Of a stretch of 64,000 nt of DNA, positions 1 to 64,000 are shown in pieces. Under the pieces are notes generated by a model. That model saw only the letters and a list, made by a program, of their open reading frames with translations. It ran no database searches and was not told where the DNA came from. Made by a program: the position numbers and the translations under genes. Where the stretch lies: NCBI GenBank assembly GCA_035650575.1, contig DASRHM010000017.1, positions 1,434-65,433 on the forward strand, written 5' to 3'. Each line of letters begins with the position of its first letter. Positions within the stretch are counted from its first letter, which is position 1. Source of the stretch: Dehalococcoidia bacterium. GTDB taxonomy: Bacteria > Chloroflexota > Dehalococcoidia > DSTF01 > JACRBR01.

Positions 1-72
1 ACGGAGCCGGACCACCGGGAGGCGGTGACGGCGTTCGTGGAGAAGCGGGAGCCGGTGTTCAACCGGCGCTGA
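1..72 (+). CDS. 3' end of an enoyl-CoA hydratase/isomerase family protein (partial)
   Basis: Frame +1 reads TEPDHREAVTAFVEKREPVFNRR*, the typical crotonase C-terminus (D.REGV.AF.EKR.P.F). Confidence 0.8.
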   Translation, partial: TEPDHREAVTAFVEKREPVFNRR

Positions 73-312
73 CGGCATCTCCCCCTGCGTTCGCGGCGGC
101 GTGCATTCGCGCGCCCGCCGGTGGTGCGCATCCCGGGGGACACCCGCCGCACCCCTGTCGCGGGCGTTGTCCCTGCACCCCATCTCCGCCGGGCTGCGGC
201 GTGGTCCCGGTGGGCGCATGGCGGCGCATCGACCGGTGCGCAATCGGTCCCGCGGTCGGATGTCAGCGACCTGCGGCTGGACGGCCGGGAGCCGCGCGGG
301 CCAGACGTTCTC

Positions 313-339
313 AACCTGCGCAATCTGCGTAATCTGCGG
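313..339 (+). repeat. 3 x 9-nt tandem repeat (AAYCTGCGN)
   Basis: aacctgcgc aatctgcgt aatctgcgg in the intergenic region. Confidence 0.7.
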
Positions 340-376
340 ATAGAACTTCGATAGGCGGGGCATGAGGTGATGCGAG

Positions 377-1261
377 ATGAGCGAGGCGATCGCGACGGAC
401 GACGAAGCGCGGGCGCGCGAGGTGGTGGCGCGGTTCGTGCGGACGCTGGACGTGCAGCCGGCCGGCGGCGACGTATTCATCGGCCGGGAGGAGCGGGACG
501 AGGAGGAGCACGACTGGCCGCGCATCTTCGGCGGGACGGTGCTGGGGCAGGCGGCGCTGGCGGCGGGCCGGACGGCGCCGGACCCGACCCTGCACTCGAT
601 GCACGCGTACTTCCTGCGCGGCGGCAAGCCCGACGCGCCGATCGAGTACCGCGTCGAGCGGGTGCGCGACGGACGCACGTTCACCGCGCGGCGCGTGCTC
701 GCGCGGCAGGAGGGCGTCGCGATCTGCGACGCGACGATGAGCTTCGTGCACCCCGAAGACGGCATCGAGCACCAGGACCCGGCGCCGGACATCCCGGGGC
801 CGGAGGGGCTGCAGGACGTCCGGCTCGCGCATCCGCAGCCGGACGGCACGCTGTGGCCGCTGGGGCCGATCGAGTGGCGTACGCCGAAGTGGTTCGACGG
901 AGCGGCGGCGCCGGGCGAGGAGCCGGTGATCCGCGAGTGGCTGCGCTTCCGCGCACCGCTGCCCGATGACCCCGTGCTGCACCAGGCGGCGCTCGTGTGG
1001 GCGAGCGACCTCGGCTCGTTCGCGGGGATCGAGGTGCGGTACGGGTGGGACGGCGTGTTCGAGCATCGCGGCTCGGCGAGCCTGGATCACGCGATCTGGA
1101 TTCATCGCCCCGTACGGTGGGACGATTGGCTGCTGATGGTGACGCGCAGCCCGGTCGCACACGCGGGACGGGCGCACTCCTTGCGGCAGTTCTATTCGCG
1201 CGACGGCACGCACATCGCGACGATGGCGCAGGAGGCCGTCGTGCGGCGCGCGCGACGGTGA
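377..1261 (+). CDS. tesB: Acyl-CoA thioesterase II (double hot-dog fold)
   Basis: IFGGTVLGQA, LHSMHAYFLRGG, VRDGRTF, SLDHAIWIHRP and QE motifs; GAGGTG RBS. Confidence 0.9.
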   Translation: MSEAIATDDEARAREVVARFVRTLDVQPAGGDVFIGREERDEEEHDWPRIFGGTVLGQAALAAGRTAPDPTLHSMHAYFLRGGKPDAPIEYRVERVRDGRTFTARRVLARQEGVAICDATMSFVHPEDGIEHQDPAPDIPGPEGLQDVRLAHPQPDGTLWPLGPIEWRTPKWFDGAAAPGEEPVIREWLRFRAPLPDDPVLHQAALVWASDLGSFAGIEVRYGWDGVFEHRGSASLDHAIWIHRPVRWDDWLLMVTRSPVAHAGRAHSLRQFYSRDGTHIATMAQEAVVRRARR

Positions 1262-1463
1262 CGGACCCGTGCGGACGAACGCCGCCTTGGACACCGGCCA
1301 TCAAGCCGGGTGACGACGCGTACGCGCATGGCGCGCTCCATGCCGTACGCCGAATTCGTGGAGGTGACGGGCGCGAGCCAACACGATCCACCACGAGCAG
1401 CGGGACCGCCCCGTCGAGACGGTCACGGAGTGGCGCTCGCGCCGCCAGACGGCGCCGCGCGGG

Positions 1464-1778
1464 TCAGCCGAGCTTCACGGCGGTGCCGGATGCGGTGACC
1501 ATCAGCATCGTCCCGCCGACGGTCTCATAGTCGATGTCGACGCCGAGGATGGCGTCGGCGCCGAGCTCCTCCGCCATCTGCGCCATCTCCTCGATCGCGC
1601 TCTCGCGGCCGCGACGCAGCTCCTTCTCGTACCCGGCGGCGCGGCCACCGGTGAGATTGCGGATCTGGGCGCCGATGTCCCGGAAGACGTTCGCGCCGAG
1701 GATGGTCTCGCCGGCAACGACGCCGAGATCCTCGCGCACCGGGCGGCCTTCGACAACGGCGGTGGTCGTGATCAGCAT
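1464..1778 (-). CDS. YbjQ/UPF0145 family protein
   Basis: [52 protein letters not shown]. Confidence 0.9.
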
Positions 1779-2197
1779 GTCCAATCCCCCAGGACTCGGA
1801 GCCGCCCGGGCGGCCCCCGGTCCCCGCGATCATCCCTGCCGGTGCGCGAGCCGTCCAGGGGCGTGCGGGGGCGATAGAAGCATCTAATCGCGGGGCGAGG
1901 CTTCGATACGCGTATGCGGGGAGGTGGCTTGTCGCGGGGTGAAATTTCTCCCTTGTCATCGAGAAATCGTCCGGGAGCAAGGCTGGCGGGGCATGCGACG
2001 ACCGAAAGGGCCGATGTACCATACGGGCGCACAGCGACGGCCGTCCGGCCTCCCCCCGGGGCCCCGGCCCCAAACCGCCGGCGATGCCGCTGCTGGGCGT
2101 TCCTGGGCAGGCAGTCAGGACGAGCCAAGGGTGATCACGATGGCCCGCTGCGAGGGAGGGCGTCTTGGTTAGCCGATCCGCGAACGCGGAAGGCTAC

Positions 2198-2737
2198 ATG
2201 CTGCCGCTTGGCGGCCCGGAATTCTGGCTGCAGGCGGAGCTGCAGGACGCGCTCGACCGCATCGTGAAGCTGCACTTCCGCGACGTGCTGGCGATGCCGC
2301 GCGCGCCGTACCCGACGGTGGACCTGAGCGCGCGCATGACCTCGAGCGCGGGGCGGTGCTACCCGGACACGGGGCAGATCCGGATCGCGACGCTGTACCA
2401 CCGCGACCATGGCATCGACGAGACGCTGCTGGTGCTGAAGCACGAGCTGGCGCATTGGGCGGCGCGCTGGCGCTACGGGCGGCGGATCGCGCCGCACGGC
2501 CCGGAGTTCCGGCGGACGGCGCACGAGCTGGACACGCGCATCACCGTGACGTGCCCGCCCTTCGCGATGAAGGAACGGGCGCAGCGCCGCGTCTGGCACA
2601 TGGCGTGCCCGCACTGCCGCCGCACCTACCGGCGGCGGCGGCGCGACAAGGTGGCATGCCGGTTCTGCTGCGACACGTACGCCGGTGGGCAGTACGACCG
2701 GCGGTTCCGCCTCGTCGTTGTCTCGCGTGCGGAGTGA
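2198..2737 (+). CDS. SprT-like zinc metalloprotease domain protein with C-terminal zinc ribbon
   Basis: RMTSSAG, HELAH (HExxH), PHGPEF, CPHC...CRFC; ATG at 2198 follows GGAAGG. Confidence 0.85.
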   Translation: MLPLGGPEFWLQAELQDALDRIVKLHFRDVLAMPRAPYPTVDLSARMTSSAGRCYPDTGQIRIATLYHRDHGIDETLLVLKHELAHWAARWRYGRRIAPHGPEFRRTAHELDTRITVTCPPFAMKERAQRRVWHMACPHCRRTYRRRRRDKVACRFCCDTYAGGQYDRRFRLVVVSRAE

Positions 2738-3368
2738 CGTCGCGGTCCTCTTCGACCTCGACGGCGTACTCGTCGACAGCCGCGCGCACCACCTGACGGC
2801 CTGGCAGCGCTTCGCGCGCGAGCGCGGCATCGAACCGGAGCCGGGTTACTTTCATCGCACGTTCGGGCTGCGCAACGACGCGATCCTCGGCGGGCTGGTG
2901 GGCGGCGCTTCGGAAGCTGACCTCGAGCGCATGGCGGAGGAGAAGGAGCGCATCTTCCGCGAAATCGCGCGCGGGCGGATCGCGCTGCTGCCGGGCGCAC
3001 GCGAGCTGCTGGCGTTCCTGCGCGAGCAGGAGGTCGCGAAGGCCGTCGTAACGTCGACGCCGCGGGCGAACCTGGAGATGATCCTCGAGTCGCTCGGGCT
3101 GGCGGGATGGTTCGAGGCGCTGGTGACGGCGGAGGACGTGACGCGAGGAAAGCCGGACCCGGAGGGGTTCCTCCTCGCGGCGCGGAAGCTGGGCATCGAG
3201 CCGCGGCGTTGCGTGGTGATCGAGGACGCGCCCGCCGGGCTGGAGGCAGCGAAGGCGGCCGGGATGCGCGCCATCGGCGTGACGACGACGCATCCGGCGG
3301 CGGACCTGGGGGCGGCGGACCTCGTGGTGGAATCGCTCGCGGAGGAGGCGGTGCGGGTGTTCGTGTAG
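2727..3368 (+). CDS. HAD-superfamily phosphatase (beta-phosphoglucomutase-like)
   Basis: FDLDGVLVDS (DxD), GKPDPEGF and VIEDAPAG motifs; overlaps the SprT stop. Confidence 0.9.
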   Translation: MRSDVAVLFDLDGVLVDSRAHHLTAWQRFARERGIEPEPGYFHRTFGLRNDAILGGLVGGASEADLERMAEEKERIFREIARGRIALLPGARELLAFLREQEVAKAVVTSTPRANLEMILESLGLAGWFEALVTAEDVTRGKPDPEGFLLAARKLGIEPRRCVVIEDAPAGLEAAKAAGMRAIGVTTTHPAADLGAADLVVESLAEEAVRVFV

Positions 3369-3426
3369 CGCCCCGGACGGCGGGCGCACCGTGAACCGCG
3401 CGGTGAACGCGTGCGGCGAGCGCAGG

Positions 3427-3502
3427 ACGGCAGAGCGGCAGCAACAGACGGCAAACGGCAACCGGCAAACGGCGCACAGCGAACAGCAGACACAGACAAC
3501 AG
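3427..3502 (+). repeat. Degenerate 7-nt tandem repeat (ACGGCAA / ACAGCAG type) between convergent genes
   Basis: ACGGCAA ACGGCAA CCGGCAA ACGGCGC ACAGCGA ACAGCAG at 3448-3489, with looser units on both sides. Confidence 0.7.
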
Positions 3503-3569
3503 GTACTGAGCCGGGCTCTCGATCCGGCTAGCCGCGCAACGAGGCTGGAGCGCGGAGGAGCCGCAGTCG

Positions 3570-5849
3570 CTAAGCGAGCCAGCGGCCGGCGATCACGACA
3601 TCGAGCCCGCCGGTGGCTTCCTGCACCTCGACCCGGGTGTCGTTGCCTTCGCGGCGGTAGTGCATCGTCACCTCGCCGTTGGCGACGCGCAAGCCGCGGA
3701 CGTGCACGGAGTTGAGCCAGTAGGGCAGGCGCGGGTTGACGATGCGCAGACGCTTCTCGCTGGCCTGGGGCTCGAGGCCGAGGATCGCCTGGGTGATGAG
3801 CGGGAAGGCGCCGGCGGCCCATGCCTGCGGGCGGCAGGCGACGGGGTAGGGGACGGGGGCGTGGTGGGCGGAGCGGGACTCTCCGCCGAACAGCTCGGGC
3901 AGCCGGAAGTACGGGAACGAGATCGCGGCGTCGAAGAGCGCGGTCGCGACCTCGTTGAGCTCGTCCTCGAGGCCGTACATCTTGAAGCCCATCGCGGCGA
4001 TGCTGTTGTCGTGCGGCCACACGGAGCCGAGGTGATAGCCGATGGGGTTGAAGCGCGGACTGCCGGCGCTGAGGGTGCGGAGCCCCCAACCGCTGAACAA
4101 ATCGTTTTCCATCAGGCGCGAGGCGAGCAGCGGGGCGCGTTCGGGGTCGATGATCGCGGACCAGAGGCCGTGCGCGGGGTTCGTCGAGGGGGTTTCAACG
4201 GGGCGGCTATCGCCATCGAGCGCCATGGCGTAGAAGTCCTGGTTCTCCAGCCAGAACTCGCGGTTGAAGCGCTGTTGCAGGCGGCGCGCGTCGCGGCGCA
4301 GGCGGGCCGCGAGGCGCGCTTCGCCGACGCGCTCGAGCACCGGCGCGAGGCGCTGGCGGGCGGCGTAGGCGTAGCCCTGCACCTCGGCGAGCGCGATCGG
4401 CGGATGGGCGAGGGTGCCATCGGCGTGGACGACGGCGTCCCAGGAGTCCTTCCAGCCCTGGTTCACGAGGCCGCGGGCGGAGCGCTTCTCGTAGGCGAGG
4501 TAGCCGAGGCCGCGGGGGTCGCCGAAGACTTCCATCCACTGGAAGGCGGCCTTGACGGCAGGCAGGAGCTCGCGGACGAGGCGGAGGTCGGCGGTCCAGG
4601 CGTAGTACTCGGCGAGCAGCATGAGAAACAGCGGCGTGGAGTCGATGCTGCCGTAGTAGGGGGTGTAGGGGAGCTCGCCGGCGCGGGAGAGCTCATCGAA
4701 CCGGAGCTCGTGCAGGATCTTTCCGGGTTCTTCATCGCGCCAGTGGTTGATCTGCTTGCCCTGCCACTTCGCGAGCAAACGCAAGGTACCGCGGGCGATC
4801 TCCGGCTTCCAGGCGAGCATCTGCATGGCGACGATGCAGCTGTCGCGGCCGAAGAGGGCATCGAACCAGGGGGTGCCAGCGGCGAGGAACGGCTCGCCCT
4901 GCTCGTTTTCGCTCCAGAGCATGCGCACGTCGTGGAGACAGCGAGACATCAGGCGGTTGAAGAACTCGTTGTCGGTGAAGAGCTGCGTCGAGGACTCCGC
5001 CCAGTGACGGTAGTGCTGCGCGACCGCTTCGAGTCGCTCGGCGCGGGTGCTGCGCCGGCCGTGGCTGTTGAGCGACACGGCAATCCGCAGCGTCTCGGTC
5101 TCGCGGCGGCCGAGGGTGACGCGAAACACGACCGTCGAAGCGTCGATCCGGTGAGGGGCGCGGTCGAACTCGATACGGGTGCTGCGCTCGCGGCCGTCGA
5201 TGCCCGTGTAGGCGTAGCGGATGGCGCGCCCGCGGACGACGGGCTCCTGCAGCGTGCCTTGCGCCTCGCGCCGGTAGCCGCGGACATCGAAGATGTCGGA
5301 GAAGTCGGCATCGAACTGGTACTGGAGGTCGAGCGTCACGGGGAAGGGATTGAAGTTGGTGATGCGCAGGTGCTCTTCGACCATGTCGGCGATGACGCGC
5401 TGGCGGCGGATCTCGGTGCTCCCGCGGGAGATCTTGCGGCCGTCGACCGTGGTGATGGTGGGGTTGGTCATCACCTGCTCCATCGCGTAGCCCAACTCGG
5501 CGGTGGATAGGAGCATGACCGGCTGGACGCCGGCGAGGCTGAAGTCCCAGGTAGAGAGGTGGCGCGTGTCGGCATGGTAGATGCCAAAGCCCTGCGCGTT
5601 GCCGCGCGCGGCGTTGCCGGCGGGATCGGTGAGGAGGAACGTGGAGCGCTCGCGGATGACGAGGGCATCGCGGATGTCCTCGATGCCCATCGGCTCGCCC
5701 TCGGGGAGGGCGAACCAATCTTCTTCGGGCTGCTGCGGCGGTCCCGACTGGACGGCGATCGGCGGGTCTCCGGCGGCTTCGGGCGTCAGCGGGCGTGGGG
5801 CGCGGCGACGCGGAGCCGGTTGTCCACGTCCGTCACGCGGTCGTGCCAT
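3570..5849 (-). CDS. Amylo-alpha-1,6-glucosidase / glycogen-debranching-enzyme family (alpha/alpha)6 hydrolase; start uncertain
   Basis: AAGTPWFDALFGRDS, EEPGKILHE, YYGSIDSTPLF, NQGWKDS, YHLGSVWPHDNS, RLPELFG, PVACRPQAWAAG. Confidence 0.88.
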   Translation of the reverse strand: MARPRDGRGQPAPRRRAPRPLTPEAAGDPPIAVQSGPPQQPEEDWFALPEGEPMGIEDIRDALVIRERSTFLLTDPAGNAARGNAQGFGIYHADTRHLSTWDFSLAGVQPVMLLSTAELGYAMEQVMTNPTITTVDGRKISRGSTEIRRQRVIADMVEEHLRITNFNPFPVTLDLQYQFDADFSDIFDVRGYRREAQGTLQEPVVRGRAIRYAYTGIDGRERSTRIEFDRAPHRIDASTVVFRVTLGRRETETLRIAVSLNSHGRRSTRAERLEAVAQHYRHWAESSTQLFTDNEFFNRLMSRCLHDVRMLWSENEQGEPFLAAGTPWFDALFGRDSCIVAMQMLAWKPEIARGTLRLLAKWQGKQINHWRDEEPGKILHELRFDELSRAGELPYTPYYGSIDSTPLFLMLLAEYYAWTADLRLVRELLPAVKAAFQWMEVFGDPRGLGYLAYEKRSARGLVNQGWKDSWDAVVHADGTLAHPPIALAEVQGYAYAARQRLAPVLERVGEARLAARLRRDARRLQQRFNREFWLENQDFYAMALDGDSRPVETPSTNPAHGLWSAIIDPERAPLLASRLMENDLFSGWGLRTLSAGSPRFNPIGYHLGSVWPHDNSIAAMGFKMYGLEDELNEVATALFDAAISFPYFRLPELFGGESRSAHHAPVPYPVACRPQAWAAGAFPLITQAILGLEPQASEKRLRIVNPRLPYWLNSVHVRGLRVANGEVTMHYRREGNDTRVEVQEATGGLDVVIAGRWLA

Positions 5850-6445
5850 CGAACGAGGTCCTCGATCGCCTGCCGCTGTTCCTCGCTCGCCACCGCACCG
5901 GTGAGCGCGGCGACGCCCTTGCTGTATGTTACGGCAATGGCGCCGGGCGGCAGCCCGACCGCGCGAGCGACGTATTCGGAGAGGCAACGCGCGACCTCGT
6001 CATCGCCGGGAGGCGACTGGAGCTGGATGCGCGAGTGCACGTGGGCGACGCCGCGCGCCTGCCAGGCAGCGGCCTCGACCGCGCGGCGACGCTCCTCCGA
6101 GTCCACGACGCCATCGAGGTGGACGATGCCGGCGTGGACTTCGACGCGGACCGCGCGGGCGGCGTCCGGGTCGGCGCGCCGAATCGCGGCGACGACGGAG
6201 CGCCGGACGGCGTCATCGCGATCGGCCGCGTGGGCGATGCGCAGCTCGTTGACCACGGTGACGGAGGGGAGGGCGGCCTGCGCGATTTTCGCGGCCTGCC
6301 GCTTCGCCTGATAGCAGGAGGCGAGGCCGCGCAGGTAGACGCGGTCGCCGGCGACCTCGACGTGGAGGTCACCGATCTCGAGCTTCTGGAGGGCGAGCCA
6401 GGCGGACTCGGGGGCTGGCGCCGGGGAGATGGTGCGCGCGTTCAT
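5786..6445 (-). CDS. Protein with three BON domains
   Basis: Three repeats of V.V.v..G.V.L.G.V...E......A....GV..V.N.L; ATG at 6445 follows GAAGGAG. Confidence 0.85.
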   Translation of the reverse strand: MNARTISPAPAPESAWLALQKLEIGDLHVEVAGDRVYLRGLASCYQAKRQAAKIAQAALPSVTVVNELRIAHAADRDDAVRRSVVAAIRRADPDAARAVRVEVHAGIVHLDGVVDSEERRRAVEAAAWQARGVAHVHSRIQLQSPPGDDEVARCLSEYVARAVGLPPGAIAVTYSKGVAALTGAVASEEQRQAIEDLVRWHDRVTDVDNRLRVAAPHAR

Positions 6446-6455
6446 GCCGGCTCCT

Positions 6456-7568
6456 TCACGCGACGGCCACGCCGTCATCGTCGTACGCGGGCGACCGCGG
6501 GACGGTGAACTCGACGGGGATCGTCGCTTCCCGCAGCGGCTCGCTCAGGGCCTCGTAGAGGCGCAGGTAGGCGCGCGCCATGCGCTCGACGGAGAACTCC
6601 GCCTGCACGTGGTCGCGGCAGCGCGCCGGGTCGATGCGGCCGAGGTCGAGGACGGCATCGGCCATCTCGTCGACGGTATCGACGACGAAGCCGGTCTCGC
6701 CGTGCACGATGAGCTCGGGGGCGCTGCCGCGGCGGAGGGCGATCACCGGGGTGCCGCAGGCCATCGCCTCGGGCATCACGAGGCCGAAGGGCTCCTCCCA
6801 GGTCAACGGCATCAGAAGGCAGCGGGCGTTGCGGTACAGATCGCGCTTGCGGCGGGCGTCGGCCTCGCCGACGAAGACGATCTGCTCGCCATCGATCTGG
6901 TCGCGCACGACTTCCTCGAAGAAGTCGCGGTCGAAGCGATCGACCTTGCCGGCGAGGATGAGCCGCATGCCGAGCCGCTTCGCGACGGCGATCGCGAGGT
7001 GGGGACCCTTTTCGGGCGCGAGGCGGCTGAGGAAGAGCAGGTCCTCTCCTTTCTCGCGCTGGAACGGGTAGCTGGCGACGTCGATGGCGTTGTAGACGTG
7101 CCCCATGAAGCGCGCGCCCGTGCCGACCTGGTCGAAGTGCGCACGCTGCGAGCGGCTGATCGTGTTGTACGCGCCCCGGTAGCGGCGCCAGATGAAGCGG
7201 GTGTCCGCGGTGGTGAGGCAGTGCGTGGTGGTGAGCATGGGCGCGCCGGCGAGCGGAGCCATGGCCATGGCCAGTTCGCCGGCGTGGTTGTGGACGACAT
7301 CGAACCCGCAGCGCGAGAGGTCGATCGCGTGCGCGATGTGCGCCCAGTCGTAGGGATTGCGGTCGGCGAGATCATCGGCGCGGCGCAGGCTGCGAGGGAA
7401 GACGGGCGCCAGGCGGGCGGCGGTCAGCGAATCGCCGGAGGCGACGAGCGTGACGTCGTGGCCCATGCGCACGAGCTCTTCGGTCAGGAGGTGGACGACC
7501 GCTTCGGTGCCGCCGTACGCAGGGGGCGGGACACTCTCCCACAACGGGGCGAGTTGCAGAATACGCAT
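6456..7568 (-). CDS. Glycosyltransferase family 4 (GT-B)
   Basis: MRILQLAP..VPPPAYGGTE, WEEPFGLVMPEAMACGTPV; CAGGAG RBS. Confidence 0.93.
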   Translation of the reverse strand: MRILQLAPLWESVPPPAYGGTEAVVHLLTEELVRMGHDVTLVASGDSLTAARLAPVFPRSLRRADDLADRNPYDWAHIAHAIDLSRCGFDVVHNHAGELAMAMAPLAGAPMLTTTHCLTTADTRFIWRRYRGAYNTISRSQRAHFDQVGTGARFMGHVYNAIDVASYPFQREKGEDLLFLSRLAPEKGPHLAIAVAKRLGMRLILAGKVDRFDRDFFEEVVRDQIDGEQIVFVGEADARRKRDLYRNARCLLMPLTWEEPFGLVMPEAMACGTPVIALRRGSAPELIVHGETGFVVDTVDEMADAVLDLGRIDPARCRDHVQAEFSVERMARAYLRLYEALSEPLREATIPVEFTVPRSPAYDDDGVAVA

Positions 7569-7829
7569 CGACACTCCTGTATCCCTACAGTCGGGCGGGG
7601 TCGCCAGCTGCGCGTGTATAGATTTGTGAAATTATTCGCGGAAGCGGTCCGGAGACGGCGCTGCACGCCGTGCTTGTTTCATAACACCGAGCGGCGCGAT
7701 TTTCAATATGCGGCGCCCGGGACGGATGCTGCGCGTTGCGGGTTCGTTATGCAGCCAACGCATCCGTATACGCGCCCGTAATCGGCGCATCGGAAAACGC
7801 AATTTTGTACGCACGAAGGGATTGCAGCC

Positions 7830-8399
7830 GTGCAGGCGGAAGGCGAGTCGGGACCTCGCGCGGGGGCGCGCCCTGCGCGATGCCGGATCTTCACGGTGGG
7901 GCACTCGACGCGCGCGTTCGAGGCGCTCCTGGATCTGCTCCGGGCATGGGGCGTCGACCTGCTCGTGGACGTGCGGACGGCGGCCCGCTCGCGGCGTCAC
8001 CCGCAGTTCAACGCCGAGGCACTTGCGGAAGCACTGCCGTCGCGCGGGATCGCGTACCGCCGCATGCCGGAGCTGGGCGGATGGCGCCGGCCACGGGCGG
8101 ACTCGCCGAACACGGCCTGGCGCAACGCGTCGTTCCGGGGATACGCCGACTACATGCAGACGCCGGGGTTCGAGGTGGCGCTCGCGGATCTTATGTCGCT
8201 CTCGACCGCGCACACGCTGGCGGTCATGTGCGCGGAGGCGGTGCCGTGGCGGTGCCACCGGTCGTTGATCGCGGACGCGCTGGCAGCGCGCGGGTGCGAT
8301 GTGCGTCACATCGTGAGCGCGACGAAGGCGGAGGCGCACCGCATGACGCCGTTCGCGCGGGTGGAGGGGGCGCGGGTGTGGTATCCGGGGTTGGTGTGA
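7830..8399 (+). CDS. DUF488 family protein
   Basis: IFTVGHSTR, LLVDVR, ELGGWR, SFRGYADYM, MCAEAVPWRCHRSLIAD. Confidence 0.88.
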   Translation: MQAEGESGPRAGARPARCRIFTVGHSTRAFEALLDLLRAWGVDLLVDVRTAARSRRHPQFNAEALAEALPSRGIAYRRMPELGGWRRPRADSPNTAWRNASFRGYADYMQTPGFEVALADLMSLSTAHTLAVMCAEAVPWRCHRSLIADALAARGCDVRHIVSATKAEAHRMTPFARVEGARVWYPGLV

Positions 8400-8559
8400 T
8401 GGCCGGTTGCGCGCGATGCCATCGCGGCGCTGTGCGCAGAACGGCGTCGCGAGGAGTGGCGACCTCCACGAAACGAGATGCAAATCGGCAAGTGCCGGTG
8501 ACACCACGGTCACAGAGAGCCGACTCACGAGCTCGAGCCCGCACTGAGGAGAACTGGAG

Positions 8560-9123
8560 ATGCGCAGCGTCACCTACTCGATGGCCGTTTCGCTGGACGG
8601 CTACGTCGTCGGGCCGGATGGGTCATTCGACTGGATGGCGCCCGACGAGGAGGTGTTCCGGCTCGCCACCGACGAGGTACGGAAGGCGGGCGTCCACCTG
8701 CTCGGGCGGCGGCTCTACGAAACCATGCTGTACTGGGAGACGGCCGAGCAGAACGCGTCGCTCGACTACTCCACGCGCGAATTCGCCGCGATCTGGAGGG
8801 CGCTCCCGAAGGTGGTGTTCTCGACCACGCTTTCGGCGGTAGAGGGGAACGCCCGCCTGGCGACCGGCGGCCTCGCGGCCGAGATCGAACGCCTGCGAGC
8901 GGGACCGGGAGAGGGCGACATCGCGATCGGCGGGGCGACGCTCGCGAGCGAGGCGGCCGCGCTGGGTCTCATCGACGAGTACCGGATGAGGGTCTTGCCG
9001 GTGCTGGTGGGCGGTGGCCGTCCCTTCTTTCCTCAACGCGGGGGACGGGTGCACCTCGAGCTCAGCGAGTCTCGCACGCTCCGCTCGGGAGTCGTCTATC
9101 TCCGCTACCGCGTGTCGCGCTAG
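8560..9123 (+). CDS. Dihydrofolate reductase-like (RibD C-terminal domain) protein
   Basis: MAVSLDGY, LLGRRLYE, GGATLA, LIDEYR, PVLVGGGRP. Confidence 0.85.
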   Translation: MRSVTYSMAVSLDGYVVGPDGSFDWMAPDEEVFRLATDEVRKAGVHLLGRRLYETMLYWETAEQNASLDYSTREFAAIWRALPKVVFSTTLSAVEGNARLATGGLAAEIERLRAGPGEGDIAIGGATLASEAAALGLIDEYRMRVLPVLVGGGRPFFPQRGGRVHLELSESRTLRSGVVYLRYRVSR

Positions 9124-9275
9124 CCGGCGGGTCCGCGCGCAGGAAGGGACACGGGCGCAACGGCGAGCGAACGGCGCCGGCGGCCGCTCGCGGCATCCCG
9201 CGCGGCGCCCAGGATGACGCCGAGCGGGCGACTGGGTCCTTGCCCTGCATCGCGTGACACGCGGGGCGGGCGAGA

Positions 9276-9713
9276 TCAGGAGGCGGGCGGGGCGGCGGCC
9301 GCCGCTTCGAGCTCGCGGAGGCGGCGGCGCAAATCGCGGTCGCGTTCGAAGCGCTCGGTGATGTCGCGTGCCTGCGCCATCGCCCCGAGGACGGCGCCAT
9401 CCGGGCCGTGCACGATGGCGAAGCTGAGTTCGACGTAGAAGGTGGAGCCATCCGGCTTGAGCGCCTTCGTCGGCATGGACTGGCCGCGGTACTTCGTATC
9501 GCCGGCCTCGAGCGCGCGGGCATAGCCGGCCCAGTGACGCTCGCGGAACGACTCGGGAATGATGATGTCGAGGCGCTCGCCGATCGCCTGCGCCGCCGCC
9601 ACGCCGAAGATCCGCTCGGCGGCGGGATTCCAGGCGCGGATGACGCCGTCGCGGTCGGCGAAGATCGTGGCGTCGGGCGACTGATCGACGAGGAGGGCGG
9701 GGTCGAGGGTCAC
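9276..9713 (-). CDS. Stand-alone PAS domain protein
   Basis: PDATIFADRDGVIRAWNPAAERIFG, IIIPE..R..H, KPDGSTFYVELS, ARDITER. Confidence 0.88.
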   Translation of the reverse strand: MTLDPALLVDQSPDATIFADRDGVIRAWNPAAERIFGVAAAQAIGERLDIIIPESFRERHWAGYARALEAGDTKYRGQSMPTKALKPDGSTFYVELSFAIVHGPDGAVLGAMAQARDITERFERDRDLRRRLRELEAAAAAPPAS

Positions 9714-9742
9714 GACTTGCCTCGGTTCCGACCGCAGGGAAC

Positions 9743-9819
9743 TGGTAGCGCCAGCGGGATTCGAACCCGCGATCTCCGCCTTGAAAGGGCGGCGTCCTAG
9801 GCCTCTAGACGATGGCGCC
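9743..9819 (-). tRNA. tRNA-Glu (anticodon UUC), CCA encoded
   Basis: Reverse complement GGCGCCATCGTCTAGAGGCCTAGGACGCCGCCCTTTCAAGGCGGAGATCGCGGGTTCGAATCCCGCTGGCGCTACCA folds as a cloverleaf with a TTC anticodon and a GTTCGAATC T-loop. Confidence 0.97.
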
Positions 9820-9925
9820 CCGCGTCCGTCCGCCCAGTATATCGAGCGCGCCGCACGCGGCCGCCCGCGCGCTTGTCCGCGGACGCCGTCTGCGGTTTGC
9901 TTGCGGGACGCAGACGGAGGTGCGC

Positions 9926-11425
9926 ATGGACGAGCGACTGCCGGTGATCATCGGCGTGGGGCAGGTGACGCAGCGGCCGGGCACGGAGCGGCCGCGCGAG
10001 CCGCTCGCGCTGATGGCGGAGGCGGCGCGGCTCGCAGAGGCGGACTCAGGCGTCGCGGGGATGTTGGGGCACGTCGACTCCGTGCGGGTGGTGAACATCA
10101 TCTCGTGGCCCTCGAAGGACCCGCCGGCCGACCTCGCGCGCGCGCTCGGCGCGTCGCCGCGCGAGCTGGTGTACACGACGATCGGCGGCAACGCGCCCCA
10201 GTGGCAGGTGAACGAGGCGGCGGAGCGGGTCCACGCGGGGGCGAGCGAGGTGACGCTGATCGCGGGCGCTGAGGCGGTGTACTCGGCGCGGCGGGCGCGG
10301 CAGCAGAACGTGGACCTCGGATGGACGCCGCGCGGGAACCCGACGCCGAACGCGGGCGACGGGCGCCCGGGGCACAACGCGATCGAGGCCGCGCACGGGG
10401 CGACGCTGCCGGTGCGGATCTACCCGCTGTTCGAGAACGCACTGCGCGCGCACTACGGGCGCGGCATCGAGGAGCACCAGCGGGCGCTCGGCGAGCTGTG
10501 CGCGCAGTTCTCGGCGGTGGCGGCGGACAACCCGCACGCCTGGTTCCGCCAGCCGAAGACGGCGGAGGAAATCGCGACGGCGGACGCGACCAATCGGTAC
10601 ATCGCCTTCCCCTACCCGAAGTACATGAACTCGATCATCGACGTCGACCAGGGGGCGGCCCTGCTCGTCGCGAGCGCCGCGGCGGCGCGGCGGCTGGGCG
10701 TGCCGGAGGACCGCCGGGTGTACCTGCACGGCTGCGGCGACGCGACGGACCACTGGTTCATTACGGAGCGCGTGGACTACCACTCGTCGCCGGCGATCCG
10801 CGCGGCGACCGGCCGCGCGCTCGCGATGGCGGGCGCGACGGCGGGCGAAATCCGCTACTTCGACCTGTACAGCTGCTTCCCTTCGGCCGTGGAAATCGGG
10901 CGGGACATGCTCGGCATCGCCCCGGACGACGGGCGCGCGCTGACGGTGACGGGCGGGCTGCCGTACTTCGGCGGGCCGGGGAACAACTACGTGACGCACA
11001 GCATCGCGACGATGGTCGAGAGGCTGCGAGACGACCGCGGAGCGCTCGGGATGGTGACGGCGAACGGCTGGTACGTGACGAAGCACTCGGCCGGCGTCTA
11101 CGGCGCGGAGCCGCCGCGGGGAGAGTGGCGCCGCACCGACCCGAAGGAGGATCAGGCGCGCATCGGCGCCGAGCCGCATCCGCCGTTCATCGCCGAGCCT
11201 TCAGGGAAGGCGACCGTAGAGACGTACACCGTCGTGTTCGACCGGGACGGTGCGCCCGAGCTGGGCATCATCATCGGCCGCACCGAGGACGGCCGGCGGT
11301 TCATCGCGAACGCGCCGGACGAGCGCGCGTTGCTCGAATCGATGACGCAGCGGGAGATGATCGGGACCGCCGGGACGGTGGTGCGCGCGCGCGACGGCGA
11401 GCGGAACGTGTTCTCGCCGGGATGA
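9926..11425 (+). CDS. Thiolase-like acetyl-CoA acetyltransferase family protein
   Basis: PVIIGVGQ, IGGNAPQ, DQGAALL, DLYSCFPSAV, TGGLPYFGGPGNNY, TKHSAGVY; GGAGGT RBS. Confidence 0.85.
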   Translation: MDERLPVIIGVGQVTQRPGTERPREPLALMAEAARLAEADSGVAGMLGHVDSVRVVNIISWPSKDPPADLARALGASPRELVYTTIGGNAPQWQVNEAAERVHAGASEVTLIAGAEAVYSARRARQQNVDLGWTPRGNPTPNAGDGRPGHNAIEAAHGATLPVRIYPLFENALRAHYGRGIEEHQRALGELCAQFSAVAADNPHAWFRQPKTAEEIATADATNRYIAFPYPKYMNSIIDVDQGAALLVASAAAARRLGVPEDRRVYLHGCGDATDHWFITERVDYHSSPAIRAATGRALAMAGATAGEIRYFDLYSCFPSAVEIGRDMLGIAPDDGRALTVTGGLPYFGGPGNNYVTHSIATMVERLRDDRGALGMVTANGWYVTKHSAGVYGAEPPRGEWRRTDPKEDQARIGAEPHPPFIAEPSGKATVETYTVVFDRDGAPELGIIIGRTEDGRRFIANAPDERALLESMTQREMIGTAGTVVRARDGERNVFSPG

Positions 11426-11613
11426 GGCGAAAAGGAGAGGACCGGAGTCGCGCGTGGTGCGGGGTTGGCGCGACCCGGCCCCCTCATCGGAATCGCTCAG
11501 AACGGGGGAGCATGTCCCGGGCGATCCCTGCCGGCTCAGGTTAGCGCGGCGGTGTTAAAGGACCTTGAACCCGGCATGAAGAGACATTTCATCGGCGCTA
11601 CAATGGCCGCCTG

Positions 11614-12564
11614 ATGCCGGCATCGCTGGACCTCCGCGGGCTCATCCCGGCGACGGTGCTGCCGCTCGACGAGCGGGAGCAGGTCGACGAGGCGGCACTG
11701 CGCGCCTATGTGCGCTGGCTGCTCGGGTTCGAGGGTCTGGCGGCGCTCGCCGTGAACATGGACACGGGCGAGGGCCCGCACCTCTCGCGCGAGGAGAAGC
11801 GCCGCGTGCTCGCGATCTATCGCGAGGAGGCGGGCGGGCGCCTGCCGTTGCTGGCGGGCATCGGCGCACGCTACACGGCGGAGGCGGTCGAGCTGGCGCG
11901 CGACGCGCAGGCAGGCGGGGCGGACGGCCTGGTCGTCTTCCCGATCCCGGCGTTCGCCGGCGACCCGCTGCCGCCGGAGGTGCCGTACGAGTACCACCGC
12001 GCCATCGCGGACGCCGTGCCGCTGCCCATGGTGCTGTTCCAGCTGCAGCCGGCGCTCGCCGGCGCGCTGTTCTCGCGAGAGACGCTGCTGCGGCTGATCG
12101 AGATCCCGACCGTGGTCGCGATCAAAGAGGCATCGTTCGACGCGGTGCGCTTCGTGCAGACGCGGCGGGTGCTCGATGAGGCGCCGCGGCGCATCACGCT
12201 GCTCACGGGGAACGACAACTTCATCTTCGAGTCGTTCGTGCTGGGCGCGGAGGGCGCGCTGATCGGCTTCGGGACCGTGGCCATCGCCGAGCAGATCGAG
12301 ATGATACGGCTGCTGGCGGCAGGCGATGTCGCCGGGGCGCGGGCGGTCAACGACGAGACGGTGCGGCCGCTCGCGGACGCGATGTTCGCGCCGCCGGTGC
12401 GGAATTACCGGGCGCGGCTGAAGGAAGCGCTCCGGCAGATGGGCGTGATCCCGTGCGCGAAGGTGCGGCGGCCGCTGCTCGACCTCGACGATGGCGAGCG
12501 CGAGGCCGTGGCCCGGGCGCTGGCGTCGGTGGGTGCCGGAAGCCAGATGACGGAGGTCGGGTAG
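11614..12564 (+). CDS. DapA/NAL-family class I aldolase-fold protein with a non-canonical active site
   Basis: DTGEGPHLS, ADAVPLPMVL, AIKEAS (Schiff-base Lys), LLTGND. Confidence 0.85.
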   Translation: MPASLDLRGLIPATVLPLDEREQVDEAALRAYVRWLLGFEGLAALAVNMDTGEGPHLSREEKRRVLAIYREEAGGRLPLLAGIGARYTAEAVELARDAQAGGADGLVVFPIPAFAGDPLPPEVPYEYHRAIADAVPLPMVLFQLQPALAGALFSRETLLRLIEIPTVVAIKEASFDAVRFVQTRRVLDEAPRRITLLTGNDNFIFESFVLGAEGALIGFGTVAIAEQIEMIRLLAAGDVAGARAVNDETVRPLADAMFAPPVRNYRARLKEALRQMGVIPCAKVRRPLLDLDDGEREAVARALASVGAGSQMTEVG

Positions 12565-12650
12565 GTTCGCGCGCGCTCGCCCGCACAGCCGGGCGCAGCC
12601 TAGACCCGACGGCCGTGCTGTGGCATCTTCCATCGCACCGGGAGTAGGAA

Positions 12651-13766
12651 TTGGCGGGACCGATCGGCATCGGCGTCATCGGCGCGGGCGGCATCTCGCA
12701 CTCGCACCTGATCTCGTACACGAAGAGCCGCGCGAACCGCGAGCTCTGCCGCGTCGTCGCGATCGCCGACATCGACGAGGGGCGGGCGCGCGAGCAGGCG
12801 CAGACGTACGACATTCCGCACGTCTTCACGGACTATCGTGATCTGATCGCGCACCCCGAGGTGCAGGCGGTGAGCGTGTGCACGCCACCCTTCCTGCACG
12901 TCGAGCAGTCGTGCGCGGCGCTGCGGGCGGGCAAGCACGTGCTCTGCGAGAAACCAGTATCGCCGACGCTCGCCGGGCTCGACGCGATCGCGCAGGCCGA
13001 GCGCGAAGGCGGGGCCACGTTCGAAGGCGTCTTCCAGCATCGCGTAGGGCAGGGCGCGCAGCAGGTGAAGGCGCTGATCGATCGCGGCGCCTTCGGGCGG
13101 CTGGTCTTCGGGCTGTCGGAGACGTTGTGGCAGCGGCCGCAGGAGTACTACGACGTGTGGTGGCGCGGGACGTGGGAGCAGGAGTGCGGCGGCGTGACGA
13201 TGGGGCACGGGATCCACAGCATCGACATGCTGCTGTGGCTGATGGGGGAGCCGGAATCGCTCATCGCCGACGCCGCGACCGTCAAGCTCGACATCGGCGT
13301 CGAGGACACGGCGCTGGCGAGCGTGCGCTTCCGCAGCGGGGCGCTGGGGCAGATCATCGTGACGGTGAACGCGCAGGACAACCGCAGCCGGCTCGAGATC
13401 TTCGGGACGAAGCTGCAGGCGGTGTCGTCGGAGTCGCCATACGACCCGACGCGCGAAGCGTTCGCGTTGACGTCGCTCGACGAGACGCACGCCGAGGACG
13501 CGCGCGCATGGGCGCAAGCGCAGTACCCGGAGACGCCGCGGCACCTGCACGGGCCGATGGTCCACGACTTTCTGCGGGCGATCCTCGACAGCCGGCCGCC
13601 GCTGGTGGGCGTCGCGGAGTGCCGGCGATCGATGGAGGCGATCACGGGGCTGTACAAGTCGGCGATGACCGGCGAGCGCGTGCGCTTCCCGATCGCGTCG
13701 GACGACCCGTTCTACTCGTGCATCCCGGCCGAGGGCCACGCGCTGACGCCGGTCACGCGCAGCTGA
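12651..13766 (+). CDS. Gfo/Idh/MocA family oxidoreductase
   Basis: GVIGAGGI, CTPPFLH, GKHVLCEKP, GHGIHSID. Confidence 0.92.
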   Translation: MAGPIGIGVIGAGGISHSHLISYTKSRANRELCRVVAIADIDEGRAREQAQTYDIPHVFTDYRDLIAHPEVQAVSVCTPPFLHVEQSCAALRAGKHVLCEKPVSPTLAGLDAIAQAEREGGATFEGVFQHRVGQGAQQVKALIDRGAFGRLVFGLSETLWQRPQEYYDVWWRGTWEQECGGVTMGHGIHSIDMLLWLMGEPESLIADAATVKLDIGVEDTALASVRFRSGALGQIIVTVNAQDNRSRLEIFGTKLQAVSSESPYDPTREAFALTSLDETHAEDARAWAQAQYPETPRHLHGPMVHDFLRAILDSRPPLVGVAECRRSMEAITGLYKSAMTGERVRFPIASDDPFYSCIPAEGHALTPVTRS

Positions 13767-13777
13767 GGGGAGGGCGG

Positions 13778-14977
13778 ATGCCGTTCGCCGCGCAGATCGG
13801 GCCCGTGACGACGCCACGCGAGAACTTCATCGCCGAGGCGGCGCTGCCGGCGGAGGCGCTGCCGGCGGGCGACCTGGAGATGGTGGACGCGGACACCGGC
13901 GAGGCGACACCGGCGCAGGCGGACACCGTCACGGGCGAGGCGCGCATCGCGTGGCACGTGAAGGAACTGGCACCGGGCGACCGGCGGACGTTCGAGCTGC
14001 GCACTGCGGCGGCACCCCACGACCGGCGCAAGGGCATCGAGCTGCACCGGCAGGACGAAGACGGGCGGATCGTCGTCTATCACGGCGGGCTGCTGCAGAC
14101 TATCTACCACTACGGGCCGCCGAGCTACCGGCCGCGCTTCGCACCGAACGTGGCGCCGTGCGGACGGCCCGGCACGACCGTGAACAGCCGCGACGGCTCG
14201 CAACCGAAGTCGATCACCGACGACGGGCCACCCGACCACACGTGGCATCGCTCGCTCTGGTACGCGTGCGGAGACGTGAACGGCGTCGACTTCTACCTCG
14301 AACCGGCGGCGATGGGCTCGCAGTACCGGCCGCACGTCGGCGCGGGGTACGGGCGGATCGTGCATCGTGCGTGGGACTGGGTGGAGGACGGGCCGGCGTG
14401 GGGCGGCTTCCAGCAGCGCTGCGCGTGGGTGGCGCCGGACGGGCGCGTGCTGGTCGACGACGTGCGGCGCTTCCGGCTGTACCGGCTGCGCGGTCGCGTG
14501 CGGCTGTTCGACATCGAGGCGGAGTTCACGCCCCACGACGGCGCGGTGACGTTCGGGCAGACGAACGAGAACGCCCTGCCGCTGATGCGCGTCGCGGACA
14601 TCATCGACGAGTGGGACGGCGGGACGATGTCGCTGTCGACCGGGCTGACGGGCTCGCCCGAGTGCTTCGGGCAGCGCGCCGAGTGGGCGGACTGCAGCGG
14701 TCCGTTCACGCGCGCGCCGGGCCTGGAGCCGGAGGTCTTCGGGATCGCGATGCTCGACCATCCTTCGAACCGCAACCATCCGAACGCGTGGTTCGTGCGC
14801 GGTTACGGGCCAGTCGGCACGAACCTGCCGTTTTTCGATGGGCCGCTGACGCTGCAGCCGGGCGAGACGTGGACGTTGCGGCACCGGCTCTACATCCACC
14901 CGGGATACGCGGATGAGGCCGGCGTCGCGGCGCGCTTCGCGGAGTACGCGGACCCGGCGCCCGCGACGCCCGCCTGA
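13778..14977 (+). CDS. DUF6807 / 'PmoA-like' family protein (probable sugar-binding beta-sandwich)
   Basis: ITDDGPPDHTWHRSLWY, DVNGVDFY, MLDHPSN..HPNAWFVRGYG, LRHRLYIH. Confidence 0.7.
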   Translation: MPFAAQIGPVTTPRENFIAEAALPAEALPAGDLEMVDADTGEATPAQADTVTGEARIAWHVKELAPGDRRTFELRTAAAPHDRRKGIELHRQDEDGRIVVYHGGLLQTIYHYGPPSYRPRFAPNVAPCGRPGTTVNSRDGSQPKSITDDGPPDHTWHRSLWYACGDVNGVDFYLEPAAMGSQYRPHVGAGYGRIVHRAWDWVEDGPAWGGFQQRCAWVAPDGRVLVDDVRRFRLYRLRGRVRLFDIEAEFTPHDGAVTFGQTNENALPLMRVADIIDEWDGGTMSLSTGLTGSPECFGQRAEWADCSGPFTRAPGLEPEVFGIAMLDHPSNRNHPNAWFVRGYGPVGTNLPFFDGPLTLQPGETWTLRHRLYIHPGYADEAGVAARFAEYADPAPATPA

Positions 14978-14991
14978 GCGCCGCATCGCGC

Positions 14992-15738
14992 ATGCCGCGC
15001 GCGGCGAAGCAGCGCCTCGACCTCGCGCTCGTGGAACGCGGGCTCGCGGAGACGCGCGAGAAGGCGCGGGCGCTGATCCTCGCGGGCGACGTGCTCGTCG
15101 CGGGGCGGACGGAGCGTCGCGCGGGCGCGACGGTCACGCCGGAGACGGCGATCGAGGTGGCGGCGCCGCCCCGTTTCGTGAGCCGCGGCGGCGAGAAACT
15201 CGACCACGCGCTGGCGCAGTTCGGGATCGACGTCGCGGGGCGCGTGGCGCTCGACGCCGGCGCCTCGACCGGCGGCTTCACCGACTGCCTGCTGCAGCGG
15301 GGCGCGGCGCGCGTCTACGCGGTGGACGTGGGCTACGGGCAGTTGCACCCGAAGCTGCGCGACGACCGGCGCGTCGTCGTCATGGAGCGCACGAACGCAC
15401 GCGACCTGACATCCCTGCCGGAAGCGCCGTCGCTGCTGACGGTCGACGCCTCGTTCATCTCGCTGCGGAAGCTGCTGCCCGCGCTGCTGCCGCTGCTGGC
15501 ACCGGCGGCGGACATCGTGCCGCTCGTGAAGCCGCAGTTCGAGGCGGAGCGCGCGGAGGTGAAGCGCGGCGTCGTACGCGACCCGCAGGTGCACGCCGCG
15601 GTCATCGGGCGGGTCGCGTGGTGGTGCGTGAACCACGGGCTGCGCGTGCGCGGTGTGGCGATGTCGCCGCTGCTCGGGCCAGCGGGGAACCGCGAGTTCT
15701 TCCTCTGGCTGCGGCTGGTTGACGACGGCCAAGACTAG
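14992..15738 (+). CDS. tlyA: TlyA family rRNA (cytidine-2'-O)-methyltransferase
   Basis: S4 domain RLDLALVERGL, FVSRGGEKL, LDAGASTGGFTD, DASFISL, LVKPQFE, GPAGNREF. Confidence 0.95.
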   Translation: MPRAAKQRLDLALVERGLAETREKARALILAGDVLVAGRTERRAGATVTPETAIEVAAPPRFVSRGGEKLDHALAQFGIDVAGRVALDAGASTGGFTDCLLQRGAARVYAVDVGYGQLHPKLRDDRRVVVMERTNARDLTSLPEAPSLLTVDASFISLRKLLPALLPLLAPAADIVPLVKPQFEAERAEVKRGVVRDPQVHAAVIGRVAWWCVNHGLRVRGVAMSPLLGPAGNREFFLWLRLVDDGQD

Positions 15739-15749
15739 CGGCGGGCGCG

Positions 15750-15758
15750 TGCTATCGT
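15750..15758 (+). promoter_or_regulatory. Extended -10 element (TGnTATCGT), 7 nt before the nadK ATG; probable leaderless transcript
   Basis: TGCTATCGT-tgcggcg-ATG with no Shine-Dalgarno sequence. Confidence 0.55.
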
Positions 15759-15765
15759 TGCGGCG

Positions 15766-16605
15766 ATGGACGTGCGGAAGGCCGGCGTCACCTACCACCC
15801 GAAGTCCGACGCGGCGCGGCGCGCGGCGGAGGAGATCCGCGCGCTGCTGGCGCCGCGGCTGCGCGCCGTCTGGACCGGGTCCGCGTGGGACGAGTCCACG
15901 CGCGGCGAGCTGGAGGACACGGACCTCGTCGTCTGCTGCGGGGGCGACGGCACGGTGCTGCGCGCCGCGCGGGCGGTGATCCCCTACCCGGTCGTGATCC
16001 TCGGCGTGAACCTGGGGCGCATCGGCTTCCTCACGGAGACGAGCCCGGCGGGCATCGCGGACCAGCTCGACGCGATCGTCGGCGGCGCCGGGCGCGTGGA
16101 GACGCGCGCGATGGTCGAGACCGAGACGGTCCGCGCGGGGCACGAGATCGGTGAGCGGTTCCACGCGCTGAACGACGTGGTCGTCGGGCGGCGGGCGATC
16201 GGACGGACGGTGCAGTTCAGCGTGCGGACGGACAGCACGACCGTCGGCGACTACCGCGCGGACGGCGTGATCGTGGCGACGGCGACGGGGAGCACGGCGT
16301 ACTCGCTGAGCGTCGGCGGGCCGATCCTGCACCCGGAATCGCGCGAGATCATCGTCACGCCGGTGGCGCCGCACCTGGCGCCGGCGAACAGCGTCGTGCT
16401 GCCGGCGGGATCGCTCGTCGAGGTGGAGATCGTCGCCGGACAGACGGCGATCCTGAGCATCGACGGCGAGCCGGACATGGACCTGTCGGGCGGCGACTGC
16501 GTGCGCGTGCGGACGAGCGAGCACCAGGCGCGCTTCCTGCGGCTGGGGCCGCCGGGCGAGTTCTACGTGCGCGTCGGGCGGCGGCTCAACTGGCTCCACG
16601 AGTAG
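15766..16605 (+). CDS. nadK: NAD+ kinase
   Basis: GGDGTVL, NLGRIGFL, ALNDVV, DGVIVATATGSTAYSLSVGGP. Confidence 0.95.
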   Translation: MDVRKAGVTYHPKSDAARRAAEEIRALLAPRLRAVWTGSAWDESTRGELEDTDLVVCCGGDGTVLRAARAVIPYPVVILGVNLGRIGFLTETSPAGIADQLDAIVGGAGRVETRAMVETETVRAGHEIGERFHALNDVVVGRRAIGRTVQFSVRTDSTTVGDYRADGVIVATATGSTAYSLSVGGPILHPESREIIVTPVAPHLAPANSVVLPAGSLVEVEIVAGQTAILSIDGEPDMDLSGGDCVRVRTSEHQARFLRLGPPGEFYVRVGRRLNWLHE

Positions 16606-16651
16606 CGGGCCGGTCGCGGCGGTGCGGCGCAACCGCTACGATGTCCCCACG

Positions 16652-17134
16652 GTGACCGCGACGACCTTCACCCTCGTGCGCGCATCGATCGCCGATGCGC
16701 AGGCCATCCACGACCTCGTGAACACCTTCGCGCGCAAGGGCGAGATGCTGCCGCGCACGATGTCCGAGGTCTACCAGAACCTGCGCGACTTCTACGTCGC
16801 CCGGGACGATGGGGGCGAGACCGTCGCCTGCGGCGGGCTGCACATCCTCTGGTCGGACATGGGCGAGATCAAGTCGCTGGCGGTGCGCGAGGATCAGCAG
16901 GGCCACGGGCTGGGCGCGCGCATCGTGCGGGCGTGCCTCGACGAGGCGCGGGTGCTCGGGCTGGAGACGGCGTTCGCGCTGACGTACCGGCCGGGGTTCT
17001 TCGAGAAGCTGGGCTTCACGCAGGCGGACGTGATGACGCTGCCGCGCAAGGTGTGGGGCGAGTGCTACCGCTGCCCGAAGTTCCCGACGTGCAACGAGAT
17101 CGCGATGGTGCGTCCGGTCGGGGACGGCGCGTGA
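16652..17134 (+). CDS. GNAT amino-acid N-acetyltransferase (short ArgA-like); start uncertain
   Basis: MLPR...VYQNLRDF, EIKSLAV, QGHGLG, FALTYRPGFF, LPRKVWGEC..CPKF..CNE. Confidence 0.85.
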   Translation: MTATTFTLVRASIADAQAIHDLVNTFARKGEMLPRTMSEVYQNLRDFYVARDDGGETVACGGLHILWSDMGEIKSLAVREDQQGHGLGARIVRACLDEARVLGLETAFALTYRPGFFEKLGFTQADVMTLPRKVWGECYRCPKFPTCNEIAMVRPVGDGA

Positions 17135-17691
17135 CGCACGAGGCCGCGGACCAGCTGGAGATCCCGGAGGTCGCCGCCAGCCGGCGCGTGTTCGAGGGCA
17201 AGATGATCGGCACGCGCGTCGATACCGTGCGCTTCGGCGACGGGACGTCGTACGACCGCGAGGTCGTCGAGTACGGCGTCGCGGTGGTGCTGGTGCCGGT
17301 GGCGGCGGACGGCTCGCTGCTGCTGGTGCGGCAGTACCGGCACCCGGCGCGGCGCTGGCTGCTCGAACTGCCCGCGGGCGGCGTCGACGCGCGCGACGAG
17401 TCACCGGAGTCGGCGGCGATGCGCGAGCTGCGCGAGGAGACGGGGCACGCGGGGACGCTCGAGCGCATCGGCGGGATGTACCTGGCGCCGGGGTACTCCG
17501 AGGAGTACCAGCACGTGTACGTCGCGCGGGACCTGCGCGAGGACGCGCTGGCGCACGACGAAGACGAGGACCTGCGGCTCGAGCGGATGCCGCTCGAAGC
17601 GGTGCTGGACGCGGTGGGGCGCGAGGAGATCCGGGACGCGAAGAGCATCGCGGGGTTGTTCATGTATCTGCGCTGGCTGCGCCGCGTGTAG
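17131..17691 (+). CDS. NUDIX hydrolase (ADP-ribose pyrophosphatase-like)
   Basis: VRQYRHP, ELPAGG......AAMRELREETG, DEDEDL, IRDAKS. Confidence 0.92.
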   Translation: MTHEAADQLEIPEVAASRRVFEGKMIGTRVDTVRFGDGTSYDREVVEYGVAVVLVPVAADGSLLLVRQYRHPARRWLLELPAGGVDARDESPESAAMRELREETGHAGTLERIGGMYLAPGYSEEYQHVYVARDLREDALAHDEDEDLRLERMPLEAVLDAVGREEIRDAKSIAGLFMYLRWLRRV

Positions 17692-17865
17692 GCCGCCGGT
17701 TGCTGGTCGTTGGCCGGGCCGACGCGCGGTCGGGTGCTCCAACAGGCGGATGTTCGATGTTGGAGCGGAGCGGCACGCAGATTCGCTTCGGACGAAGGTG
17801 CGCCGCAGACGCGTGCGCCGCGCGCCGCCACGCGGGCGAGAGATGATCCTTCCAGCAGGCGAGGG

Positions 17866-17890
17866 ACCCTTCGCTTCGCGCTCAGGGTGA
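17866..17890 (+). repeat. REP-like element (cccttcgcttcgcgctcagggtga)
   Basis: Resembles, from memory, the widespread intergenic ccttcgctgcgctcaggatgac palindromic repeat class; only one copy in this window. Confidence 0.4.
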
Positions 17891-17933
17891 TAGCGCACCG
17901 ACTGCAATTTCCCGCCGGTCGAACAACACACTG

Positions 17934-17957
17934 AGGGGCGGACTTGCGTCCGCCCCT
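17934..17957. terminator. Perfect 10-bp hairpin between convergent genes
   Basis: AGGGGCGGAC-TTGC-GTCCGCCCCT, followed by T-rich sequence on the + strand. Confidence 0.65.
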
Positions 17958-17982
17958 GTTGTCCCTCTTTGTGTTCGGCCGG

Positions 17983-18471
17983 CTACTGGATGACGTCGAT
18001 GCGCCAGGCCTGGCCGTCGGGGGCGGTGAAGACGAGGGCCAGCGGGTTGTCGGGGTAGACGCTGGTCTTCGCGGGCAACGTCACGTCGAGCGTTGCCTGC
18101 TCGCCGGAGCGCAGGACGTTGTCGCCCCGGCCCCCGCTCCAGGTGATGCTGTAGTCCGCGGGCACCGCCGCCGCGGCGCCTTCGCCCATCACGGTCTCCG
18201 CGCGCAGGCGGGCGTCGGTGAAGTCGATGCTCTCGCCGCCGTCGTTCACGACCGGGACGACGACGTGGCGGACGATGCCGTCCTGGGCGTCGACCTGGGG
18301 CTGGCCATCGACGTGCAGCGCCGCCGCCATCGGCGCGTCGGTGCCGAAGCCGGGGAGCGCCGACGAGACGTGGCGCCAGGGCTGGGCGAACCAGAGCGCG
18401 GCCGCCGCGAACGCCGCGAGCGCCAGCAGGGTCATCGTGCGGGAGTGGATGCGAGCGGGGATCGTCACCAT
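17983..18471 (-). CDS. Hypothetical single-TM protein with an archaellin/ArlF-G-like beta domain
   Basis: N-terminal hydrophobic helix, then GGESIDF, YSITWSGGRGDNVLRSGEQATLDV and LALVFTAPDG; GAGGT RBS. Confidence 0.55.
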   Translation of the reverse strand: MVTIPARIHSRTMTLLALAAFAAAALWFAQPWRHVSSALPGFGTDAPMAAALHVDGQPQVDAQDGIVRHVVVPVVNDGGESIDFTDARLRAETVMGEGAAAAVPADYSITWSGGRGDNVLRSGEQATLDVTLPAKTSVYPDNPLALVFTAPDGQAWRIDVIQ

Positions 18472-18657
18472 TGCTACCTCTGTCCGTTCTCTGCCTTCCC
18501 CTCGTAGAACGCAGGGCACGTCAAGAGTGTTACCCGCGGGCGGAGAGAAAAACATCGGCCAATGGGCGGAGGCGCGGCGGGCCGAGCGGCGCGCGCCTGC
18601 GCGGGGAGTGAGGGCAAGAAGCGAGCGGCGCGAGGGGCGCAGGCCGGGGCGTCGGCG

Positions 18658-19164
18658 CTAGCCGACCAGGGCGCGGGCGCGGAGCTGCATGGCGTGGCAG
18701 AGGGCGACCGCGAGAGCGTCCGAGGCGTTGAGGTCCGCCGGCGGCTTGGCCATGCCGAGCTGGAGGCGAAGCATCTCGCGCACCTGGGCCTTCTCGCCGC
18801 GGCCGCTGCCGGCGACGGCCTGCTTCACCGTCGCGGGCGGGTAATGGTGCACGGGGACGCCGGCGAGCGCGGCGGCGAGCATGGCGACGGTGCGGGCCTC
18901 GCCGACGGCCATGGCAGAGCGGACGTTGGCGCCGACGAAGGGCTCCTCGACCGCCATCTCGGCAGGGCGATGGCGCGCGATGACCTCGCGCAGGCCCTCG
19001 AAGATCTCGAGCAGGCGACGGTCGAGCGGAAGCCGCGCGGACGGGGCGATGATGTCAGCTTCGAGCGCGCGGGCGTCGGCGCCTCCGGCCACGACGATGC
19101 CCCAGCCGGTGACGCGGGTGCCGGGGTCGACGCCGAGGATCACGACCGGCGGGTCGTGCGCCAC
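18658..19164 (-). CDS. ruvC: Holliday junction resolvase RuvC
   Basis: ILGVDPG...TGWG, MAVEEPF, VKQAVAGSGRGEKAQV, SDALAVALCH. Confidence 0.96.
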   Translation of the reverse strand: MAHDPPVVILGVDPGTRVTGWGIVVAGGADARALEADIIAPSARLPLDRRLLEIFEGLREVIARHRPAEMAVEEPFVGANVRSAMAVGEARTVAMLAAALAGVPVHHYPPATVKQAVAGSGRGEKAQVREMLRLQLGMAKPPADLNASDALAVALCHAMQLRARALVG

Positions 19165-19913
19165 TAGCTGGTGTACGACGCCATGACGTCGTCGCTGAAT
19201 TCGGCGTTGAAGTAGACCTTCTGGACGTCCTCGAGCGCCTCCAGCTTCTCGACGAGGCGCAGCATCTGCACGGCTTCCTTCTCGTCGAGCTGGACGGTGG
19301 TCTTCGGGACGCGCGCGGTCTCGGCGGATTCGACCGGCACCTGGTGCTCCTCGAGCGCCTTCTTCACGGCCTCGAGGTCGCCGGGTTGGGTGTAGATGTC
19401 GATCTGGCCGTCGCTCACCTGCACGTCCTCGGCGCCGGCATCGATCGCGTAGAGCGCGACGTCGTCGGGGTCCTTGCCGTTCACGGGGACGCTGATGACG
19501 CCGCGCAAGTCGAAGTTCCAGGAGACCGACCCGGACTCGCCGAGCGAGCCGCCGGCGCGCGCGAAGACGTTGCGCACCTCGGCGACGGTGCGGTTCCGGT
19601 TGTCGGTCGCGGCCTCGACGATGACAGCGGTGCCGCCAGGGCCGAAGCCCTCGTACGAGACCTCGGCGAGGTCCGCGCCCTCGCCGCCGCCGGTCGCGCG
19701 CTTGATCGCGCGGTCGATGTTCTCGGCGGGCATGTTGTTCTCGCGCGCCTTCTGGACGGCGAGGCGGAGGCGGAAGTTGGCGTTGGGGTCGGGGCCGCCG
19801 GCCTTGGCGGCGATGATGATCTCCTTCACGAGCTTGGTGAAGAGCTGGCCTCGCTGGGCGTCGGCGACGCCCTTCTGTCGCTTAATCTGCGACCATTTCG
19901 AATGGCCGGACAT
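19164..19913 (-). CDS. yebC: YebC/PmpR family protein
   Basis: MSGHSKWSQIK, GGPDPNAN, NMPAENIDRAI, YEGFGPGG, DNRNRT. Confidence 0.97.
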   Translation of the reverse strand: MSGHSKWSQIKRQKGVADAQRGQLFTKLVKEIIIAAKAGGPDPNANFRLRLAVQKARENNMPAENIDRAIKRATGGGEGADLAEVSYEGFGPGGTAVIVEAATDNRNRTVAEVRNVFARAGGSLGESGSVSWNFDLRGVISVPVNGKDPDDVALYAIDAGAEDVQVSDGQIDIYTQPGDLEAVKKALEEHQVPVESAETARVPKTTVQLDEKEAVQMLRLVEKLEALEDVQKVYFNAEFSDDVMASYTS

Positions 19914-20099
19914 GGTACTGCGATGCCCTCCTGTGTTGGAACGCCGGTATGGTAGCAGATGCCCGATCGGCGGCTTTGCGGCGGTCCCGCACCTCGCGAC
20001 GCGACGCAGTCCGCCGATGGCGATGTGGGACAGCCTCAGGCCGCCCGGTCACCAGGAGGGAGCGGACGGTGCGTCCGGAGCGCCGCGCGTGAATCGAGA

Positions 20100-21035
20100 C
20101 TATGCGCGTTTGGCGGGCGCCGGTCCGCGGTCGGCGGCGGGGGCGAGGTAGGTCGCGAGCCCCTCGCGCAGCGGCGTCAGCCTGGGGTGAAGCACGTCCA
20201 GAAGGCGGGCGTTGTCGGCGACGGCCGGTCCGGTGATGAAGTCAATGGCGTCGGCGCTGAGCGGTGGCCCGGGGAGCATGCCGGCGAGCGTGCCGATCGC
20301 CTTGCCAAGCGCGGCGGGCTGGTGCAGGATCGGTCTCTTCTTGCCCTCGACCTCGAGGGCGGTGCGGACTACGTCGTTCATGGACATGACTTCGGGGCCG
20401 CCGCCCTCGAGGACCTGCCCTGCGGCTTCGGGCGCGAGGGCGCAGGCGGCGATGATGCGCGCGAGGTCGTCGACGAAGATCGGCTGCATCTGCTGGTTGC
20501 CGTCGCCGAACATGGGGATGAACGGGAGCCGCTTGCCGAAGCCGAGGAAGCGGTTGAGCGAGACGTCGCCGGGGCCGTACACCCACGTGGGCCGCACGAT
20601 CACCCACTCGAGGCCGCTGTCCTGCAGGTACTTCTCGGCCTCCCACTTGTACCGGAACCAGTGGTGCTCGGCGTCGCGGGCGGCGCCGACGCCGCTGACG
20701 TAGACGAAGCGCCGGACGCCGGCGTCCTTCGCGGCGTCGACCTGGCGGCGCGTGCCCTTGAGGTCGATCTCCTCGAACGTCCAGCCCCGGCGCGGGTTCT
20801 CGATCGGGGAGTTGGGGAACTGCACCGCGTTGACGACAACGTCGATGCCTTGCATGGCGGCGCGCAGGCGCTCGGGGTCGCGCACATCGGCCTCGCGCGC
20901 GTCCACGCGGTCTTCGAAACGCTCGCGGATCCTGGCGGCGCTGCGGCCGAGCACCGCTACCCGCTCGCCGCGCGTAAGCAACTCGCGCACCACCGCCGAC
21001 CCGACGAATCCGGTCCCGCCTGAAACGAGGATCAT
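20100..21035 (-). CDS. NAD-dependent epimerase/dehydratase (complex I NDUFA9-like)
   Basis: ILVSGGTGFVG, YFRYKWEAE-type motif (WFRYKWEAE), IVRPTWVYG, QPIFVDDLA. Confidence 0.87.
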   Translation of the reverse strand: MILVSGGTGFVGSAVVRELLTRGERVAVLGRSAARIRERFEDRVDAREADVRDPERLRAAMQGIDVVVNAVQFPNSPIENPRRGWTFEEIDLKGTRRQVDAAKDAGVRRFVYVSGVGAARDAEHHWFRYKWEAEKYLQDSGLEWVIVRPTWVYGPGDVSLNRFLGFGKRLPFIPMFGDGNQQMQPIFVDDLARIIAACALAPEAAGQVLEGGGPEVMSMNDVVRTALEVEGKKRPILHQPAALGKAIGTLAGMLPGPPLSADAIDFITGPAVADNARLLDVLHPRLTPLREGLATYLAPAADRGPAPAKRA

Positions 21036-21137
21036 CGTGCGCACCCTCCTCGATTGCCCGTCCGTGACGGCTCCGCATCAAGGTATGCGCAGGGGCGCGA
21101 CGACGGGATCACCCGGCGGAGCCTGCGTGCGCGGGCG

Positions 21138-21941
21138 CTACAGGTGCGTCGTCAGGCCGCCATCGACGAACAGCACCTGGCCGGTGATGTAGCCGCAGGC
21201 ATCGGAGGCGAGGTAGACGGCGAGCGCGCCGAGCTCGTCCGCGGCGCCGGCGCGCTTCATCGGCACGAAGCGCACGGTCTGGTTCGCGGCCGGGTCGGGG
21301 TTGCCGATCGCCGGCGTGTGCTCCATCCATCCCTGCGCGATGGCGTTGACGGTGATGCCGTGCGGGCCCCATTCCTGGGCGAGCGCGCGCGTGAGGTTGA
21401 GGATGCCGCCCTGCGCGGCGCAGTAGGCGGCGCTGTTCGCCATCCCGCGCTCGCCGAGCGCGGACGCGACGTTGATCACCCGCCCGCCGCCCTGCTTCAG
21501 CATTTCCTTGCCGGCCGCGCGGCAGGCGTGGAAGGTGCCGCTGAGGTTGACCTGCATGACGCGGTTCCACTCGATGTCGGTCGTCGCCTCCGCGGGCTTG
21601 CCGAGATAGAGGTCCGGGGCGTTGACGACGATATCGATCCGGCCGAGGTCCTTCGCGGCCTGGCGCACCATCACCTGGACGCCGGTGCCCAGCGTGATGT
21701 CGGCGGTGACGGTCGAGGACTGGCGCCCCATCTTCGCGAGGTCCTGCTGCACCTTCTTCGCGCGCATCACCTCATCGCCGTCGGTGCTCGTCGCGGAGAC
21801 GATGACGTCGGCGCCCGCTTCGCCGAGCGCGCGCGCGATCGCGGCGCCGGCGGCGTTGCCGGCGCCGATCACGAGCGCCTTCTTGCCGGCGAGGTCGAAG
21901 GCGTCGAGGCCGAGGCGGACGTCGCCCCACTCGTTCTTCAC
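21138..21941 (-). CDS. SDR-family protein with degenerate catalytic motif (YxxxQ)
   Basis: GTG at 21941 overlaps the upstream TGA; GAGNAAG, GRIDIVVN, VNLSG, YCAAQGG, ITGQVLFVDGG. Confidence 0.85.
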   Translation of the reverse strand: MKNEWGDVRLGLDAFDLAGKKALVIGAGNAAGAAIARALGEAGADVIVSATSTDGDEVMRAKKVQQDLAKMGRQSSTVTADITLGTGVQVMVRQAAKDLGRIDIVVNAPDLYLGKPAEATTDIEWNRVMQVNLSGTFHACRAAGKEMLKQGGGRVINVASALGERGMANSAAYCAAQGGILNLTRALAQEWGPHGITVNAIAQGWMEHTPAIGNPDPAANQTVRFVPMKRAGAADELGALAVYLASDACGYITGQVLFVDGGLTTHL

Positions 21942-22753
21942 AGCCGGACCTCCGGCGCGAAGCCCATCGGGGCGAGGCCGCCCGCGAGGCCGCCGCCATC
22001 GATCACGAAGCCCTGGCCGGTGACGTAGCTCGAGGCGTCGGACGCGAGGAAGATGGCGAGCGGGCCGAGCTCCCAGGCGTAGCCGAGGCGCTGCGCCGGG
22101 AGGTAGCGGCCGCGCGTCTGCGCGAAGATGGCGGACTGCTCGTCGCGCGGCGGCGCCTGCGACACGAACCCGGGGATGATGCAGTTCACGCGGATGCCGT
22201 GCTTCTGCAGCATCGTCGAGAGCGACTTCGTGAGGGCGATGACGCCCGCCTTCGCCGCGCCGTAGCCGAAGCTCATCGGGTAGGCGCGCAGGGCGGTGCC
22301 GGAAGCGAGGTTGATGATCGTGCCGCCGTGTCCTTCGGCGACCATCTGCTTCGATGCCGCGCGCGCGCAGTAGAAGGCGCTCGAGAGATTGACGTCGAGC
22401 GTGTCGTGCCAGTCGTCGTCGTTCACGTCCCAGAGCTCGGCGTTGGCGCCGCGCATGTCGCCGATGCCGGCGTTCGACAGCATGATGTCGAGCCGGCCGA
22501 ATTCCTGCGCGGCACGGGCGATCAACGCATCGCACTGCGCGGAGTCGCGCACGTCCGTCGGCTGGGCGACCGCGCGCCGGCCGAGGGCGCGGATGTCGCC
22601 GGTGGTGCGGTCGATCTGCGAGGCGGTGCGCGCGGCACAGACGACGTCGGCGCCGGCCTCGGCGAGGGCGAGCGCCATCTGGCGGCCGAGGCCGCGGCCC
22701 GCGCCGGTGACGATCGCGACCTTGCCATCGAGCCTCAGGCGCTCGAGGACCAC
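21938..22753 (-). CDS. Classical SDR oxidoreductase
   Basis: VTGAGRGLG, NAG, YGAAKAG, VTGQGFVIDGG; GTG at 22753 follows AAGGAG, and TACAAT -10 lies at 22785-22790. Confidence 0.9.
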   Translation of the reverse strand: MVLERLRLDGKVAIVTGAGRGLGRQMALALAEAGADVVCAARTASQIDRTTGDIRALGRRAVAQPTDVRDSAQCDALIARAAQEFGRLDIMLSNAGIGDMRGANAELWDVNDDDWHDTLDVNLSSAFYCARAASKQMVAEGHGGTIINLASGTALRAYPMSFGYGAAKAGVIALTKSLSTMLQKHGIRVNCIIPGFVSQAPPRDEQSAIFAQTRGRYLPAQRLGYAWELGPLAIFLASDASSYVTGQGFVIDGGGLAGGLAPMGFAPEVRL

Positions 22754-22988
22754 CGGATGCTGCTCCTTCGCTGTATGCGGGAGCATTGTAGTGATGCGGC
22801 CGTTGTGCGCTATCGGCGCGCCTGCCGGGGCGCGGAAGCCTTGGGTCGCACAGCGGCGACCTTCAGCAGCGCCCTTCTGGCACCGAAGCTGGAGGCTGGA
22901 TGCTCGATCGCGGGAACGCCATCGCCGCTTATCTGCGAAATCGGCGTACTCTGCGGGCGCGAGGGGCTCTAGCGAAAGGTGCAGTGGG

Positions 22989-23804
22989 ATGACATCGGAA
23001 GCGACCGGTATGGAGCCGGCGAACGTCGTGACGGAGGACGTGGGCGCGGTGCGGGTGCTGCGCATCAACCGGCCGGAGGTACGGAACTGTGTGAACGCGG
23101 AGACCGCACTGGGTATCGGCCGGGCGATCGATGCGTTCGCGGCGGACGAGCATGCGCGCGTGCTCGTCGTCACGGGCGCGGGCGACCGGGCGTTCTGCGC
23201 CGGGTACGACCTGAAGAGCGGCGGTGGCGTGTGGGAGCACGAGTACTCGGACAAGGCCGGGCCGATGGGGTTCGCGCGGCTCGACCCGGGCAAGCCGACG
23301 ATCGCGGCGGTCAACGGCTTCGCGTTCGCGGGCGGATTCGAGCTCGCGGCGTGGTGCGACTTCCGCATCGCGGCGGCGAACGCCGAGTTCGGCTGCCTCT
23401 CGCGACGGTGGGGCGTGCCCTATACCGACGGCGGGACGCAGCGCTTCGCGCGGATCATGGGCACGGGGAACGCGCTCTACGCACTGATGACCGGCGCGCG
23501 CTTCGACGCGCGGCACGCGTACGAGATGGGGTTCGTGCAGGAAGTGGTGCCCGAGGGCCAGGCGCTCGACCGCGCGCTCGAGCTGGGACGGATCATCGCG
23601 TCGTACCCGAACTTCGCGGGCATCTGCGCCGACCGGCGCGCCCTGCTGCACGGGCTGTCGCTCGACCTCGACGAGGGGTTGCTGCTGGAGGCGTCGATCG
23701 TGCGCCCGACGTGCGCCTCGCCGGAGATGCGCGAGGGGCTGCGCCGCTTCGCATCCGGCGCGCGCGACGAGTCGCCGCGGCCGATTGCGCCCGGGCGAGC
23801 TTGA
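22989..23804 (+). CDS. Enoyl-CoA hydratase/isomerase family protein
   Basis: INRPEVRN, AFCAGYDL, IAAVNGFAFAGGFELA, DGGTQR. Confidence 0.92.
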   Translation: MTSEATGMEPANVVTEDVGAVRVLRINRPEVRNCVNAETALGIGRAIDAFAADEHARVLVVTGAGDRAFCAGYDLKSGGGVWEHEYSDKAGPMGFARLDPGKPTIAAVNGFAFAGGFELAAWCDFRIAAANAEFGCLSRRWGVPYTDGGTQRFARIMGTGNALYALMTGARFDARHAYEMGFVQEVVPEGQALDRALELGRIIASYPNFAGICADRRALLHGLSLDLDEGLLLEASIVRPTCASPEMREGLRRFASGARDESPRPIAPGRA

Positions 23805-23860
23805 GGGCGTCCGCAGGTTTCGCAGAGGGCTCGGGATGGGGACGTCGAGGGAGGATGCAC

Positions 23861-23909
23861 GATGGAGGATGGAGGGTGGAAGATGGAAGATGGAAGATGG
23901 AAGGTGGAA
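23861..23909 (+). repeat. 7 x 7-nt tandem repeat (GRTGGAR) between convergent genes
   Basis: gatggag gatggag ggtggaa gatggaa gatggaa gatggaa ggtggaa. Confidence 0.9.
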
Positions 23910-24040
23910 GAGGACGCCCGATGGGCGAGGCGCGGCGCGGCTGATCTCGTTCCCAGCGTCGATCTTCCTGCTTCGGCGGAGATCAGCGCGAAGGCCCTGT
24001 CGAGGCCTGGAACGGCGCCGGCTGAAAGGAGGCCCGCCCG

Positions 24041-25186
24041 CTACCCCTGCGCGATCTGGTAGGACTTGCCCTCGGTCTTGATCGAGGGGGCGATGACCAT
24101 CTCCGTCTTCTGGAAGTCGCGGATGGTGCGCGCGCCGCAGGTGCCCATGGCGGTGCGCAGGGCGCCGACGAGGTTCTCGCGGCCGTCCGTGCGGGACGTG
24201 GGCCCGAAGAGCGTGCGCTCGACGGTGGTGTCGATCGCGACCTTCACGCGCGTGCCGCGCGGCAGCTCGCCGTGCGGCGTCGCCATGCCCCAGTGGTGGC
24301 CGCGCCCGGGAGCCTCTTCGGCGGCGGCGAGGATCGAGCCGAGCATGACGGCATCGGCGCCGGCGGCGAAGGCCTTGCACATGGCACCGCCGTTGCTCAC
24401 GCCGCCGTCGGTGATGATCGGGACGTAGCGGCCGGTCTCGCGGTAGTAGGTGTCGCGGGCGGCGGCCGCGTCGATCGTCGCGGTGACCTGCGGGACGCCG
24501 ATGCCGAGCACTTCGCGGCTGGTGCAGGCGGCGCCGGGGCCGACGCCGATGAGCACGCCGGCGATGCCGGTCTCCATCAGCTCCTTGGTGGCGGCGAACG
24601 TGACGGTATTGCCGACGACGACCGGCACGTCGCGCATGTTCTCGACCAGCTCGTCGAAGATGAGGCCCTTCTCGGACCGGCTGATGTGGCGCGCGCTGGT
24701 GACGGTCGACTGCACGACGAAGACGTCGACGCCGGCATCGCGCGCGATGGGCGCGAACTTCTTCGTGTTCATCGGCGTGCAGGATACGGCGGCGACGCCG
24801 CCGCGCTGCTTGATCTGGCGCACGCGCTCGCCGATGAGCTCGGGCTTCATCGGCGCGGAGTAGATCTTCTGCATCAGGGCAGTGACTTCGCCCTTTGGGG
24901 CGGCGGCGATCTCGGCGAGGACGGGGGCGGGGTCGTCGTAGCGGGTCTGCACGCCCTCGAGGTTGAGGACGGCGAGGCCGCCGAGCTTCGAGAAGCGGAC
25001 GGCCATATCGACATCGACCACGCCGTCCATGGCGGCGGCGACGAACGGGAGCTGGAAGTCCAGGTGCCCCAGCTTGAAGGAGAGCTCGACGAGGTCGGGG
25101 TTGATGGTGTGATGTCCGCCGGGGACGATGGCGACCTCATCGAACCCGTACGCGCGCCGCATCTGCTTGAACTGGGGCTGGGACAT
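24041..25186 (-). CDS. guaB: GuaB3-family IMP dehydrogenase-related protein (no CBS domains)
   Basis: RRAYGFDEVAIVP, AAMDGV, NLEGVQTRY, GVGPGAACTSREVLGIGVPQ, ITDGG, WGMATP...LPRGT. Confidence 0.9.
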   Translation of the reverse strand: MSQPQFKQMRRAYGFDEVAIVPGGHHTINPDLVELSFKLGHLDFQLPFVAAAMDGVVDVDMAVRFSKLGGLAVLNLEGVQTRYDDPAPVLAEIAAAPKGEVTALMQKIYSAPMKPELIGERVRQIKQRGGVAAVSCTPMNTKKFAPIARDAGVDVFVVQSTVTSARHISRSEKGLIFDELVENMRDVPVVVGNTVTFAATKELMETGIAGVLIGVGPGAACTSREVLGIGVPQVTATIDAAAARDTYYRETGRYVPIITDGGVSNGGAMCKAFAAGADAVMLGSILAAAEEAPGRGHHWGMATPHGELPRGTRVKVAIDTTVERTLFGPTSRTDGRENLVGALRTAMGTCGARTIRDFQKTEMVIAPSIKTEGKSYQIAQG

Positions 25187-25369
25187 GGTTCGGACCTCCA
25201 ATTGCTGCCGCCGGGCCTGCCCGCCTTGGGTGCTCTTGTGGTCCCCGTCCCGCCTCTCCGCCGTGCGGCGGATATAGCGCGATCGAGGCCGGCGGAGGTT
25301 TCCTACCGGTTCTGCGTCCTGCTACATGCTGACTCACTCTGGCGCCCCGAAGCGCGAGGGGTTTTATCG

Positions 25370-25399
25370 AGTCTAACGCCCGGCGAGTTGGGGGGTCAA
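25370..25399 (-). promoter_or_regulatory. Sigma70-type promoter of guaB3
   Basis: Minus strand TTGACC (25399-25394), 18-nt spacer, TAGACT (25375-25370); implies a 5' UTR of about 175 nt. Confidence 0.6.
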
Positions 25400-25758
25400 C
25401 CGATCCGGAGATGAAAATCGTAAAAAGTCTGTGCGGTTGACCATTTCCCCGAGCAGATTCTGCATTCCGTCCCTCCCGCGGCAGGGCTCGGACGCGGTCC
25501 TAGAGCGCGCGGGCCGATGGAGGCACGGGCCGGGCACGAGCCGAGCTGGCGTTGCCGGGCGCCCGTGCGCAGCGCCGGCGACCGTCGGGCAGGCCCGCCG
25601 GGGGCGCGACGTACGCGGGCACGCGCCGCCTGCAGCGGGCCGTCGCTCAGGGCGTCGCGGCGACTGAGGAGTAGCGCGTGGGGTGAGCGCGGACGGCGGG
25701 GCGGTGTGGTACAGAAGAACGCGCATCGCGGCGGGACGCGCGCGGAAGGAGGACCGAA

Positions 25759-26244
25759 ATGGAGCCGTTCAGGATCTGCCTCTGGTTCGACGACGAGGCC
25801 GAAGAGGCGGCGAATTTCTACACGAGCGTCTTCGAGGATTCGCGGATCCTGGGTACGGAGCGCTATCCGGAGGCGGCGGAGGAGGTATCGGGCAAGAAGG
25901 CGGGCAGCGTGATGACCGTCGAGTTCGAGGTCAACGGCATGCGGTTCGTCGGGCTGAACGGCGGGCCGCAGTTCACGTTCAACGAGTCGGTGTCCTTCAT
26001 GATCGAGTGCGAGGACCAGCGACAGGTGGACTACTACTGGCAACGGCTCACGGACGGCGGCGAGGAGAGCGCGTGCGGCTGGCTGAAGGACCGCTTCGGG
26101 GTGTCCTGGCAGGTGGTGCCGAAGCGCCTCAACGAACTGCTGCGCGACGGCGACCCCGCGAAGGTCGAGGCGGTGACCGCGGCGTTCCTGCAGATGCGCA
26201 AGCTGGACATCGCGGCGCTCGAGCAGGCGTACCGGGCGGCGTAG
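25759..26244 (+). CDS. VOC family, PhnB / 3-demethylubiquinone-9 3-methyltransferase-like protein
   Basis: CLWFDDEAEEAANFY, LNGGPQFTFNESVSF, CGWLKDRFGVSWQVVP, MRKLDI. Confidence 0.92.
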   Translation: MEPFRICLWFDDEAEEAANFYTSVFEDSRILGTERYPEAAEEVSGKKAGSVMTVEFEVNGMRFVGLNGGPQFTFNESVSFMIECEDQRQVDYYWQRLTDGGEESACGWLKDRFGVSWQVVPKRLNELLRDGDPAKVEAVTAAFLQMRKLDIAALEQAYRAA

Positions 26245-26293
26245 CGCCGGCGCGAACGTGGTGCGCGCCCGCGCGGTCTGCGACGCTGTGCGC

Positions 26294-27181
26294 GTGGGCA
26301 GGCTCTATCTCGTCGCGACACCGATCGGGAACTTCGAGGACATCACGCTGCGGGCGCTGCGGGTGCTGCGCGAGGCGCCGCTGATCGCCGCCGAGGACAC
26401 GCGCGAGGCGCGCAAGCTGCTCGCACACTTCGGGATCACCGGCAGGCGGCTGACCAGCTACAACGAGCACAACGCCGCCGCGAAGACGCGCACGCTGCTC
26501 GAGGCGCTCGACGCGGGCGACGTCGCGCTGGTGAGCGACGCCGGGATGCCGGGGATCAGCGACCCGGGGCACGACCTGGTGCGGGCGGCGGTCGAAGCGG
26601 GGCATGCGGTCGTGCCGGTGCCGGGCGCGTCGGCGGTGCTCTCGGCCGTAGCGGCGAGCGGGCTGCCCTCGCGACGATTCCACTACCTGGGCTTCCTGCC
26701 GCGGACGCGCGGCCCGCGGCGGCGCGCCCTGCGGGAGGCCGCGGCGGGCGGCGACACGCTCGTGATCTTCGAGTCACCGCACCGCGTGCGGGCGACGCTG
26801 GAGGACGTGCGGGACGCGCTCGGCGACCCGCGGATCGCGGTCTGCCGCGAACTGACGAAGCTGCACGAGGAGATCTGGCGCGGCCGGGCGGGCGAGGCGC
26901 TCGCGCGCTTCACGGCGCCGCGCGGCGAGTTCACGATCGTGATCGACGGGTCGCCGGCGCCGCCCGGACGGGACGCGGAGGGTGGCGCGGCGCCGGTCGA
27001 GTCGAGCATCGCCGCGCTGCGCGACGGCGGCGCTTCCGCGAAGGACGCGGTGGCGGCGCTGATGCGCGAGCACGGGCTGTCGCGGCGCGACGCGTACGCC
27101 GCGTGGCTGCGCGCGACGAAGCGCCGGCGTGGCGCCGAGGCGCGCCGCGCGGCCGGCGACCGAAGGAACGCCAGCCGATAG
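26294..27181 (+). CDS. rsmI: 16S rRNA (cytidine1402-2'-O)-methyltransferase
   Basis: LYLVATPIGN..DITLRAL, AEDTR, VSDAGMPGISDPG, FESPHR, RELTKLHEE, RGEFTIVI. Confidence 0.95.
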   Translation: MGRLYLVATPIGNFEDITLRALRVLREAPLIAAEDTREARKLLAHFGITGRRLTSYNEHNAAAKTRTLLEALDAGDVALVSDAGMPGISDPGHDLVRAAVEAGHAVVPVPGASAVLSAVAASGLPSRRFHYLGFLPRTRGPRRRALREAAAGGDTLVIFESPHRVRATLEDVRDALGDPRIAVCRELTKLHEEIWRGRAGEALARFTAPRGEFTIVIDGSPAPPGRDAEGGAAPVESSIAALRDGGASAKDAVAALMREHGLSRRDAYAAWLRATKRRRGAEARRAAGDRRNASR

Positions 27182-27193
27182 AATGGCCGCGGA

Positions 27194-28870
27194 TTGAGCG
27201 CCGCAAACGAACCGCGGAACGTCCTCGTCGCCGTCGCGTGGCCCTACGCGAACGGCTCGCTGCACCTCGGCCACATCGCCGGGGCGTACCTGCCGGCGGA
27301 CATCTTCGCGCGCTACCACCGGATGGCGGGCGACCGGGTGCTGATGCTCTCCGGCTCGGACCAGCACGGTACGCCGGTGACCGTGCGGGCGGACAACGAG
27401 GGGCGGACGCCGCAGGAAGTGATCGACCAGTTCCACCCTGAGTTCCTGCGCTACTGGGAGGAGCTGGGGATCTCATTCGACATCTTCACGACGACCGGCA
27501 CGAAGAACCACGAGGAGGTCGTGCACGACTTCTTCCTGAAGCTGCTCAGGGCGGGCCACATCTACAAGGGGACGACGCAGCAATTCTTCGACCCGCAGGC
27601 AGGGCGGTTCCTTCCGGACCGATATGTCGAGGGGACGTGCCCGCACTGCGGGTACGAGAAGGCGCGCGGCGACCAGTGCGACAACTGCGGCCGCACGCTC
27701 GACCCGGACCAGCTCATCGCGCCGCGCAGCCGGCTGACCGGCGCGGTGCCGGAGATGCGCGACACCGAGCACTTCTTCTTCCGTCTGAGCGCCTTCCAGC
27801 AGCCGCTGCTCGAGTGGCTGCGCTCGCGCCAGGGCTGGCGCAAGCACGTGCAGAACATGAGCATCGGCTGGTGCGAGGAGGGTCTGCTCGACCGGTCGAT
27901 CACGCGCGACCTCGAGTGGGGGGTGAGCATCCCGGTCGAGGACCTGGGGCCGGGGAAGCGCATCTACGTGTGGTTCGAGGCGTTCATCGGGTACGTATCC
28001 GCCGCGAAGGAGTGGGCGCGGCGCGAGGGTGCGCCGGACGCGTGGAAGGCGTGGTGGGAGGACGCCGACGCGCTGACGTACTACTTCATCGGCAAGGACA
28101 ACATCTTCTTCCACACGATCTTCTGGCCGGCGGTGCTGATGGCCTACGGCGGCCTGAACCTGCCGACGGACGTGCCCGCGAACCAGTACGTGACGTTCAA
28201 GGGCGAGAAGGCATCGAAGAGCGAGGGGGTCGGCGCGTCCGTGCTGACCTACCTCGAGCGCTACCAGGCGGACGCGATCCGCTACGCGCTGGCGGCGAAC
28301 CTGCCGGAGAACGCGGACACCGACCTCACCGAGGCCGAGATCGTCCGCCGGAACAACGACGAGCTCGTCGCGACGTGGGGCAACCTGGTGAACCGCGTGC
28401 TGACGATGACCTACCGGAACTTCGGGGGGCGCGTGCCGGACACGGGGTCGCTGGACCACCGCGACGAGGCGCTGATCGACGCCGGCCGGACGATGGTGCA
28501 TCAGTGCGGCGAACTCATCGAGGCGGTCCACCTGAAGGCGGCGCTCGGCGCGGCGATGGCGTACGCGCAGGAGGTCAACGCCTACCTGAACGAGACTGAG
28601 CCGTGGAAGACGGCGAAGACGGACCCTGCGCGGACGGGAACGTCCCTCTACGTGGCCCTCTGTGCTATAAACGCTCTGAAAATCGCGCTCGCGCCGTTCT
28701 TGCCGTTCTCGAGCCGCAAGGTGCACGAGTACCTTGGCTACGCGGGCGACGTCGCCGCGGCGGGATGGGAGGCGCGGCGCCTGGAGCCAGGGACGGAGCT
28801 CATCGCACCGGAGCCCCTCTTCCGCAAGATCGAGACCGGCGTCGAAGGGGAGGCGCGCCTTCCGGCGTGA
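27194..28870 (+). CDS. metG: Methionine-tRNA ligase (zinc knuckle, no EMAP domain)
   Basis: AWPYANGSLHLGH, SGSDQHGT, CPHC..GDQCDNC, YVWFEA-type motif, GKDNIFFH, KASKS; TTG start. Confidence 0.96.
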   Translation: MSAANEPRNVLVAVAWPYANGSLHLGHIAGAYLPADIFARYHRMAGDRVLMLSGSDQHGTPVTVRADNEGRTPQEVIDQFHPEFLRYWEELGISFDIFTTTGTKNHEEVVHDFFLKLLRAGHIYKGTTQQFFDPQAGRFLPDRYVEGTCPHCGYEKARGDQCDNCGRTLDPDQLIAPRSRLTGAVPEMRDTEHFFFRLSAFQQPLLEWLRSRQGWRKHVQNMSIGWCEEGLLDRSITRDLEWGVSIPVEDLGPGKRIYVWFEAFIGYVSAAKEWARREGAPDAWKAWWEDADALTYYFIGKDNIFFHTIFWPAVLMAYGGLNLPTDVPANQYVTFKGEKASKSEGVGASVLTYLERYQADAIRYALAANLPENADTDLTEAEIVRRNNDELVATWGNLVNRVLTMTYRNFGGRVPDTGSLDHRDEALIDAGRTMVHQCGELIEAVHLKAALGAAMAYAQEVNAYLNETEPWKTAKTDPARTGTSLYVALCAINALKIALAPFLPFSSRKVHEYLGYAGDVAAAGWEARRLEPGTELIAPEPLFRKIETGVEGEARLPA

Positions 28871-28872
28871 GC

Positions 28873-29697
28873 ATGCGCCTCATCGACACGCACAGCCACA
28901 TCCACGACCCGGAGTTCGATGCGGACCGCGACGACGCGATCGCGCGCGCCCGGGCGGCCGGGGTCGAGGCGATCCTGACGCTGGGCGTCGACCGGGCGAA
29001 CAGCGAGCGGGCGCTCGAGCTCGCGCGGCGGCACGAAGGGGTGTACGCGGCCGTCGGTGTGCACCCGCACGAGGCGAAGTCCGCAAGCGACGGCGACCTC
29101 GACGCGCTGGAGGCGCTGGCCGGCGAGCCGGAGGTGGCGCTCGTCGGCGAGATCGGGCTCGACTTCTACCGCGACCTTTCCCCGCGTGATCAGCAGCGGC
29201 GCGTGCTGCGTAGACAATTGGAGACGGCGGCGCGCACCGGGAAACCGGTGGCGGTCCACGTGCGAGAGGCGCAGGAGGCGATGCTCCCCGAACTCGAGCG
29301 ATGGTCGCGGGAGATGGGCGGGCGCCTGCCGGACGGGCGGCCGCTGGGGGTGATGCACTACTTCGAGGGCGACGCGGCGATCGCCGAACAGTACGTCGCG
29401 CTCGGATTCGTGATCTCGGTGCACACCTCCGTCACGCACCCGAAGAAGCGCGCGGCGCTGGCCGCGGCCGTCCGCGAGACGCCGCTCGACCGCATGGTGC
29501 TCGAGACGGACAGCCCGTACGGTGCGCCGCAGGCGCACCGGGGCAGGCGGAACGAGCCCGCGTACGTGAAGGAAGCCGCGGCGACGGTGGCCGCGATCAA
29601 GGACGTCAGCATCGAGCGCGTGGCGGACGCGACGACCCGCACGGCGGAGCTGCTGCTGGGCATCGGCGCGCGCGCGGCGACGGGAGGCGCGCGATGA
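28873..29697 (+). CDS. tatD: TatD family hydrolase/nuclease
   Basis: IDTHSH, VGVHPH, GEIGLDF, HVREA, ETDSPY, RNEPAYV. Confidence 0.95.
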   Translation: MRLIDTHSHIHDPEFDADRDDAIARARAAGVEAILTLGVDRANSERALELARRHEGVYAAVGVHPHEAKSASDGDLDALEALAGEPEVALVGEIGLDFYRDLSPRDQQRRVLRRQLETAARTGKPVAVHVREAQEAMLPELERWSREMGGRLPDGRPLGVMHYFEGDAAIAEQYVALGFVISVHTSVTHPKKRAALAAAVRETPLDRMVLETDSPYGAPQAHRGRRNEPAYVKEAAATVAAIKDVSIERVADATTRTAELLLGIGARAATGGAR

Positions 29698-30668
29698 CCG
29701 TCGCGGCGTCGATCTACGGCCCGGCGCAGGCAGACCTGCGGCTCGTCGAAGACACGCTCGACCGGATCAAGCACGTCGAGAAATACCCGATGCTCTCGAA
29801 GATGCTGGAGCACGTGCTCGCGGGCGGCGGGAAGCGCATCCGGCCGGCGATCGCGCTGCTGGCGGGCAAGTTCGGCGCCTATGACGCCGAGGTGCACGTG
29901 CCGCTGGCGGCGTCGATCGAGCTGCTGCACGCGGCGACGCTCGTGCACGACGACGTGATCGACGCATCGCCGACGCGGCGCGGGCGGGACACGGCGAACG
30001 CGCTGTTCAACAACTCGGCGGCGGTGATGCTCGGCGACTACATGTTCGCGCACTCGGCGGAACTGATCTCGCGCACGGACAACACGCAGGTCGTGCGGCT
30101 GTTCGCGCGCACGTTGATGCAGATCGCGGGCGGCGAGCTGCACCAGGACATGAGCGCATACGACTACGGGCAGGACACGATGTCCTACTTCGGGCGCATC
30201 GAAGGCAAGACGGCGTCGCTGTTCGCGACCTCGGCGGAGGGGGGCGCAATCGTCGCGCGCTGCGGCCGGGACGAACGCCAGGCGCTGCGTCAGTACGGGC
30301 TGAACGTGGGCATGGCGTTCCAGGTCGTCGACGACATCCTGGACTTCGCCGGCGACGAGGCGGAGATGGGGAAGCCGATCGGCAGCGACCTGATGCAGGG
30401 GACGCTCACGCTGCCCTCGCTGCTCCTGATGGAGCGCCACCCGAAGGACAACCCGATCCGGAAGGCGTTCCGGACGAAGAAGCCGCGCGCGGAGCACGTC
30501 GCGGAAGCCGTGTACATGGTGCGGAACTCGAGCATCCTCGAGGAGTCGTACGACGTGGCGCGGGACTTCCGCGACCGTGCGCTCCGGGCGCTCGAGGCGC
30601 TGCCCCCGGGGGACGCCCGGACGGCGCTCGAGGACATCGCCGATTACGTGCTGGAGCGGCGGGCGTAG
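29694..30668 (+). CDS. Polyprenyl diphosphate synthase
   Basis: GGKRIRP, LVHDDVID..RRG, GKTASLF, FQVVDDILD, GKPIGSDL. Confidence 0.94.
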   Translation: MTVAASIYGPAQADLRLVEDTLDRIKHVEKYPMLSKMLEHVLAGGGKRIRPAIALLAGKFGAYDAEVHVPLAASIELLHAATLVHDDVIDASPTRRGRDTANALFNNSAAVMLGDYMFAHSAELISRTDNTQVVRLFARTLMQIAGGELHQDMSAYDYGQDTMSYFGRIEGKTASLFATSAEGGAIVARCGRDERQALRQYGLNVGMAFQVVDDILDFAGDEAEMGKPIGSDLMQGTLTLPSLLLMERHPKDNPIRKAFRTKKPRAEHVAEAVYMVRNSSILEESYDVARDFRDRALRALEALPPGDARTALEDIADYVLERRA

Positions 30669-30885
30669 CACGCCGCGGGTCGTGACCCGACGCGTTGTCA
30701 ACTTCGCGGTTGCCCATAAGCCCCACCCTCGCAACTATCGAGTTTCCAATACTTGACGGCGCAGCGGATGGGGGCCGCGTCGGGACCCGGGCCGCCCGGG
30801 CTCGAAGGAGGTGACGCCCCGGCCACTACCCGCCCTGAATTGACTTCCCCGACTGATGCTTTCCCCGCCGAAAGGACGCACAAAG

Positions 30886-31500
30886 ATGCGCACGAAGTTT
30901 CTCTCCGCGCTCGCCGTCGCCGGCATCGCCGCGCTCGCCGGGCTGGCGATCGCGCTCTCGAGTTCGGGCGGTGGAACCGCGACCGCGAACGAAGTGACGG
31001 GCACGGCGCCGTCGGGCACGGGCACGGCCGGCGCGACGACGACCGTCGTCCGGACGCAGACGGTCGTCCGCACGCAGACGGCCGTGGTCACGCAGACGCC
31101 GCCGGCGACGACGACGCCGCCCGCGGGCGAGGGCTGCACGCCGGGCTACTGGAAGGTGGCGCCGCACCTCGACTCGTGGCCGCCGACCGGGTTCAGCACC
31201 GGGCAGACGCTGGAGAGCGTGTTCGACGTGCCGGACGCGTACGGCGTGGACAACAGCACGCTGCTGCAGGCGCTGAGCTTCAGCGGCGGGCCGACGACGA
31301 CGGACGCGGCGAAGCTGCTGCTGCACCACGCGGTCGCGGCGCTGCTCAACTCGGCGAGCCCGGGCGTCGACTACCCGCTCACGACGGCGCAGGTGATCGC
31401 GCAGACGAACACGGCGCTGGCGACGAACGACCGCGACACCATGCTGGCGCTGAAGAATGCGTTCGACGGCCTGAACAACGCGGGCTGCCCGCTGAACTAG
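30886..31500 (+). CDS. Secreted protein: signal peptide, Thr-rich linker, GCTPGYWK domain
   Basis: MRTKFLSALAVAGIAALAGLAIA; TVVRTQ repeats; EGCTPGYWK...AVAALLN...NNAGCPLN. Confidence 0.75.
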   Translation: MRTKFLSALAVAGIAALAGLAIALSSSGGGTATANEVTGTAPSGTGTAGATTTVVRTQTVVRTQTAVVTQTPPATTTPPAGEGCTPGYWKVAPHLDSWPPTGFSTGQTLESVFDVPDAYGVDNSTLLQALSFSGGPTTTDAAKLLLHHAVAALLNSASPGVDYPLTTAQVIAQTNTALATNDRDTMLALKNAFDGLNNAGCPLN

Positions 31501-31527
31501 GCGCAGGCATCCCCGGCGCGACGGGAG

Positions 31528-31556
31528 GGACGGGGCGCCGCTCGGGCGCCCCGTCC
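31528..31556 (+). terminator. 12-bp perfect hairpin after the secreted-protein gene
   Basis: GGACGGGGCGCC-GCTCG-GGCGCCCCGTCC; no U tract. Confidence 0.55.
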
Positions 31557-31625
31557 GCGCGCCCGGGCGCTGGTACACTGCGTGCGTCGAACCTGGTGCC
31601 GCTGGAGCGAATCGGGGCCCGCGAG

Positions 31626-31955
31626 ATGCCGATCTACGAGTACGCCTGCCACAACTGCCGCCAATTCGTCGAGATCATCGTCCGGCGCGTGTCGGACGAC
31701 TTCGAGCCGCGCTGCCCGGCGTGCGGCGGGCGGCGCCTGACGCGGATGATCAGCAACTTCCAGTTCCACCTGTCGTTCAAGTCGAAGCTCGATGCGCTGG
31801 ACCCGAAGTACGACAAGATGATCGACGCGTCGAACCCTGACCTCTCGTTCGACTCGCTGGTCAAGAAGTACCAGCTCGACAAGCCCATGAGCACTCCGGA
31901 GGAGCGCCGGAAGTTCAAGGAAGAGGGCAGCCGCGGGCTGATCCCGAACGACTGA
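31626..31955 (+). CDS. FmdB family zinc-ribbon protein
   Basis: MPIYEYACHNC...CPACGG..LTRMIS. Confidence 0.85.
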   Translation: MPIYEYACHNCRQFVEIIVRRVSDDFEPRCPACGGRRLTRMISNFQFHLSFKSKLDALDPKYDKMIDASNPDLSFDSLVKKYQLDKPMSTPEERRKFKEEGSRGLIPND

Positions 31956-31983
31956 CGCGGGCGATCGCGCACGGACGGAGGCG

Positions 31984-32871
31984 ATGACGACGCAGCGAAA
32001 GATCTTCGACATCCACATGCATTTCCCGCGGAACTGGGAGCGCCCGGAGGATGACCCGACGCCGCTCGTCGAGAACCTGTACGAGCGGGCGATGGCCGCG
32101 GGGCTGACGAAGGCGAACTTCCTCTGCGGCGGGCGGTTCGGGCTGACGCACGAGGAGTCGATCAAGCACGCGCTGCGCCACGAAGACCTCTGGATCCCGA
32201 CGGCGATGGTGGACCCGGAGACGACGACGCCGGAGCGCGTAAGCGAGCTGCGGGACATGGGCTACCGCGGGCTGAAGATGATCGGCGTGAAGCGCGCCTA
32301 TGACTGCCCGGATTACTTCCCCATGTACGAGCGCGCGCAGGAGCTCGACATGCCGATCCTGCTGCACATGGGGGTGATCGGCGGCGGCATCGACTATTCG
32401 ATCACGCATCCGCGGCGCGACCCGGAGGCGGCGAAGGCGCTCGGGCGATGGACGGCGATGATGCAGCCGCGCGATGTATCCGCGACGCGGATGCGGCCGT
32501 TCCACCTGGACACGATCGCGAACAACTTTCCGCGCCTGAAGCTGATCGGCGCGCACCTCGGCGGCACGGGCAACTACGACGAGGCGGCGTCCGTCGCGCG
32601 CTGGCGGCACAACGTCTACTTCGACTTCAGCGGCGGCACGACGATCGAGCGACACGCCGTCGAGCGGCGGCTGATCGGGCACGAGATCGGGTTCGAGAAG
32701 TTGATCTTCGGGTCGGACTGCGCGCCGGAGAAGATCGCGGACCACGTGCGGCGCTGGGACACGATCTTCGACCTGCTCGACGTGCCGGACGACTGCCGCG
32801 AGCGCATGTGGTGGCTGAACGGCGCGGAGCTGTACGGGCTCGAGCCGGTGTCGTGGCTGGCTTCGAAGTAG
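31984..32871 (+). CDS. Amidohydrolase family protein (Amidohydro_2)
   Basis: FDIHMH, GYRGLKM, PILLHMG, LIGAHLGG, VYFDFSG, LIFGSD. Confidence 0.87.
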   Translation: MTTQRKIFDIHMHFPRNWERPEDDPTPLVENLYERAMAAGLTKANFLCGGRFGLTHEESIKHALRHEDLWIPTAMVDPETTTPERVSELRDMGYRGLKMIGVKRAYDCPDYFPMYERAQELDMPILLHMGVIGGGIDYSITHPRRDPEAAKALGRWTAMMQPRDVSATRMRPFHLDTIANNFPRLKLIGAHLGGTGNYDEAASVARWRHNVYFDFSGGTTIERHAVERRLIGHEIGFEKLIFGSDCAPEKIADHVRRWDTIFDLLDVPDDCRERMWWLNGAELYGLEPVSWLASK

Positions 32872-32997
32872 CTTCGGCGGGCGCCGCGCCGGCGCCGGGT
32901 GCGATTGACACGTTTCGCCGGGCGCGGCTAAGATCGGCGCGACCTGACGGGACCCGTTGACGCCCCGGATCCGGGGCGTCGGCATGTTCCGGACGGC

Positions 32998-33837
32998 ATG
33001 ATGGCCATGGCAACATCTCCCACGCTCGAGCGTGCGATCCCACCGCTGCAAGAGCATCCGCCCGCCGGCGCGCGCGGGGTGCCGAAGTTCGGGCGCATCC
33101 CGCTCCTTTCGCTGATCTTCGCCGCCGGCCTGGCATTGTTCATCTCGATCGACCCCGTGCAACCGTGGATCCTGCTCGCGCTGACGGCGCTCGTGGGGCT
33201 GGGGGCGGACGGGATCATCCGCTCGCACCCGCGCGGCGATTTCCGCACGGTCGCCGACACGGCGCCGTACCTGTTCCTGCCGGTGCTGTTCGCGATGTCC
33301 GCCGGGCTGTTCCTGGAGGACGTGGTGCTGAGCTACTGGGCGGCGCCGGCGGTCGCCGGCGCGGGCGTGCTGATGGGCTGCGCGCTGTACGGCGAGTACC
33401 ACTCCATCGAGCCGCACGCGGAGCAGTCGGCGGTCGCGCATTTCCTGCTGAACGTGATCACGTACCTCGCGGCGTTCGGCTTCTACGCCGTCGTCTACGG
33501 GTTCGATGTGGACCTGTTGCCGGCGGCGTGCGCCGTGGGGCTCGTCAGCATGCTGCTCTCGGTCGAGGTGTTCCGCGAGGCCGAGGCCGACCCGATCCGG
33601 GCGCTCGTCTTCGCGGCGTCGATCGGGGTCGTGGTCGCCGAGGCGCGATGGGTGCTGTACTTCATCCCGCTCGACGGCTACCTGGCGGCGATCTTCATCC
33701 TGCTCGTGTTCTACCTGGCGACGGGCGTGATCTCGCACTACCTGACCGACCACCTCGACCGCACCGTGCTCGCGGAGTTCGCGATGGTGACGGCGGCGGG
33801 GCTGGCGATCGTCATCGGCGGGCGCGTGCTGGGCTAG
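32998..33837 (+). CDS. Multi-pass membrane protein of unknown function
   Basis: About 8 hydrophobic segments; high GC3 codon use. Confidence 0.7.
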   Translation: MMAMATSPTLERAIPPLQEHPPAGARGVPKFGRIPLLSLIFAAGLALFISIDPVQPWILLALTALVGLGADGIIRSHPRGDFRTVADTAPYLFLPVLFAMSAGLFLEDVVLSYWAAPAVAGAGVLMGCALYGEYHSIEPHAEQSAVAHFLLNVITYLAAFGFYAVVYGFDVDLLPAACAVGLVSMLLSVEVFREAEADPIRALVFAASIGVVVAEARWVLYFIPLDGYLAAIFILLVFYLATGVISHYLTDHLDRTVLAEFAMVTAAGLAIVIGGRVLG

Positions 33838-33857
33838 CGCGTCCTCGCGAGGACGCG
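33838..33857. terminator. Perfect palindrome between convergent genes
   Basis: CGCGTCCT-CGCG-AGGACGCG. Confidence 0.5.
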
Positions 33858-33904
33858 ATGGACGCGCCGCCGCGGCAGCGCGCCCGCCGCACCTCCGGCG
33901 GCGA

Positions 33905-34141
33905 CTAGCAGGTGCTGCTGCTCGGCGCGCTCTTCAGGCAGTTGGTGCCGCTGCCGAAGGCGCCAACGATGCTGTTGCGGAACAGGACGCCGGCGGTGAC
34001 GACCACCGCGACCGCGACCACGGCGAGGATCAGCCCGTACTCGGCGAGGGTCTGGCCGTCCTGATCGCGGAAGCGGGCCTCGGCCGCGCGGGCGACCGCC
34101 TGCGCGGCGACGAGGACGCGGAGCGCGAGTTCGTTGAGCAT
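33905..34141 (-). CDS. Flp family type IVb pilin
   Basis: Leader ...RFRDQDG/QTLAEYGLILAVVAVAVV (G-cleavage site, E5-Y6); two C-terminal Cys. Confidence 0.88.
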   Translation of the reverse strand: MLNELALRVLVAAQAVARAAEARFRDQDGQTLAEYGLILAVVAVAVVVTAGVLFRNSIVGAFGSGTNCLKSAPSSSTC

Positions 34142-34314
34142 GTTCGTCCCCCTGTCGATTCGACCGTCCCGCCCGAATGTGCCGCTCATGGAGCTATGAG
34201 CGCCGGGCCTGCGGGCGGTTGTCAGACACAATAACGGGCGGCGGGCCGATCCGTTCGCGGCAACTTGACGTCGCCGCGCCGGGGGCTGACGGCGTCGCCG
34301 CCCTCGCGAGGTTA

Positions 34315-34344
34315 TTGCATTCCAAATGCAAGAAGTGCTATCGT
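34315..34344 (+). promoter_or_regulatory. TetR promoter with overlapping palindromic operator; leaderless start
   Basis: TTGCAT-TCCAA-ATGCAA (34315-34331) covers the -35; TGcTATCGT (34336-34344) lies 6 nt before the ATG at 34351. Confidence 0.7.
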
Positions 34345-34350
34345 CGCGGC

Positions 34351-34953
34351 ATGGTGGCGCAACCGGAAGCGATCGACGGCCGCGCCGCGCGCGCGGAGCG
34401 CACGCGCGACGCCGTCGTAGATGCGGTGCTCGAGCTGATCGGCGAAGGCAAGATCCGCCCGGGCGCGCCGGCGATCGCCGAGCGGGCCGGCGTCTCGCTG
34501 CGCACGGTGTTCCACCACTACGCGGACCTGGAGGCGCTGTTCTCGGCGGCGGCCGAGCGGCACTTCGCGCGCGTGCTGGGGACGGCGCCGCGCATCGACC
34601 GCAGCCTGCCGCTCGAGGCGCGGATCGATGCGTTCGCGTCGGCGCGAGGGGCGCTGCTCGAGACGATCACGCCGGTGCGGCGGGCGGCGGTGCTGCTCGA
34701 GCCGTTCTCGCCGGAGATCGCGCGGCGCCTGGCATGGATGCGGGCGCGCGGGCGCCGCGAGACCGAGCGCGTCTTCGCGGCGGAGATCGGGCGGCGGCGC
34801 GGGGCCGCGCGCGGGACGCTGCGGGAGGCGCTGACCGCGGCGACGAGCTGGCCGGCATGGGAGATGCTGCGGGCGCACCAGGGGCTCTCGCCCGGAGGGG
34901 CACGGAACGTGATGGCGCACATGCTGCGCGCGCTGCTGAAGGAGGACGACTGA
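34351..34953 (+). CDS. TetR/AcrR family transcriptional regulator
   Basis: R.ERTRDAVVDAVLELI...IAERAGVSLRTVFHHY..LEAL. Confidence 0.92.
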   Translation: MVAQPEAIDGRAARAERTRDAVVDAVLELIGEGKIRPGAPAIAERAGVSLRTVFHHYADLEALFSAAAERHFARVLGTAPRIDRSLPLEARIDAFASARGALLETITPVRRAAVLLEPFSPEIARRLAWMRARGRRETERVFAAEIGRRRGAARGTLREALTAATSWPAWEMLRAHQGLSPGGARNVMAHMLRALLKEDD

Positions 34954-35858
34954 TGGAGTATGCCCGGACGCCGGACGAGCGGTTCGCGGACCTGCCCGGC
35001 TACCCGTTCGCGCCGCACTATGCGGACGTGGGCGGGCTGCGCATGCACTACATCGACGAGGGGCCGCGCGACGGCGAAGTAGTGCTGATGCTGCACGGGG
35101 AGCCGTCGTGGTCGTACCTGTACCGGAAGATGATCCCGCCGATCGTGGCGGCGGGGCTGCGCGCCATCGCGCCGGACCTGATCGGCTTCGGTCGCAGCGA
35201 CAAGCCGCTGGCGCTGGAGGATTACACCTACGCGCGGCACGTCGCCTGGGTGACGTCGCTCGTCGAGCAGCTCGACCTGCGCGGCGCGACGCTCGTCGGG
35301 CAGGACTGGGGCGGGCTGATCGGCCTGCGCGTCGTCGCCGAGAACCCGGACCGCTTCGCGCGCATCGTCGCGGCGAACACCTTCCTGCCGACCGGCGACA
35401 ACCCGCCGGGCGAGGCGTTCTTGCGCTGGCAGACGTTTTCGCAGACGGTGCCCGAGCTGCCGATCGGGCGGATCATCGCCAACGGCTGTCGCACGCCCTT
35501 GCCCCCGGAGGTCGTCGCCGCATACGAGGCGCCGTTCCCGGAGGAGCGCTACAAGGCGGGCGCGCGCATCTTCCCGAAGCTCGTGCCGACCGCGCCCGAC
35601 GACCCGGCATCGGAAGACAACCGTCGGGCGTGGGAGGTGCTGAAGCGCTGGGAGAAGCCGGTGTTGTGCGCGTTCAGCGATGAAGACCCGATCACGCGCA
35701 ACGCGGACCGCGTGCTGCAGGCGCTGATCCCCGGCACGAAGGGGCAGCCGCACACGACGATCACGGGCGGCGGCCACTTCCTGCAGGAGGACCGCGGCGC
35801 GGAGCTCGCCGACGCGATCGTGCGATTCGTGCAGGCGACGCCGGCGGTGCGAGCATGA
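34953..35858 (+). CDS. Haloalkane dehalogenase (HLD-I-like alpha/beta hydrolase)
   Basis: LHGEPSWSYLYRKMI, PDLIGFGRSDKP, GQDWGG (nucleophile Asp + Trp), FLRWQ (second Trp), GHFLQED. Confidence 0.9.
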   Translation: MEYARTPDERFADLPGYPFAPHYADVGGLRMHYIDEGPRDGEVVLMLHGEPSWSYLYRKMIPPIVAAGLRAIAPDLIGFGRSDKPLALEDYTYARHVAWVTSLVEQLDLRGATLVGQDWGGLIGLRVVAENPDRFARIVAANTFLPTGDNPPGEAFLRWQTFSQTVPELPIGRIIANGCRTPLPPEVVAAYEAPFPEERYKAGARIFPKLVPTAPDDPASEDNRRAWEVLKRWEKPVLCAFSDEDPITRNADRVLQALIPGTKGQPHTTITGGGHFLQEDRGAELADAIVRFVQATPAVRA

Positions 35859-36235
35859 GCGCGATCCGCCCGCAGCCGGAGCAGTTCAAGGCGCTCGCCG
35901 AGGCGGCGCAGCGGGACCAGTCGCCGGTCGTGATGCTCAACCTGCTCAAGTTCCGCTCCGGCGACGGCGCGGGGGAGTACGGGAAGTACGGCGCCGCCGC
36001 GCGCGCGATGGTGGAGGCGACGGGCGGCCGCGTCCTGTACCTGGGACGCTGCGACCAGGTGCTGATCGGCGAGGTCGACGCGAACGACTGGGACGCGATC
36101 GCGGTCGTCGAGTATCCGAGCCGCGCGGCATTCCTCGCGATGATCGGGCGGCCGGACTACCAGCAGGCGCACGAGCACCGGGAGGCGGGGCTCGAACGCA
36201 CGGTGCTGATCGCAACCACGCCGGCGCAGCAGTAG
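35855..36235 (+). CDS. DUF1330 family protein
   Basis: PVVMLNLLKFR, WDAIAVVEYPSRAAF, HREAGLE. Confidence 0.85.
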   Translation: MSAIRPQPEQFKALAEAAQRDQSPVVMLNLLKFRSGDGAGEYGKYGAAARAMVEATGGRVLYLGRCDQVLIGEVDANDWDAIAVVEYPSRAAFLAMIGRPDYQQAHEHREAGLERTVLIATTPAQQ

Positions 36236-36255
36236 CCACTCCGAAGGAGGTCCAG

Positions 36256-37143
36256 ATGCCCGAGATGGAGATCGTCGTCCTCGGCACCGGCAGCCCGTTG
36301 CCATCGGCGAACCGCTGCGGTGCGGGCAACGTCGTACTCGCAGGCGACAGCGCCGTGCTGATCGACTGCGGCTGGGGCGCGGCGCGGCGGCTCATCGCGT
36401 CCGGCGTGCCGCTGGCGGCGATCGAGTCGGTCTTCTTCACGCACATGCATTCGGACCACATCACCGACCTGCCGGACTTCCTGATGATGCGCTGGACGCT
36501 CGGCGGTGCGACGACGCCGCTCACGGTGTACGGTCCGGAGGGGACGCGCGAGGCGGTGACGTCGTTCCGGGCGGCGCTCAACCCGGACGTGCGCTACCGG
36601 GTGGCGCATCACGGCGAGAAACTCGCGCTCGAGGGCATCGACGTCGTCGTGCACGAGATCCCGGCGACGCCGGAGGTCGCGCACGTCGCGACGGTCGGCG
36701 CGATCAGCGTCGGGTCGTTCGAGGTCGACCACCGGCCGGTGGTGCCGGCGCTGGGGTTCCGCGTGGAGGCGGGCGGCCGGAGCGCCGTGATCTCCGGCGA
36801 CACGCGGCGCTGCGACAGCCTCGTGCGGGCGGCGACGGGCGCGGACCTGCTGCTCAGCGAAGCGCTGCACACAGGGATGATGGAAGACCGCATCGCGATG
36901 GCGCGCGCGAACGGCAACGAGCGCATCGCGGGCATCCTCATCGACGCCTGCGACTACCACGCGAGCACGCAGGACGTCGCCGGCATGGCGCGCGACGCCG
37001 GGGTACGGCGGCTGGTCCTCACCCACCTGATCCCGCCGATCCCGGACGAGGGCCCGGCGGTGGAGCAGTTTCGCGCGGGCATGAGCGAGATCTACGGCGG
37101 GCCGATCGAGATCGCCCGCGACCTTCAGCGCATCGCCGTCTAG
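36256..37143 (+). CDS. MBL-fold metallohydrolase (RNase Z/arylsulfatase-like)
   Basis: LGTGSP, DCG.G, THMHSDH, VDHRP, ISGDT, DYH, LTHL. Confidence 0.88.
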   Translation: MPEMEIVVLGTGSPLPSANRCGAGNVVLAGDSAVLIDCGWGAARRLIASGVPLAAIESVFFTHMHSDHITDLPDFLMMRWTLGGATTPLTVYGPEGTREAVTSFRAALNPDVRYRVAHHGEKLALEGIDVVVHEIPATPEVAHVATVGAISVGSFEVDHRPVVPALGFRVEAGGRSAVISGDTRRCDSLVRAATGADLLLSEALHTGMMEDRIAMARANGNERIAGILIDACDYHASTQDVAGMARDAGVRRLVLTHLIPPIPDEGPAVEQFRAGMSEIYGGPIEIARDLQRIAV

Positions 37144-37248
37144 CGCGCGGACGCCGCTCGATCGCAACGCGCGCGTTATCTTCGCCTGCCGGAGCGATGC
37201 GGCCCTGCGGCGCCCGCGCGCCTAGGCTGATCGCGGAGGTGATGTGCC

Positions 37249-37608
37249 ATGCCCGCACGCAAGGAGATGCCTTCGACCATCGAGCGGTCGGAGAAGCACG
37301 CCCAGCACATCTGGAGCAAGGCGCACGACAGCGCGGTGAAGACGTACGGCGAAGGGGGCCGCGCGCACCGCGTGGCGTTCGCGGCGCTCAAGCACGAGTA
37401 CCAGAAGCAGGGCGACCACTGGACGAAGAAGGCGCACAGGGGGCCGTCCGACCCGCAGGCGGCGCGCGGCCCGACGACGCGTCACAAGTCCACGGACGAG
37501 CCTCGCGCCCCAACGGCGCGCGGCAAGGTAGCGAAGACGGCTTCGGCGGCGCGTACGAAGGCGAAGGAAGCACGCCGCGAGTACGACCGCTCGCGCCGGC
37601 GGCGCTGA
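37249..37608 (+). CDS. ChaB family protein
   Basis: EMPSTIERS..HAQHIW.KAHDSA...YGEG.RAHRVAFAALKHEY.K.GDHW. Confidence 0.88.
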   Translation: MPARKEMPSTIERSEKHAQHIWSKAHDSAVKTYGEGGRAHRVAFAALKHEYQKQGDHWTKKAHRGPSDPQAARGPTTRHKSTDEPRAPTARGKVAKTASAARTKAKEARREYDRSRRRR

Positions 37609-37685
37609 ACCACGACCTCGACCGACCGCGCGCGATCTCCTACGCTCATCGCAGCCGCGCGACGCGCGACCTGCAGGAGCGAGCG

Positions 37686-38396
37686 ATGGCGGGACGCTGG
37701 GAGACGGTGACGGTGCCGGACGCGCCGGACATGCGGTGCTATGTCGCGCTGCCTTCCGACGCGACGCCGCGGCCGGCCGTGGCCGTCGCGCAGCACGCGG
37801 GCGGCGTCGACGACTTCATCCGCACGATGACGGAGCGGTTCGCGGAGGCGGGCTTCGTCGCGATCGCGCCGGACCTGTACCATCGCGAGGACGTGAACAG
37901 CGGCGACGACGCGATGCGGCGGATGTCGCGGCTGCGCGACGCGAACATCGTCGCGGACATGGACGCGGCGATCGGGTACGTGCGGACGCTGCCCGAGGTG
38001 CGCGCGCAGAGCATCGGCGTCACGGGATTCTGCATGGGCGGCCGCGTGGCGTACCTGATGGCGACGCGCATGCCCGACCTGCGCGCCGCAGTGGTGTTCT
38101 ACGGCGGCAACATCATGGTGCCGTGGGGCGAGGGGCCGGCGCCGTTCGAGGGGACGGCGCAGATCGCGTGCCCGGTGCTCGGCCTGTTCGGCGCCGACGA
38201 CCCCAATCCGAGCCAGGCCGACGTGTCGAAGCTCGATGCGGAGCTGTCGCGCCACGGCAAGGTGCACGAGTTCCACAGCTACCCCGGCGCCGGGCATGCC
38301 TTCATGAACGAAGGCCGGCCGAGCTTCCGCGAGGAGGCGGCGCGCGACGCCTGGGGGAGGTGCATCGCCTGGTTCGAACGCCATCTCGCGCCGTAG
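37686..38396 (+). CDS. Dienelactone hydrolase family protein
   Basis: IAPDLY, GFCMGG, FYG, GADD, YPGAGHAF, AARDAW. Confidence 0.92.
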   Translation: MAGRWETVTVPDAPDMRCYVALPSDATPRPAVAVAQHAGGVDDFIRTMTERFAEAGFVAIAPDLYHREDVNSGDDAMRRMSRLRDANIVADMDAAIGYVRTLPEVRAQSIGVTGFCMGGRVAYLMATRMPDLRAAVVFYGGNIMVPWGEGPAPFEGTAQIACPVLGLFGADDPNPSQADVSKLDAELSRHGKVHEFHSYPGAGHAFMNEGRPSFREEAARDAWGRCIAWFERHLAP

Positions 38397-38558
38397 CAGC
38401 CACGGGTGACCGCGCGTGTGTACGCATCGCACAGCCGACGCGGCGCGCGCCTGGAGGCTGATGGTGTCCCCGGGAGGACCATCCCCGGCCCCTGGCCCAA
38501 GCTTGCTTCGCCGGCCGCACGCGCGCGTTCGGCGGCCGGCACAGCGCTCGGGCGCCGC

Positions 38559-38846
38559 ATGACCGACGACATCGGACGGGGAGTGATGCTGCTCGTTGTC
38601 GCGTCGGCGCAGGGCGATGCGATTGAGCACGCGCTGTGCGAGCGCCTGCGGCCGGAGGACGTCCGGCGCCTGCACGGCGGCGCATGGCTCGCGTACGGCG
38701 ACGTGACGCCGGCCGACGTCCGCGACTGGCTCGCGCCGCTGCTGCGCGAGGACGACTCGCTGTTCGTCGTGGAGTACGAGCGATGGTCATCGTGGGGCAC
38801 CGCGCCGGCGGCGCACCAGGGGTGGCTGCACCGGCGGGGGCATTAA
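38559..38846 (+). CDS. Small hypothetical protein (possible ferredoxin-like fold)
   Basis: 95-aa ORF with high GC3; start uncertain. Confidence 0.5.
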   Translation: MTDDIGRGVMLLVVASAQGDAIEHALCERLRPEDVRRLHGGAWLAYGDVTPADVRDWLAPLLREDDSLFVVEYERWSSWGTAPAAHQGWLHRRGH

Positions 38847-38917
38847 GCGGCGCATACGGATCGGACCCCTATTCACGGTGCATTGGAAGCCGATATTCCC
38901 CTGTGGAGGTGCTTCCA

Positions 38918-39205
38918 ATGACACGTTTCATCATAGGGTTCGTTGCCGGCATTCTGCTCATGTTCGCCGGGGCCGGACTTGCCCGCACAGCCCGTCCTGC
39001 TCCCGCGCAGGCGTCTCCCGCGGGCGGAATCTACTCCGATGTGTGCATCTACGACGTGAAGGACATCTCGTATTACGTCAACTTGCCGTACGGGAGCGCG
39101 AAGTACGTCGAGGCCGTCGTCGCAAACTGGGATGGCGCGTACTTGACCGACTACGCGGCGCGCAACGCAGTTTCATCATTCGAGTGCACTCAGTACGGGT
39201 TCTGA
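38918..39205 (+). CDS. Small secreted hypothetical protein (Tyr-rich, 2 Cys) with lower GC
   Basis: GGAGGT RBS; MTRFIIGFVAGILLMFAGAGLA signal peptide; many A/T-ending codons. Confidence 0.65.
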   Translation: MTRFIIGFVAGILLMFAGAGLARTARPAPAQASPAGGIYSDVCIYDVKDISYYVNLPYGSAKYVEAVVANWDGAYLTDYAARNAVSSFECTQYGF

Positions 39206-39335
39206 TTGCAACCGCCCGAGCGGCGCTGGCCGGTTACCGCCGGCACGCGGCCTCTCCGGGGCACTGACCGGCAGCCGAGCGTGGGGCCGACGGGTTGGCG
39301 TTGCGGAGGATCCGCACGCCACCTGCGATCGCACG

Positions 39336-39596
39336 CGATGGAACGCGACCGAGGGCGGGTCGTGGCTCGTGACGGTCTCGCTGGCGCAGACGAGCGTGTG
39401 GTACCTGCGCCTGGGCTGCGAGCCCGACCCCACCGGCGCGAGCGGCATCGGCGACGTCGCGCCGCTGCTCGATACGCGCGCCACGCCCTGGGGCGCCATG
39501 ACCTACGTGCGCCCGGCGCTGCGGATGCCGGAGACGCCGCCGGAGTGGGCGCTTCCCAGCGCGCCGCCCGGGAGCGGCTCGGCAGCCTGGGCGTAG
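39336..39596 (+). pseudogene. C-terminal remnant of a family III (CaiB/BaiF) CoA-transferase
   Basis: One frame reads RWNATEGGSWLVTVSLAQT...VRPALRMPETPPEWALP..PPGS..AW, like the RATEGGSWHVRVSLART...ETP..W..P..PLG..W tail of two-domain CoA-transferases; upstream sequence is unrelated. Confidence 0.65.
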
Positions 39597-39714
39597 CTCC
39601 CCCGGGGCCACGATCCGCGCACGCGCACCCCGGCTACGCGTCCGCATCGGCCCCTAAGCGAATCGCTCATCTTCAGCCGCGAGGACGCCGATAACGAAGC
39701 GGAGGGGCGCTCGC

Positions 39715-41589
39715 ATGACGCCGGACCGGCGCTTCTTGAGCCGCCGATCGCACGAGATCCTCGCCCGCGAAGTCGGGCTGTGCTTCCTCTTCTACGGCGC
39801 GTATTACCTCGTATGGCGAGCCGGTTGGACGCTCAACATGGGCGCGCCCTGGCTGGCTGTGCCGCTGCTCGCCGCGGAAGCGCTGGCATTCATCGAATTT
39901 GCGCTCTTCTTCTTCATGACCTGGCACGTGCCCGAGGTGACGCAGACCGAGGCGCCACGGGGCCTGAAGGTGGACGTCTACATCACGACGTACAACGAAG
40001 ACCCGGCGCTGCTCCGCAGCACGATCCTCGGCGCCGTGCACATGCGCTACCCGCACGAGACGTACGTGCTCGACGACGGCCAGCGGCCGGAGGTGCGCGC
40101 GCTCGCGGAGGCGCTCGGCGCGCGCTACCTCACGCGGCAAGACCGCACGCACGCGAAGGCCGGGAACATCAATCACGCGCTCACGCAGACGCACGGCGAC
40201 TTCATCGCGATCTTCGACGCGGACCATGTGCCGTACCCGCAGTTCCTCGACCGCGTGCTCGGACGATTCGCCGACGAGCGCGTCGCGCTCGTGCAGACGC
40301 CGCAGGAGTTCTACAACCTGGACTCGATCCAGCACGCCGGCGACCCGGGCGCGGACGCGCAGGGACGGTGGCACGAGCAGTCGCTGTTCTACCGGGTGAT
40401 CCAGCCGGGGAAGGAGCGCCTGAACTCGGTCTTCTGGTGCGGGAGCAACGCGGTGCTGCGTCGCGCGGCGATCGACTCGATCGGCGGCATCGCGACGGAG
40501 ACGATCACGGAGGACATCCATACGACGATCAAGCTGCACCGGGCGGGATGGCGCACGGCGTACCACAACGAGGTGCTGGCGACGGGCATCGCCCCGGACG
40601 ACCTCGACGCCTTCCTGACGCAGCGCAAGCGCTGGGCGCAAGGGGCGATGCAGGTGCTGCGCAGCCGCGACAACCCGCTCTGGGCGCGCGGCCTGACGCT
40701 GCCGCAGCGGCTCAGCTACTGGGCATCGATGAGCACGTACTTCTCCTCGTTCCAGAAGCTGGTGCTGATCGCGACGCCGCTGGTCGTGCTGAGCACCGGC
40801 ATCCTGCCGATGCGGGCGTTCGGGCTCGATTTCCTGGCGCACTTCGCGCCCTACGCGGCGCTCGGCCTGTTCGCGAACAGCCTGTCGAGCCGCGGCTACG
40901 GGCGCTACTTCGACACGGAGCGGTTCAACCTGCTGAAGGCGTTCGCCTTCGTACAGGCGTCGGCGTCGCTGCTGCTTCCGCGCCGGCTGCGCTTCCAGGT
41001 GACGCGAAAGTCGCAGCTCGAGGAGCGCTCGAAGGAGCTGTGGCTGACGGCACCGTACGCGCTGATCATCATCGCGAGCGTTGGGGCGATCGGCTGGGCG
41101 GCGGGCACGATCGCCGACGCCGAGCGCGCGTCGATGCGGCTCGCCCTCGCGCTGACCGCGCTGTGGGCGGTGTACAACGCCGGCGTCATCGGCCTGGCGC
41201 TGCGGGCCGTGCTGCGACGGTCGCACCGGCGGGCGTCGTATCGCTTCGAGCGCCGGGTGCCGGTGCAGGTCGAGGTCGAGGACGGCGACCGGCCGGTGGC
41301 GCGCACGACGACGGTCGACCTGAACTCCGGCGGCCTGAGCTTCCTCTATCCGGAGCGGCTGGCGGCGGGGCTGCACGCGCGGGTGCGCATCGACATCGGC
41401 GGCGCGCGGCCGGTCGAGGCGACAGCGGTGGTGGTCAACGCGCACCCGGCGGACGCGGACGGGGCGGCGTATCGCGTCGGCGCGCGGTTCATCGACATGG
41501 GCGAAGGCGCCCGTGACGCGCTCACGCTGTTCCTCTTCAGCAACGACCCGCGGCCCGCCGCGGGCGAACCGCCCGCGGCCGCGGCGTAA
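39715..41589 (+). CDS. Cellulose-synthase-like GT2 (BcsA-like) with C-terminal PilZ domain
   Basis: VDVYITTYNE, LDDG, HAKAGNIN, FDADH, VQTPQ.F, FWCGS, TED, QRKRW; PilZ RRASYR and DLNSGG. Confidence 0.9.
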   Translation: MTPDRRFLSRRSHEILAREVGLCFLFYGAYYLVWRAGWTLNMGAPWLAVPLLAAEALAFIEFALFFFMTWHVPEVTQTEAPRGLKVDVYITTYNEDPALLRSTILGAVHMRYPHETYVLDDGQRPEVRALAEALGARYLTRQDRTHAKAGNINHALTQTHGDFIAIFDADHVPYPQFLDRVLGRFADERVALVQTPQEFYNLDSIQHAGDPGADAQGRWHEQSLFYRVIQPGKERLNSVFWCGSNAVLRRAAIDSIGGIATETITEDIHTTIKLHRAGWRTAYHNEVLATGIAPDDLDAFLTQRKRWAQGAMQVLRSRDNPLWARGLTLPQRLSYWASMSTYFSSFQKLVLIATPLVVLSTGILPMRAFGLDFLAHFAPYAALGLFANSLSSRGYGRYFDTERFNLLKAFAFVQASASLLLPRRLRFQVTRKSQLEERSKELWLTAPYALIIIASVGAIGWAAGTIADAERASMRLALALTALWAVYNAGVIGLALRAVLRRSHRRASYRFERRVPVQVEVEDGDRPVARTTTVDLNSGGLSFLYPERLAAGLHARVRIDIGGARPVEATAVVVNAHPADADGAAYRVGARFIDMGEGARDALTLFLFSNDPRPAAGEPPAAAA

Positions 41590-41616
41590 GGCGCCGCCTG
41601 CCGCGCGCGGGACGCG

Positions 41617-41625
41617 TGCGATACT
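41617..41625 (+). promoter_or_regulatory. Extended -10 (TGcGATACT), 6 nt before the ATG at 41632; probable leaderless transcript
   Basis: gcgTGcGATACTgccggcATG with no Shine-Dalgarno sequence. Confidence 0.45.
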
Positions 41626-41631
41626 GCCGGC

Positions 41632-42975
41632 ATGGACGACCCGGTCCGCCGGCTGCGCGACGCGCTGCCCGCCGATGCGATCGAACCAGGCGTCGCGGAG
41701 GCGGTCGATGCGCTCGGCGGTGGGCGCGGGGCAGGAATGCCGCCGGGCGTCCCGCCGCTGGCCGTCGTACGGCCGGACAGCACCGCCCAGGTCGCGCAGA
41801 TCGTGCGCATCGCGGCGGCGACCGGCACGCCGGTCGTGCCGTATGGCGGCGGCACGGGCCTGATGGGCGGCGCGCGGGCGGTCGAGCCGGCGATCGTCAT
41901 CGACCTCGAGCGGCTGAACCGCGTGCGCACGCTGGAACGCGAGTGGGCGTGGGTCGAGGCGGGGGCGGTGCTGGCGGAGGTCAACCGTGCGCTCGAGCCG
42001 CAAGGCCGCATGCTGGGGCATGACCCGTGGACCGTCGGGATCGCGACCGTCGGCGGCGCCATCTCGACCAACGGGCTCGGCTTCTTCGGGGGCAAGTACG
42101 GCAGCATGGGGGAGCAGGTGCTCGCGCTGGAGGCCGTCCTCGCCGACGGCACCGTGCTCGCCACGCGCCCGGCGGCGCCGCGCTCGACGGGCATCGACCT
42201 GACGCGGCTCTTCGTCGCGGCCGAGGGGACGCTCGGCGTGATCACGGCGGCGGCGCTGCGCACATTCGCCGTGCCCGAGTCGAGCGTGCGCCGCGGATTT
42301 CGCTTCGCGACGTTCGAAGCCGGGTTCGCGGCGCTCGAGGAGATGCACCGGATCGGGCTGGCGCCGGCGATCCTCGACTACGGCGAGCGCGGCGGGGCGT
42401 GGGAGGCGCAGGCGCCGACGCTGTACGCCGGCTTCATCGGCGTGCGGGAGGAAGTCGATGGCCAGTTGCGGCGGCTAGTGGACGTCTGCCGGGAGGCGAC
42501 GCCGATCGACCAGGCGGAAGTGGACGCGTTCTGGGCGGAGCGGCACGTGCCGGCCGAGCGTTTCGCGCGGCGCCGGTCGAGCGGCTCGCCGGACGCGGGC
42601 CGCTGCTTCGACTACGTGCACGTCGCGCTGCCGATGAGCGGCGTGCTCCGGTACCGCGAGCGCGCACGCGCGCTGGCGCCGGCGCACGGGGTGGACGTCG
42701 TCGAGACCGGGCTGTGGGTGCACCCCGGGCTGTTCTCGATGGTGATGATCAGCGAAGGCGCGGACTGCGCGGGGCGCATGGCCTCGTACGTCGATGCGTG
42801 CCTGCGCCTGGCGATCGCCGCCGGCGGGTCGATGGAGTACTGCCACGGCGTCGGCGTGCGGCTGGCGCACCTGATGCGCGAGCAGCACGGCGCGGGGCTC
42901 GACGTGATGCGGGCGATCAAGCGCGCGCTCGACCCGCAGGGCATCCTCAACCCGGGCAAGCTGGACCTCGCGTAG
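41632..42975 (+). CDS. FAD-binding oxidoreductase (GlcD / FAD-linked oxidase family)
   Basis: PYGGGTGLMGG, ATVGGAISTNG, AEGTLGVIT, YCHGVG, DPQGILNPGK. Confidence 0.9.
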   Translation: MDDPVRRLRDALPADAIEPGVAEAVDALGGGRGAGMPPGVPPLAVVRPDSTAQVAQIVRIAAATGTPVVPYGGGTGLMGGARAVEPAIVIDLERLNRVRTLEREWAWVEAGAVLAEVNRALEPQGRMLGHDPWTVGIATVGGAISTNGLGFFGGKYGSMGEQVLALEAVLADGTVLATRPAAPRSTGIDLTRLFVAAEGTLGVITAAALRTFAVPESSVRRGFRFATFEAGFAALEEMHRIGLAPAILDYGERGGAWEAQAPTLYAGFIGVREEVDGQLRRLVDVCREATPIDQAEVDAFWAERHVPAERFARRRSSGSPDAGRCFDYVHVALPMSGVLRYRERARALAPAHGVDVVETGLWVHPGLFSMVMISEGADCAGRMASYVDACLRLAIAAGGSMEYCHGVGVRLAHLMREQHGAGLDVMRAIKRALDPQGILNPGKLDLA

Positions 42976-43062
42976 GCCGCGGGGCCGGCGCCCGCGACGG
43001 GCCGGGTGCTGGCACCCATTTGCGGCCGCTAATCTCGAACGCGATTTGGCCGATGCTTCCAC

Positions 43063-46038
43063 ATGCCGAGCGCAATTCACGAGCTGGGCGAGCTCGCGCG
43101 CCTCGCGGGCGGCGAGCCGGGCGACGAAGCCCTGCGGTCCGCGCTGGGCAGGATCCGTGACCTTCTCGGGTCAGAGGAGATCGTCCTCATCGACGGCAGC
43201 CAGGGCCGCTACGCGACCTTCGGCGGCGACGCTGCGCTCTCGGACACGGCGATCTGGCTCGTCCAGCGGCACCTGATCGCCGCGGGCGGGCCATGCGCCT
43301 TCACGCTGGAGGGCGGCGAGCCGCAGTTCGCCGGCACGGCAAGGAAGCGGCGGGGCGCGGGATATCTCGCGGGGCTCATCCCCTGCCGGCAGGCGCCGGC
43401 GCACATCCTGCTCGCGCGCGCACCGTGGGCGCGGGGGCGGATGGGGACGCGGCTGGCGCTGCTGCGGGCGTGCCTGCCAGCGCTCGGGCAACTCATCGAC
43501 CGGCGCGTCGCGTTCACCGCCGCGGTGGAGGAGCGCGACGAGGTGGACGCGATCGAGGCGATCTCGCTCGCGGACGGGATCGATGCGCTGCTCCAGCGCG
43601 CCGCGCGGATGACGGCGACGCTCGCGGGGTTCGAATACGCGACGCTCGTCGTGGTGGACGATGCGCAGCAGGTGCGGCATTTCGCGACGAACTACGACAT
43701 ACCGGAGGCACTCAGGCCGCCGGCGCCGGAGACCGTCCCCGATGCCGAGTTCCGCAGGGCCGTCCTCGACCGCCGCATGTCGCTCTACTTCGAGGACGTG
43801 CAGACGGACGAGCGCGTGCCGCGCGCGCTGCGCCAGTACTTCGCGACGATCCAGCTCCGCTCGCTCTGCGCGCTGCCGCTCGTGACGGGTAACCGCGCCG
43901 TGGGCTTCATGATGGTCAGCTCGTACCGCGCGCGCTCGTTCGGGCCGGCGGAACGCGAGCAACTCGCGCGCCTGTCGGCTTCGGTCGCGCGCGCGGTGGG
44001 CGCGGTGCTCGTCGGCAACGCGCTCGCCGCCACCGAGTACCGTATGCAGTTCGTGGCGGCGCACGCGCCGATCGTGCTGTTTGCGATGAACCGCGACGGC
44101 GTGTTCACGCTGTCCGAGGGGCGCGGGCTCGAGCGCCTGGGGCTGAGGCCCGGCGAGGTGGTAGGCAAGTCGGTGTTCGATGTCTATGCCGACGTGCCGG
44201 ACGTCTGCACGAGCATCCGGCGGGCGCTCGCGGGCGAAGCGTTCACGACGATCGCGCGCGTCGGCGAACTGGCGTACGAGACCCACTACGCGCCGATCTT
44301 CGAACCAGGCGGGGAGGTCAGCGGCGTCGTCGGTGTGGCGACGGACGTGACGGAGCAGACGCGCGCGCTCGAGCAGCTCGCCGAGCAGGCGCGGCGCGAC
44401 CCGCTGACGGGCGTGCTCAACCACGCCGCGATCACCGCGCTGGTCGAGGACGGCATCCGCCGCGGCGAGCCGTTCGCGGTGGCGATGGTGGATGTCGACG
44501 GGATGAAGGTCGTCAACGACACGTATGGCCACCTCTCCGGCGACGCCGTCCTGCGGGCGGTGGCCTCGACGCTGGGCGTGGACGGTGCCACGGCCGGCCG
44601 CTACGGCGGCGACGAATTCCTCGTGCTCGTGCCATGCGCCGACCGCGAGTCGGCCGAGCGCTACGCCGCGACCGTGGCGGAAACCATCCACGAGACGCGG
44701 TTGATCGATGAAGATACGAGCGCGACGATCCGGCCGCCGGTGAGCATCGGCGTGGCGGTCTTCCCGGAAGAGGGGACCACGCTCGTCGACCTGATCAAGG
44801 TCGCAGACAGCGCGATGTACGCGGCGAAGTCGCGCCGCGCGCGCGAGCTGGGCGTCACCGCGCGGCGGCTGGACGACCGGGTCTCAGCGATGATCGGCGA
44901 CCTCGTGCCGCTGCTCACCTCGCCCGGGGACCTCAACGCGAAGCTCCGGCTCGTCGCCGGGCGCCTTTCGACGGGCACCGGCTACGACGCGGTGGACTGC
45001 CAGGTGTTCAGCGAGGCGGACCACGCGCAGAGCACGCTGCAGGACGGCAACAGCGACGTGCTGACCGAGCAGTGGCGCGCAGAGCAGACGAAGAACGGCC
45101 GCGCGCCACACCGCCCGATCAACGTGATCCTCCGGAAGACGGGGCGCCCCATCATCCTCGAAGACCTGTCTATGGACGAGCGGCTGACGGACGTGGAGCG
45201 GGCGCTGCTCACCGGCGCCGGCCTGCAGTCGGCGATCGTCGCGCCGATGCTCTGGAACAACGAGCTGATCGGCACGCTGGCGGTCGCACGCCGTCAGCGG
45301 GGCGCCTTCGAGCCACGCGACGCGCAGTTCCTCGCCGCGGTGGCGAGCCAGATGACGGCGATCGTGCGCATGGCGGGGCTCGTGGAGGGCCTGCAAAAGG
45401 CGACGGACCGCCTCTCGGAGTCGCAGGCGGAGACGGTGATGATGCTCGCGGCGGCGGCGGAGGCGCACGACCGGACGACCGGCCTGCACCTCGCGAGCAT
45501 CCGCTCGCTGACGGAGGCGATCGCCGCCGAACTGGGGTACGACGCGGCGGCGGTGCGCGAGCTGGGCCTGGCGGCGACGCTGCACGACATCGGCAAGATC
45601 AGCGTGCCCGACGCCATCCTCTCGAGCCCGGTGCGCTTCGACAGCGACGACTGGGAGATCGCGCGCATGTGGCAGACGATGAAGCAGCACAGCGTCTGGG
45701 GCGCGGAGTTCCTGGCGGCGCGGCCGGGGTTCGAGCTCGCGTCGAAGGTGGCGCGCTGGCACCACGAGCGCTGGGACGGCGGCGGCTACCCGGACGGGCT
45801 CGCCGGCACGGCGATCCCGGAGGAAGTGACGATCGTCACGGTGGCGGACGCGCTGGACGCCATGGTGCAGGACCGGCCGTACCGCGCCGGGCGGCCGCTC
45901 CAGGAAGCCATCGATGAGCTCGTGCGCTGCCGCGGCGCGCAGTTCAACCCGACCGTGGTCGATGCCGTCGTGCGCCTCGCGCGGCGGGGGGCGCTGCCCT
46001 GCGCATCGCACACGGAGGAAGAACCGCTCGCCGCCTGA
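43063..46038 (+). CDS. GAF-PAS-GGDEF-GAF-HD-GYP c-di-GMP signalling protein
   Basis: DPLTGVLN, DVDGMKVVNDTYGH..GD, RYGGDEF, ADSAMY; HDIGK, HHERWDGGGYPDGL, VADALDAM..DRPYR. Confidence 0.92.
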   Translation: MPSAIHELGELARLAGGEPGDEALRSALGRIRDLLGSEEIVLIDGSQGRYATFGGDAALSDTAIWLVQRHLIAAGGPCAFTLEGGEPQFAGTARKRRGAGYLAGLIPCRQAPAHILLARAPWARGRMGTRLALLRACLPALGQLIDRRVAFTAAVEERDEVDAIEAISLADGIDALLQRAARMTATLAGFEYATLVVVDDAQQVRHFATNYDIPEALRPPAPETVPDAEFRRAVLDRRMSLYFEDVQTDERVPRALRQYFATIQLRSLCALPLVTGNRAVGFMMVSSYRARSFGPAEREQLARLSASVARAVGAVLVGNALAATEYRMQFVAAHAPIVLFAMNRDGVFTLSEGRGLERLGLRPGEVVGKSVFDVYADVPDVCTSIRRALAGEAFTTIARVGELAYETHYAPIFEPGGEVSGVVGVATDVTEQTRALEQLAEQARRDPLTGVLNHAAITALVEDGIRRGEPFAVAMVDVDGMKVVNDTYGHLSGDAVLRAVASTLGVDGATAGRYGGDEFLVLVPCADRESAERYAATVAETIHETRLIDEDTSATIRPPVSIGVAVFPEEGTTLVDLIKVADSAMYAAKSRRARELGVTARRLDDRVSAMIGDLVPLLTSPGDLNAKLRLVAGRLSTGTGYDAVDCQVFSEADHAQSTLQDGNSDVLTEQWRAEQTKNGRAPHRPINVILRKTGRPIILEDLSMDERLTDVERALLTGAGLQSAIVAPMLWNNELIGTLAVARRQRGAFEPRDAQFLAAVASQMTAIVRMAGLVEGLQKATDRLSESQAETVMMLAAAAEAHDRTTGLHLASIRSLTEAIAAELGYDAAAVRELGLAATLHDIGKISVPDAILSSPVRFDSDDWEIARMWQTMKQHSVWGAEFLAARPGFELASKVARWHHERWDGGGYPDGLAGTAIPEEVTIVTVADALDAMVQDRPYRAGRPLQEAIDELVRCRGAQFNPTVVDAVVRLARRGALPCASHTEEEPLAA

Positions 46039-46041
46039 GCG

Positions 46042-47514
46042 TCACGATGGCGCCGCCGCCCCGGCCGGCGGGGCGGGCGCCGCTTCGCCGGACTGCCAGC
46101 GCTCCAGCGCCTGCAGCCCGTCGTAGGCGGCGTACTTGTAGGCGTCGGCGATCGTCGGGAAGTTGAAGACGTTCTCGATGAAGGCGTCGATGGTCCCGGC
46201 GAACTGCATGCACATCTGGCCGACATGGATCAGCTCCGACGCGCGCTCGCCGACGATGTGCACGCCGAGCACGCGGCGGCTATCCGGGTCGAAGAGCAGC
46301 TTGATCAGCCCCGTCGTGTCGCCGATGATCTGGGCGCGCGCGTTCCGGCCGTAGAAGCCACGGCCGACGAGATACGGCGTGCCGCTCGCCCGCAGCGAGT
46401 CCTCCGACTCGCCGACCATCGAGACCTCGGGGATCGTGTACAGCCCGTACGGGATGAGCGACGAGACCTGCCGCTTGTAGGCGAAGCCGAACGCCTGGCA
46501 CACCGCCACGCGCGCCTGCTCCATCGAGGTGGAGGCGAGCGCCGGGAAGCCGATGACGTCGCCCGCGGCGAGGATGGTGGGCACGGCCGTGCGGTAGTGC
46601 TCGTCCACGGCGATGCGCCCACGCCCGTCCGGCACGATGCCGACGCGCTCGAGTCCCAGGCCGTCGGTGTTGCCGATGCGGCCCGCGCAGTAGAGCACGC
46701 CCTCGGCGCGCAGCACGGAGCCGTCCGCCAGCGAGACGACGGCGCCCGAGCCGCCGGGATCACGCGCGATCGACTGCATGCGACAGCCGAAGCGGATCCG
46801 CACGCCGACTTGCTCCATCTGCGCGACGAGGATCTGCGCGATCTCGGCATCGAGGAACGGTAACAGGCGGTCGCCGCGGTCCAACAGCGTCACGTCGCTG
46901 CCGAGCGCCGCGAACAGCGTCGCGTACTCGCTGCCGATCACGCCGGCGCCGACGACGATGAGCGAGCGCGGGATGCGCTGGATGCCGAGGACGCTGTCCG
47001 TATCGAACACGCACGCGCCATCGAAGGGCACGCCGGCGGGCCGCGCGGGGCGCGAACCCGTCGCGAGCAGGATGCACTCCGCGCGGAGCCGCCGCACGCC
47101 TCCGCTCGCGTCGCGGACCGCGACCGTACGCGCGTCCTCGAGCGCCGCGCGCCCGTGGAGGACGGTGATGCCGTGACGCGCGAGGTTCTCCTCCACGAGG
47201 TCGAGGTGCGCGCGGGTGACCAGCTTCTCGCGATAGAAAAGATCGCTCACGGAGATCGCGCGCGAGAAGGTGTAATCGATGCCGTACAGGTTGCGGCTGC
47301 GCAGGCCCGAAAGGTACAGCGCCGTCTCCCGCAGCGTCTTGCTCGGCAGCGTGCCGGTGTTGACGACAGCGCCGCCCACCGCTCCCGCCTCGACGGCTGC
47401 GACACGCTTGCCGAAGTAGGCCGCCTGCGCGGCGCCCTTTTCGCCGGCCGGGCCGAGGCCGATGACGATGAGGTCGAATTCGCGTTCCGGCGGCGTGACG
47501 TGGGCTTCGGTCAT
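46042..47514 (-). CDS. sthA: Soluble (Si-specific) NAD(P)+ transhydrogenase
   Basis: IGLGPAGE, NTGTLPSKTLRE, ATGSRP, GAGVIGSEYA, GDVIGFPALAS, YTIPE, FNFPT.A.AYK.AA. Confidence 0.88.
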   Translation of the reverse strand: MTEAHVTPPEREFDLIVIGLGPAGEKGAAQAAYFGKRVAAVEAGAVGGAVVNTGTLPSKTLRETALYLSGLRSRNLYGIDYTFSRAISVSDLFYREKLVTRAHLDLVEENLARHGITVLHGRAALEDARTVAVRDASGGVRRLRAECILLATGSRPARPAGVPFDGACVFDTDSVLGIQRIPRSLIVVGAGVIGSEYATLFAALGSDVTLLDRGDRLLPFLDAEIAQILVAQMEQVGVRIRFGCRMQSIARDPGGSGAVVSLADGSVLRAEGVLYCAGRIGNTDGLGLERVGIVPDGRGRIAVDEHYRTAVPTILAAGDVIGFPALASTSMEQARVAVCQAFGFAYKRQVSSLIPYGLYTIPEVSMVGESEDSLRASGTPYLVGRGFYGRNARAQIIGDTTGLIKLLFDPDSRRVLGVHIVGERASELIHVGQMCMQFAGTIDAFIENVFNFPTIADAYKYAAYDGLQALERWQSGEAAPAPPAGAAAPS

Positions 47515-47893
47515 CGGTCCTTCCGGCATGGGGCTCGCGCGGGGCAGGGGCCCATGGAACCACTCCGGCGGCGCAGCCACAACTCCCGCGCCCGGAGACG
47601 TCATGCGTCGTGCCGTTGGTGAAGATGGCGCCCGTGTTCGGCCCGACCCCGATCCGGTTGCCGAGGACGATGTCCTCGTCCGCCCCGGGGTTGAAGCTCC
47701 CCCGCTTGTGGTCGCCGAGCACAAGCTGGTTTCCCTCGACGCGCTCGAACGCCCCACGTTGGAAGGCGGACGCCACGGCACGCGCGATGCGCCACGGGCT
47801 CGGGTAGCGGCACGCGGCCGCGGGGCGTACGGGATTCGCCTTACGTGGCTCGCCTCATCGACATCCGCGGGGGCGGGCGCCGATGATCTACGC

Positions 47894-48865
47894 GTGGATC
47901 CTCCGCCCTCAGAGCCACACGGGCCGGGTATCAGCCGCCGCCGCTTCCTGGCGATGATGGGCGCGATGGCGGGCGCGGGCGCCTTCGCGCTCGCGAACAC
48001 GCAGTGCGCGCCGGACGTGCTGCGGCGCGTCGTGCAGGGCACCCGGGCCGTGGCCCCGCCGCAGCACGCCGTGTGGGTGTGGCAGTTCTCGATCGACGGC
48101 CCGGTCGCCGAGATCGCGCCGGCGCTCGCCGCGCGAAACCTCGCCGTCGTCGTGAAGACGCACGACGGCCTCGATTGGATGGCGACGTACGACCCGGTGC
48201 CCGGAGCGGTCGCGGGCGCGCGCGAAGCGGGCATCCTGGCGCGGGTCTTCGAGGACTACGGCGTGCCGTTCCACGCCTGGGCCGTCGTGAAGGGCATCGA
48301 CCCGGTGCGCGAGGCGGCGATGGCCGCGGACGTGCTGGACGCCGGCGCGCATAGCCTCACGCTCGACCTGGAGGCGCACGAGGGGTTCTGGGCAGGGACG
48401 AGCGACGACGCCCTGCGCTTCGGCGAGGAGCTGCGGCGGCGCAACCCGTACGGGCGCGTCGACGTCGCCATCGACCCGCGGCCGTGGCAGATGCTGGCGG
48501 CCCCGCTGGGGGAGTTCGCGACGTTCTGCGACGGCATCCGGCCGCAACTCTACTGGGACATCTACGACACGCCGGACAACGCGAACGGCTACGCGTACCT
48601 GGGCTTCCCGCCAGGGCCGGCGGGCATCACGCCGGAGTTCCTCGTCGACACGACGCGGCGGCTGCTGGCGCCGTTCGACCGCTGGGTCGTGCCGCTGGCG
48701 CTCGGCACCGCGCGCGACGCCGCGTGGGCGCGATTCGCGCACGAAGCGTGGGCGCAGGGGATGCCGGCGCTCAACGTGTGGCGCTACGGCACCGCCGGCC
48801 GCGCGCTGCTCGACTATCTCGGCGCGAACCCGCCGGGCGCGGAGCCCGCCGGCGAACCGGGCTAG
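47894..48865 (+). CDS. Tat-exported TIM-barrel, glycoside-hydrolase-like protein; start uncertain
   Basis: SRRRFL twin-arginine motif plus hydrophobic helix; VWVW, VVKTHDG, LDLE, RPQLYW, NVWRY. Confidence 0.6.
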   Translation: MDPPPSEPHGPGISRRRFLAMMGAMAGAGAFALANTQCAPDVLRRVVQGTRAVAPPQHAVWVWQFSIDGPVAEIAPALAARNLAVVVKTHDGLDWMATYDPVPGAVAGAREAGILARVFEDYGVPFHAWAVVKGIDPVREAAMAADVLDAGAHSLTLDLEAHEGFWAGTSDDALRFGEELRRRNPYGRVDVAIDPRPWQMLAAPLGEFATFCDGIRPQLYWDIYDTPDNANGYAYLGFPPGPAGITPEFLVDTTRRLLAPFDRWVVPLALGTARDAAWARFAHEAWAQGMPALNVWRYGTAGRALLDYLGANPPGAEPAGEPG

Positions 48866-50088
48866 AGCAGGTCGCCGCCGGCGGCGGGCGCCGTCGTCCC
48901 GTGCTCGCGGTACGCCTTGAGCACGTTGCGCCCGACCGTCCAGCGGTGCACCTCGTCCGGGCCGTCGACCAGGCGCTGCGAGCGGATGCTCGTGTACCAG
49001 CGCGCCAGCGGCGTGTCTTCGCTGTAGCCCAGCGCGCCGTGGAGCTGGATCGCCGTATCGACGACCTTGTGCACCATGTTCGCCAGGAACACCTTCGCGA
49101 TCGAGTTCTCCTGCCGCAGGTCCATGCCCTTCTCCGCCTTGTAGGCGATGTGCAGCAGCATCAGGCGCGCCATGTAGAGCTCGCTCGCGCAGTCGGCGAG
49201 CATCCACTGCACGCCCTGTCGCTCGGCGAGGAGCTTGCCGAACGTCGAGCGCTCGAGGACGCGCTTCGCCGCCATATCGAGCGCGCGCTGCGCCATCGCC
49301 ACGTTGTGCATGCCGTGGCGCAGGCGCCCGTACGCCAGGCGGTGCTGCCCCATGTTGAACCCCTGCCCTTCGCCGCCGACGATGTTCTCGTGCGGGACGA
49401 CGAGGTCCTTGATGATGATCTCGGCGTGGCCGCCGCCGAGCATCTCGCCGAGCCGGCTCTCGCCCGCCATCGTGCGGATGTTGCGGACGATCTGGTAGCC
49501 CGGGTTCGGCAACTCGACGAGGAACGTGCTGAACTGCTGGTGCCGCGGCGCATCGGGATTGGTCTTCGCCATGATCATGGCGATGTCGGCGACGCTGGCG
49601 CCACTGCTGAACCACTTCTCGCCGTTGAGGACCCAGTTGTCGCCGTCGCGGACGGCGCGCGTCTGCATGCCGGTGGCGTCGGCGCCCGCGGCCTTCTCGG
49701 TCATCGAGTAACAGATGCGCTTCTCGCCGTTGAGCAACGGCTTGAGGAACTTCTCCTTCTGGTAGTCGGTGCCATGCTGCAGCAGCGTGAGCATCGTCGC
49801 GTCGTCGGGGCCCTGGGTATTCAGCGCGAGCGCGCCGAGGTAGCTCTCGCCGAGCTCCATCTGCACGAGCGCATTCGCGAGCGGGCCGAGGCCCATCCCC
49901 CCGTACTCCTTCGGGATGAACGGGCACCACAGTCCCTGTGCGCGGGCCTTCTGGCGCAGCTCGCCGAGCACCTCCTTGTACGGGCGGTGCTCCAGCTCCT
50001 TCTCCGCCGGGATGCACTCCTCCTGCACGAACCTGCGCACCTTCTCGCGCACGTCCTTCGCGTCCTGCGGGATCTCGAAGTCGATCAT
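48862..50088 (-). CDS. Acyl-CoA dehydrogenase (ACAD10/11-like subfamily)
   Basis: QGPDDAT, YSMTE, LNGEKWFSSG, QHRLAYGRLRHGM, IQLHGALG, LVDGPDEVH. Confidence 0.92.
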   Translation of the reverse strand: MIDFEIPQDAKDVREKVRRFVQEECIPAEKELEHRPYKEVLGELRQKARAQGLWCPFIPKEYGGMGLGPLANALVQMELGESYLGALALNTQGPDDATMLTLLQHGTDYQKEKFLKPLLNGEKRICYSMTEKAAGADATGMQTRAVRDGDNWVLNGEKWFSSGASVADIAMIMAKTNPDAPRHQQFSTFLVELPNPGYQIVRNIRTMAGESRLGEMLGGGHAEIIIKDLVVPHENIVGGEGQGFNMGQHRLAYGRLRHGMHNVAMAQRALDMAAKRVLERSTFGKLLAERQGVQWMLADCASELYMARLMLLHIAYKAEKGMDLRQENSIAKVFLANMVHKVVDTAIQLHGALGYSEDTPLARWYTSIRSQRLVDGPDEVHRWTVGRNVLKAYREHGTTAPAAGGDLL

Positions 50089-50131
50089 CGCGTCACCTCC
50101 CGATGCCTTCCCTCTCGTACCGACGGGGTCC

Positions 50132-51205
50132 TCACGCCGCGGCGATGAACGCCTCGGCGCGCTTGAATAGCCCGAGCGTCGTCGCGTGCAGCATGTCGCC
50201 GACGGCGCGCGGCGCCTTCCCGGCGCAGGCGCGCGCGTGCGTGCCCTCGAGGATGATGCCCAGCTTGAAGCATGCGAGCACGGCGTACCAGCCGACCGCC
50301 GACAGGTCGCGCGTCGAGCGCTCGGCGTAGCGCGCGACTACCTCGTCGGGAGCGGGCAGGCCGCCGGCCGCGGCCAGTCCGGAGCCGACGGCGCCGGCGG
50401 GTTGCGCCGGGTCGGGCCAGGTCGCGAGCAGCCAGCCGAGGTCGAGCAACGGGTCGCCGATCGTGCACATCTCCCAGTCGACGATCGCCGCCAGCCGCGG
50501 GCCGTCGTGCGCGTACATCACGTTGGCGAAGTGGTAGTCGCCGTGCAGGATCCCCGGCGTGCACGACTGCGGCCGGTTGGCCTCGAGCCAGGCGGCGACC
50601 TCGTCCAGCGCCGGAATGGCGGGGCCGGGGTAGCCCTCGAAGCGGCGGTACGACTCCAGCTCGGCGAGCCAGCGCGGCACCTGGCGTTCGAGGAATCCCT
50701 GCGGCTTGCCGAGATCCGCGAGACCGAGCGCCTCGTGGTCGACCGCCGCGAGCGCCGACGCGCCATCGACGATCCGCAGCCCCATCTCGTGGCGGACCGC
50801 GGGGTCGGACGCGTGGAGCGCGGGCAAGGCGACGGTCGCGTTGAAGCCATCGACCGGCTCCATCAGGTAGAAGACGGCGCCGTTCATGACCGTCTCGTCC
50901 GGGCACGCGGCGATGAAGCGCGGGTGCGGCACGCTCGTCTGCGCGAGCGCCCGGAGGACGCGCGCCTCGCGGCGCATCACCTCGTTGCTCGCCGGCCGCA
51001 AGTGCGGCGGCCCGCGACGGAGGACGTACGCGCGACCGCCGCGCGTGAACTTCAGCATCACGTTCTGCGTGCCGCCGGCCAGGGCCTCCACGCCCGCGAC
51101 GGGTCCGCCGGGCAGGCCCTGCGCGTCCATCCACGCGGCGAGCACGTCGAAGTCGACGACGCCGCGTCCGACGCCCGACTGCTGCTGCGCGCTCGCGTCA
51201 GCCAC
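50132..51205 (-). CDS. APH-family phosphotransferase
   Basis: YVLRRGP, REARVL, LHGDYHFAN, DWEM.TIGDPLLDLG. Confidence 0.9.
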   Translation of the reverse strand: MADASAQQQSGVGRGVVDFDVLAAWMDAQGLPGGPVAGVEALAGGTQNVMLKFTRGGRAYVLRRGPPHLRPASNEVMRREARVLRALAQTSVPHPRFIAACPDETVMNGAVFYLMEPVDGFNATVALPALHASDPAVRHEMGLRIVDGASALAAVDHEALGLADLGKPQGFLERQVPRWLAELESYRRFEGYPGPAIPALDEVAAWLEANRPQSCTPGILHGDYHFANVMYAHDGPRLAAIVDWEMCTIGDPLLDLGWLLATWPDPAQPAGAVGSGLAAAGGLPAPDEVVARYAERSTRDLSAVGWYAVLACFKLGIILEGTHARACAGKAPRAVGDMLHATTLGLFKRAEAFIAAA

Positions 51206-51965
51206 CGGCGCTGCCTCCCGATACGACGAGCTGCGACCCGGTGACGAAGCTCGATGCGTCGGTCGCGAAGTAGAGGGCGGCGCCGACGATCTCTTCCGGC
51301 TCGCCGCCGCGCCGGAGCAGGACGCTCTTCTGCGCCGTCCGCCGGAACGCCTGCATGTCCCACGCCTTCGAGATATCGGTCAGGAACGGGCCGGGGACGA
51401 TGCAGTTGACGCGCACCTTCGGGGCGAAGGCGCGGGCGAAGCCGACGGTCATGTTGTTGACGCCGGCCTTCGCCGCGCCGTACGGGATGACGTTCGCGCC
51501 CGGGCTGAGCGACGCCGTGCTCGAGACGAAGATGATCGACCCGCCGGCGCCCGCCGCCATGCGCGTGCCGACGATCGCCGTGAGCCGGAACGGCCCCTTG
51601 AGGTTGACGTCGAGCACCTTGTCGTACAGCGCCTCACTGACGTTGCTCACGTGGTCGTAGACCGGCGAGAGGCCGGCGTTGTTCACCAGCACGTCGACGC
51701 GCCCGAACTCGGCGTAGGCGCGCTCGGCCAGGCGCTCGACCTGATCCCACTCGCCGACGTGGCACGCGACGGCGAGCGCGCGCCGGCCGGTGGTCGACCG
51801 CACCTCCGCGGCAAGCGCCTCGCACGCGTCGAGCTTGCGGCTGGCGATGATCACGTCGGCGCCCGCGCGCGCGAAGGCCCGCACCATCTCGCGGCCCAGG
51901 CCGCGGCTGCCGCCGGTAACGAGCGCGATGCGCCCGCTGAGGTCGAACATCTGCCCGTCCGCCAT
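51198..51965 (-). CDS. SDR oxidoreductase
   Basis: VTGGSRGLG, VNNAG, YGAAKAG, VNCIVPG. Confidence 0.92.
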   Translation of the reverse strand: MADGQMFDLSGRIALVTGGSRGLGREMVRAFARAGADVIIASRKLDACEALAAEVRSTTGRRALAVACHVGEWDQVERLAERAYAEFGRVDVLVNNAGLSPVYDHVSNVSEALYDKVLDVNLKGPFRLTAIVGTRMAAGAGGSIIFVSSTASLSPGANVIPYGAAKAGVNNMTVGFARAFAPKVRVNCIVPGPFLTDISKAWDMQAFRRTAQKSVLLRRGGEPEEIVGAALYFATDASSFVTGSQLVVSGGSAGG

Positions 51966-52088
51966 CGCGCCTCCGCCCCAGGATGGATCGCCATCGTATC
52001 CCGTGCGGGGCGGAAGCACGATGCGCGCGGCCGAAGGCCCCGCGACCGTCGCGGCCGCGCCCCGGCGGCGTCCGCGCCGGTCGGACGC

Positions 52089-52814
52089 CTACGGACGCGT
52101 GCCGAGGCCTCGGATCGCGTCGATGGCGACGTCGATCAACTGGGGAGGGATGCGCCATGCGCCGAAGCTCCAGCCCCGGAAGCGCCGGAACGCACCGACG
52201 TTGATGCGGTACGAGTTGCGCCGGCCGACCCGGCCGCGCGTGATGATCCGCTCCGCCGCAAGCTGGCGGAGCACATCGACGACGGCGCGCTCGGTGATGC
52301 CCGTCGCCTTCGCCAGCTCGCGCAGCGTCCGCGAGTCGTTCTCGGCGATCGCCAGCAGGACGAGCATGTGACTCGTGAAGAACCCCCAGGTCCCCTCGCG
52401 GGCCTCGAGTTCGTGCGCGCGGGCGCGCCGAGGCGCCCGCGCCGCGGCGCCGCCGCCCGGCGCCGTCGATGCGAGCTCGAAGAGCGCCCGCACGACCGCC
52501 TCGACGAACGGACGCGGCGTCAGCGGGCCCGTCGTGCCGCCGCGACGCACGGTCGAAAGGCGCGCAAAGTCGACCGAGTAGGCGTTGCGGCGCCCACGCC
52601 GGTGCCTCGTGATGATCCCGTCCGCATCGAGGTCGCGCAGCATGGCGAGCGTCGCCCGCTCCGTTATGTCGATGCCATCCGCGATCTCGCGCACGGTCGA
52701 GTCGGGATGGGCGATGACATAGATGAGCACGACCGCCTGGTTCGTCAGGAAGCGCCACGTTGCCGGCGCCTGAGCGCGTGGCGGCTGGTCGCGGACGTGT
52801 TGCGGGATCGTCAT
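52089..52814 (-). CDS. Tandem winged-helix (MarR-like) DNA-binding protein with two HTH repeats
   Basis: WRFLTNQ..VL...TVREIA..IDITERA...GRRNAY and WGFFTSH..VL...TLRELA..GITERA...GRRNSY. Confidence 0.82.
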   Translation of the reverse strand: MTIPQHVRDQPPRAQAPATWRFLTNQAVVLIYVIAHPDSTVREIADGIDITERATLAMLRDLDADGIITRHRRGRRNAYSVDFARLSTVRRGGTTGPLTPRPFVEAVVRALFELASTAPGGGAAARAPRRARAHELEAREGTWGFFTSHMLVLLAIAENDSRTLRELAKATGITERAVVDVLRQLAAERIITRGRVGRRNSYRINVGAFRRFRGWSFGAWRIPPQLIDVAIDAIRGLGTRP

Positions 52815-52981
52815 GTTGACATATCCATAGAAGCAGCGATCGTGCTCCCGCGTTCACCTGTCGTGCTTCGGCGTATCTTCGCGCAGGTCCTCCCCGCCTG
52901 GCAATACCCGCGGCGCTCATCCCGGCGCAATCGGCGACGGCACGTTCCCGCCCCGGAACGCTCCCGCGAGCCTCGCGGGTA

Positions 52982-53026
52982 TTGACAGGGCGAAGCTCAG
53001 CAGTAGAATACAGGCAATAATTATCA
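52982..53026 (+). promoter_or_regulatory. Near-consensus sigma70 promoter with a downstream Fur-like palindrome
   Basis: TTGACA (52982-52987), 16-nt spacer, TAGAAT (53004-53009); AGGCAATAATTATCA (53012-53026). Confidence 0.75.
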
Positions 53027-53267
53027 GGTAATGGCACTCACGCTTCGTCATTCAGGTGAATGGATTCACGAGTGAAGACGGGGATGCTCGCGGGAGCGGT
53101 TCTGCAGGGGACTCGGGTGAGGACGGCTCCACTAGTTCCGGCGGGGAAACCAGGCTAGGAGCAGTCCTCGGGGCGGCGTGGCCAGCCGCCCTCCCTCCAC
53201 CAGATCGGACCCTTGGGAAGAGCGCGACGCAGCGGAGCCGGCACAGGAGGGCCGGCTCCTCGTTTCG
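53016..53267 (+). ncRNA. Candidate structured small RNA or long leader, family unassigned
   Basis: Lies between a strong promoter and a terminator-like hairpin; several stems, including GAGGAC/GTCCTC closing a GAAA-capped helix; non-coding-like codon use. Confidence 0.45.
53234..53267 (+). terminator. Terminator-like hairpin
   Basis: GGAGCCGGC-ACAGGAGG-GCCGGCTCC followed by TCGTTTCG. Confidence 0.5.
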
Positions 53268-53456
53268 TCGTGCGCAGGCGCGGTCGTGCGGCGCACGCCG
53301 GCGCGAGCGGGCGGATACCGACGCTGCGCGCCGGATGCGTGCGCAGCCGAACACCGTCCCTCGGCGGTCGCCGCAGCGCCGGGGGACGCGAGCTTGACCG
53401 CGCCCCGCGCAGCGCGCATCGTTCGACCGTCGTCTCGCGAGAGCAGCGGAGGATGC

Positions 53457-54455
53457 ATGGTACGGCTGACTGCCGCCGACGAAGGCTTCTACCACCAGAT
53501 CCCGGAGCCGCTCCCGAACGTCGCGACGCAGCACGACCACTGGCGCGAGAGCTACTTCTTCGTGCTGCATCCGCGGTCCGGGCCCGGGGACGTGGTCATC
53601 CTGACGATGGCGCACTATCCGGCGCGCGAGATTATGGACTCGCTGCAGCTCGGACGCATCGACGGGCAGTTCGTCTTCGCGCGGCACGAGCGGCCCTACG
53701 ACGGCGACCCGCACACGACGGCGGTCGGGCCGGTGCGCATCGATATCGTCGAGCCGTACCGGGAGGTGCGCCTGCACGTCGATGACGGCGCGCCCGTGTC
53801 GCTCGACCTGACGTTCACCGCGCGCACCCGGGCGTACGGGTTGCGCCGGGGCACCATGAAGCGCGGGAGCGAGATCATCTGGGACCAGAGCCACATGATC
53901 CAGTCCGGCACATACCGCGGGACCTACACGAAGGACGGCGTGACGCGCACGGTGGATGACTGGTGGGGCCAGCGCGACCACTCCTGGGGGATCCGCGACC
54001 ACGCCCGCTGCCCGCTCTGGATGTGGTTCCAGATCCAGTTCGACGACGGCATGCTCGGCGTCTGGCACTGGGAGTACGCGAACGGCGCCCGCGTGTACAC
54101 CGACGGCTGCTTCGCCCGGGCGGACGGCGGCGAGCCGATCCCGGTCATCGATTTCCGGCACGACGAGATGCACTGGACGGACGCCGATGGGAAGCCCGCG
54201 GACTACGGGAAGTCCGGCGAGCGGACGGTCGGGCTCGCCGGGCGCTGCGTGTTCACCCTCGAAGGCGGCAAGAAGGTCGTCATCGATGCCGAAGGGACGC
54301 GCTGCGCGCCGTATGGGGCGCTCGGCGGCGGACTGCACCAGATGACGGTGCGAGCGGACGACGGCCGGACCGGGACGGCGATCTTCGAGGTGACGGGCGC
54401 GCACCACCACCAGTACTTCCCGGTCCCGCGCGGGGAGCGCCTGCCGCCGGGCTGA
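53457..54455 (+). CDS. Hypothetical protein, tocopherol-cyclase/CrtC-like beta-barrel
   Basis: GGAGG RBS; WRESYFF, GQRDHSWGIRD and W.WFQ..FDDG motifs. Confidence 0.6.
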   Translation: MVRLTAADEGFYHQIPEPLPNVATQHDHWRESYFFVLHPRSGPGDVVILTMAHYPAREIMDSLQLGRIDGQFVFARHERPYDGDPHTTAVGPVRIDIVEPYREVRLHVDDGAPVSLDLTFTARTRAYGLRRGTMKRGSEIIWDQSHMIQSGTYRGTYTKDGVTRTVDDWWGQRDHSWGIRDHARCPLWMWFQIQFDDGMLGVWHWEYANGARVYTDGCFARADGGEPIPVIDFRHDEMHWTDADGKPADYGKSGERTVGLAGRCVFTLEGGKKVVIDAEGTRCAPYGALGGGLHQMTVRADDGRTGTAIFEVTGAHHHQYFPVPRGERLPPG

Positions 54456-54657
54456 AGCGAGCGCGGGGCGCACCTCCGCGCTGCGTTCGCGGCGACGGCG
54501 TCCCGGCCCGGCCGGTCCCGGCGCTGCGGATCGACGGCGGCGGGTCGAAGCTGATCCTGTCAGGGGCGCGAGAACTTTACATGGCCCGCGCGACGCGCGT
54601 CACCAAACGCGCGCGGACGGCGTTTGATCCGATAGCCCATCTCGCGAGGAGGCGCCC

Positions 54658-56565
54658 GTGCTCCGTCGAGCGACCGTGATCGTCGCGGCCTTCACCGCCA
54701 TCGCCCTCGCGCCGCTGGTGCTGCGGCTCGGCACGTCGGGCGCAAGCACGCCGCAGCCGCCGCTGCGCGAGGCCGCGGCGCCGCCGCCTGCGGGCGGTGG
54801 CGCCATCGCGCCCGGGCGCCTGGTCGTGCGCTTCAAGCCGGGCGTTTCGGCGGACGCGATGCGCTTCCAAAATGCGGCGCTCGGGGCGCGCGAGGCCGGG
54901 AGCCATCCGCGCTCCGGGCTGCACGTGCTGCAGCTCTCCAACGCCGCCGCGGCGGATGCGGCGCTCGCCGCCTACCGGCGCAGCCCGATCGTCGAGTCCG
55001 CGGGGTACAGCTACGTCGTGCGCGCGTTCGACGCGCCGAACGACACGAACTACGCGTACCAGTGGGACATGCACGACACGACGGGCGGCGTCTGGGCCGA
55101 ATCGGCGTGGGGCCTGGCGACGAACCACGGGCAGGGCGTCGTCGTCGCCGTCATCGACTCCGGCGTGGCCTACGAGGACTTCACGGGCCCGGGGCCGCTC
55201 GGCAACTCGACGGTGTACCGCCGTTCGCCGGACCTTGCCGGCAAGACGTTCGTGGCGCCGTATGACTTCGTGAACAACGACGCGCACCCGAACGACGACA
55301 ACGGGCACGGCACGCACGTCACGGGCACGATCGCGGAGGACACGGATAACAACTTCGGCGTGGCGGGCGTCGCCTACGCCGCGACGATCATGCCACTGAA
55401 GGTGATCCAGCTCGATGGAACCGGCCAGGACGCGGACCTCGTGGAGGCGCTGTACTACGCCGTGGACCACGGGGCGCGGGTGATCAACATGAGCCTGGGC
55501 TTCAGCGGCACCGGCGCGCCGGACGCGAACGGCGTCCCCTGCACGGAGGTCGTCGGCTTGAACGACGCGCTCGAGTACGCGTACAGCCACGGGGTGGTGA
55601 TCGCCGCGGCGGCGGGCAACGAGGGCGCGAACGTGGTGAGCTGCCCCGCCGCGTACCCGACGGTGATCGCCGTCGGCGCGACACGGTTCGACGGCACGCG
55701 CCCAGCGTACTCGAACACGGGCAGCGCGCTCGACGTCGCGGCCGCCGGCGGCGACCCGAACGTCGACCAGAACCACGACGGCTTCTCCGACGGCGTCGTC
55801 TCCGAGACCTACTGCTACGACTACATCAGCCTGCTCTTCCTCGGGAGCTACGACGCGTTCTGCGACATCTTCATGTCCGGCACGTCGATGGCGACGCCGC
55901 ACGTCGCCGGCCTCGCGGCGCTGCTGCTCGGGGAAGATGCGACACTCACCCCGGACCAGGTGCGCGCGCTGATCCGGGCCACGGCCCGCGACCGCGGCGC
56001 GGCCGGATGGGACCCGGCGTACGGCTGGGGCGAGATCGACGCGCGCGCCGCCGTCGCGGCGCTGGCCGGCGCTTCGCCGACGGCGACGCCGCCGGCCGCG
56101 ACCAGCACGCCAGCCGACACGGCGACGAGCACGCCGACCGCCACGAACACCGCCGTCCCGACGGCGACGAGCACGCCGAACGCCACGAACACGGCCGTCC
56201 CGACGGCCACGCGCACGCCGGCGCCCGTGCCCGCGCTCCACGTCGGCGACCTGGATGGTTCGGCACGGATCCGGCGCTCCGGGTGGAACGCGCAGGTCGT
56301 CGTCACCGTGCACGATGCGTCCCACCGCACGCGCTCCGGCGTCGTGGTGAGCGCGGCCTGGGGCGGCGCGGCCGCGGGCCCGGCCACGTGCACGACCAAC
56401 GGCAAGGGCCAGTGCACGCTCACATCGGCGCTGGTGCCGCTGTCGAGCACGTCGGTGTCACTGACGGTCAGCGGGCTCAGCGCACCCGGCTCCGTCTACG
56501 ACGCCGCGGCGAACCACGACCCGGACGGCAGCAGCACCGGCACGGCCATCGTCGTCACGAGGTAG
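54658..56565 (+). CDS. Secreted S8 (subtilisin-family) serine protease with Thr/Pro linker and C-terminal beta domain
   Basis: VAVIDSG (Asp), NGHGTHVTG (His), GTSMATPH (Ser), AAAGN; signal peptide; GAGGAGG RBS. Confidence 0.93.
   Translation: MLRRATVIVAAFTAIALAPLVLRLGTSGASTPQPPLREAAAPPPAGGGAIAPGRLVVRFKPGVSADAMRFQNAALGAREAGSHPRSGLHVLQLSNAAAADAALAAYRRSPIVESAGYSYVVRAFDAPNDTNYAYQWDMHDTTGGVWAESAWGLATNHGQGVVVAVIDSGVAYEDFTGPGPLGNSTVYRRSPDLAGKTFVAPYDFVNNDAHPNDDNGHGTHVTGTIAEDTDNNFGVAGVAYAATIMPLKVIQLDGTGQDADLVEALYYAVDHGARVINMSLGFSGTGAPDANGVPCTEVVGLNDALEYAYSHGVVIAAAAGNEGANVVSCPAAYPTVIAVGATRFDGTRPAYSNTGSALDVAAAGGDPNVDQNHDGFSDGVVSETYCYDYISLLFLGSYDAFCDIFMSGTSMATPHVAGLAALLLGEDATLTPDQVRALIRATARDRGAAGWDPAYGWGEIDARAAVAALAGASPTATPPAATSTPADTATSTPTATNTAVPTATSTPNATNTAVPTATRTPAPVPALHVGDLDGSARIRRSGWNAQVVVTVHDASHRTRSGVVVSAAWGGAAAGPATCTTNGKGQCTLTSALVPLSSTSVSLTVSGLSAPGSVYDAAANHDPDGSSTGTAIVVTR
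56119..56202 (+). repeat. 2 x 42-nt in-frame duplication encoding the TATSTP.ATNTAVP linker
   Basis: 56119-56160 and 56161-56202 are nearly identical. Confidence 0.8.
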
Positions 56566-56576
56566 CGGCTCCGGCG

Positions 56577-58442
56577 TCAGGCGACGTCCGCCACGGCGCC
56601 CGCGAACTGCGCGTTGTACAGGGCCGCGTAGGCGCCCCCGCGCGCGAGCAGCTCGGCATGGTTCCCCTGCTCGACGATGCGGCCCGCGTCCATGACCAGG
56701 ATCGTGTCGGCGTCGCGGATGGTCGAGAGCCGGTGCGCGATGACGAAGCTCGTGCGCTGCGCGCGGAGCGCCGCCATCGCCCGCTGGATCAGGACTTCCG
56801 TCCGCGTGTCGACGGAGCTCGTCGCCTCGTCGAGGATGAGGATCGGGCGGTCGGCGAGGAAAGCGCGCGCGATCGTGATGAGCTGGCGCTCGCCGGCGCT
56901 GATCGAGCTGCCCTCGTCGTCGATCCGCGTGTCATAGCCATCGGGCAACGAGTGCACGAACCGGTCCACGTAGGTCGCGCGCGCGGCTTCGATGATCTGC
57001 TCCTCCGTCGCGTCGAGGTTGCCGTAGGCGATGTTCTCGCGGATCGTCCCGCCGAACATCCACGTGTCCTGCAGCACCATGCCGATCTGGGACCGCAGCT
57101 CGGCGCGCGACAGGCGCGAGATGTCGCGTCCGTCGATGGTGATCGCGCCCTGGTCGACCTCGTAGAACCGCATGATGAGGTTCACGAGCGTGGTCTTGCC
57201 CGCGCCCGTCGGGCCGACGATCGCCACCGTCCGGCCCGGCTCGACCACCAGCGAGAGATCGCTGATCAGCGGCCGCTGCGGGTCGTAGGAGAACGACACG
57301 CGCGAGAACTCGACGCGCCCGCGCGTCTTGCCCGGGGCGGCGGACGCCGGCAGGTCGGGCGACTCCTCCCCGGCGTCGAGCAGCTCGAACACGCGCTCCG
57401 CGGACGCGATGCCCGACTGGAACGTGTTGACCATCGACGCGATCCAGGAGAGCGGCTGCGTGAAGCTGCGCGAGTACTGGAGGAACGCCTGGATGTCGCC
57501 GATCGTCATGGCGCCGTTCGAGACGCGGATGCCGCCCAGCACGGCGATCGCCACGAAGTTGAGATTGCCGACGAGCATCGTCGCCGGCTGGATGACGCCG
57601 GAGATGAACTGCGCGCCGAAGCTCGCTTCGTACAGTTCGTCGTTCGTCTCGCGGAAGGCCTGCTCGATGTCCCGCTGCCGGCCGAAGGCCTTGACGATCG
57701 CGTGGCCGGTGAACGTCTCTTCGACCTGCGCGTTCAGCGTCCCCGTGTGGCGCCACTGCGCGACGAACCGCGTGCGCGACCGCCGGGCGATCGCGCTCAT
57801 GAGCAACGTCGAGAGCGGGATGGTGACGAGCGCGACGAGCGCGAGCATCCACGAGATCCAGAGCATCATGACGACGGTGCCGACGAGCGTCAGCGTCTGC
57901 GTGAGCATCTGCGACAGCGTCTGCTGCAGGCTCTGCGCGATGTTGTCGATGTCGTTGGTAACGCGGCTCAGCAAGTCGCCGCGCTGCGCCCGGTCGACGT
58001 AGCGCAGCGGCAGCCGGTTGAGCTTCGCCTCCACGTCCGCGCGCAGCCGGTACATCGTCCGTTGCACGGCGCCGGCCAGGATGTAGGAGGTCGAGTACTG
58101 GAGCACCCAGGCGCCGGCGAGGAGCGCGAGGGCGAAGCCGAGGATGCGGCCGAGGTGCCCGAAGTCCATCGGCTGGCGCGTGAAGGCGGCGCGGACGACC
58201 ACGTCGGTGGCGCTGCCGAGCACCTTGGGCAGCAGCACGCTCATGCAGACGGCGACGACCGCCATGACGACGGCGGCGATCACGATCCAGCGCTCGCGCT
58301 CGAACCCGCGGAACAGCCGGCGCGTGGTGCTGGCGAAGTCCCGCGGCTTCTCCGCCGGCATGCCGAAGGAACGCATGCGCATGCCGCCCCGCTGCTCGTC
58401 CGGCGGCTTCACCGGATCCGGCTGCCGGCTCTCCGTGCTCAT
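56577..58442 (-). CDS. Heterodimeric ABC exporter, subunit 2 (TMD + consensus NBD)
   Basis: GPTGAGKT, ISAGERQ, ILILDEATSSVD, IAHRLST. Confidence 0.93.
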   Translation of the reverse strand: MSTESRQPDPVKPPDEQRGGMRMRSFGMPAEKPRDFASTTRRLFRGFERERWIVIAAVVMAVVAVCMSVLLPKVLGSATDVVVRAAFTRQPMDFGHLGRILGFALALLAGAWVLQYSTSYILAGAVQRTMYRLRADVEAKLNRLPLRYVDRAQRGDLLSRVTNDIDNIAQSLQQTLSQMLTQTLTLVGTVVMMLWISWMLALVALVTIPLSTLLMSAIARRSRTRFVAQWRHTGTLNAQVEETFTGHAIVKAFGRQRDIEQAFRETNDELYEASFGAQFISGVIQPATMLVGNLNFVAIAVLGGIRVSNGAMTIGDIQAFLQYSRSFTQPLSWIASMVNTFQSGIASAERVFELLDAGEESPDLPASAAPGKTRGRVEFSRVSFSYDPQRPLISDLSLVVEPGRTVAIVGPTGAGKTTLVNLIMRFYEVDQGAITIDGRDISRLSRAELRSQIGMVLQDTWMFGGTIRENIAYGNLDATEEQIIEAARATYVDRFVHSLPDGYDTRIDDEGSSISAGERQLITIARAFLADRPILILDEATSSVDTRTEVLIQRAMAALRAQRTSFVIAHRLSTIRDADTILVMDAGRIVEQGNHAELLARGGAYAALYNAQFAGAVADVA

Positions 58443-60166
58443 GCCGGCACCCCCTCGCCGATCTGCGACTCGACGATCTCCGCATAGGTCGGGCAGGTCT
58501 GGAGCAGCTCGTCATGCGTCCCCAACCCCACGGCCTCGCCGTCCTCCAGCACGAGGATCTGCTCCGCCGACATGATCGTCGAGAAGCGCTGCGCGACGAT
58601 GAGGATCGTCGCGTCCCGCGCGTACGGCACGAGCGCCGCGCGCAACCGCGCATCGGTGGCCAGGTCAAGCGCGGAGAACGAGTCGTCGAAGAGGTAGATC
58701 TCCGGCCGGCGCACCAGGGCGCGCGCGATCGCCAGGCGCTGGCGCTGGCCGCCGGAGACGTTGACGCCACCCTGTGCGATCTCGGCGTCCAGGCCGCCCA
58801 TCGCCCGCACGAAGTCCGCCGCCTGCGCGACCTCGAGCGCCGCCCAGAGCTCATCCTCGCTCGCATCGGGCTTGCCGAAGCGCAGGTTGCTGGCGACGGT
58901 ACCGCCGAACAGGTACGGCTTCTGGGGCACGATGCCGATGCGCTGCCACAGGATCTGGGGATCGAGATCGCGCAGGTCGACGCCGTCGAACAGGACCGCG
59001 CCGGAGGTGACATCGAACAGGCGCGCGGCGACGTTGATCAGGCTCGTCTTGCCCGAACCGGTGCTGCCGATGATCGCCGTCGTCTGCCCCGGGAGCGAGG
59101 TGAACGAGATGCCCTCCAGCACGGCGTGCTGGGCGCCCGGATAGCGGAATCCGACATCGCGGAATTCGAGCCGGCCGCGCTCACGCACCGCTGTCACCGG
59201 CGCCGGCGGCGGCGTCACCGAGCTCGACGTCGCGAGCACTTCCTGGATGCGATCGGCGGAGACGGCGGCGCGCGGGGCCATCATCGTCACCATCGTCGCC
59301 ATCATCACCGCGGACATGATCAGCGACAGGTACGTGATGAAGGCGACGAGCGAACCGACCGACATGCTGCCGCTGTCGACCCGGTGCCCGCCGAACCAGA
59401 TGACGGCGATGCTCGAGGCATTGACCACGAACAGCATCGTGGGGAACATCAGCGCCATCAGCCGGCCCGCGGTCAGCGACGTGTCGGTCAGGTCCTGGTT
59501 CACCGCGTGGAAGCGCCGCGCCTCCACGGGCTCGCGCACGAAGGCGCGCACCACGCGCATGCCGGCGATCTGCTCGCGCAGCACGTTATTGATGCCATCG
59601 AGGCGGTCCTGCATGAGCCGGAACTGCGGCACCATGCGCGACACGATGGCGCCGAGGACGATCATCAGCAGCGGCAGGCTGACGGCGAGCAGCCACGAGA
59701 GGCCCAGGTCCTGCCGCATCGCCATGAAGACCCCGAACACGACGGTCATCGGCGCGGCGACGACCATGGTGCAGGTCATCAGCACGAGCAGCTGCACCTG
59801 CGTGACGTCGTTCGTGATGCGCGTGATCAGCGAGGGCGCGCCGAAGAGGTTCACCTCGCGCGCGGAGAACGCCACCACGCGGCCGAAGAGCGCCGCCCGC
59901 ACGTCGCGCCCGAAGCCCATGGCCGCGCGGGCGCCGCAGTAGACGGCGCCCACCGAGAAGATGGCCTGCACCGCCGTCACGGCGAGCATCACCCCGCCCG
60001 TACGCCAGATATAGCCGGTGTCGCCGCGCAGGATGCCCTTGTCGATGACGTCGGCGTTGAGCGACGGCAGCAGCAGGGAGGCCGTCGCCTGCACGGCCTG
60101 GAGGACGAGCACGGCAGCCAGCCAGTATCGATAGGCGCGGAGATGGGTGCGGAGAAGCTGGATCAT
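58439..60166 (-). CDS. Heterodimeric ABC exporter, subunit 1 (TMD + degenerate NBD)
   Basis: GSTGSGKT, VSGGQRQR, IYLFDDSFSALD (E to D), VAQR (H to Q): the TM287/288-type pattern. Confidence 0.93.
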   Translation of the reverse strand: MIQLLRTHLRAYRYWLAAVLVLQAVQATASLLLPSLNADVIDKGILRGDTGYIWRTGGVMLAVTAVQAIFSVGAVYCGARAAMGFGRDVRAALFGRVVAFSAREVNLFGAPSLITRITNDVTQVQLLVLMTCTMVVAAPMTVVFGVFMAMRQDLGLSWLLAVSLPLLMIVLGAIVSRMVPQFRLMQDRLDGINNVLREQIAGMRVVRAFVREPVEARRFHAVNQDLTDTSLTAGRLMALMFPTMLFVVNASSIAVIWFGGHRVDSGSMSVGSLVAFITYLSLIMSAVMMATMVTMMAPRAAVSADRIQEVLATSSSVTPPPAPVTAVRERGRLEFRDVGFRYPGAQHAVLEGISFTSLPGQTTAIIGSTGSGKTSLINVAARLFDVTSGAVLFDGVDLRDLDPQILWQRIGIVPQKPYLFGGTVASNLRFGKPDASEDELWAALEVAQAADFVRAMGGLDAEIAQGGVNVSGGQRQRLAIARALVRRPEIYLFDDSFSALDLATDARLRAALVPYARDATILIVAQRFSTIMSAEQILVLEDGEAVGLGTHDELLQTCPTYAEIVESQIGEGVPA

Positions 60167-60408
60167 CTCGCTTGCTTACGGCTTCGGTTGACGGCCGAAT
60201 GGAACCGAGCGTAGCAGAGCCGGCCCGCTGCCTCGACTTCCAGGTTGGCGCTCCCCAATACTCTGCTCACCGACGCCCGGCCGCCCGCGCGCCACGGCCG
60301 CGCGGGCCCGGTACATTATCGGCGCCCGCCGATGCCCGCGCGACGAGCGCGGCCGGCGGCCGTCCGGCCGCCGGGCATCGCGCGGCCGCCGCGCGGAGGA
60401 GGCGCAGC

Positions 60409-60981
60409 ATGTCAGAGATGTTCGTGCGGTCGCTGCGCAACCGCGTGCGCGCCATGAATTCGCTCTGGGAGCGCGCCATCAGCGATATGACGCTCGACCA
60501 GGTGAACCATCACGAGCGGCCGCGCGTGCTCCCGATCGCCTTCAGCCTGAGCCATTACCTGCGGGCGCAGGACCAGGCGGTGAGCATGCTGCTCCTGCGC
60601 GAGCGCCCCGTCTGGGACGCCGGCGGGTGGGCGCAGAAGGTCGGCGTCTCAGTCGACCGGCTGGGCCGCGAGGAATCCGTGGACGAGATGGAGCACATCC
60701 GCTTCTCGGACCTGGCGGCCTGGCGGGCGTACCAGGCCGCCGTGATCGCGCGCACGGATGCGGTGGTCGGCGAGCTCTCGGAAGAGGCGCTCGCGGAGGT
60801 GGTGCTGCCGCAACTGCCGCCGAACATGCAGCAGACCTTCTGTGCGATGGCGATCGGGTCCGGCGCGCCCCTGCGCAAGCTCGATGTCATCGAGTGCTTC
60901 GTGTACCAGCACGGCCTGCGCCACATGGGCGAGGTCGAGCACGGCCGCGCCCTCGTCGGCCTCGGCGGCATGACGAGCTAG
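60409..60981 (+). CDS. DinB/YfiT-like protein
   Basis: PIAFSLSHY and HGLRH.GE metal-binding His pattern; GGAGGAGG RBS. Confidence 0.7.
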   Translation: MSEMFVRSLRNRVRAMNSLWERAISDMTLDQVNHHERPRVLPIAFSLSHYLRAQDQAVSMLLLRERPVWDAGGWAQKVGVSVDRLGREESVDEMEHIRFSDLAAWRAYQAAVIARTDAVVGELSEEALAEVVLPQLPPNMQQTFCAMAIGSGAPLRKLDVIECFVYQHGLRHMGEVEHGRALVGLGGMTS

Positions 60982-61260
60982 CACGGCCGCGACGACCGCG
61001 GATGCTGCCTCCGGATCGCGGAGCGTGGCGATGCGCAGTCCCCGCCGTAGTCCGTCGGCGGCTCGTGAACCGCTGCCCGCCGGCCCGCCCATCGGTCCCG
61101 ACAGCGTCGCGGGGACTCACCTGCGGGCGCGGCTGTCCCTCGACCCGGCGCCCGGGCGTTGCGTCGCGCGATGCCATCGGCCGATCCCGTCCCGGTGCGC
61201 CCGCGATATGATCCGCGACGGCGCGCACCGGGGCGCGCGGCTCGGGAGATCGGGGAGAGC

Positions 61261-62262
61261 ATGGCGCGTCGTCCGGTAAGCCTCGCACTGGTCGGCGCGG
61301 GCGCGATCGGGCAGGTGCACGCGCGCACGGTCGCGCAGCACCTGCCGGGCGCGCGCCTCGCCGCGGTCGTGGACCCGGACGCCGGGCGCGCGCAGCAGGC
61401 GGCGGCGGTCGCCGACGGCGCGGCGGCCATGGAGAGCGCCGGGCCGGCGCTGCGGGAGCCCGCCATCGATGCCGTCGTGATCGCGGCGCCGACGCACGTC
61501 CACGCTGACCTGATCATCGAAGCGGCGCGCAACGGCAAGCACGTCTTTTGCGAGAAGCCGCTCGCCCTCACGCTCGGGGACGCGCGGCGCGCGGTCGATG
61601 CCGTGACCGCCGCGGGCGTGCACCTCCAGATCGGCTTCCAGCGCCGCTTCGATGCGGGCTACCGGCGGGCGAAGGATGCGATCGCGCGCGGCGAGCTCGG
61701 GCGGGTCGAGCTGCTCGCCTCGACCACCCGGGACCCGGCGCCGCCGCGGCCGGGATACCTGGAGTGCTGCGGCGGCGTCTTCCTCGACACCTCGATCCAC
61801 GACTTCGACAGCATCCGCTTCCTGGCGGACGACGAGGTGAGCGAGGTGTACGCCACGGCGTCGACGCTCGTGACGCCGGAGCGCGGCGGGGCGTTCGACC
61901 TCGATACGGTCGCCGTCGTGTTGCGGCTGCGGTCCGGCGCGCTCGCGACCGTCACCAACTCGCTGCGCACCGGCTACGGGTATGAGGCGGGCGCGGAGGT
62001 GTTCGGCTCGCGGGGCAAGATCACGGTCCATGGCGCCGAAGACGGCGTCCGGCACTACCGCGAGGGCCACGTGGCGGTCGCGCATCCGCAGACGTGGCGC
62101 GAGCGGTTCGGCGAGGCCTATCGCGCCGAGCTGGCGGATTTCGTGCGATGCGTCGCCGAGGGGCGGCCTCCGTCGGTCGACGGCGAGGACGGCCTGCGCG
62201 CGCTGGAGGTCGCGCTGGCGGCGACGCAGTCGCAGCGCGAAGGCCGTCCCGTGCGCCTCTAG
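61261..62262 (+). CDS. Gfo/Idh/MocA oxidoreductase, inositol 2-dehydrogenase-like
   Basis: VGAGAIG, FCEKPLA, QIGFQRRFD, GGVFLDTSIHDFD, GYGYE. Confidence 0.88.
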   Translation: MARRPVSLALVGAGAIGQVHARTVAQHLPGARLAAVVDPDAGRAQQAAAVADGAAAMESAGPALREPAIDAVVIAAPTHVHADLIIEAARNGKHVFCEKPLALTLGDARRAVDAVTAAGVHLQIGFQRRFDAGYRRAKDAIARGELGRVELLASTTRDPAPPRPGYLECCGGVFLDTSIHDFDSIRFLADDEVSEVYATASTLVTPERGGAFDLDTVAVVLRLRSGALATVTNSLRTGYGYEAGAEVFGSRGKITVHGAEDGVRHYREGHVAVAHPQTWRERFGEAYRAELADFVRCVAEGRPPSVDGEDGLRALEVALAATQSQREGRPVRL

Positions 62263-63125
62263 CGCGCGGCACCACCCGCCGATGCCGCGCTTCCACCGTC
62301 CAGCACGAATCCCGCCGCGCTCAGGACATCGGCCGCGCGCTTGTACGCCGTGCGGGCGACCTCATGCGGGTCGCGCTCCCAGTATTCCGGGCGGAAGATC
62401 TCGACGGAGGCCACGCCGTCGTAGCCACCCGCCCGCAGCGCCGAGAGGATCGCCCCGACCGGGATTGGCCCCTCGCCGGGATACCGACGATGCGCATCCG
62501 TGAGGGCATGCGGCGGGACGTCATCGCATCCGTTCAGGTGCACGACGAGCAGCCGATCCATCGGCAGCGCGGCGATGTCACGCAGGTCGCTGCCGCCGGC
62601 GTGAAAGTGAAACGTGTCGAGCACCATGCCGACGTTGGGGCGGTCGGCCTCGTTGACGATTTCGATGGCGAGGTCGAGCGTCGGGACGACGCAACCGGGC
62701 TTGCCGAGGAACTCGAACGCCAGCGCGACGTCGCCCGCGATGTCCGCCATCTCGCGCAGCACGCCGACGCTCTCGCGCACGACCTCGCGTCGCGCCGGAG
62801 CGGCGTCGCGGCGGCCGGGGACGACGACGATGGCCGGCGCCGCAATGGCGCGTGCGATCTCGACGAGCCGGCCGAGGTCTGCGAGCAGCGCGCGCCGTCC
62901 GGCGGCATCGCGGAAGGTGATGTCTTCGATCGAATTGATGGACCAGGAGGCGACGCCGGCCTCGCGCAGTCGCGCGGCGAGCGCGGCGACGCTCTCGCGC
63001 TCGAGGTATGGATGGAGCTTGCCCGCCCATACCTCGAGCGCGCTGAACCCGCACGCGGCCGCCAGGGCAACGTCCTGCTCGAGGGGCGAGCGCATGATCG
63101 TCGCGCCGTTCAGCGCCAGACGCAT
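62259..63125 (-). CDS. Sugar phosphate isomerase/epimerase (IolI/IolH-like TIM barrel)
   Basis: LAFEFLG, LDTFHF, VHLNG, YPGEG, SVEIF. Confidence 0.87.
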   Translation of the reverse strand: MRLALNGATIMRSPLEQDVALAAACGFSALEVWAGKLHPYLERESVAALAARLREAGVASWSINSIEDITFRDAAGRRALLADLGRLVEIARAIAAPAIVVVPGRRDAAPARREVVRESVGVLREMADIAGDVALAFEFLGKPGCVVPTLDLAIEIVNEADRPNVGMVLDTFHFHAGGSDLRDIAALPMDRLLVVHLNGCDDVPPHALTDAHRRYPGEGPIPVGAILSALRAGGYDGVASVEIFRPEYWERDPHEVARTAYKRAADVLSAAGFVLDGGSAASAGGAAR

Positions 63126-63344
63126 GCGGCGATTGTCGCTCGCGCGTGGGGCCGGGGCCAGCGGCCGCGCCCGCGCGTCCCGTGCTGGGCGCCGCAGCGC
63201 GGGCGCCGCGCGAACACACCGCATCCCGCCCGGCGCAGGTGGCTCCGCGCACCGGTCTCATCCACAATGGACGACGGATCCGTGCGCGGGACACGATCGT
63301 AGGATCCGGCGTCGTGCCGCCAGCAGCAGGAGGAGTGCGCGTCC

Positions 63345-64000
63345 ATGATCACCGAGTCGCCGCGGGTCTCCTTCGCGGACTTCGAGCGGGCCACCGGCTG
63401 GGCGATCAAGCCGGAGGGCGCCTGCCGGGACGGCCGCTGTATCCCCCTCCCCGCCGGCACGCGCGACCCCGTGGACCTGCGCGTGGTCGCCGGCCACTTG
63501 CGGATGCCGCTGGTGCACGACGAGCCGTCCGGGCTGTGGGCGCTGGGCCCGGAGTCGGGAGGCCGCGCGCTGACGAGCGCCGTCGCGCCGGACCTGGAGT
63601 TGCCCGACGCGGACGGCGCGCCCTTCCGGCTGTCATCGCTGCGCGGGACGAAGGTGCTCCTCGTCGCCTGGGCGTCGTGGTGAGGGTGCCGCCTGGACCT
63701 GCCCGTGTGGCAGGCACTGCGCACCGAGCTTCGCCCGCGCGGCCTCGAGATCGTCACCGTCGGCCTCGACGTCAACGCTGAGGCCGCGCGCCGCGTCATC
63801 GCGAGTCACCCGCACGATCATCCGTCGCTCATCGACGCGGCCCACGTGCTCGATGAGCTGCTGGGGATCGTCAACGTCCCCAGCGGCGTCTGGATCGACG
63901 AGCGCGGCATGATCGTGCGGCCGCCGGAGCCGGCGTTTCCGGCGCGGCCGTCCTACGCGGACCCGTCGACGCTCGCGAAGCTTCCCCCGCGGCTCGCGGC
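63345..64000 (+). CDS. TlpA/ResA-like redoxin selenoprotein (WASW-Sec-GC); 3' partial, TGA at 63681-63683 read as Sec
   Basis: APDLELPD.DG..F.LSSLRG.KVLLVAWASW*GCRLDLPVWQALRTEL..RGLEIVTVGLDV...IVNVPSGVWIDERGMIV; the thioredoxin fold continues in frame past the TGA. Confidence 0.85.
63686..63717 (+). other. Bacterial SECIS-like hairpin
   Basis: CCTGCC (63698-63703), loop CGTGT, GGCAGG (63709-63714), with possible GTG/CAC lower pairing; loop G is 22 nt after the UGA. Confidence 0.7.

Follow-up and report, generated by a model that had tools for sequence, protein, structure and literature searches.

A predicted structured RNA gene back-to-back with a tandem winged-helix regulator in Dehalococcoidia

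The locus and its boundaries

The window (the whole 64,000-nt stretch of Dehalococcoidia DNA analysed here) contains a compact series of promoter, repeat and hairpin elements between a leftward regulator gene and a rightward gene of the Rv3169 family beginning at 53457 (Table 1). Read together, these elements constitute a predicted, separately transcribed, structured RNA gene of ~255 nt, with a transcript expected to cover roughly 53016–53270. A start near 53016 is predicted from promoter spacing alone.

Table 1 Features of the RNA gene and the adjoining regulator, in window coordinates.
Feature	Position	Strand	Remarks
Tandem winged-helix regulator, 241 aa	52089–52814	−	Pfam MarR_2 (two stretches), HTH_24
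Conserved block adjoining the regulator start codon, contains GTTCACCTG	52815–52865		Conserved in alignment A1
Promoter	52982–53009	+	−35 TTGACA 52982–52987, 16-nt spacer, −10 TAGAAT 53004–53009
Phased box array	53010–53070	+	Five boxes, 14 nt apart: ACAGG 53010, TCAGG 53024, TCACG 53038, TCAGG 53052, TCACG 53066
Hairpin UUC-AG-GUG / CAC-GAG	53051–53072	+	Predicted on 30 sequences; overlaps boxes 4 and 5
Small hairpin GCUC-GCGG-GAGC	53086–53097	+	Variable sequence
Pa hairpin of core (GGUUCU / GGGACU)	53098–53113	+	Covariance-model alignment
Three-way junction Pb/P3/P4	53115–53196	+	P3 and P4 covary; covariance-model match
Pb	GGG 53115–53117 with CCU 53194–53196	+	Predicted, nearly invariant
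P3 long hairpin	53119–53169	+	Conserved G-run GGCGGGG 53140–53146
P4 hairpin	53170–53192	+	Loop GUGGCCA
C-rich tract CCCUCCCUCC	53189–53198	+	Predicted mostly paired, as 3′ strand of P4 and Pb
Linker (GAUCGGACCC.UGGGAAG)	53197–53233	+	Partly conserved
Intrinsic-terminator hairpin GGAGCCGGC / GCCGGCUCC (53234–53259) with tail UCGUUUCGUCGU	53234–53271	+	Stem pairs covary

The promoter was the sole sigma-70-like site in 50000–56000, matching at 11/12 positions where shuffled sequences gave 0.2 sites. Its strength had been singled out in the original prediction, and it was kept as TTGACAG...TAnAAT in 30/30 homologues. The stretch 52997–53076 had the lowest GC content of all 80-nt stretches in the whole window (42.5% vs 71.4%). 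Comparison of 52700–53700 with a close strain, X2, gave 33 substitutions and 16 gapped positions. None of these fell within 53034–53270, and the element is therefore discrete, ending just past the terminal hairpin. A 14-codon ORF proposed at 53031–53075 did not survive the comparison, as its ATG is lost to a substitution in X2 (53033 G>A) and missing from the three closest homologues, L081, L084 and L086. The proposed terminator-like hairpin was borne out by its covarying stem and by the clear U tracts of the relatives. The U tract of the window itself is weak, however, which is why a strict terminator scan found no site at the window element. GGAG is invariant in the terminator loop ACAGGAGG (53243–53250).

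The regulator has two winged-helix (MarR/ArsR-like) domains and no conserved cysteines. Its match to an NCBIfam ArsR/SmtB-like family fell below the family cut-off, and the regulator profile, searched against PDB sequences, returned weak MarR and SmtB matches only. It was the sole gene linked to the RNA across all homologues and was divergent wherever the contig reached far enough. A GTDB genome scan with the regulator as a single protein gave no match, and the regulators ~60% identical to that of the window (P0006, P0008, P0009) had no RNA alongside. The conserved block at the regulator start codon is probably the regulator’s own leader or operator; in RNA-less paralogues a related block (TTCA[G/C]GAA..CTAAC.TGTTAT..TTCACC..ATCATGC) lies directly against the ATG.

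An RNA family with a conserved core

A homologue search in related Chloroflexota, as the original prediction had recommended, recovered ~30 homologues in which the core structure is kept, all of them in Dehalococcoidia/Chloroflexota MAGs. Most measure 400–500 nt and are flanked by the regulator on one side and a convergent folD on the other. The 27 true matches of a genome scan with an RNA-only pattern were likewise all from Dehalococcoidia/Chloroflexota, and folD was convergent in 26/27 main-clade loci. No folD was found anywhere in the window, which points to the window’s clade being a relocated, reduced copy. Compared with the main clade, the window RNA gene lacks both the middle domain and a spacer copy of the operator. 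It belongs, in shortened form, to an unclassified family of RNAs in soil Dehalococcoidia whose genes always lie back-to-back with a tandem winged-helix regulator, and it carries the defining combination of TTGACAG...TAnAAT promoter, phased TCA[C/G]G boxes and GGAG-loop terminal hairpin.

Recognition of the core fold held in both directions and with a model not trained on the window. Trained on 28 main-clade sequences and none from the window’s clade, covariance model R2 matched 53094–53203 with 41.5 bits (E 2.3e-8), the next match in the window scoring 14.9 bits, and an HMM from the window’s clade recovered the main-clade RNAs (E down to 1e-25). The window’s own clade is very rare. Three-block DNA patterns derived from it returned 86 loci in GTDB, all by chance and none real, and one real match in JGI metagenomes that was identical to L084. 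The genes downstream differ by locus, with an Rv3169-family gene in the window, a 645-aa ORF in L081/L082, a TPP-enzyme-like gene in L084 and the convergent folD in the main clade. Upstream of 80 homologues of the window’s downstream 332-aa gene we found no nucleotide similarity to the element, showing that the RNA has no linkage to that gene. An attenuator for the downstream gene, which had been raised as an alternative, fits poorly with such variable downstream genes and with a convergent neighbour in the main clade.

The conserved core is modelled as hairpin Pa followed by the three-way junction Pb/P3/P4. We aligned it by hand-specified structure and covariance-model realignment, since misalignment of the variable region hid P3 from a default MAFFT/RNAalifold alignment. 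In the final alignment 84.8% of cells were paired, against 44–61% in slid controls. Changes on both sides of a pair affected 21 pairs and 94 cells, compared to 13.1 and 29 in shuffles, and 0/500 shuffles reached the observed values. The main clade alone gave the same covariation picture. G-U/U-G pairs numbered 149 and A-C/C-A pairs 29, an excess indicating that the structure is kept on the promoter strand. The helices of the original prediction, here placed at 53119–53169, 53170–53192 and 53234–53259, are confirmed, kept in relatives by compensatory changes, while the single-sequence fold of the window was unexceptional (z = −1.59). Support for Pa was moderate (~76% of cells paired), and its loop is GCAG in the window vs GAAAGGAG in the main clade. 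Pb is G-C in 26 and G-U in 4 sequences at one pair and otherwise nearly invariant, so that covariation does not put its pairing to the test. The GGCC in the P4 loop is invariant and self-complementary. An extended Pb (GGGAAG with CUUCCC), with the linker GGGAAG competing as a switch, was also considered and dropped, its support being inconsistent across sequences.

Upstream of the core, a CATTC/GAATG pairing had been proposed (53049–53062), which is not the conserved one. A hairpin is predicted there at 53051–53072. Its sequence is conserved and its pairs hardly vary, so the alignment speaks neither for nor against this predicted pairing. The small hairpin that follows takes the place of two main-clade elements, a middle domain of ~110 nt and a variable hairpin of greater length.

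Membership of an Rfam family was defined as a covariance-model score reaching the family’s gathering threshold. The sole match of the whole window to Rfam 15 was a tRNA at 9746–9819. At E ≤10, 52800–53500 gave noise only (rpfG at 13.7 bits vs a threshold of 75.9, and CRISPR-DR20). None of six full-length relatives matched at E ≤1, and L221 gave only noise at E ≤10, with no match to the ZTP or THF model. The scores fell short for all Rfam 15 families, including FsrA, RyhB, 6S, SRP, RNase P, tmRNA, CsrB/Rsm, ZTP, THF, raiA, OLE, ROOL and HEARO. A ZTP-like relationship, considered owing to folD, was rejected for want of a model match. A literature search found no description of the RNA. With its conserved promoter and helices and no match to a known or housekeeping family for the window or the full-length relatives, the claim of a stand-alone, unclassified, structured RNA of ~250 nt with its own promoter and terminator stood.

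Relatives of the window RNA are transcribed; the window’s own sequence was found in none of the RNA runs. One relative, L214, was matched at 100% identity by metatranscriptome contigs from soil and wastewater that covered its RNA gene and not the flanking genes, and one contig spanned its array and middle domain. The depth of the L214 contigs was 2–4, which leaves abundance uncertain, and in runs X9 and X12 it was uniform across genes and thus says nothing on enrichment. Contigs from three other RNA runs covered the core of a second relative, L223. In the plant-sample runs X7 and X8, adapter abuts the L223 contig ends at the core boundaries, in an orientation that would point to the opposite strand if the libraries were of the dUTP type.

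The phased boxes and the Fur-like site

The window array has four exact boxes and one near-exact, where none are expected by chance. Among homologues, 63% of TCA-to-TCA distances are multiples of 14, and the number of units differs in steps of exactly 14 nt. In relatives the sequence TTCA[C/G]GAA occurs in the RNA promoter spacer and again 70–112 bp downstream. It also occurs 30–80 bp upstream of RNA-less paralogous regulators, inside the homologous block. This sharing makes the array most likely a DNA operator array of the adjacent regulator, a putative role in addition to its transcription as the 5′ leader. Members of the window’s clade have a degenerate operator copy in the spacer, so that control by the regulator may differ there.

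The original prediction had placed a Fur-like box over the transcription start and suggested an iron-responsive sRNA. The box itself is present. AGGCAATAATTATCA at 53012–53026 matches the 7-1-7 consensus at 11/14 positions (3 mismatches) and is the only such site in 64 kb, where 0.07 were expected and 7/100 shuffles contained at least one. Its AT-rich core, however, was not kept in L081, L084 and L086 (AGGCAATCGTACTCA, AGGCAACCTTAATCA and AGGCAAGATGAATCA, respectively), and main-clade members have AT[A/G]CATG[T/C]AT plus AATCA[G/C]G in its place. The site overlaps the second box of the array, which forms its best half, and the part of the site that is kept (..ATCA[G/C]G) is one unit of that array. 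Nor did the FsrA-like, single-stranded C-rich seed hold, as the covariation-supported model pairs the tract in P4, which covaries, and in Pb.

Proposed function and comparison with known systems

We consider it fairly probable that 52982–53271 is a stand-alone ncRNA gene of a family confined to Dehalococcoidia, in which regulator-bound boxes control the dose of a core acting in trans. The TCA[C/G]G boxes, in phase at 14 bp, extend over the promoter and the initial ~60 bases of the transcript; the adjacent regulator would bind them on the DNA and thereby set the amount of RNA. The 3′ two-thirds would fold into Pa and the Pb/P3/P4 junction, with an unpaired G-run and a GGCC-containing loop. This core would be the functional product, and may bind a protein or a small ligand in trans, or self-associate; action by pairing of a C-rich seed is unlikely. 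A bolder version, possible but doubtful, is a new two-part module in which the regulator would polymerise on the transcribed 14-bp array and the released ~110–130-nt core, as an effector RNA, would sense a ligand or self-associate and be tied to one-carbon metabolism via folD. In such a module the nascent or mature leader RNA, or the copy number of the array, could feed back on the regulator.

Other readings account for parts of the same evidence. The junction could be the aptamer of a cis-acting leader or riboswitch that controls the terminator, with read-through regulating the Rv3169-family gene in the window or, in the main clade, generating RNA antisense to the convergent folD. The placing of a terminator hairpin after an aptamer-like junction, the folD synteny in 26/27 loci, downstream genes co-oriented with the RNA in the window and L084, and GGGAAG motifs on both sides of a CUUCCC tract for which they could compete would all suit a switch. 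We nevertheless find this doubtful, since downstream genes are unrelated across the window’s clade, none of the 80 loci with homologues of the window’s downstream gene has similar upstream sequence, and the main clade has a convergent neighbour. Conservation is also poor, with numerous indels, in the linker and in the 186 nt separating hairpin and gene; riboswitches do not usually come with a dedicated regulator and so long a leader (up to ~250 nt), and there was no match to ZTP, THF or any other riboswitch. The array might instead act as RNA, as a platform for a multi-subunit RNA-binding protein, either by titration of the tandem winged-helix protein (a sponge) or for Rho. It is transcribed, varies in exact 14-nt steps, is AU-rich and predicted to be largely unstructured, has the regularly spaced YC dimers that Rho would use, and lies with the middle domain on the L214 contig. 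Action at the RNA level is unlikely all the same, because two in-phase boxes fall outside the predicted transcript, one in the promoter spacer and another between the −10 and the predicted start, and because in RNA-less paralogue loci the block abuts the regulator ATG and would be transcribed in the opposite sense.

A CsrA/RsmA-type sponge displaying GGA motifs in loops had also been offered as an alternative. The invariant GGAG of the terminator loop, the resemblance of ACAGGAGG to the CsrA SELEX motif and the Pa loop of the main clade agree with it. Known sponges have many such loops against just two conserved here, one of them in the main clade only, the window’s Pa loop being GCAG; with no Rfam match to CsrB, RsmY or RsmZ, a sponge is very unlikely. 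More improbable still, and largely refuted, is a Fur-repressed, iron-responsive sRNA of the FsrA/RyhB type, whose start would be covered by Fur and whose C-rich tract, left single-stranded, would base-pair with the Shine-Dalgarno sequences of target mRNAs. Its evidence was the single 11/14 match and the C-rich run at 53189–53198; the one belongs in its conserved half to the array, the other is predicted to be paired, no Rfam sRNA family matched, and the linked regulator is a tandem winged-helix protein without conserved cysteines rather than Fur. That the region is no RNA at all, being a pure DNA regulatory region or a small protein gene, is the least credible reading. The array does behave like DNA operators and the fold z-score is modest, but the compensatory helix changes, the strong excess of G-U over A-C, the conserved promoter and terminator and the metatranscriptome contigs already contradict it, and indels that are not multiples of three, together with the lost ATG, exclude a coding region.

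Soils, aquifers and wastewater harbour abundant, mostly uncultured Dehalococcoidia, from which, to our knowledge, almost no regulatory RNAs have been described. The family defined here has ~30 members, a covariation-supported fold, a dedicated transcription factor, an operator code and expression of relatives, and is a concrete system open to in vitro testing. It is unusual for a regulatory region to consist of a phased 14-bp array, variable in its number of units, that stretches from promoter into transcript, and the strict folD synteny hints at a link to folate/one-carbon metabolism. The analysis also corrects a plausible but wrong annotation as an iron/Fur sRNA.

The RNA resembles FsrA and RyhB in having its own promoter and terminator and a run rich in C, but here the Fur box is unconserved, the C-rich run is predicted to be paired, Rfam gives no match and the regulator is not Fur. 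CsrB and RsmZ likewise present GGA in hairpin loops, of which only two are conserved here, with no family match. Like raiA, OLE, ROOL, GOLLD and HEARO, the family combines a multi-helix, covariation-supported fold with a narrow phylogenetic range and no known function. ROOL, GOLLD and OLE are reported to be homo-oligomeric (PMC12286853). The invariant GGCC in the P4 loop could allow self-association of the RNA described here, which is smaller than these RNAs, matches none of their Rfam models and differs from them in its strict linkage to a transcription factor, plus folD in the main clade.

The ZTP (pfl) riboswitch is often found upstream of folD, and in Listeria a B12 riboswitch drives an antisense, non-coding transcript, AspocR. 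A junction-type domain followed by a terminator and the genomic association with folD recall these systems. In our family, however, folD is convergent and not downstream, the linker is poorly conserved, there is a dedicated regulator, and no ZTP or THF match was found at E ≤10. OxyR-OxyS, GcvA-GcvB and SgrR-SgrS are divergent transcription-factor/sRNA pairs of enterobacteria, and resemble the present locus in having an ncRNA gene back-to-back with the presumed regulator and an operator overlapping the RNA promoter. There is no sequence homology to these RNAs, and the regulator here is a single-chain tandem winged-helix protein, not of the LysR or SgrR type. The putative operator takes the form of a phased 14-bp array extending 60–140 bp into the transcribed region, and the RNA is large (255 nt, most relatives 400–500), highly structured and has no evident single-stranded seed.

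A regulator-linked RNA family in Dehalococcoidia

Divergent from the RNA lies a regulator gene (52089-52814) whose 241-aa product contains two MarR/ArsR-like winged-helix domains. DNA directly upstream of each of its nearest homologues (75-80% identity) was homologous to the window intergenic region (nhmmer E 4e-45 to 9e-22), while the genes downstream of the RNA at those loci were unrelated to each other and to that of the window. The window's downstream gene (53457-54455, +) encodes a 332-aa protein of the NCBIfam Rv3169 family (168.6 bits vs a cut-off of 150) in which no Pfam domain was found, and nucleotide similarity to 52900-53460 was absent from 80/80 loci encoding its homologues. Since the RNA follows the regulator while downstream genes differ, the conserved unit is regulator plus RNA. 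Homologues of the Rv3169-family protein were widespread in Chloroflexota and Acidimicrobiia, and the protein was not linked to the RNA.

A regulator-homologue profile search of GTDB species representatives returned 53 loci, nearly all from Dehalococcoidia/Chloroflexota MAGs; a single genome often had two or three paralogues of the regulator. With an HMM from the window's clade alone, the RNA was detected upstream of about 26 of these loci (E down to 1e-25). Copies in the main clade were longer, measuring 381-505 nt between the -10 element and a point 14 nt beyond the terminator, and comprised, in order, six parts: a promoter, TTGACAG-N5-TTTCA[C/G]GAAC-TA[C/G]AAT; an array whose 14-nt units start WWTCA[G/C/T]G and vary in number (by insertions of exactly 14, 28 or 42 nt); a ~110-nt middle domain, missing from the window's clade; the structured core; a ~45-nt linker; and a terminator hairpin, with AGGAGG or GGAG always in its loop and a good U tract after it. 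Neither full-length main-clade copies nor the window element matched Rfam; for the latter this held both under gathering thresholds and with the cut-off relaxed to E 10.

A genome scan using an RNA-only DNA pattern followed by a covariance-model filter yielded 27 true hits. All of these were in Dehalococcoidia/Chloroflexota; pattern hits outside Chloroflexota all failed the covariance model. The regulator lay divergently upstream at every scan locus whose contig extended that far, and folD lay convergently downstream at 26/27. With a divergent regulator and a convergent folD, the RNA is a stand-alone transcription unit rather than a leader; it and folD have a bidirectional terminator region in common. 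Both folD and a second regulator were missing from the window, whose module is a reduced copy in a new location; pattern scans found this reduced clade to be very rare in public data. The RNA belongs to an unclassified family confined to Dehalococcoidia, and its linkage to the tandem winged-helix regulator is obligatory.

Some loci were less regular. In MAG GL140_4, the core lay beside folD on each of two contigs (JANXYW010000069 and JANXYW010000266), reflecting either real duplication or strain heterogeneity inside the bin. Locus L232 had a weak match to a core covariance model at 1014-1143 (-) (17.4 bits, E 0.24), with AATCAGG boxes beside it, upstream of a regulator sharing 51% identity with that of the window; this is possibly a diverged or truncated member. 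At locus L175, the 500-nt divergent intergenic region (1706-2208) of a regulator with 60% identity to that of the window had a TTGACA...TACATT promoter-like site and no detectable homology to the family, and may hold a different leader or RNA.

Conservation and structure of the core

Near-identical strains were present in public soil and rhizosphere runs. Across 52700-53700, alignment of one run's contig with the window showed 33 substitutions and 16 gapped positions. None of the 33, all listed in the output, fell inside 53034-53270, while both flanks (52761-53033 and 53271-53392) were dense in changes and indels; the conserved block therefore stops a few bases from the terminal hairpin. The 14-codon ORF of the original prediction loses its ATG in this strain through 53033 G>A. 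The 186 nt from the terminator to the next gene (53271-53456; GC about 77-82%) were hypervariable among close strains, with numerous substitutions and 1-14-nt indels, in sharp contrast to the invariant RNA.

A four-way alignment of the window's clade conserved the promoter, ACAGGCAA after the -10 element, the terminal hairpin, and a near-invariant GGTCCTCGG[G/A]GCGGC..GGCC.GCCGC[C/T]CTCCCT in which one G:C pair became A:T; the long hairpin carried insertions of varying length. The single-sequence fold was unremarkable (-114.6 kcal/mol, z = -1.59). RNAalifold on 30 sequences, followed by covariance-model realignment, modelled the core as hairpin Pa and then a three-way junction.

Promoter, array and structural features of the RNA in the window
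Feature	Position	Description
Promoter	52982-53009	TTGACA-N16-TAGAAT
Fur-like match	53012-53026	AGGCAATAATTATCA
Array boxes	53010; 53024, 53038, 53052, 53066	ACAGG; exact TCASG (n = 4)
Pa	53098-53113	Predicted hairpin
Pb	53115-53117 with 53194-53196	Predicted 3-bp helix closing the junction (GGG with CCC in the family model)
P3	53119-53169	Long irregular hairpin
G-run	53140-53146	GGCGGGG, unpaired, in P3
P4	53170-53192	9-bp hairpin; loop with invariant GGCC
Terminator stem	53234-53242 with 53251-53259	
Terminator loop	53243-53250	ACAGGAGG

Standard pairs filled 84.8% of cells in the realigned set. Changes on both sides occurred in 21/39 pairs and 94 cells, against 13.1 pairs and 29 cells in shuffles (0/500 reached the observed values), and pairing fell to 44-61% when partner columns were slid as a control. 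Realigned sets are fitted to the covariance model and so biased toward structure; an unfitted L-INS-i alignment gave the same compensatory patterns, and the main clade alone the same covariation picture. Pairing was well supported for P3a, P3c, P4 and the terminator stem, moderately for Pa and weakly for P3b; predicted Pb and the 5' hairpins varied little or not at all, so their pairing was neither supported nor contradicted. G-U/U-G pairs exceeded A-C/C-A pairs (149 vs 29 in the core, 289 vs 37 overall), indicating that structure is kept on the promoter strand.

A covariance model without any window-clade sequence recovered 53094-53203 at 41.5 bits (E 2.3e-8). Its next best match, 30298-30435 (+) (14.9 bits, E 0.07), is probably chance in GC-rich sequence. 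Elsewhere in the window, a tRNA gene at 9746-9819 (-) (Rfam, 65.9 bits) is probably tRNA-Glu(UUC), given its anticodon loop CUUUCAA.

Comparison with relatives bore out the long helix, the GGGCGGC/GCCGCCC hairpin and the terminal hairpin that had been proposed from the sequence. In the model, the C-rich run proposed as an exposed seed largely supplies the 3' strands of P4 and Pb and would thus not be exposed. The P4 loop (53178-53184 in the window) had a self-complementary GGCC in all 30 homologues, and the main-clade Pa/Pb junction is an 8-nt palindrome, UCCCGGGA; judged by sequence, either could mediate RNA-RNA dimerisation.

Promoter and 14-nt box array

The promoter, present as originally described along with the other sequence features, matched at 11/12 positions and was the sole sigma-70-like site in a 6-kb scan (0.2 sites in shuffles). 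The 80 nt at 52997-53076, called the stretch after the -10 element, had the minimum GC content across the 64-kb window (42.5% vs 71.4%). In the first 150 nt of homologues, 63% of TCA-to-TCA distances were multiples of 14 (7% expected). Counted from the base that follows the -10 element, the box series begins at -13, within the promoter spacer; a second in-phase box falls past the -10 element but ahead of the predicted start. None of the window's boxes was expected by chance.

The fuller form, TTCA[C/G]GAA, occurred in the RNA promoter spacer and again 70, 84, 98 or 112 bp downstream, as well as 30-80 bp upstream of paralogous regulators without an adjacent RNA. At these RNA-less loci a block, TTCA.GAA..CTAAC.TGTTAT..TTCACC..ATCATGC, adjoined the regulator start codon; it is homologous to part of the RNA 5' and middle region, and any transcription there has the opposite sense. 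Most simply, the boxes would be DNA operators of the regulator family, in which case the array at RNA-linked loci would span the promoter and early transcribed region. An array acting at the RNA level is a less serious rival than the cis-acting model discussed below.

Other motifs occurred near these regulators. About 100-170 nt upstream of RNA-less paralogues (L196-L206, L208, L211, L219, L240), a second conserved motif, TT[T/G]ACAACCCCCCAAA(T)TTCGCC (or TTTCAACCCCC..), lay beyond the operator block reading away from the regulator, and could be another promoter or other conserved element. At locus L174 the regulator's divergent neighbour was an aconitase gene. The main-clade -10/start region had a 10-bp palindrome-like AT[A/G]CATG[T/C]AT (perfect ATACATGTAT in L207 and L209), replaced by ATACAGGCAA in the window's clade; its symmetry suggests that a second, dimeric DNA-binding factor may act there.

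The array also accounts for the Fur-like box. The match was present and unique in the window (0.07 expected) with three mismatches, but its AT-rich core was not kept in the four-way alignment. Read on the opposite strand, its perfect half-site TGATAAT becomes ATTATCA, a heptamer ending in the TCA of the second array box, the remainder being AT-rich spacer; this explains the match. We therefore drop the iron/Fur label, and a Fur-controlled sRNA is likewise among the lesser rivals.

Expression and interpretation

Relatives of the RNA were represented in metatranscriptome contigs; the window's own sequence was not found among the RNA runs searched. Locus L214 was matched at 100% identity by a 190-nt soil contig over the array and middle domain and a 157-nt wastewater contig over the core, and its flanking folD and regulator genes had no identical contigs in those runs. 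Locus L223 was matched at about 90% identity in three RNA runs from two studies, over the core only (RNA positions 238/256 to about 367-370), with 3' ends 1-3 nt beyond the CCC of Pb. In the plant-sample runs Illumina adapter abutted these contigs at both ends (X8) or the 3' end (X7), its orientation giving strand only with known library chemistry; the soil-run contig just stopped near that 3' position. Being contigs, and from species other than that of the window, they suggest that processing may leave a stable core of about 112-130 nt.

The element is a discrete, conserved, structured RNA gene, transcribed in relatives; that it is not an RNA is, like a CsrA sponge, a lesser rival. The most serious is a cis-acting model, as an attenuator or an antisense riboswitch directed at folD. 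The attenuator form, raised originally for the downstream gene, sits badly with the unrelated downstream genes at near loci and the convergent folD at 26/27. We favor a module in which the regulator would control the RNA promoter via the phased operator array and the structured core would be the functional product, binding a protein or ligand or self-associating rather than offering an anti-Shine-Dalgarno seed. The family, fold, tandem winged-helix partner and phased transcribed operator array are undescribed in Rfam 15 and the literature searched. The genetic layout is similar to the transcription-factor/sRNA pairs OxyR-OxyS and GcvA-GcvB.

Follow-up and report, generated by a model that had tools for sequence, protein, structure and literature searches.

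Does the in-frame TGA at positions 63681-63683 end a short gene, or is it a sense codon inside a longer one? The question arises close to the edge of the window, the 64 kb stretch of DNA that was analysed, where an open reading frame on the forward strand (63345-63683) starts with ATG, encodes 112 amino acids and stops at this TGA. The same frame stays open past the codon up to base 64000, the last of the window, and continues as GCRLDLPVWQALRTELRPRGLEIVTVGLDV...NVPSGVWIDERG...; the translation around the TGA reads ...LLVAWASW*GCRLDLPVWQALRTELRPRGLEIVTVGLDV...NVPSGVWIDERGMIVRPPEP... A preliminary description of this DNA had pointed both to the open frame and to the high-GC3 codons beyond the stop, and our reading of the ORFs and frames bears it out on each count, with a GC3 of 0.97 before the TGA and of 0.88 after it. 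When all stop codons of the window were scanned, TGA 63681 was the sole non-antisense TGA with a coding signal on both sides. The other TGA with a two-sided coding signal, at 45296 on the minus strand, proved to be an artefact, as it lies antisense to a gene at 43033-46038.

A Shine-Dalgarno-like AGGAGG can be read in the sequence at 63328-63333, 11 nt before the ATG, and alignments with homologues and with the NF041054 profile place the N-terminus (MI...L) at their residue 1. Codons 1-112 (63345-63680) encode an N-terminal domain of about 75 amino acids and the first strands of a thioredoxin fold, the last residues being WASW. The in-frame UGA follows (63681-63683, read here as selenocysteine, Sec113), and then codons 114-218 (63684-64000) with the remaining thioredoxin fold, among them the TGC of Cys115 (63687-63689), the putative resolving Cys of a U-G-C motif and invariant across all alignments; all of these features are on the forward strand. 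The gene crosses the window edge. In an identical contig (L001, positions 10001-11071) it runs on for 415 further bases and ends at what would be position 64415, which gives a full gene of 356 codons with a terminal TGA, codons 1-218 of which lie inside the window.

An exact-sequence look-up of the 112-amino-acid product led to three contigs, ENA ERZ27279688, JGI 3300005529 and Logan SRR5581483. The stretch 63345-64000 (656 bases, TGA included) is base-for-base identical in all three of these independent assemblies, and a sequencing error at the TGA is thereby ruled out. In each of the three, gene callers have cut the 356-codon frame into products of 112 and 236 amino acids, just as the preliminary description had expected of annotation pipelines confronted with such a gene.

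The protein is a member of a known family. The preliminary description had put forward the name 'ResA-like WAxxUGC motif-containing protein', and the family exists as NCBIfam NF041054.1 (cutoff 300 bits), whose model matches the 218 window residues (with Cys in place of the stop) at 328.2 bits and the full gene at 542.1 bits, from profile position 1 to 353 out of 354. By itself the 112-amino-acid fragment scores 160 bits. At 63669-63689 the sequence WASW-(TGA)-GC fits the family motif W-A-x-x-U-G-C, and the 356 codons fit the 'long' architecture of about 354 amino acids, in which N- and C-terminal extensions flank the thioredoxin fold. The model itself ('WAxxUGC_long', an equivalog) is described by WASW-U-G-C as the common motif, by the same three-part build and by a mixture of Sec and Cys versions, and we find no substantive difference between it and the window copy, except that the latter is unannotated as a single gene in its public assemblies. 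Among Pfam models, PF00578 (AhpC-TSA; 44.9 bits) and PF08534 (Redoxin) also match.

The selenoprotein family to which the window gene belongs is thus already curated in NCBIfam, and it is published as well, so that novelty is low. The GOS selenoproteome survey of 2008 reported a family 'Prx-like (UGC-containing)', assigned to pfam00578 with the motif UGC, which comprised 46 Sec sequences and 855 Cys homologues and was commoner in non-marine samples (PMC2398784); a UGC-containing Prx-like family is also listed in a 2026 review. Like the window gene, the published family (pfam00578 / cd02966) has a thioredoxin fold, a UGC redox motif and both Sec and Cys forms, and from the shared motif and domain we infer that it (example MDE0950781.1) and the 'long' family of NF041054.1 are one and the same. 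Beside its prevalence outside marine samples can be set the carriers of the window gene, which are three metagenome assemblies, with MAGs as relatives. The string 'WAxxUGC' occurs in no paper that we could find, the family appearing in the literature under other names, and the literature searched holds no experimental demonstration of selenium in any family member.

What homologues carry at the position of the TGA depends on how they are looked for. A protein-database search returned 2043 relatives, and the top 120, full-length proteins of mostly 344-360 amino acids, all have Cys at the motif, 116 of them as WASWCGC. Gene calling is responsible for this uniform result: TGA forms are called and stored as fragments, so that such a search yields only Cys-type homologues and hides the closest relatives, almost all of which have TGA. 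To avoid this bias, genomes (one per GTDB species) were scanned with the patterns NVP[NS][GS].W.. and P.NWTYKR, both distant from the motif and exclusive of the Sec/Cys column, and with that column masked as X in a 14-sequence alignment. Among the best 80 genomic loci (57-77% identity), the motif codon is TGA in 79 and TGC in one, the closest relative of the selenoprotein being that of a Chloroflexia MAG at 77% identity. A MetRS gene of the window has its nearest counterparts (76-81% identity) in Dehalococcoidia/Chloroflexota MAGs, and together these two results identify the host as an uncultured Chloroflexota bacterium of high G+C. TGA is conserved at this codon across Chloroflexota (Chloroflexia, Dehalococcoidia, Thermomicrobiales and Ktedonobacterales) and Actinomycetota (Acidimicrobiia and Solirubrobacterales), and further carriers belong to Dormibacterota, Deltaproteobacteria, Hyphomicrobiales, Burkholderiales, Terriglobales and Binataceae. 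A homologue of Patulibacter minatonensis, to which NCBI has given the family name, has a genuine TGC. Whether homologues have Cys or Sec at this position had been singled out beforehand as informative, with Trp or another non-Cys residue counting against a Sec codon; Cys is found in the top 120 proteins and TGA in 79 of the best 80 loci, and among these same proteins and loci there is no Trp, nor any residue except Cys or Sec. That only Cys or TGA occurs here, never Trp or Gly, is the pattern typical of Sec/Cys exchange.

Bacterial Sec insertion requires a hairpin directly 3' of the UGA, which is bound by SelB. A GC stem of 6 bp with a G/U-containing loop had been noticed 14 nt downstream of the TGA, and it is indeed present at 63698-63714 on the forward strand: the arms CCUGCC (63698-63703) and GGCAGG (63709-63714) enclose the loop CGUGU (63704-63708), and the whole is encoded inside the D-L-P-V-W-Q-A codons. 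The minimum free energy (MFE) of this hairpin is -9.3 kcal/mol, with a loop of 5 nt and a distance of 20 nt from UGA to loop. The bSECIS model of Zhang and Gladyshev, as summarised in PMC13188914, allows a loop of 3-9 nt, an upper stem of 4-16 bp, a G in the first two loop positions, a UGA-loop distance of 16-37 nt and an MFE of at most -7.5 kcal/mol (PMC13188914), and the window hairpin lies within every one of these limits, its loop having G at position 2 and then U. Folding the single sequence gives a structure no better than those of dinucleotide shuffles (z = +0.58 for 60 nt and -0.02 for 121 nt, in DNA of 71% G+C), and no SECIS family of Rfam matches the window at gathering thresholds; it is from the comparison with homologues, rather than from the fold of one sequence, that the hairpin emerges above chance. 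A longer lower stem seen in the MFE structure of the window was discarded, since it is unconserved and RNAalifold retains the 6-bp stem alone.

For this comparison the U of the UGA was numbered 1, so that the stem consists of pairs 18-34, 19-33, 20-32, 21-31, 22-30 and 23-29, with the loop at 24-28. Across 80 TGA forms (the window and 79 loci) the 6-bp hairpin is the sole consensus structure given by RNAalifold, and 99.1% of the cells in paired columns can pair; shifting the 3' partner by 1-3 columns lowers this to 30-72%. Pair 18-34 is C-G in 54 sequences, U-A in 17 and U-G in 4, with 3 mismatches, which amounts to a C-G/U-A compensation; the U-A state belongs mostly to Solirubrobacterales and recurs in Thermomicrobiales and Ktedonobacteraceae loci, that is, in at least two further lineages. 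Pair 20-32 is U-A in 63 and U-G in 14, where Gln has been replaced by Arg and the two bases still pair. The remaining four pairs are constant and so say nothing on covariation, the direct evidence for which comes from one pair.

A stronger signal comes from orthologues that have Cys in place of Sec, for which we used metagenome genes of the WASWCGCR type, filtered by BLASTP for an identity of 46% or more with the window protein, which left 25. A 5-bp core of the stem is intact in 79 of 80 Sec forms, whereas only 4 of the 25 Cys orthologues retain it (Fisher p = 4e-17), and the MFE of the hairpin averages -8.7 kcal/mol in the former as against -3.2 kcal/mol in the latter. Codon choice follows the same division. 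The Leu of the stem is encoded by CUG in 79/79 Sec forms, compared with 42% of Leu codons over the rest of these segments, and the Pro of the element by CCC in 76/80, compared with 34% elsewhere; synonymous sites are frozen inside the element in Sec forms only, and third positions outside it are free to vary. At the protein level, DLP[VG]W[QR] is near-invariant in Sec forms, while the Cys forms have DLSGWR, DLPLWQ, DGPIWS, DNPLWA and others. The hairpin is under selection in the TGA forms only, and as far as these alignments allow us to judge, the element at 63698-63714 is a SECIS.

Across phyla this element is near-uniform, with CUGCC-CGKGU-GGCAG in 76/80. The occurrence of a near-identical SECIS in at least six phyla could be due to repeated horizontal transfer of the gene together with its SECIS, or to a hairpin that is universally accepted by diverse SelB proteins. 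A conserved peptide in itself fixes some of the bases of the hairpin. In its general plan the element resembles the SECIS of the E. coli fdhF/fdnG type, which is likewise a coding-region stem-loop just 3' of the UGA whose apical loop is small and has G then U near its 5' side. It differs from the E. coli elements in being unrelated in sequence, and neither a conserved bulged U nor a conserved lower stem was found in it. With the covariance model built for the element, no second SECIS was found in the window, where the next best score is 12 bits.

The alternative to Sec insertion that survives best, and which we still consider improbable, is that UGA 63681 is read without SelB as Trp, Gly or Cys, whether through a suppressor tRNA, a near-cognate tRNA or an altered code, and that the hairpin does no more than slow the ribosome. 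UGA has been reassigned in some bacterial lineages, and Sec machinery is absent from the 64 kb window: an NCBIfam scan of the 40 window ORFs found no SelA, SelB or SelD, and Rfam and ARAGORN found no tRNA-Sec there, only a tRNA-Glu. Sec genes and tRNA-Sec are equally absent beside 60 homologous loci. However, 18 of the 40 other window genes end normally at a TGA, as does the selenoprotein gene itself, which excludes a reassigned genetic code; the restriction of homologues to Cys or TGA leaves no place for Trp or Gly, the hairpin agrees with a bSECIS in loop and spacing, and the family has been curated and published as one of selenoproteins. That the decoding of UGA 63681 depends on SelB is suggested by the SECIS evidence together with this knowledge of the family.

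A division into two separate genes, one for the 112-amino-acid N-terminal protein and one for the 236-amino-acid protein that would start 21 nt downstream, is what the automatic calls on all three contigs (L001, L002 and L003) propose, but we hold it to be very improbable. Such a division would cut the thioredoxin fold in two between beta-1 and the helix of the active site, whereas Cys-type orthologues are single chains of 344-360 amino acids; the reading frame is the same on either side of the TGA in 80 loci; and the score of the 112-residue piece remains far under the family cutoff. The stretch 63345-64415 is a single continuous gene, and the two-ORF annotation is rejected.

Least credible of all is a recent nonsense mutation (a pseudogene) or a miscalled TGC or TGT in an ordinary Cys-type redoxin, a reading in keeping with the stop called in all three assemblies and with the abundance of Cys-type homologues, but effectively refuted by the conservation of the TGA at the exact codon in 79/80 of the closest relatives, from several phyla, as well as by its identity in three independent assemblies, by 243 downstream codons that are fully conserved (profile match to 353/354) with no frameshift or relaxed constraint, by a GC3 that is still 0.88 past the TGA, and by a hairpin selected only alongside TGA.

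We conclude that TGA 63681 is very probably the selenocysteine codon of a thioredoxin-fold redox protein. Its place in the active site, which the preliminary description had put at the redox Cys of TlpA/ResA-type redoxins, can be read from an alignment of the protein with PDB sequences by phmmer, in which WASW[U]G-CR faces WASWCGPCR of DsbE and WATWCVPCR of TlpA. The TGA occupies the position of the first, nucleophilic Cys in the WCxxC of these proteins. The window motif is one residue shorter than CxxC, a deletion before the second Cys having produced U-G-C, and the UxC redox motif proposed earlier is thereby accounted for.

Structural models agree with this assignment. An AlphaFold model of a Cys homologue (P0001) that is 65% identical to the window protein (pLDDT 93.7, pTM 0.90) has the motif at the start of a helix (residues 114-132), and Foldseek matched the central thioredoxin core only, to ResA (2f9s; TM 0.76, rmsd 1.8 A, 117 columns). 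Profile matches to the structures of ResA, TlpA and DsbE were also obtained. The N-terminal 75 residues form a small alpha/beta domain that is predicted to fold alone (AlphaFold pLDDT 89) and for which the PDB holds no neighbour (best E = 0.7). This extension contains the CRDGRC mentioned in the preliminary description, with Cys27 at 63423-63425 and Cys32 at 63438-63440, both invariant among homologues and placed on adjacent strands in the model of the domain. The C-terminal part, of about 150 residues, is helical, with one TPR-like motif and the sequence motifs NWTYKRQAW and GAENYY. No solved full-length structural counterpart was found, the PDB matches being through the thioredoxin core only.

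With ResA, TlpA and CcmG (DsbE) the window protein shares the thioredoxin core with a TlpA-like insertion and the active-site context WxxW-C...C-R. It departs from them in having U-x-C instead of CxxC, in having neither membrane anchor nor signal sequence, and in the addition of the N-terminal Cys-x4-Cys domain and the C-terminal helical, TPR-like domain. A hydrophobic segment was sought and is absent from the protein (the maximal 19-residue Kyte-Doolittle mean is 1.2, at the active-site strand), its N-terminus is modelled as a folded, soluble domain, and a cytoplasmic location is therefore predicted, unlike that of ResA and TlpA. It is an orthologue neither of ResA (PRK03147, 47.9 bits with a cutoff of 170) nor of TlpA (NF047696, 42.1 bits with a cutoff of 230). 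From the ResA-like core and the active-site context, a thiol-disulfide oxidoreductase is probable. We also considered a peroxiredoxin of the AhpC/TSA type. The peroxidatic motif of peroxiredoxins is PxxxTxxC(U) (PMC13188914), but U113 is preceded by V-A-W-A-S-W, and neither the Thr (at -3) nor the Pro (at -7) is present; judged by these residues, the PF00578 match reflects a common fold and not a peroxiredoxin active site.

The gene neighbourhood offers no partner for the protein, as the clustering of ORFs from 81 loci yielded none that was common to more than 15 loci. A cluster present at 16 loci consists of off-frame ORFs of the selenoprotein gene itself, and one present at 15 loci consists of generic SDRs in varying positions.

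Taking the Sec reading as a whole, we are highly confident that the locus encodes one 356-residue selenoprotein of the WAxxUGC family, predicted to be cytoplasmic, with a UGA that would be decoded through SECIS and SelB and with probable thiol/selenol redox chemistry. By analogy with established bacterial Sec decoding, the 6-bp hairpin, with its loop 20 nt past the UGA, would be bound by SelB-GTP-Sec-tRNASec, and this complex would deliver Sec to UGA 63681 in competition with release factor 2. The product would consist of the N-terminal domain with Cys27-x4-Cys32, a ResA/TlpA-type fold with U113-G-C115 at the N-terminus of alpha-1, and the helical C-terminal domain. Thiol/selenol-disulfide exchange appears the most likely chemistry: Sec113 would attack an oxidised substrate, Cys115 would resolve the mixed intermediate to give an intramolecular selenenylsulfide, and a cellular reductant would re-reduce the latter. 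Cys27 and Cys32 may act as a second relay or form a structural disulfide. A bolder proposal, which we find conceivable but rather doubtful, is a self-contained cytoplasmic relay in which the Cys27-x4-Cys32 hairpin would exchange with a strained U-x-C selenenylsulfide and the TPR-like domain would select the substrate.

The interest of the locus is one of annotation hygiene and of an unusually clean SECIS comparison, and knowledge of the type of system is unchanged by it. For annotation, its value is that all three public assemblies with the gene store it as two fragments (112 and 236 amino acids), in a family that is widespread and has both a curated model and an unusual U-x-C centre; it exemplifies the undercounting of selenoproteomes in MAGs of soil Chloroflexota and Actinomycetota. 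For the biology of Sec, the contrast between Sec and Cys forms is a clean natural experiment on SECIS function and on the direction of Sec-to-Cys replacement, which takes in the frozen synonymous sites, a hairpin that the Cys forms have lost, and two 'fossil' hairpins. The latter are found in two Cys orthologues, that of P. minatonensis (L004, TGC) and a second one with TGT (L120), in which the hairpin is intact and scores 63 bits with the SECIS covariance model, as against 21-46 bits for other Cys forms. The TGT orthologue is otherwise nearly identical to the Sec forms of Solirubrobacterales, and by their sequences both look like recent Sec-to-Cys conversions that have kept a fossil SECIS.

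Two Cys-type orthologues of the window's selenoprotein retain a perfect SECIS hairpin, one in Patulibacter minatonensis with a TGC codon (locus L004, 3337-3386) and the other with a TGT codon (locus L120, 1498-1547, minus strand). With the covariance model both hairpins score 63 bits, as against 21-46 bits for the other Cys forms, and the two genes look like recent Sec-to-Cys replacements in which the SECIS element persists as a fossil. In a further Cys-type copy, on the metagenome contig Ga0182022_1317938 (L109), one base is apparently missing after GAC (GACTGCCGTTGTGGCAG), directly past the CGC motif. Because this single-base loss shifts the frame, either the copy appears to be a pseudogene or the contig is misassembled at this point.

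The window's selenoprotein family occurs as clustered paralogues in two homologous loci, with three copies in the Ilumatobacteraceae MAG contig JAODBQ010000583.1 (L037) and two tandem copies in L038. The Sec codons lie near 3337 and 4427 on the plus strand and at about 886 on the minus strand in the former, and near 3337 and 4412, both on the plus strand, in the latter; the one near 3337, in the first copy of each locus, is predicted from the scan match. The extra copies each have an in-frame TGA; in all three of these it falls within the motif WAPY-U-GC, which is followed immediately by DLP[GV]WQ.

The window's selenoprotein gene has its closest relative in L007, where a gene for an OsmC-like protein of the peroxiredoxin family follows immediately downstream (4045-4650, plus strand), and the ORF cluster homologous to it occurs in only 3 of the 81 loci. 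Downstream of the selenoprotein gene itself, beyond the window edge, the identical contig L001 carries at 11058-15235 two paralogous genes of about 520 aa whose rifampicin-phosphotransferase-like products contain a PEP-utilising mobile domain. A PPDK_N ATP-binding domain is encoded there by a gene of its own, and the three genes together look like a split phosphotransferase system.

Elsewhere in the window, three genes in series on the plus strand (39658-46038) encode the catalytic subunit of a cellulose synthase (CelA-like), a GlcD-like FAD oxidase and a GGDEF protein of 1000 aa whose C-terminus is c-di-GMP phosphodiesterase-like; the trio may form a polysaccharide locus under c-di-GMP control. 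At 53136-56565, also on the plus strand, an Rv3169-family protein adjoins a mycosin-like (type VII secretion-associated) subtilase. Both annotations are of actinobacterial type, whereas the MetRS of the genome is closest to those of Dehalococcoidia/Chloroflexota. GC skew is steadily positive over positions 1-46000 (about +0.05 to +0.16), independent of gene strand, and drops to about zero from 46000 through the window end at 64000.
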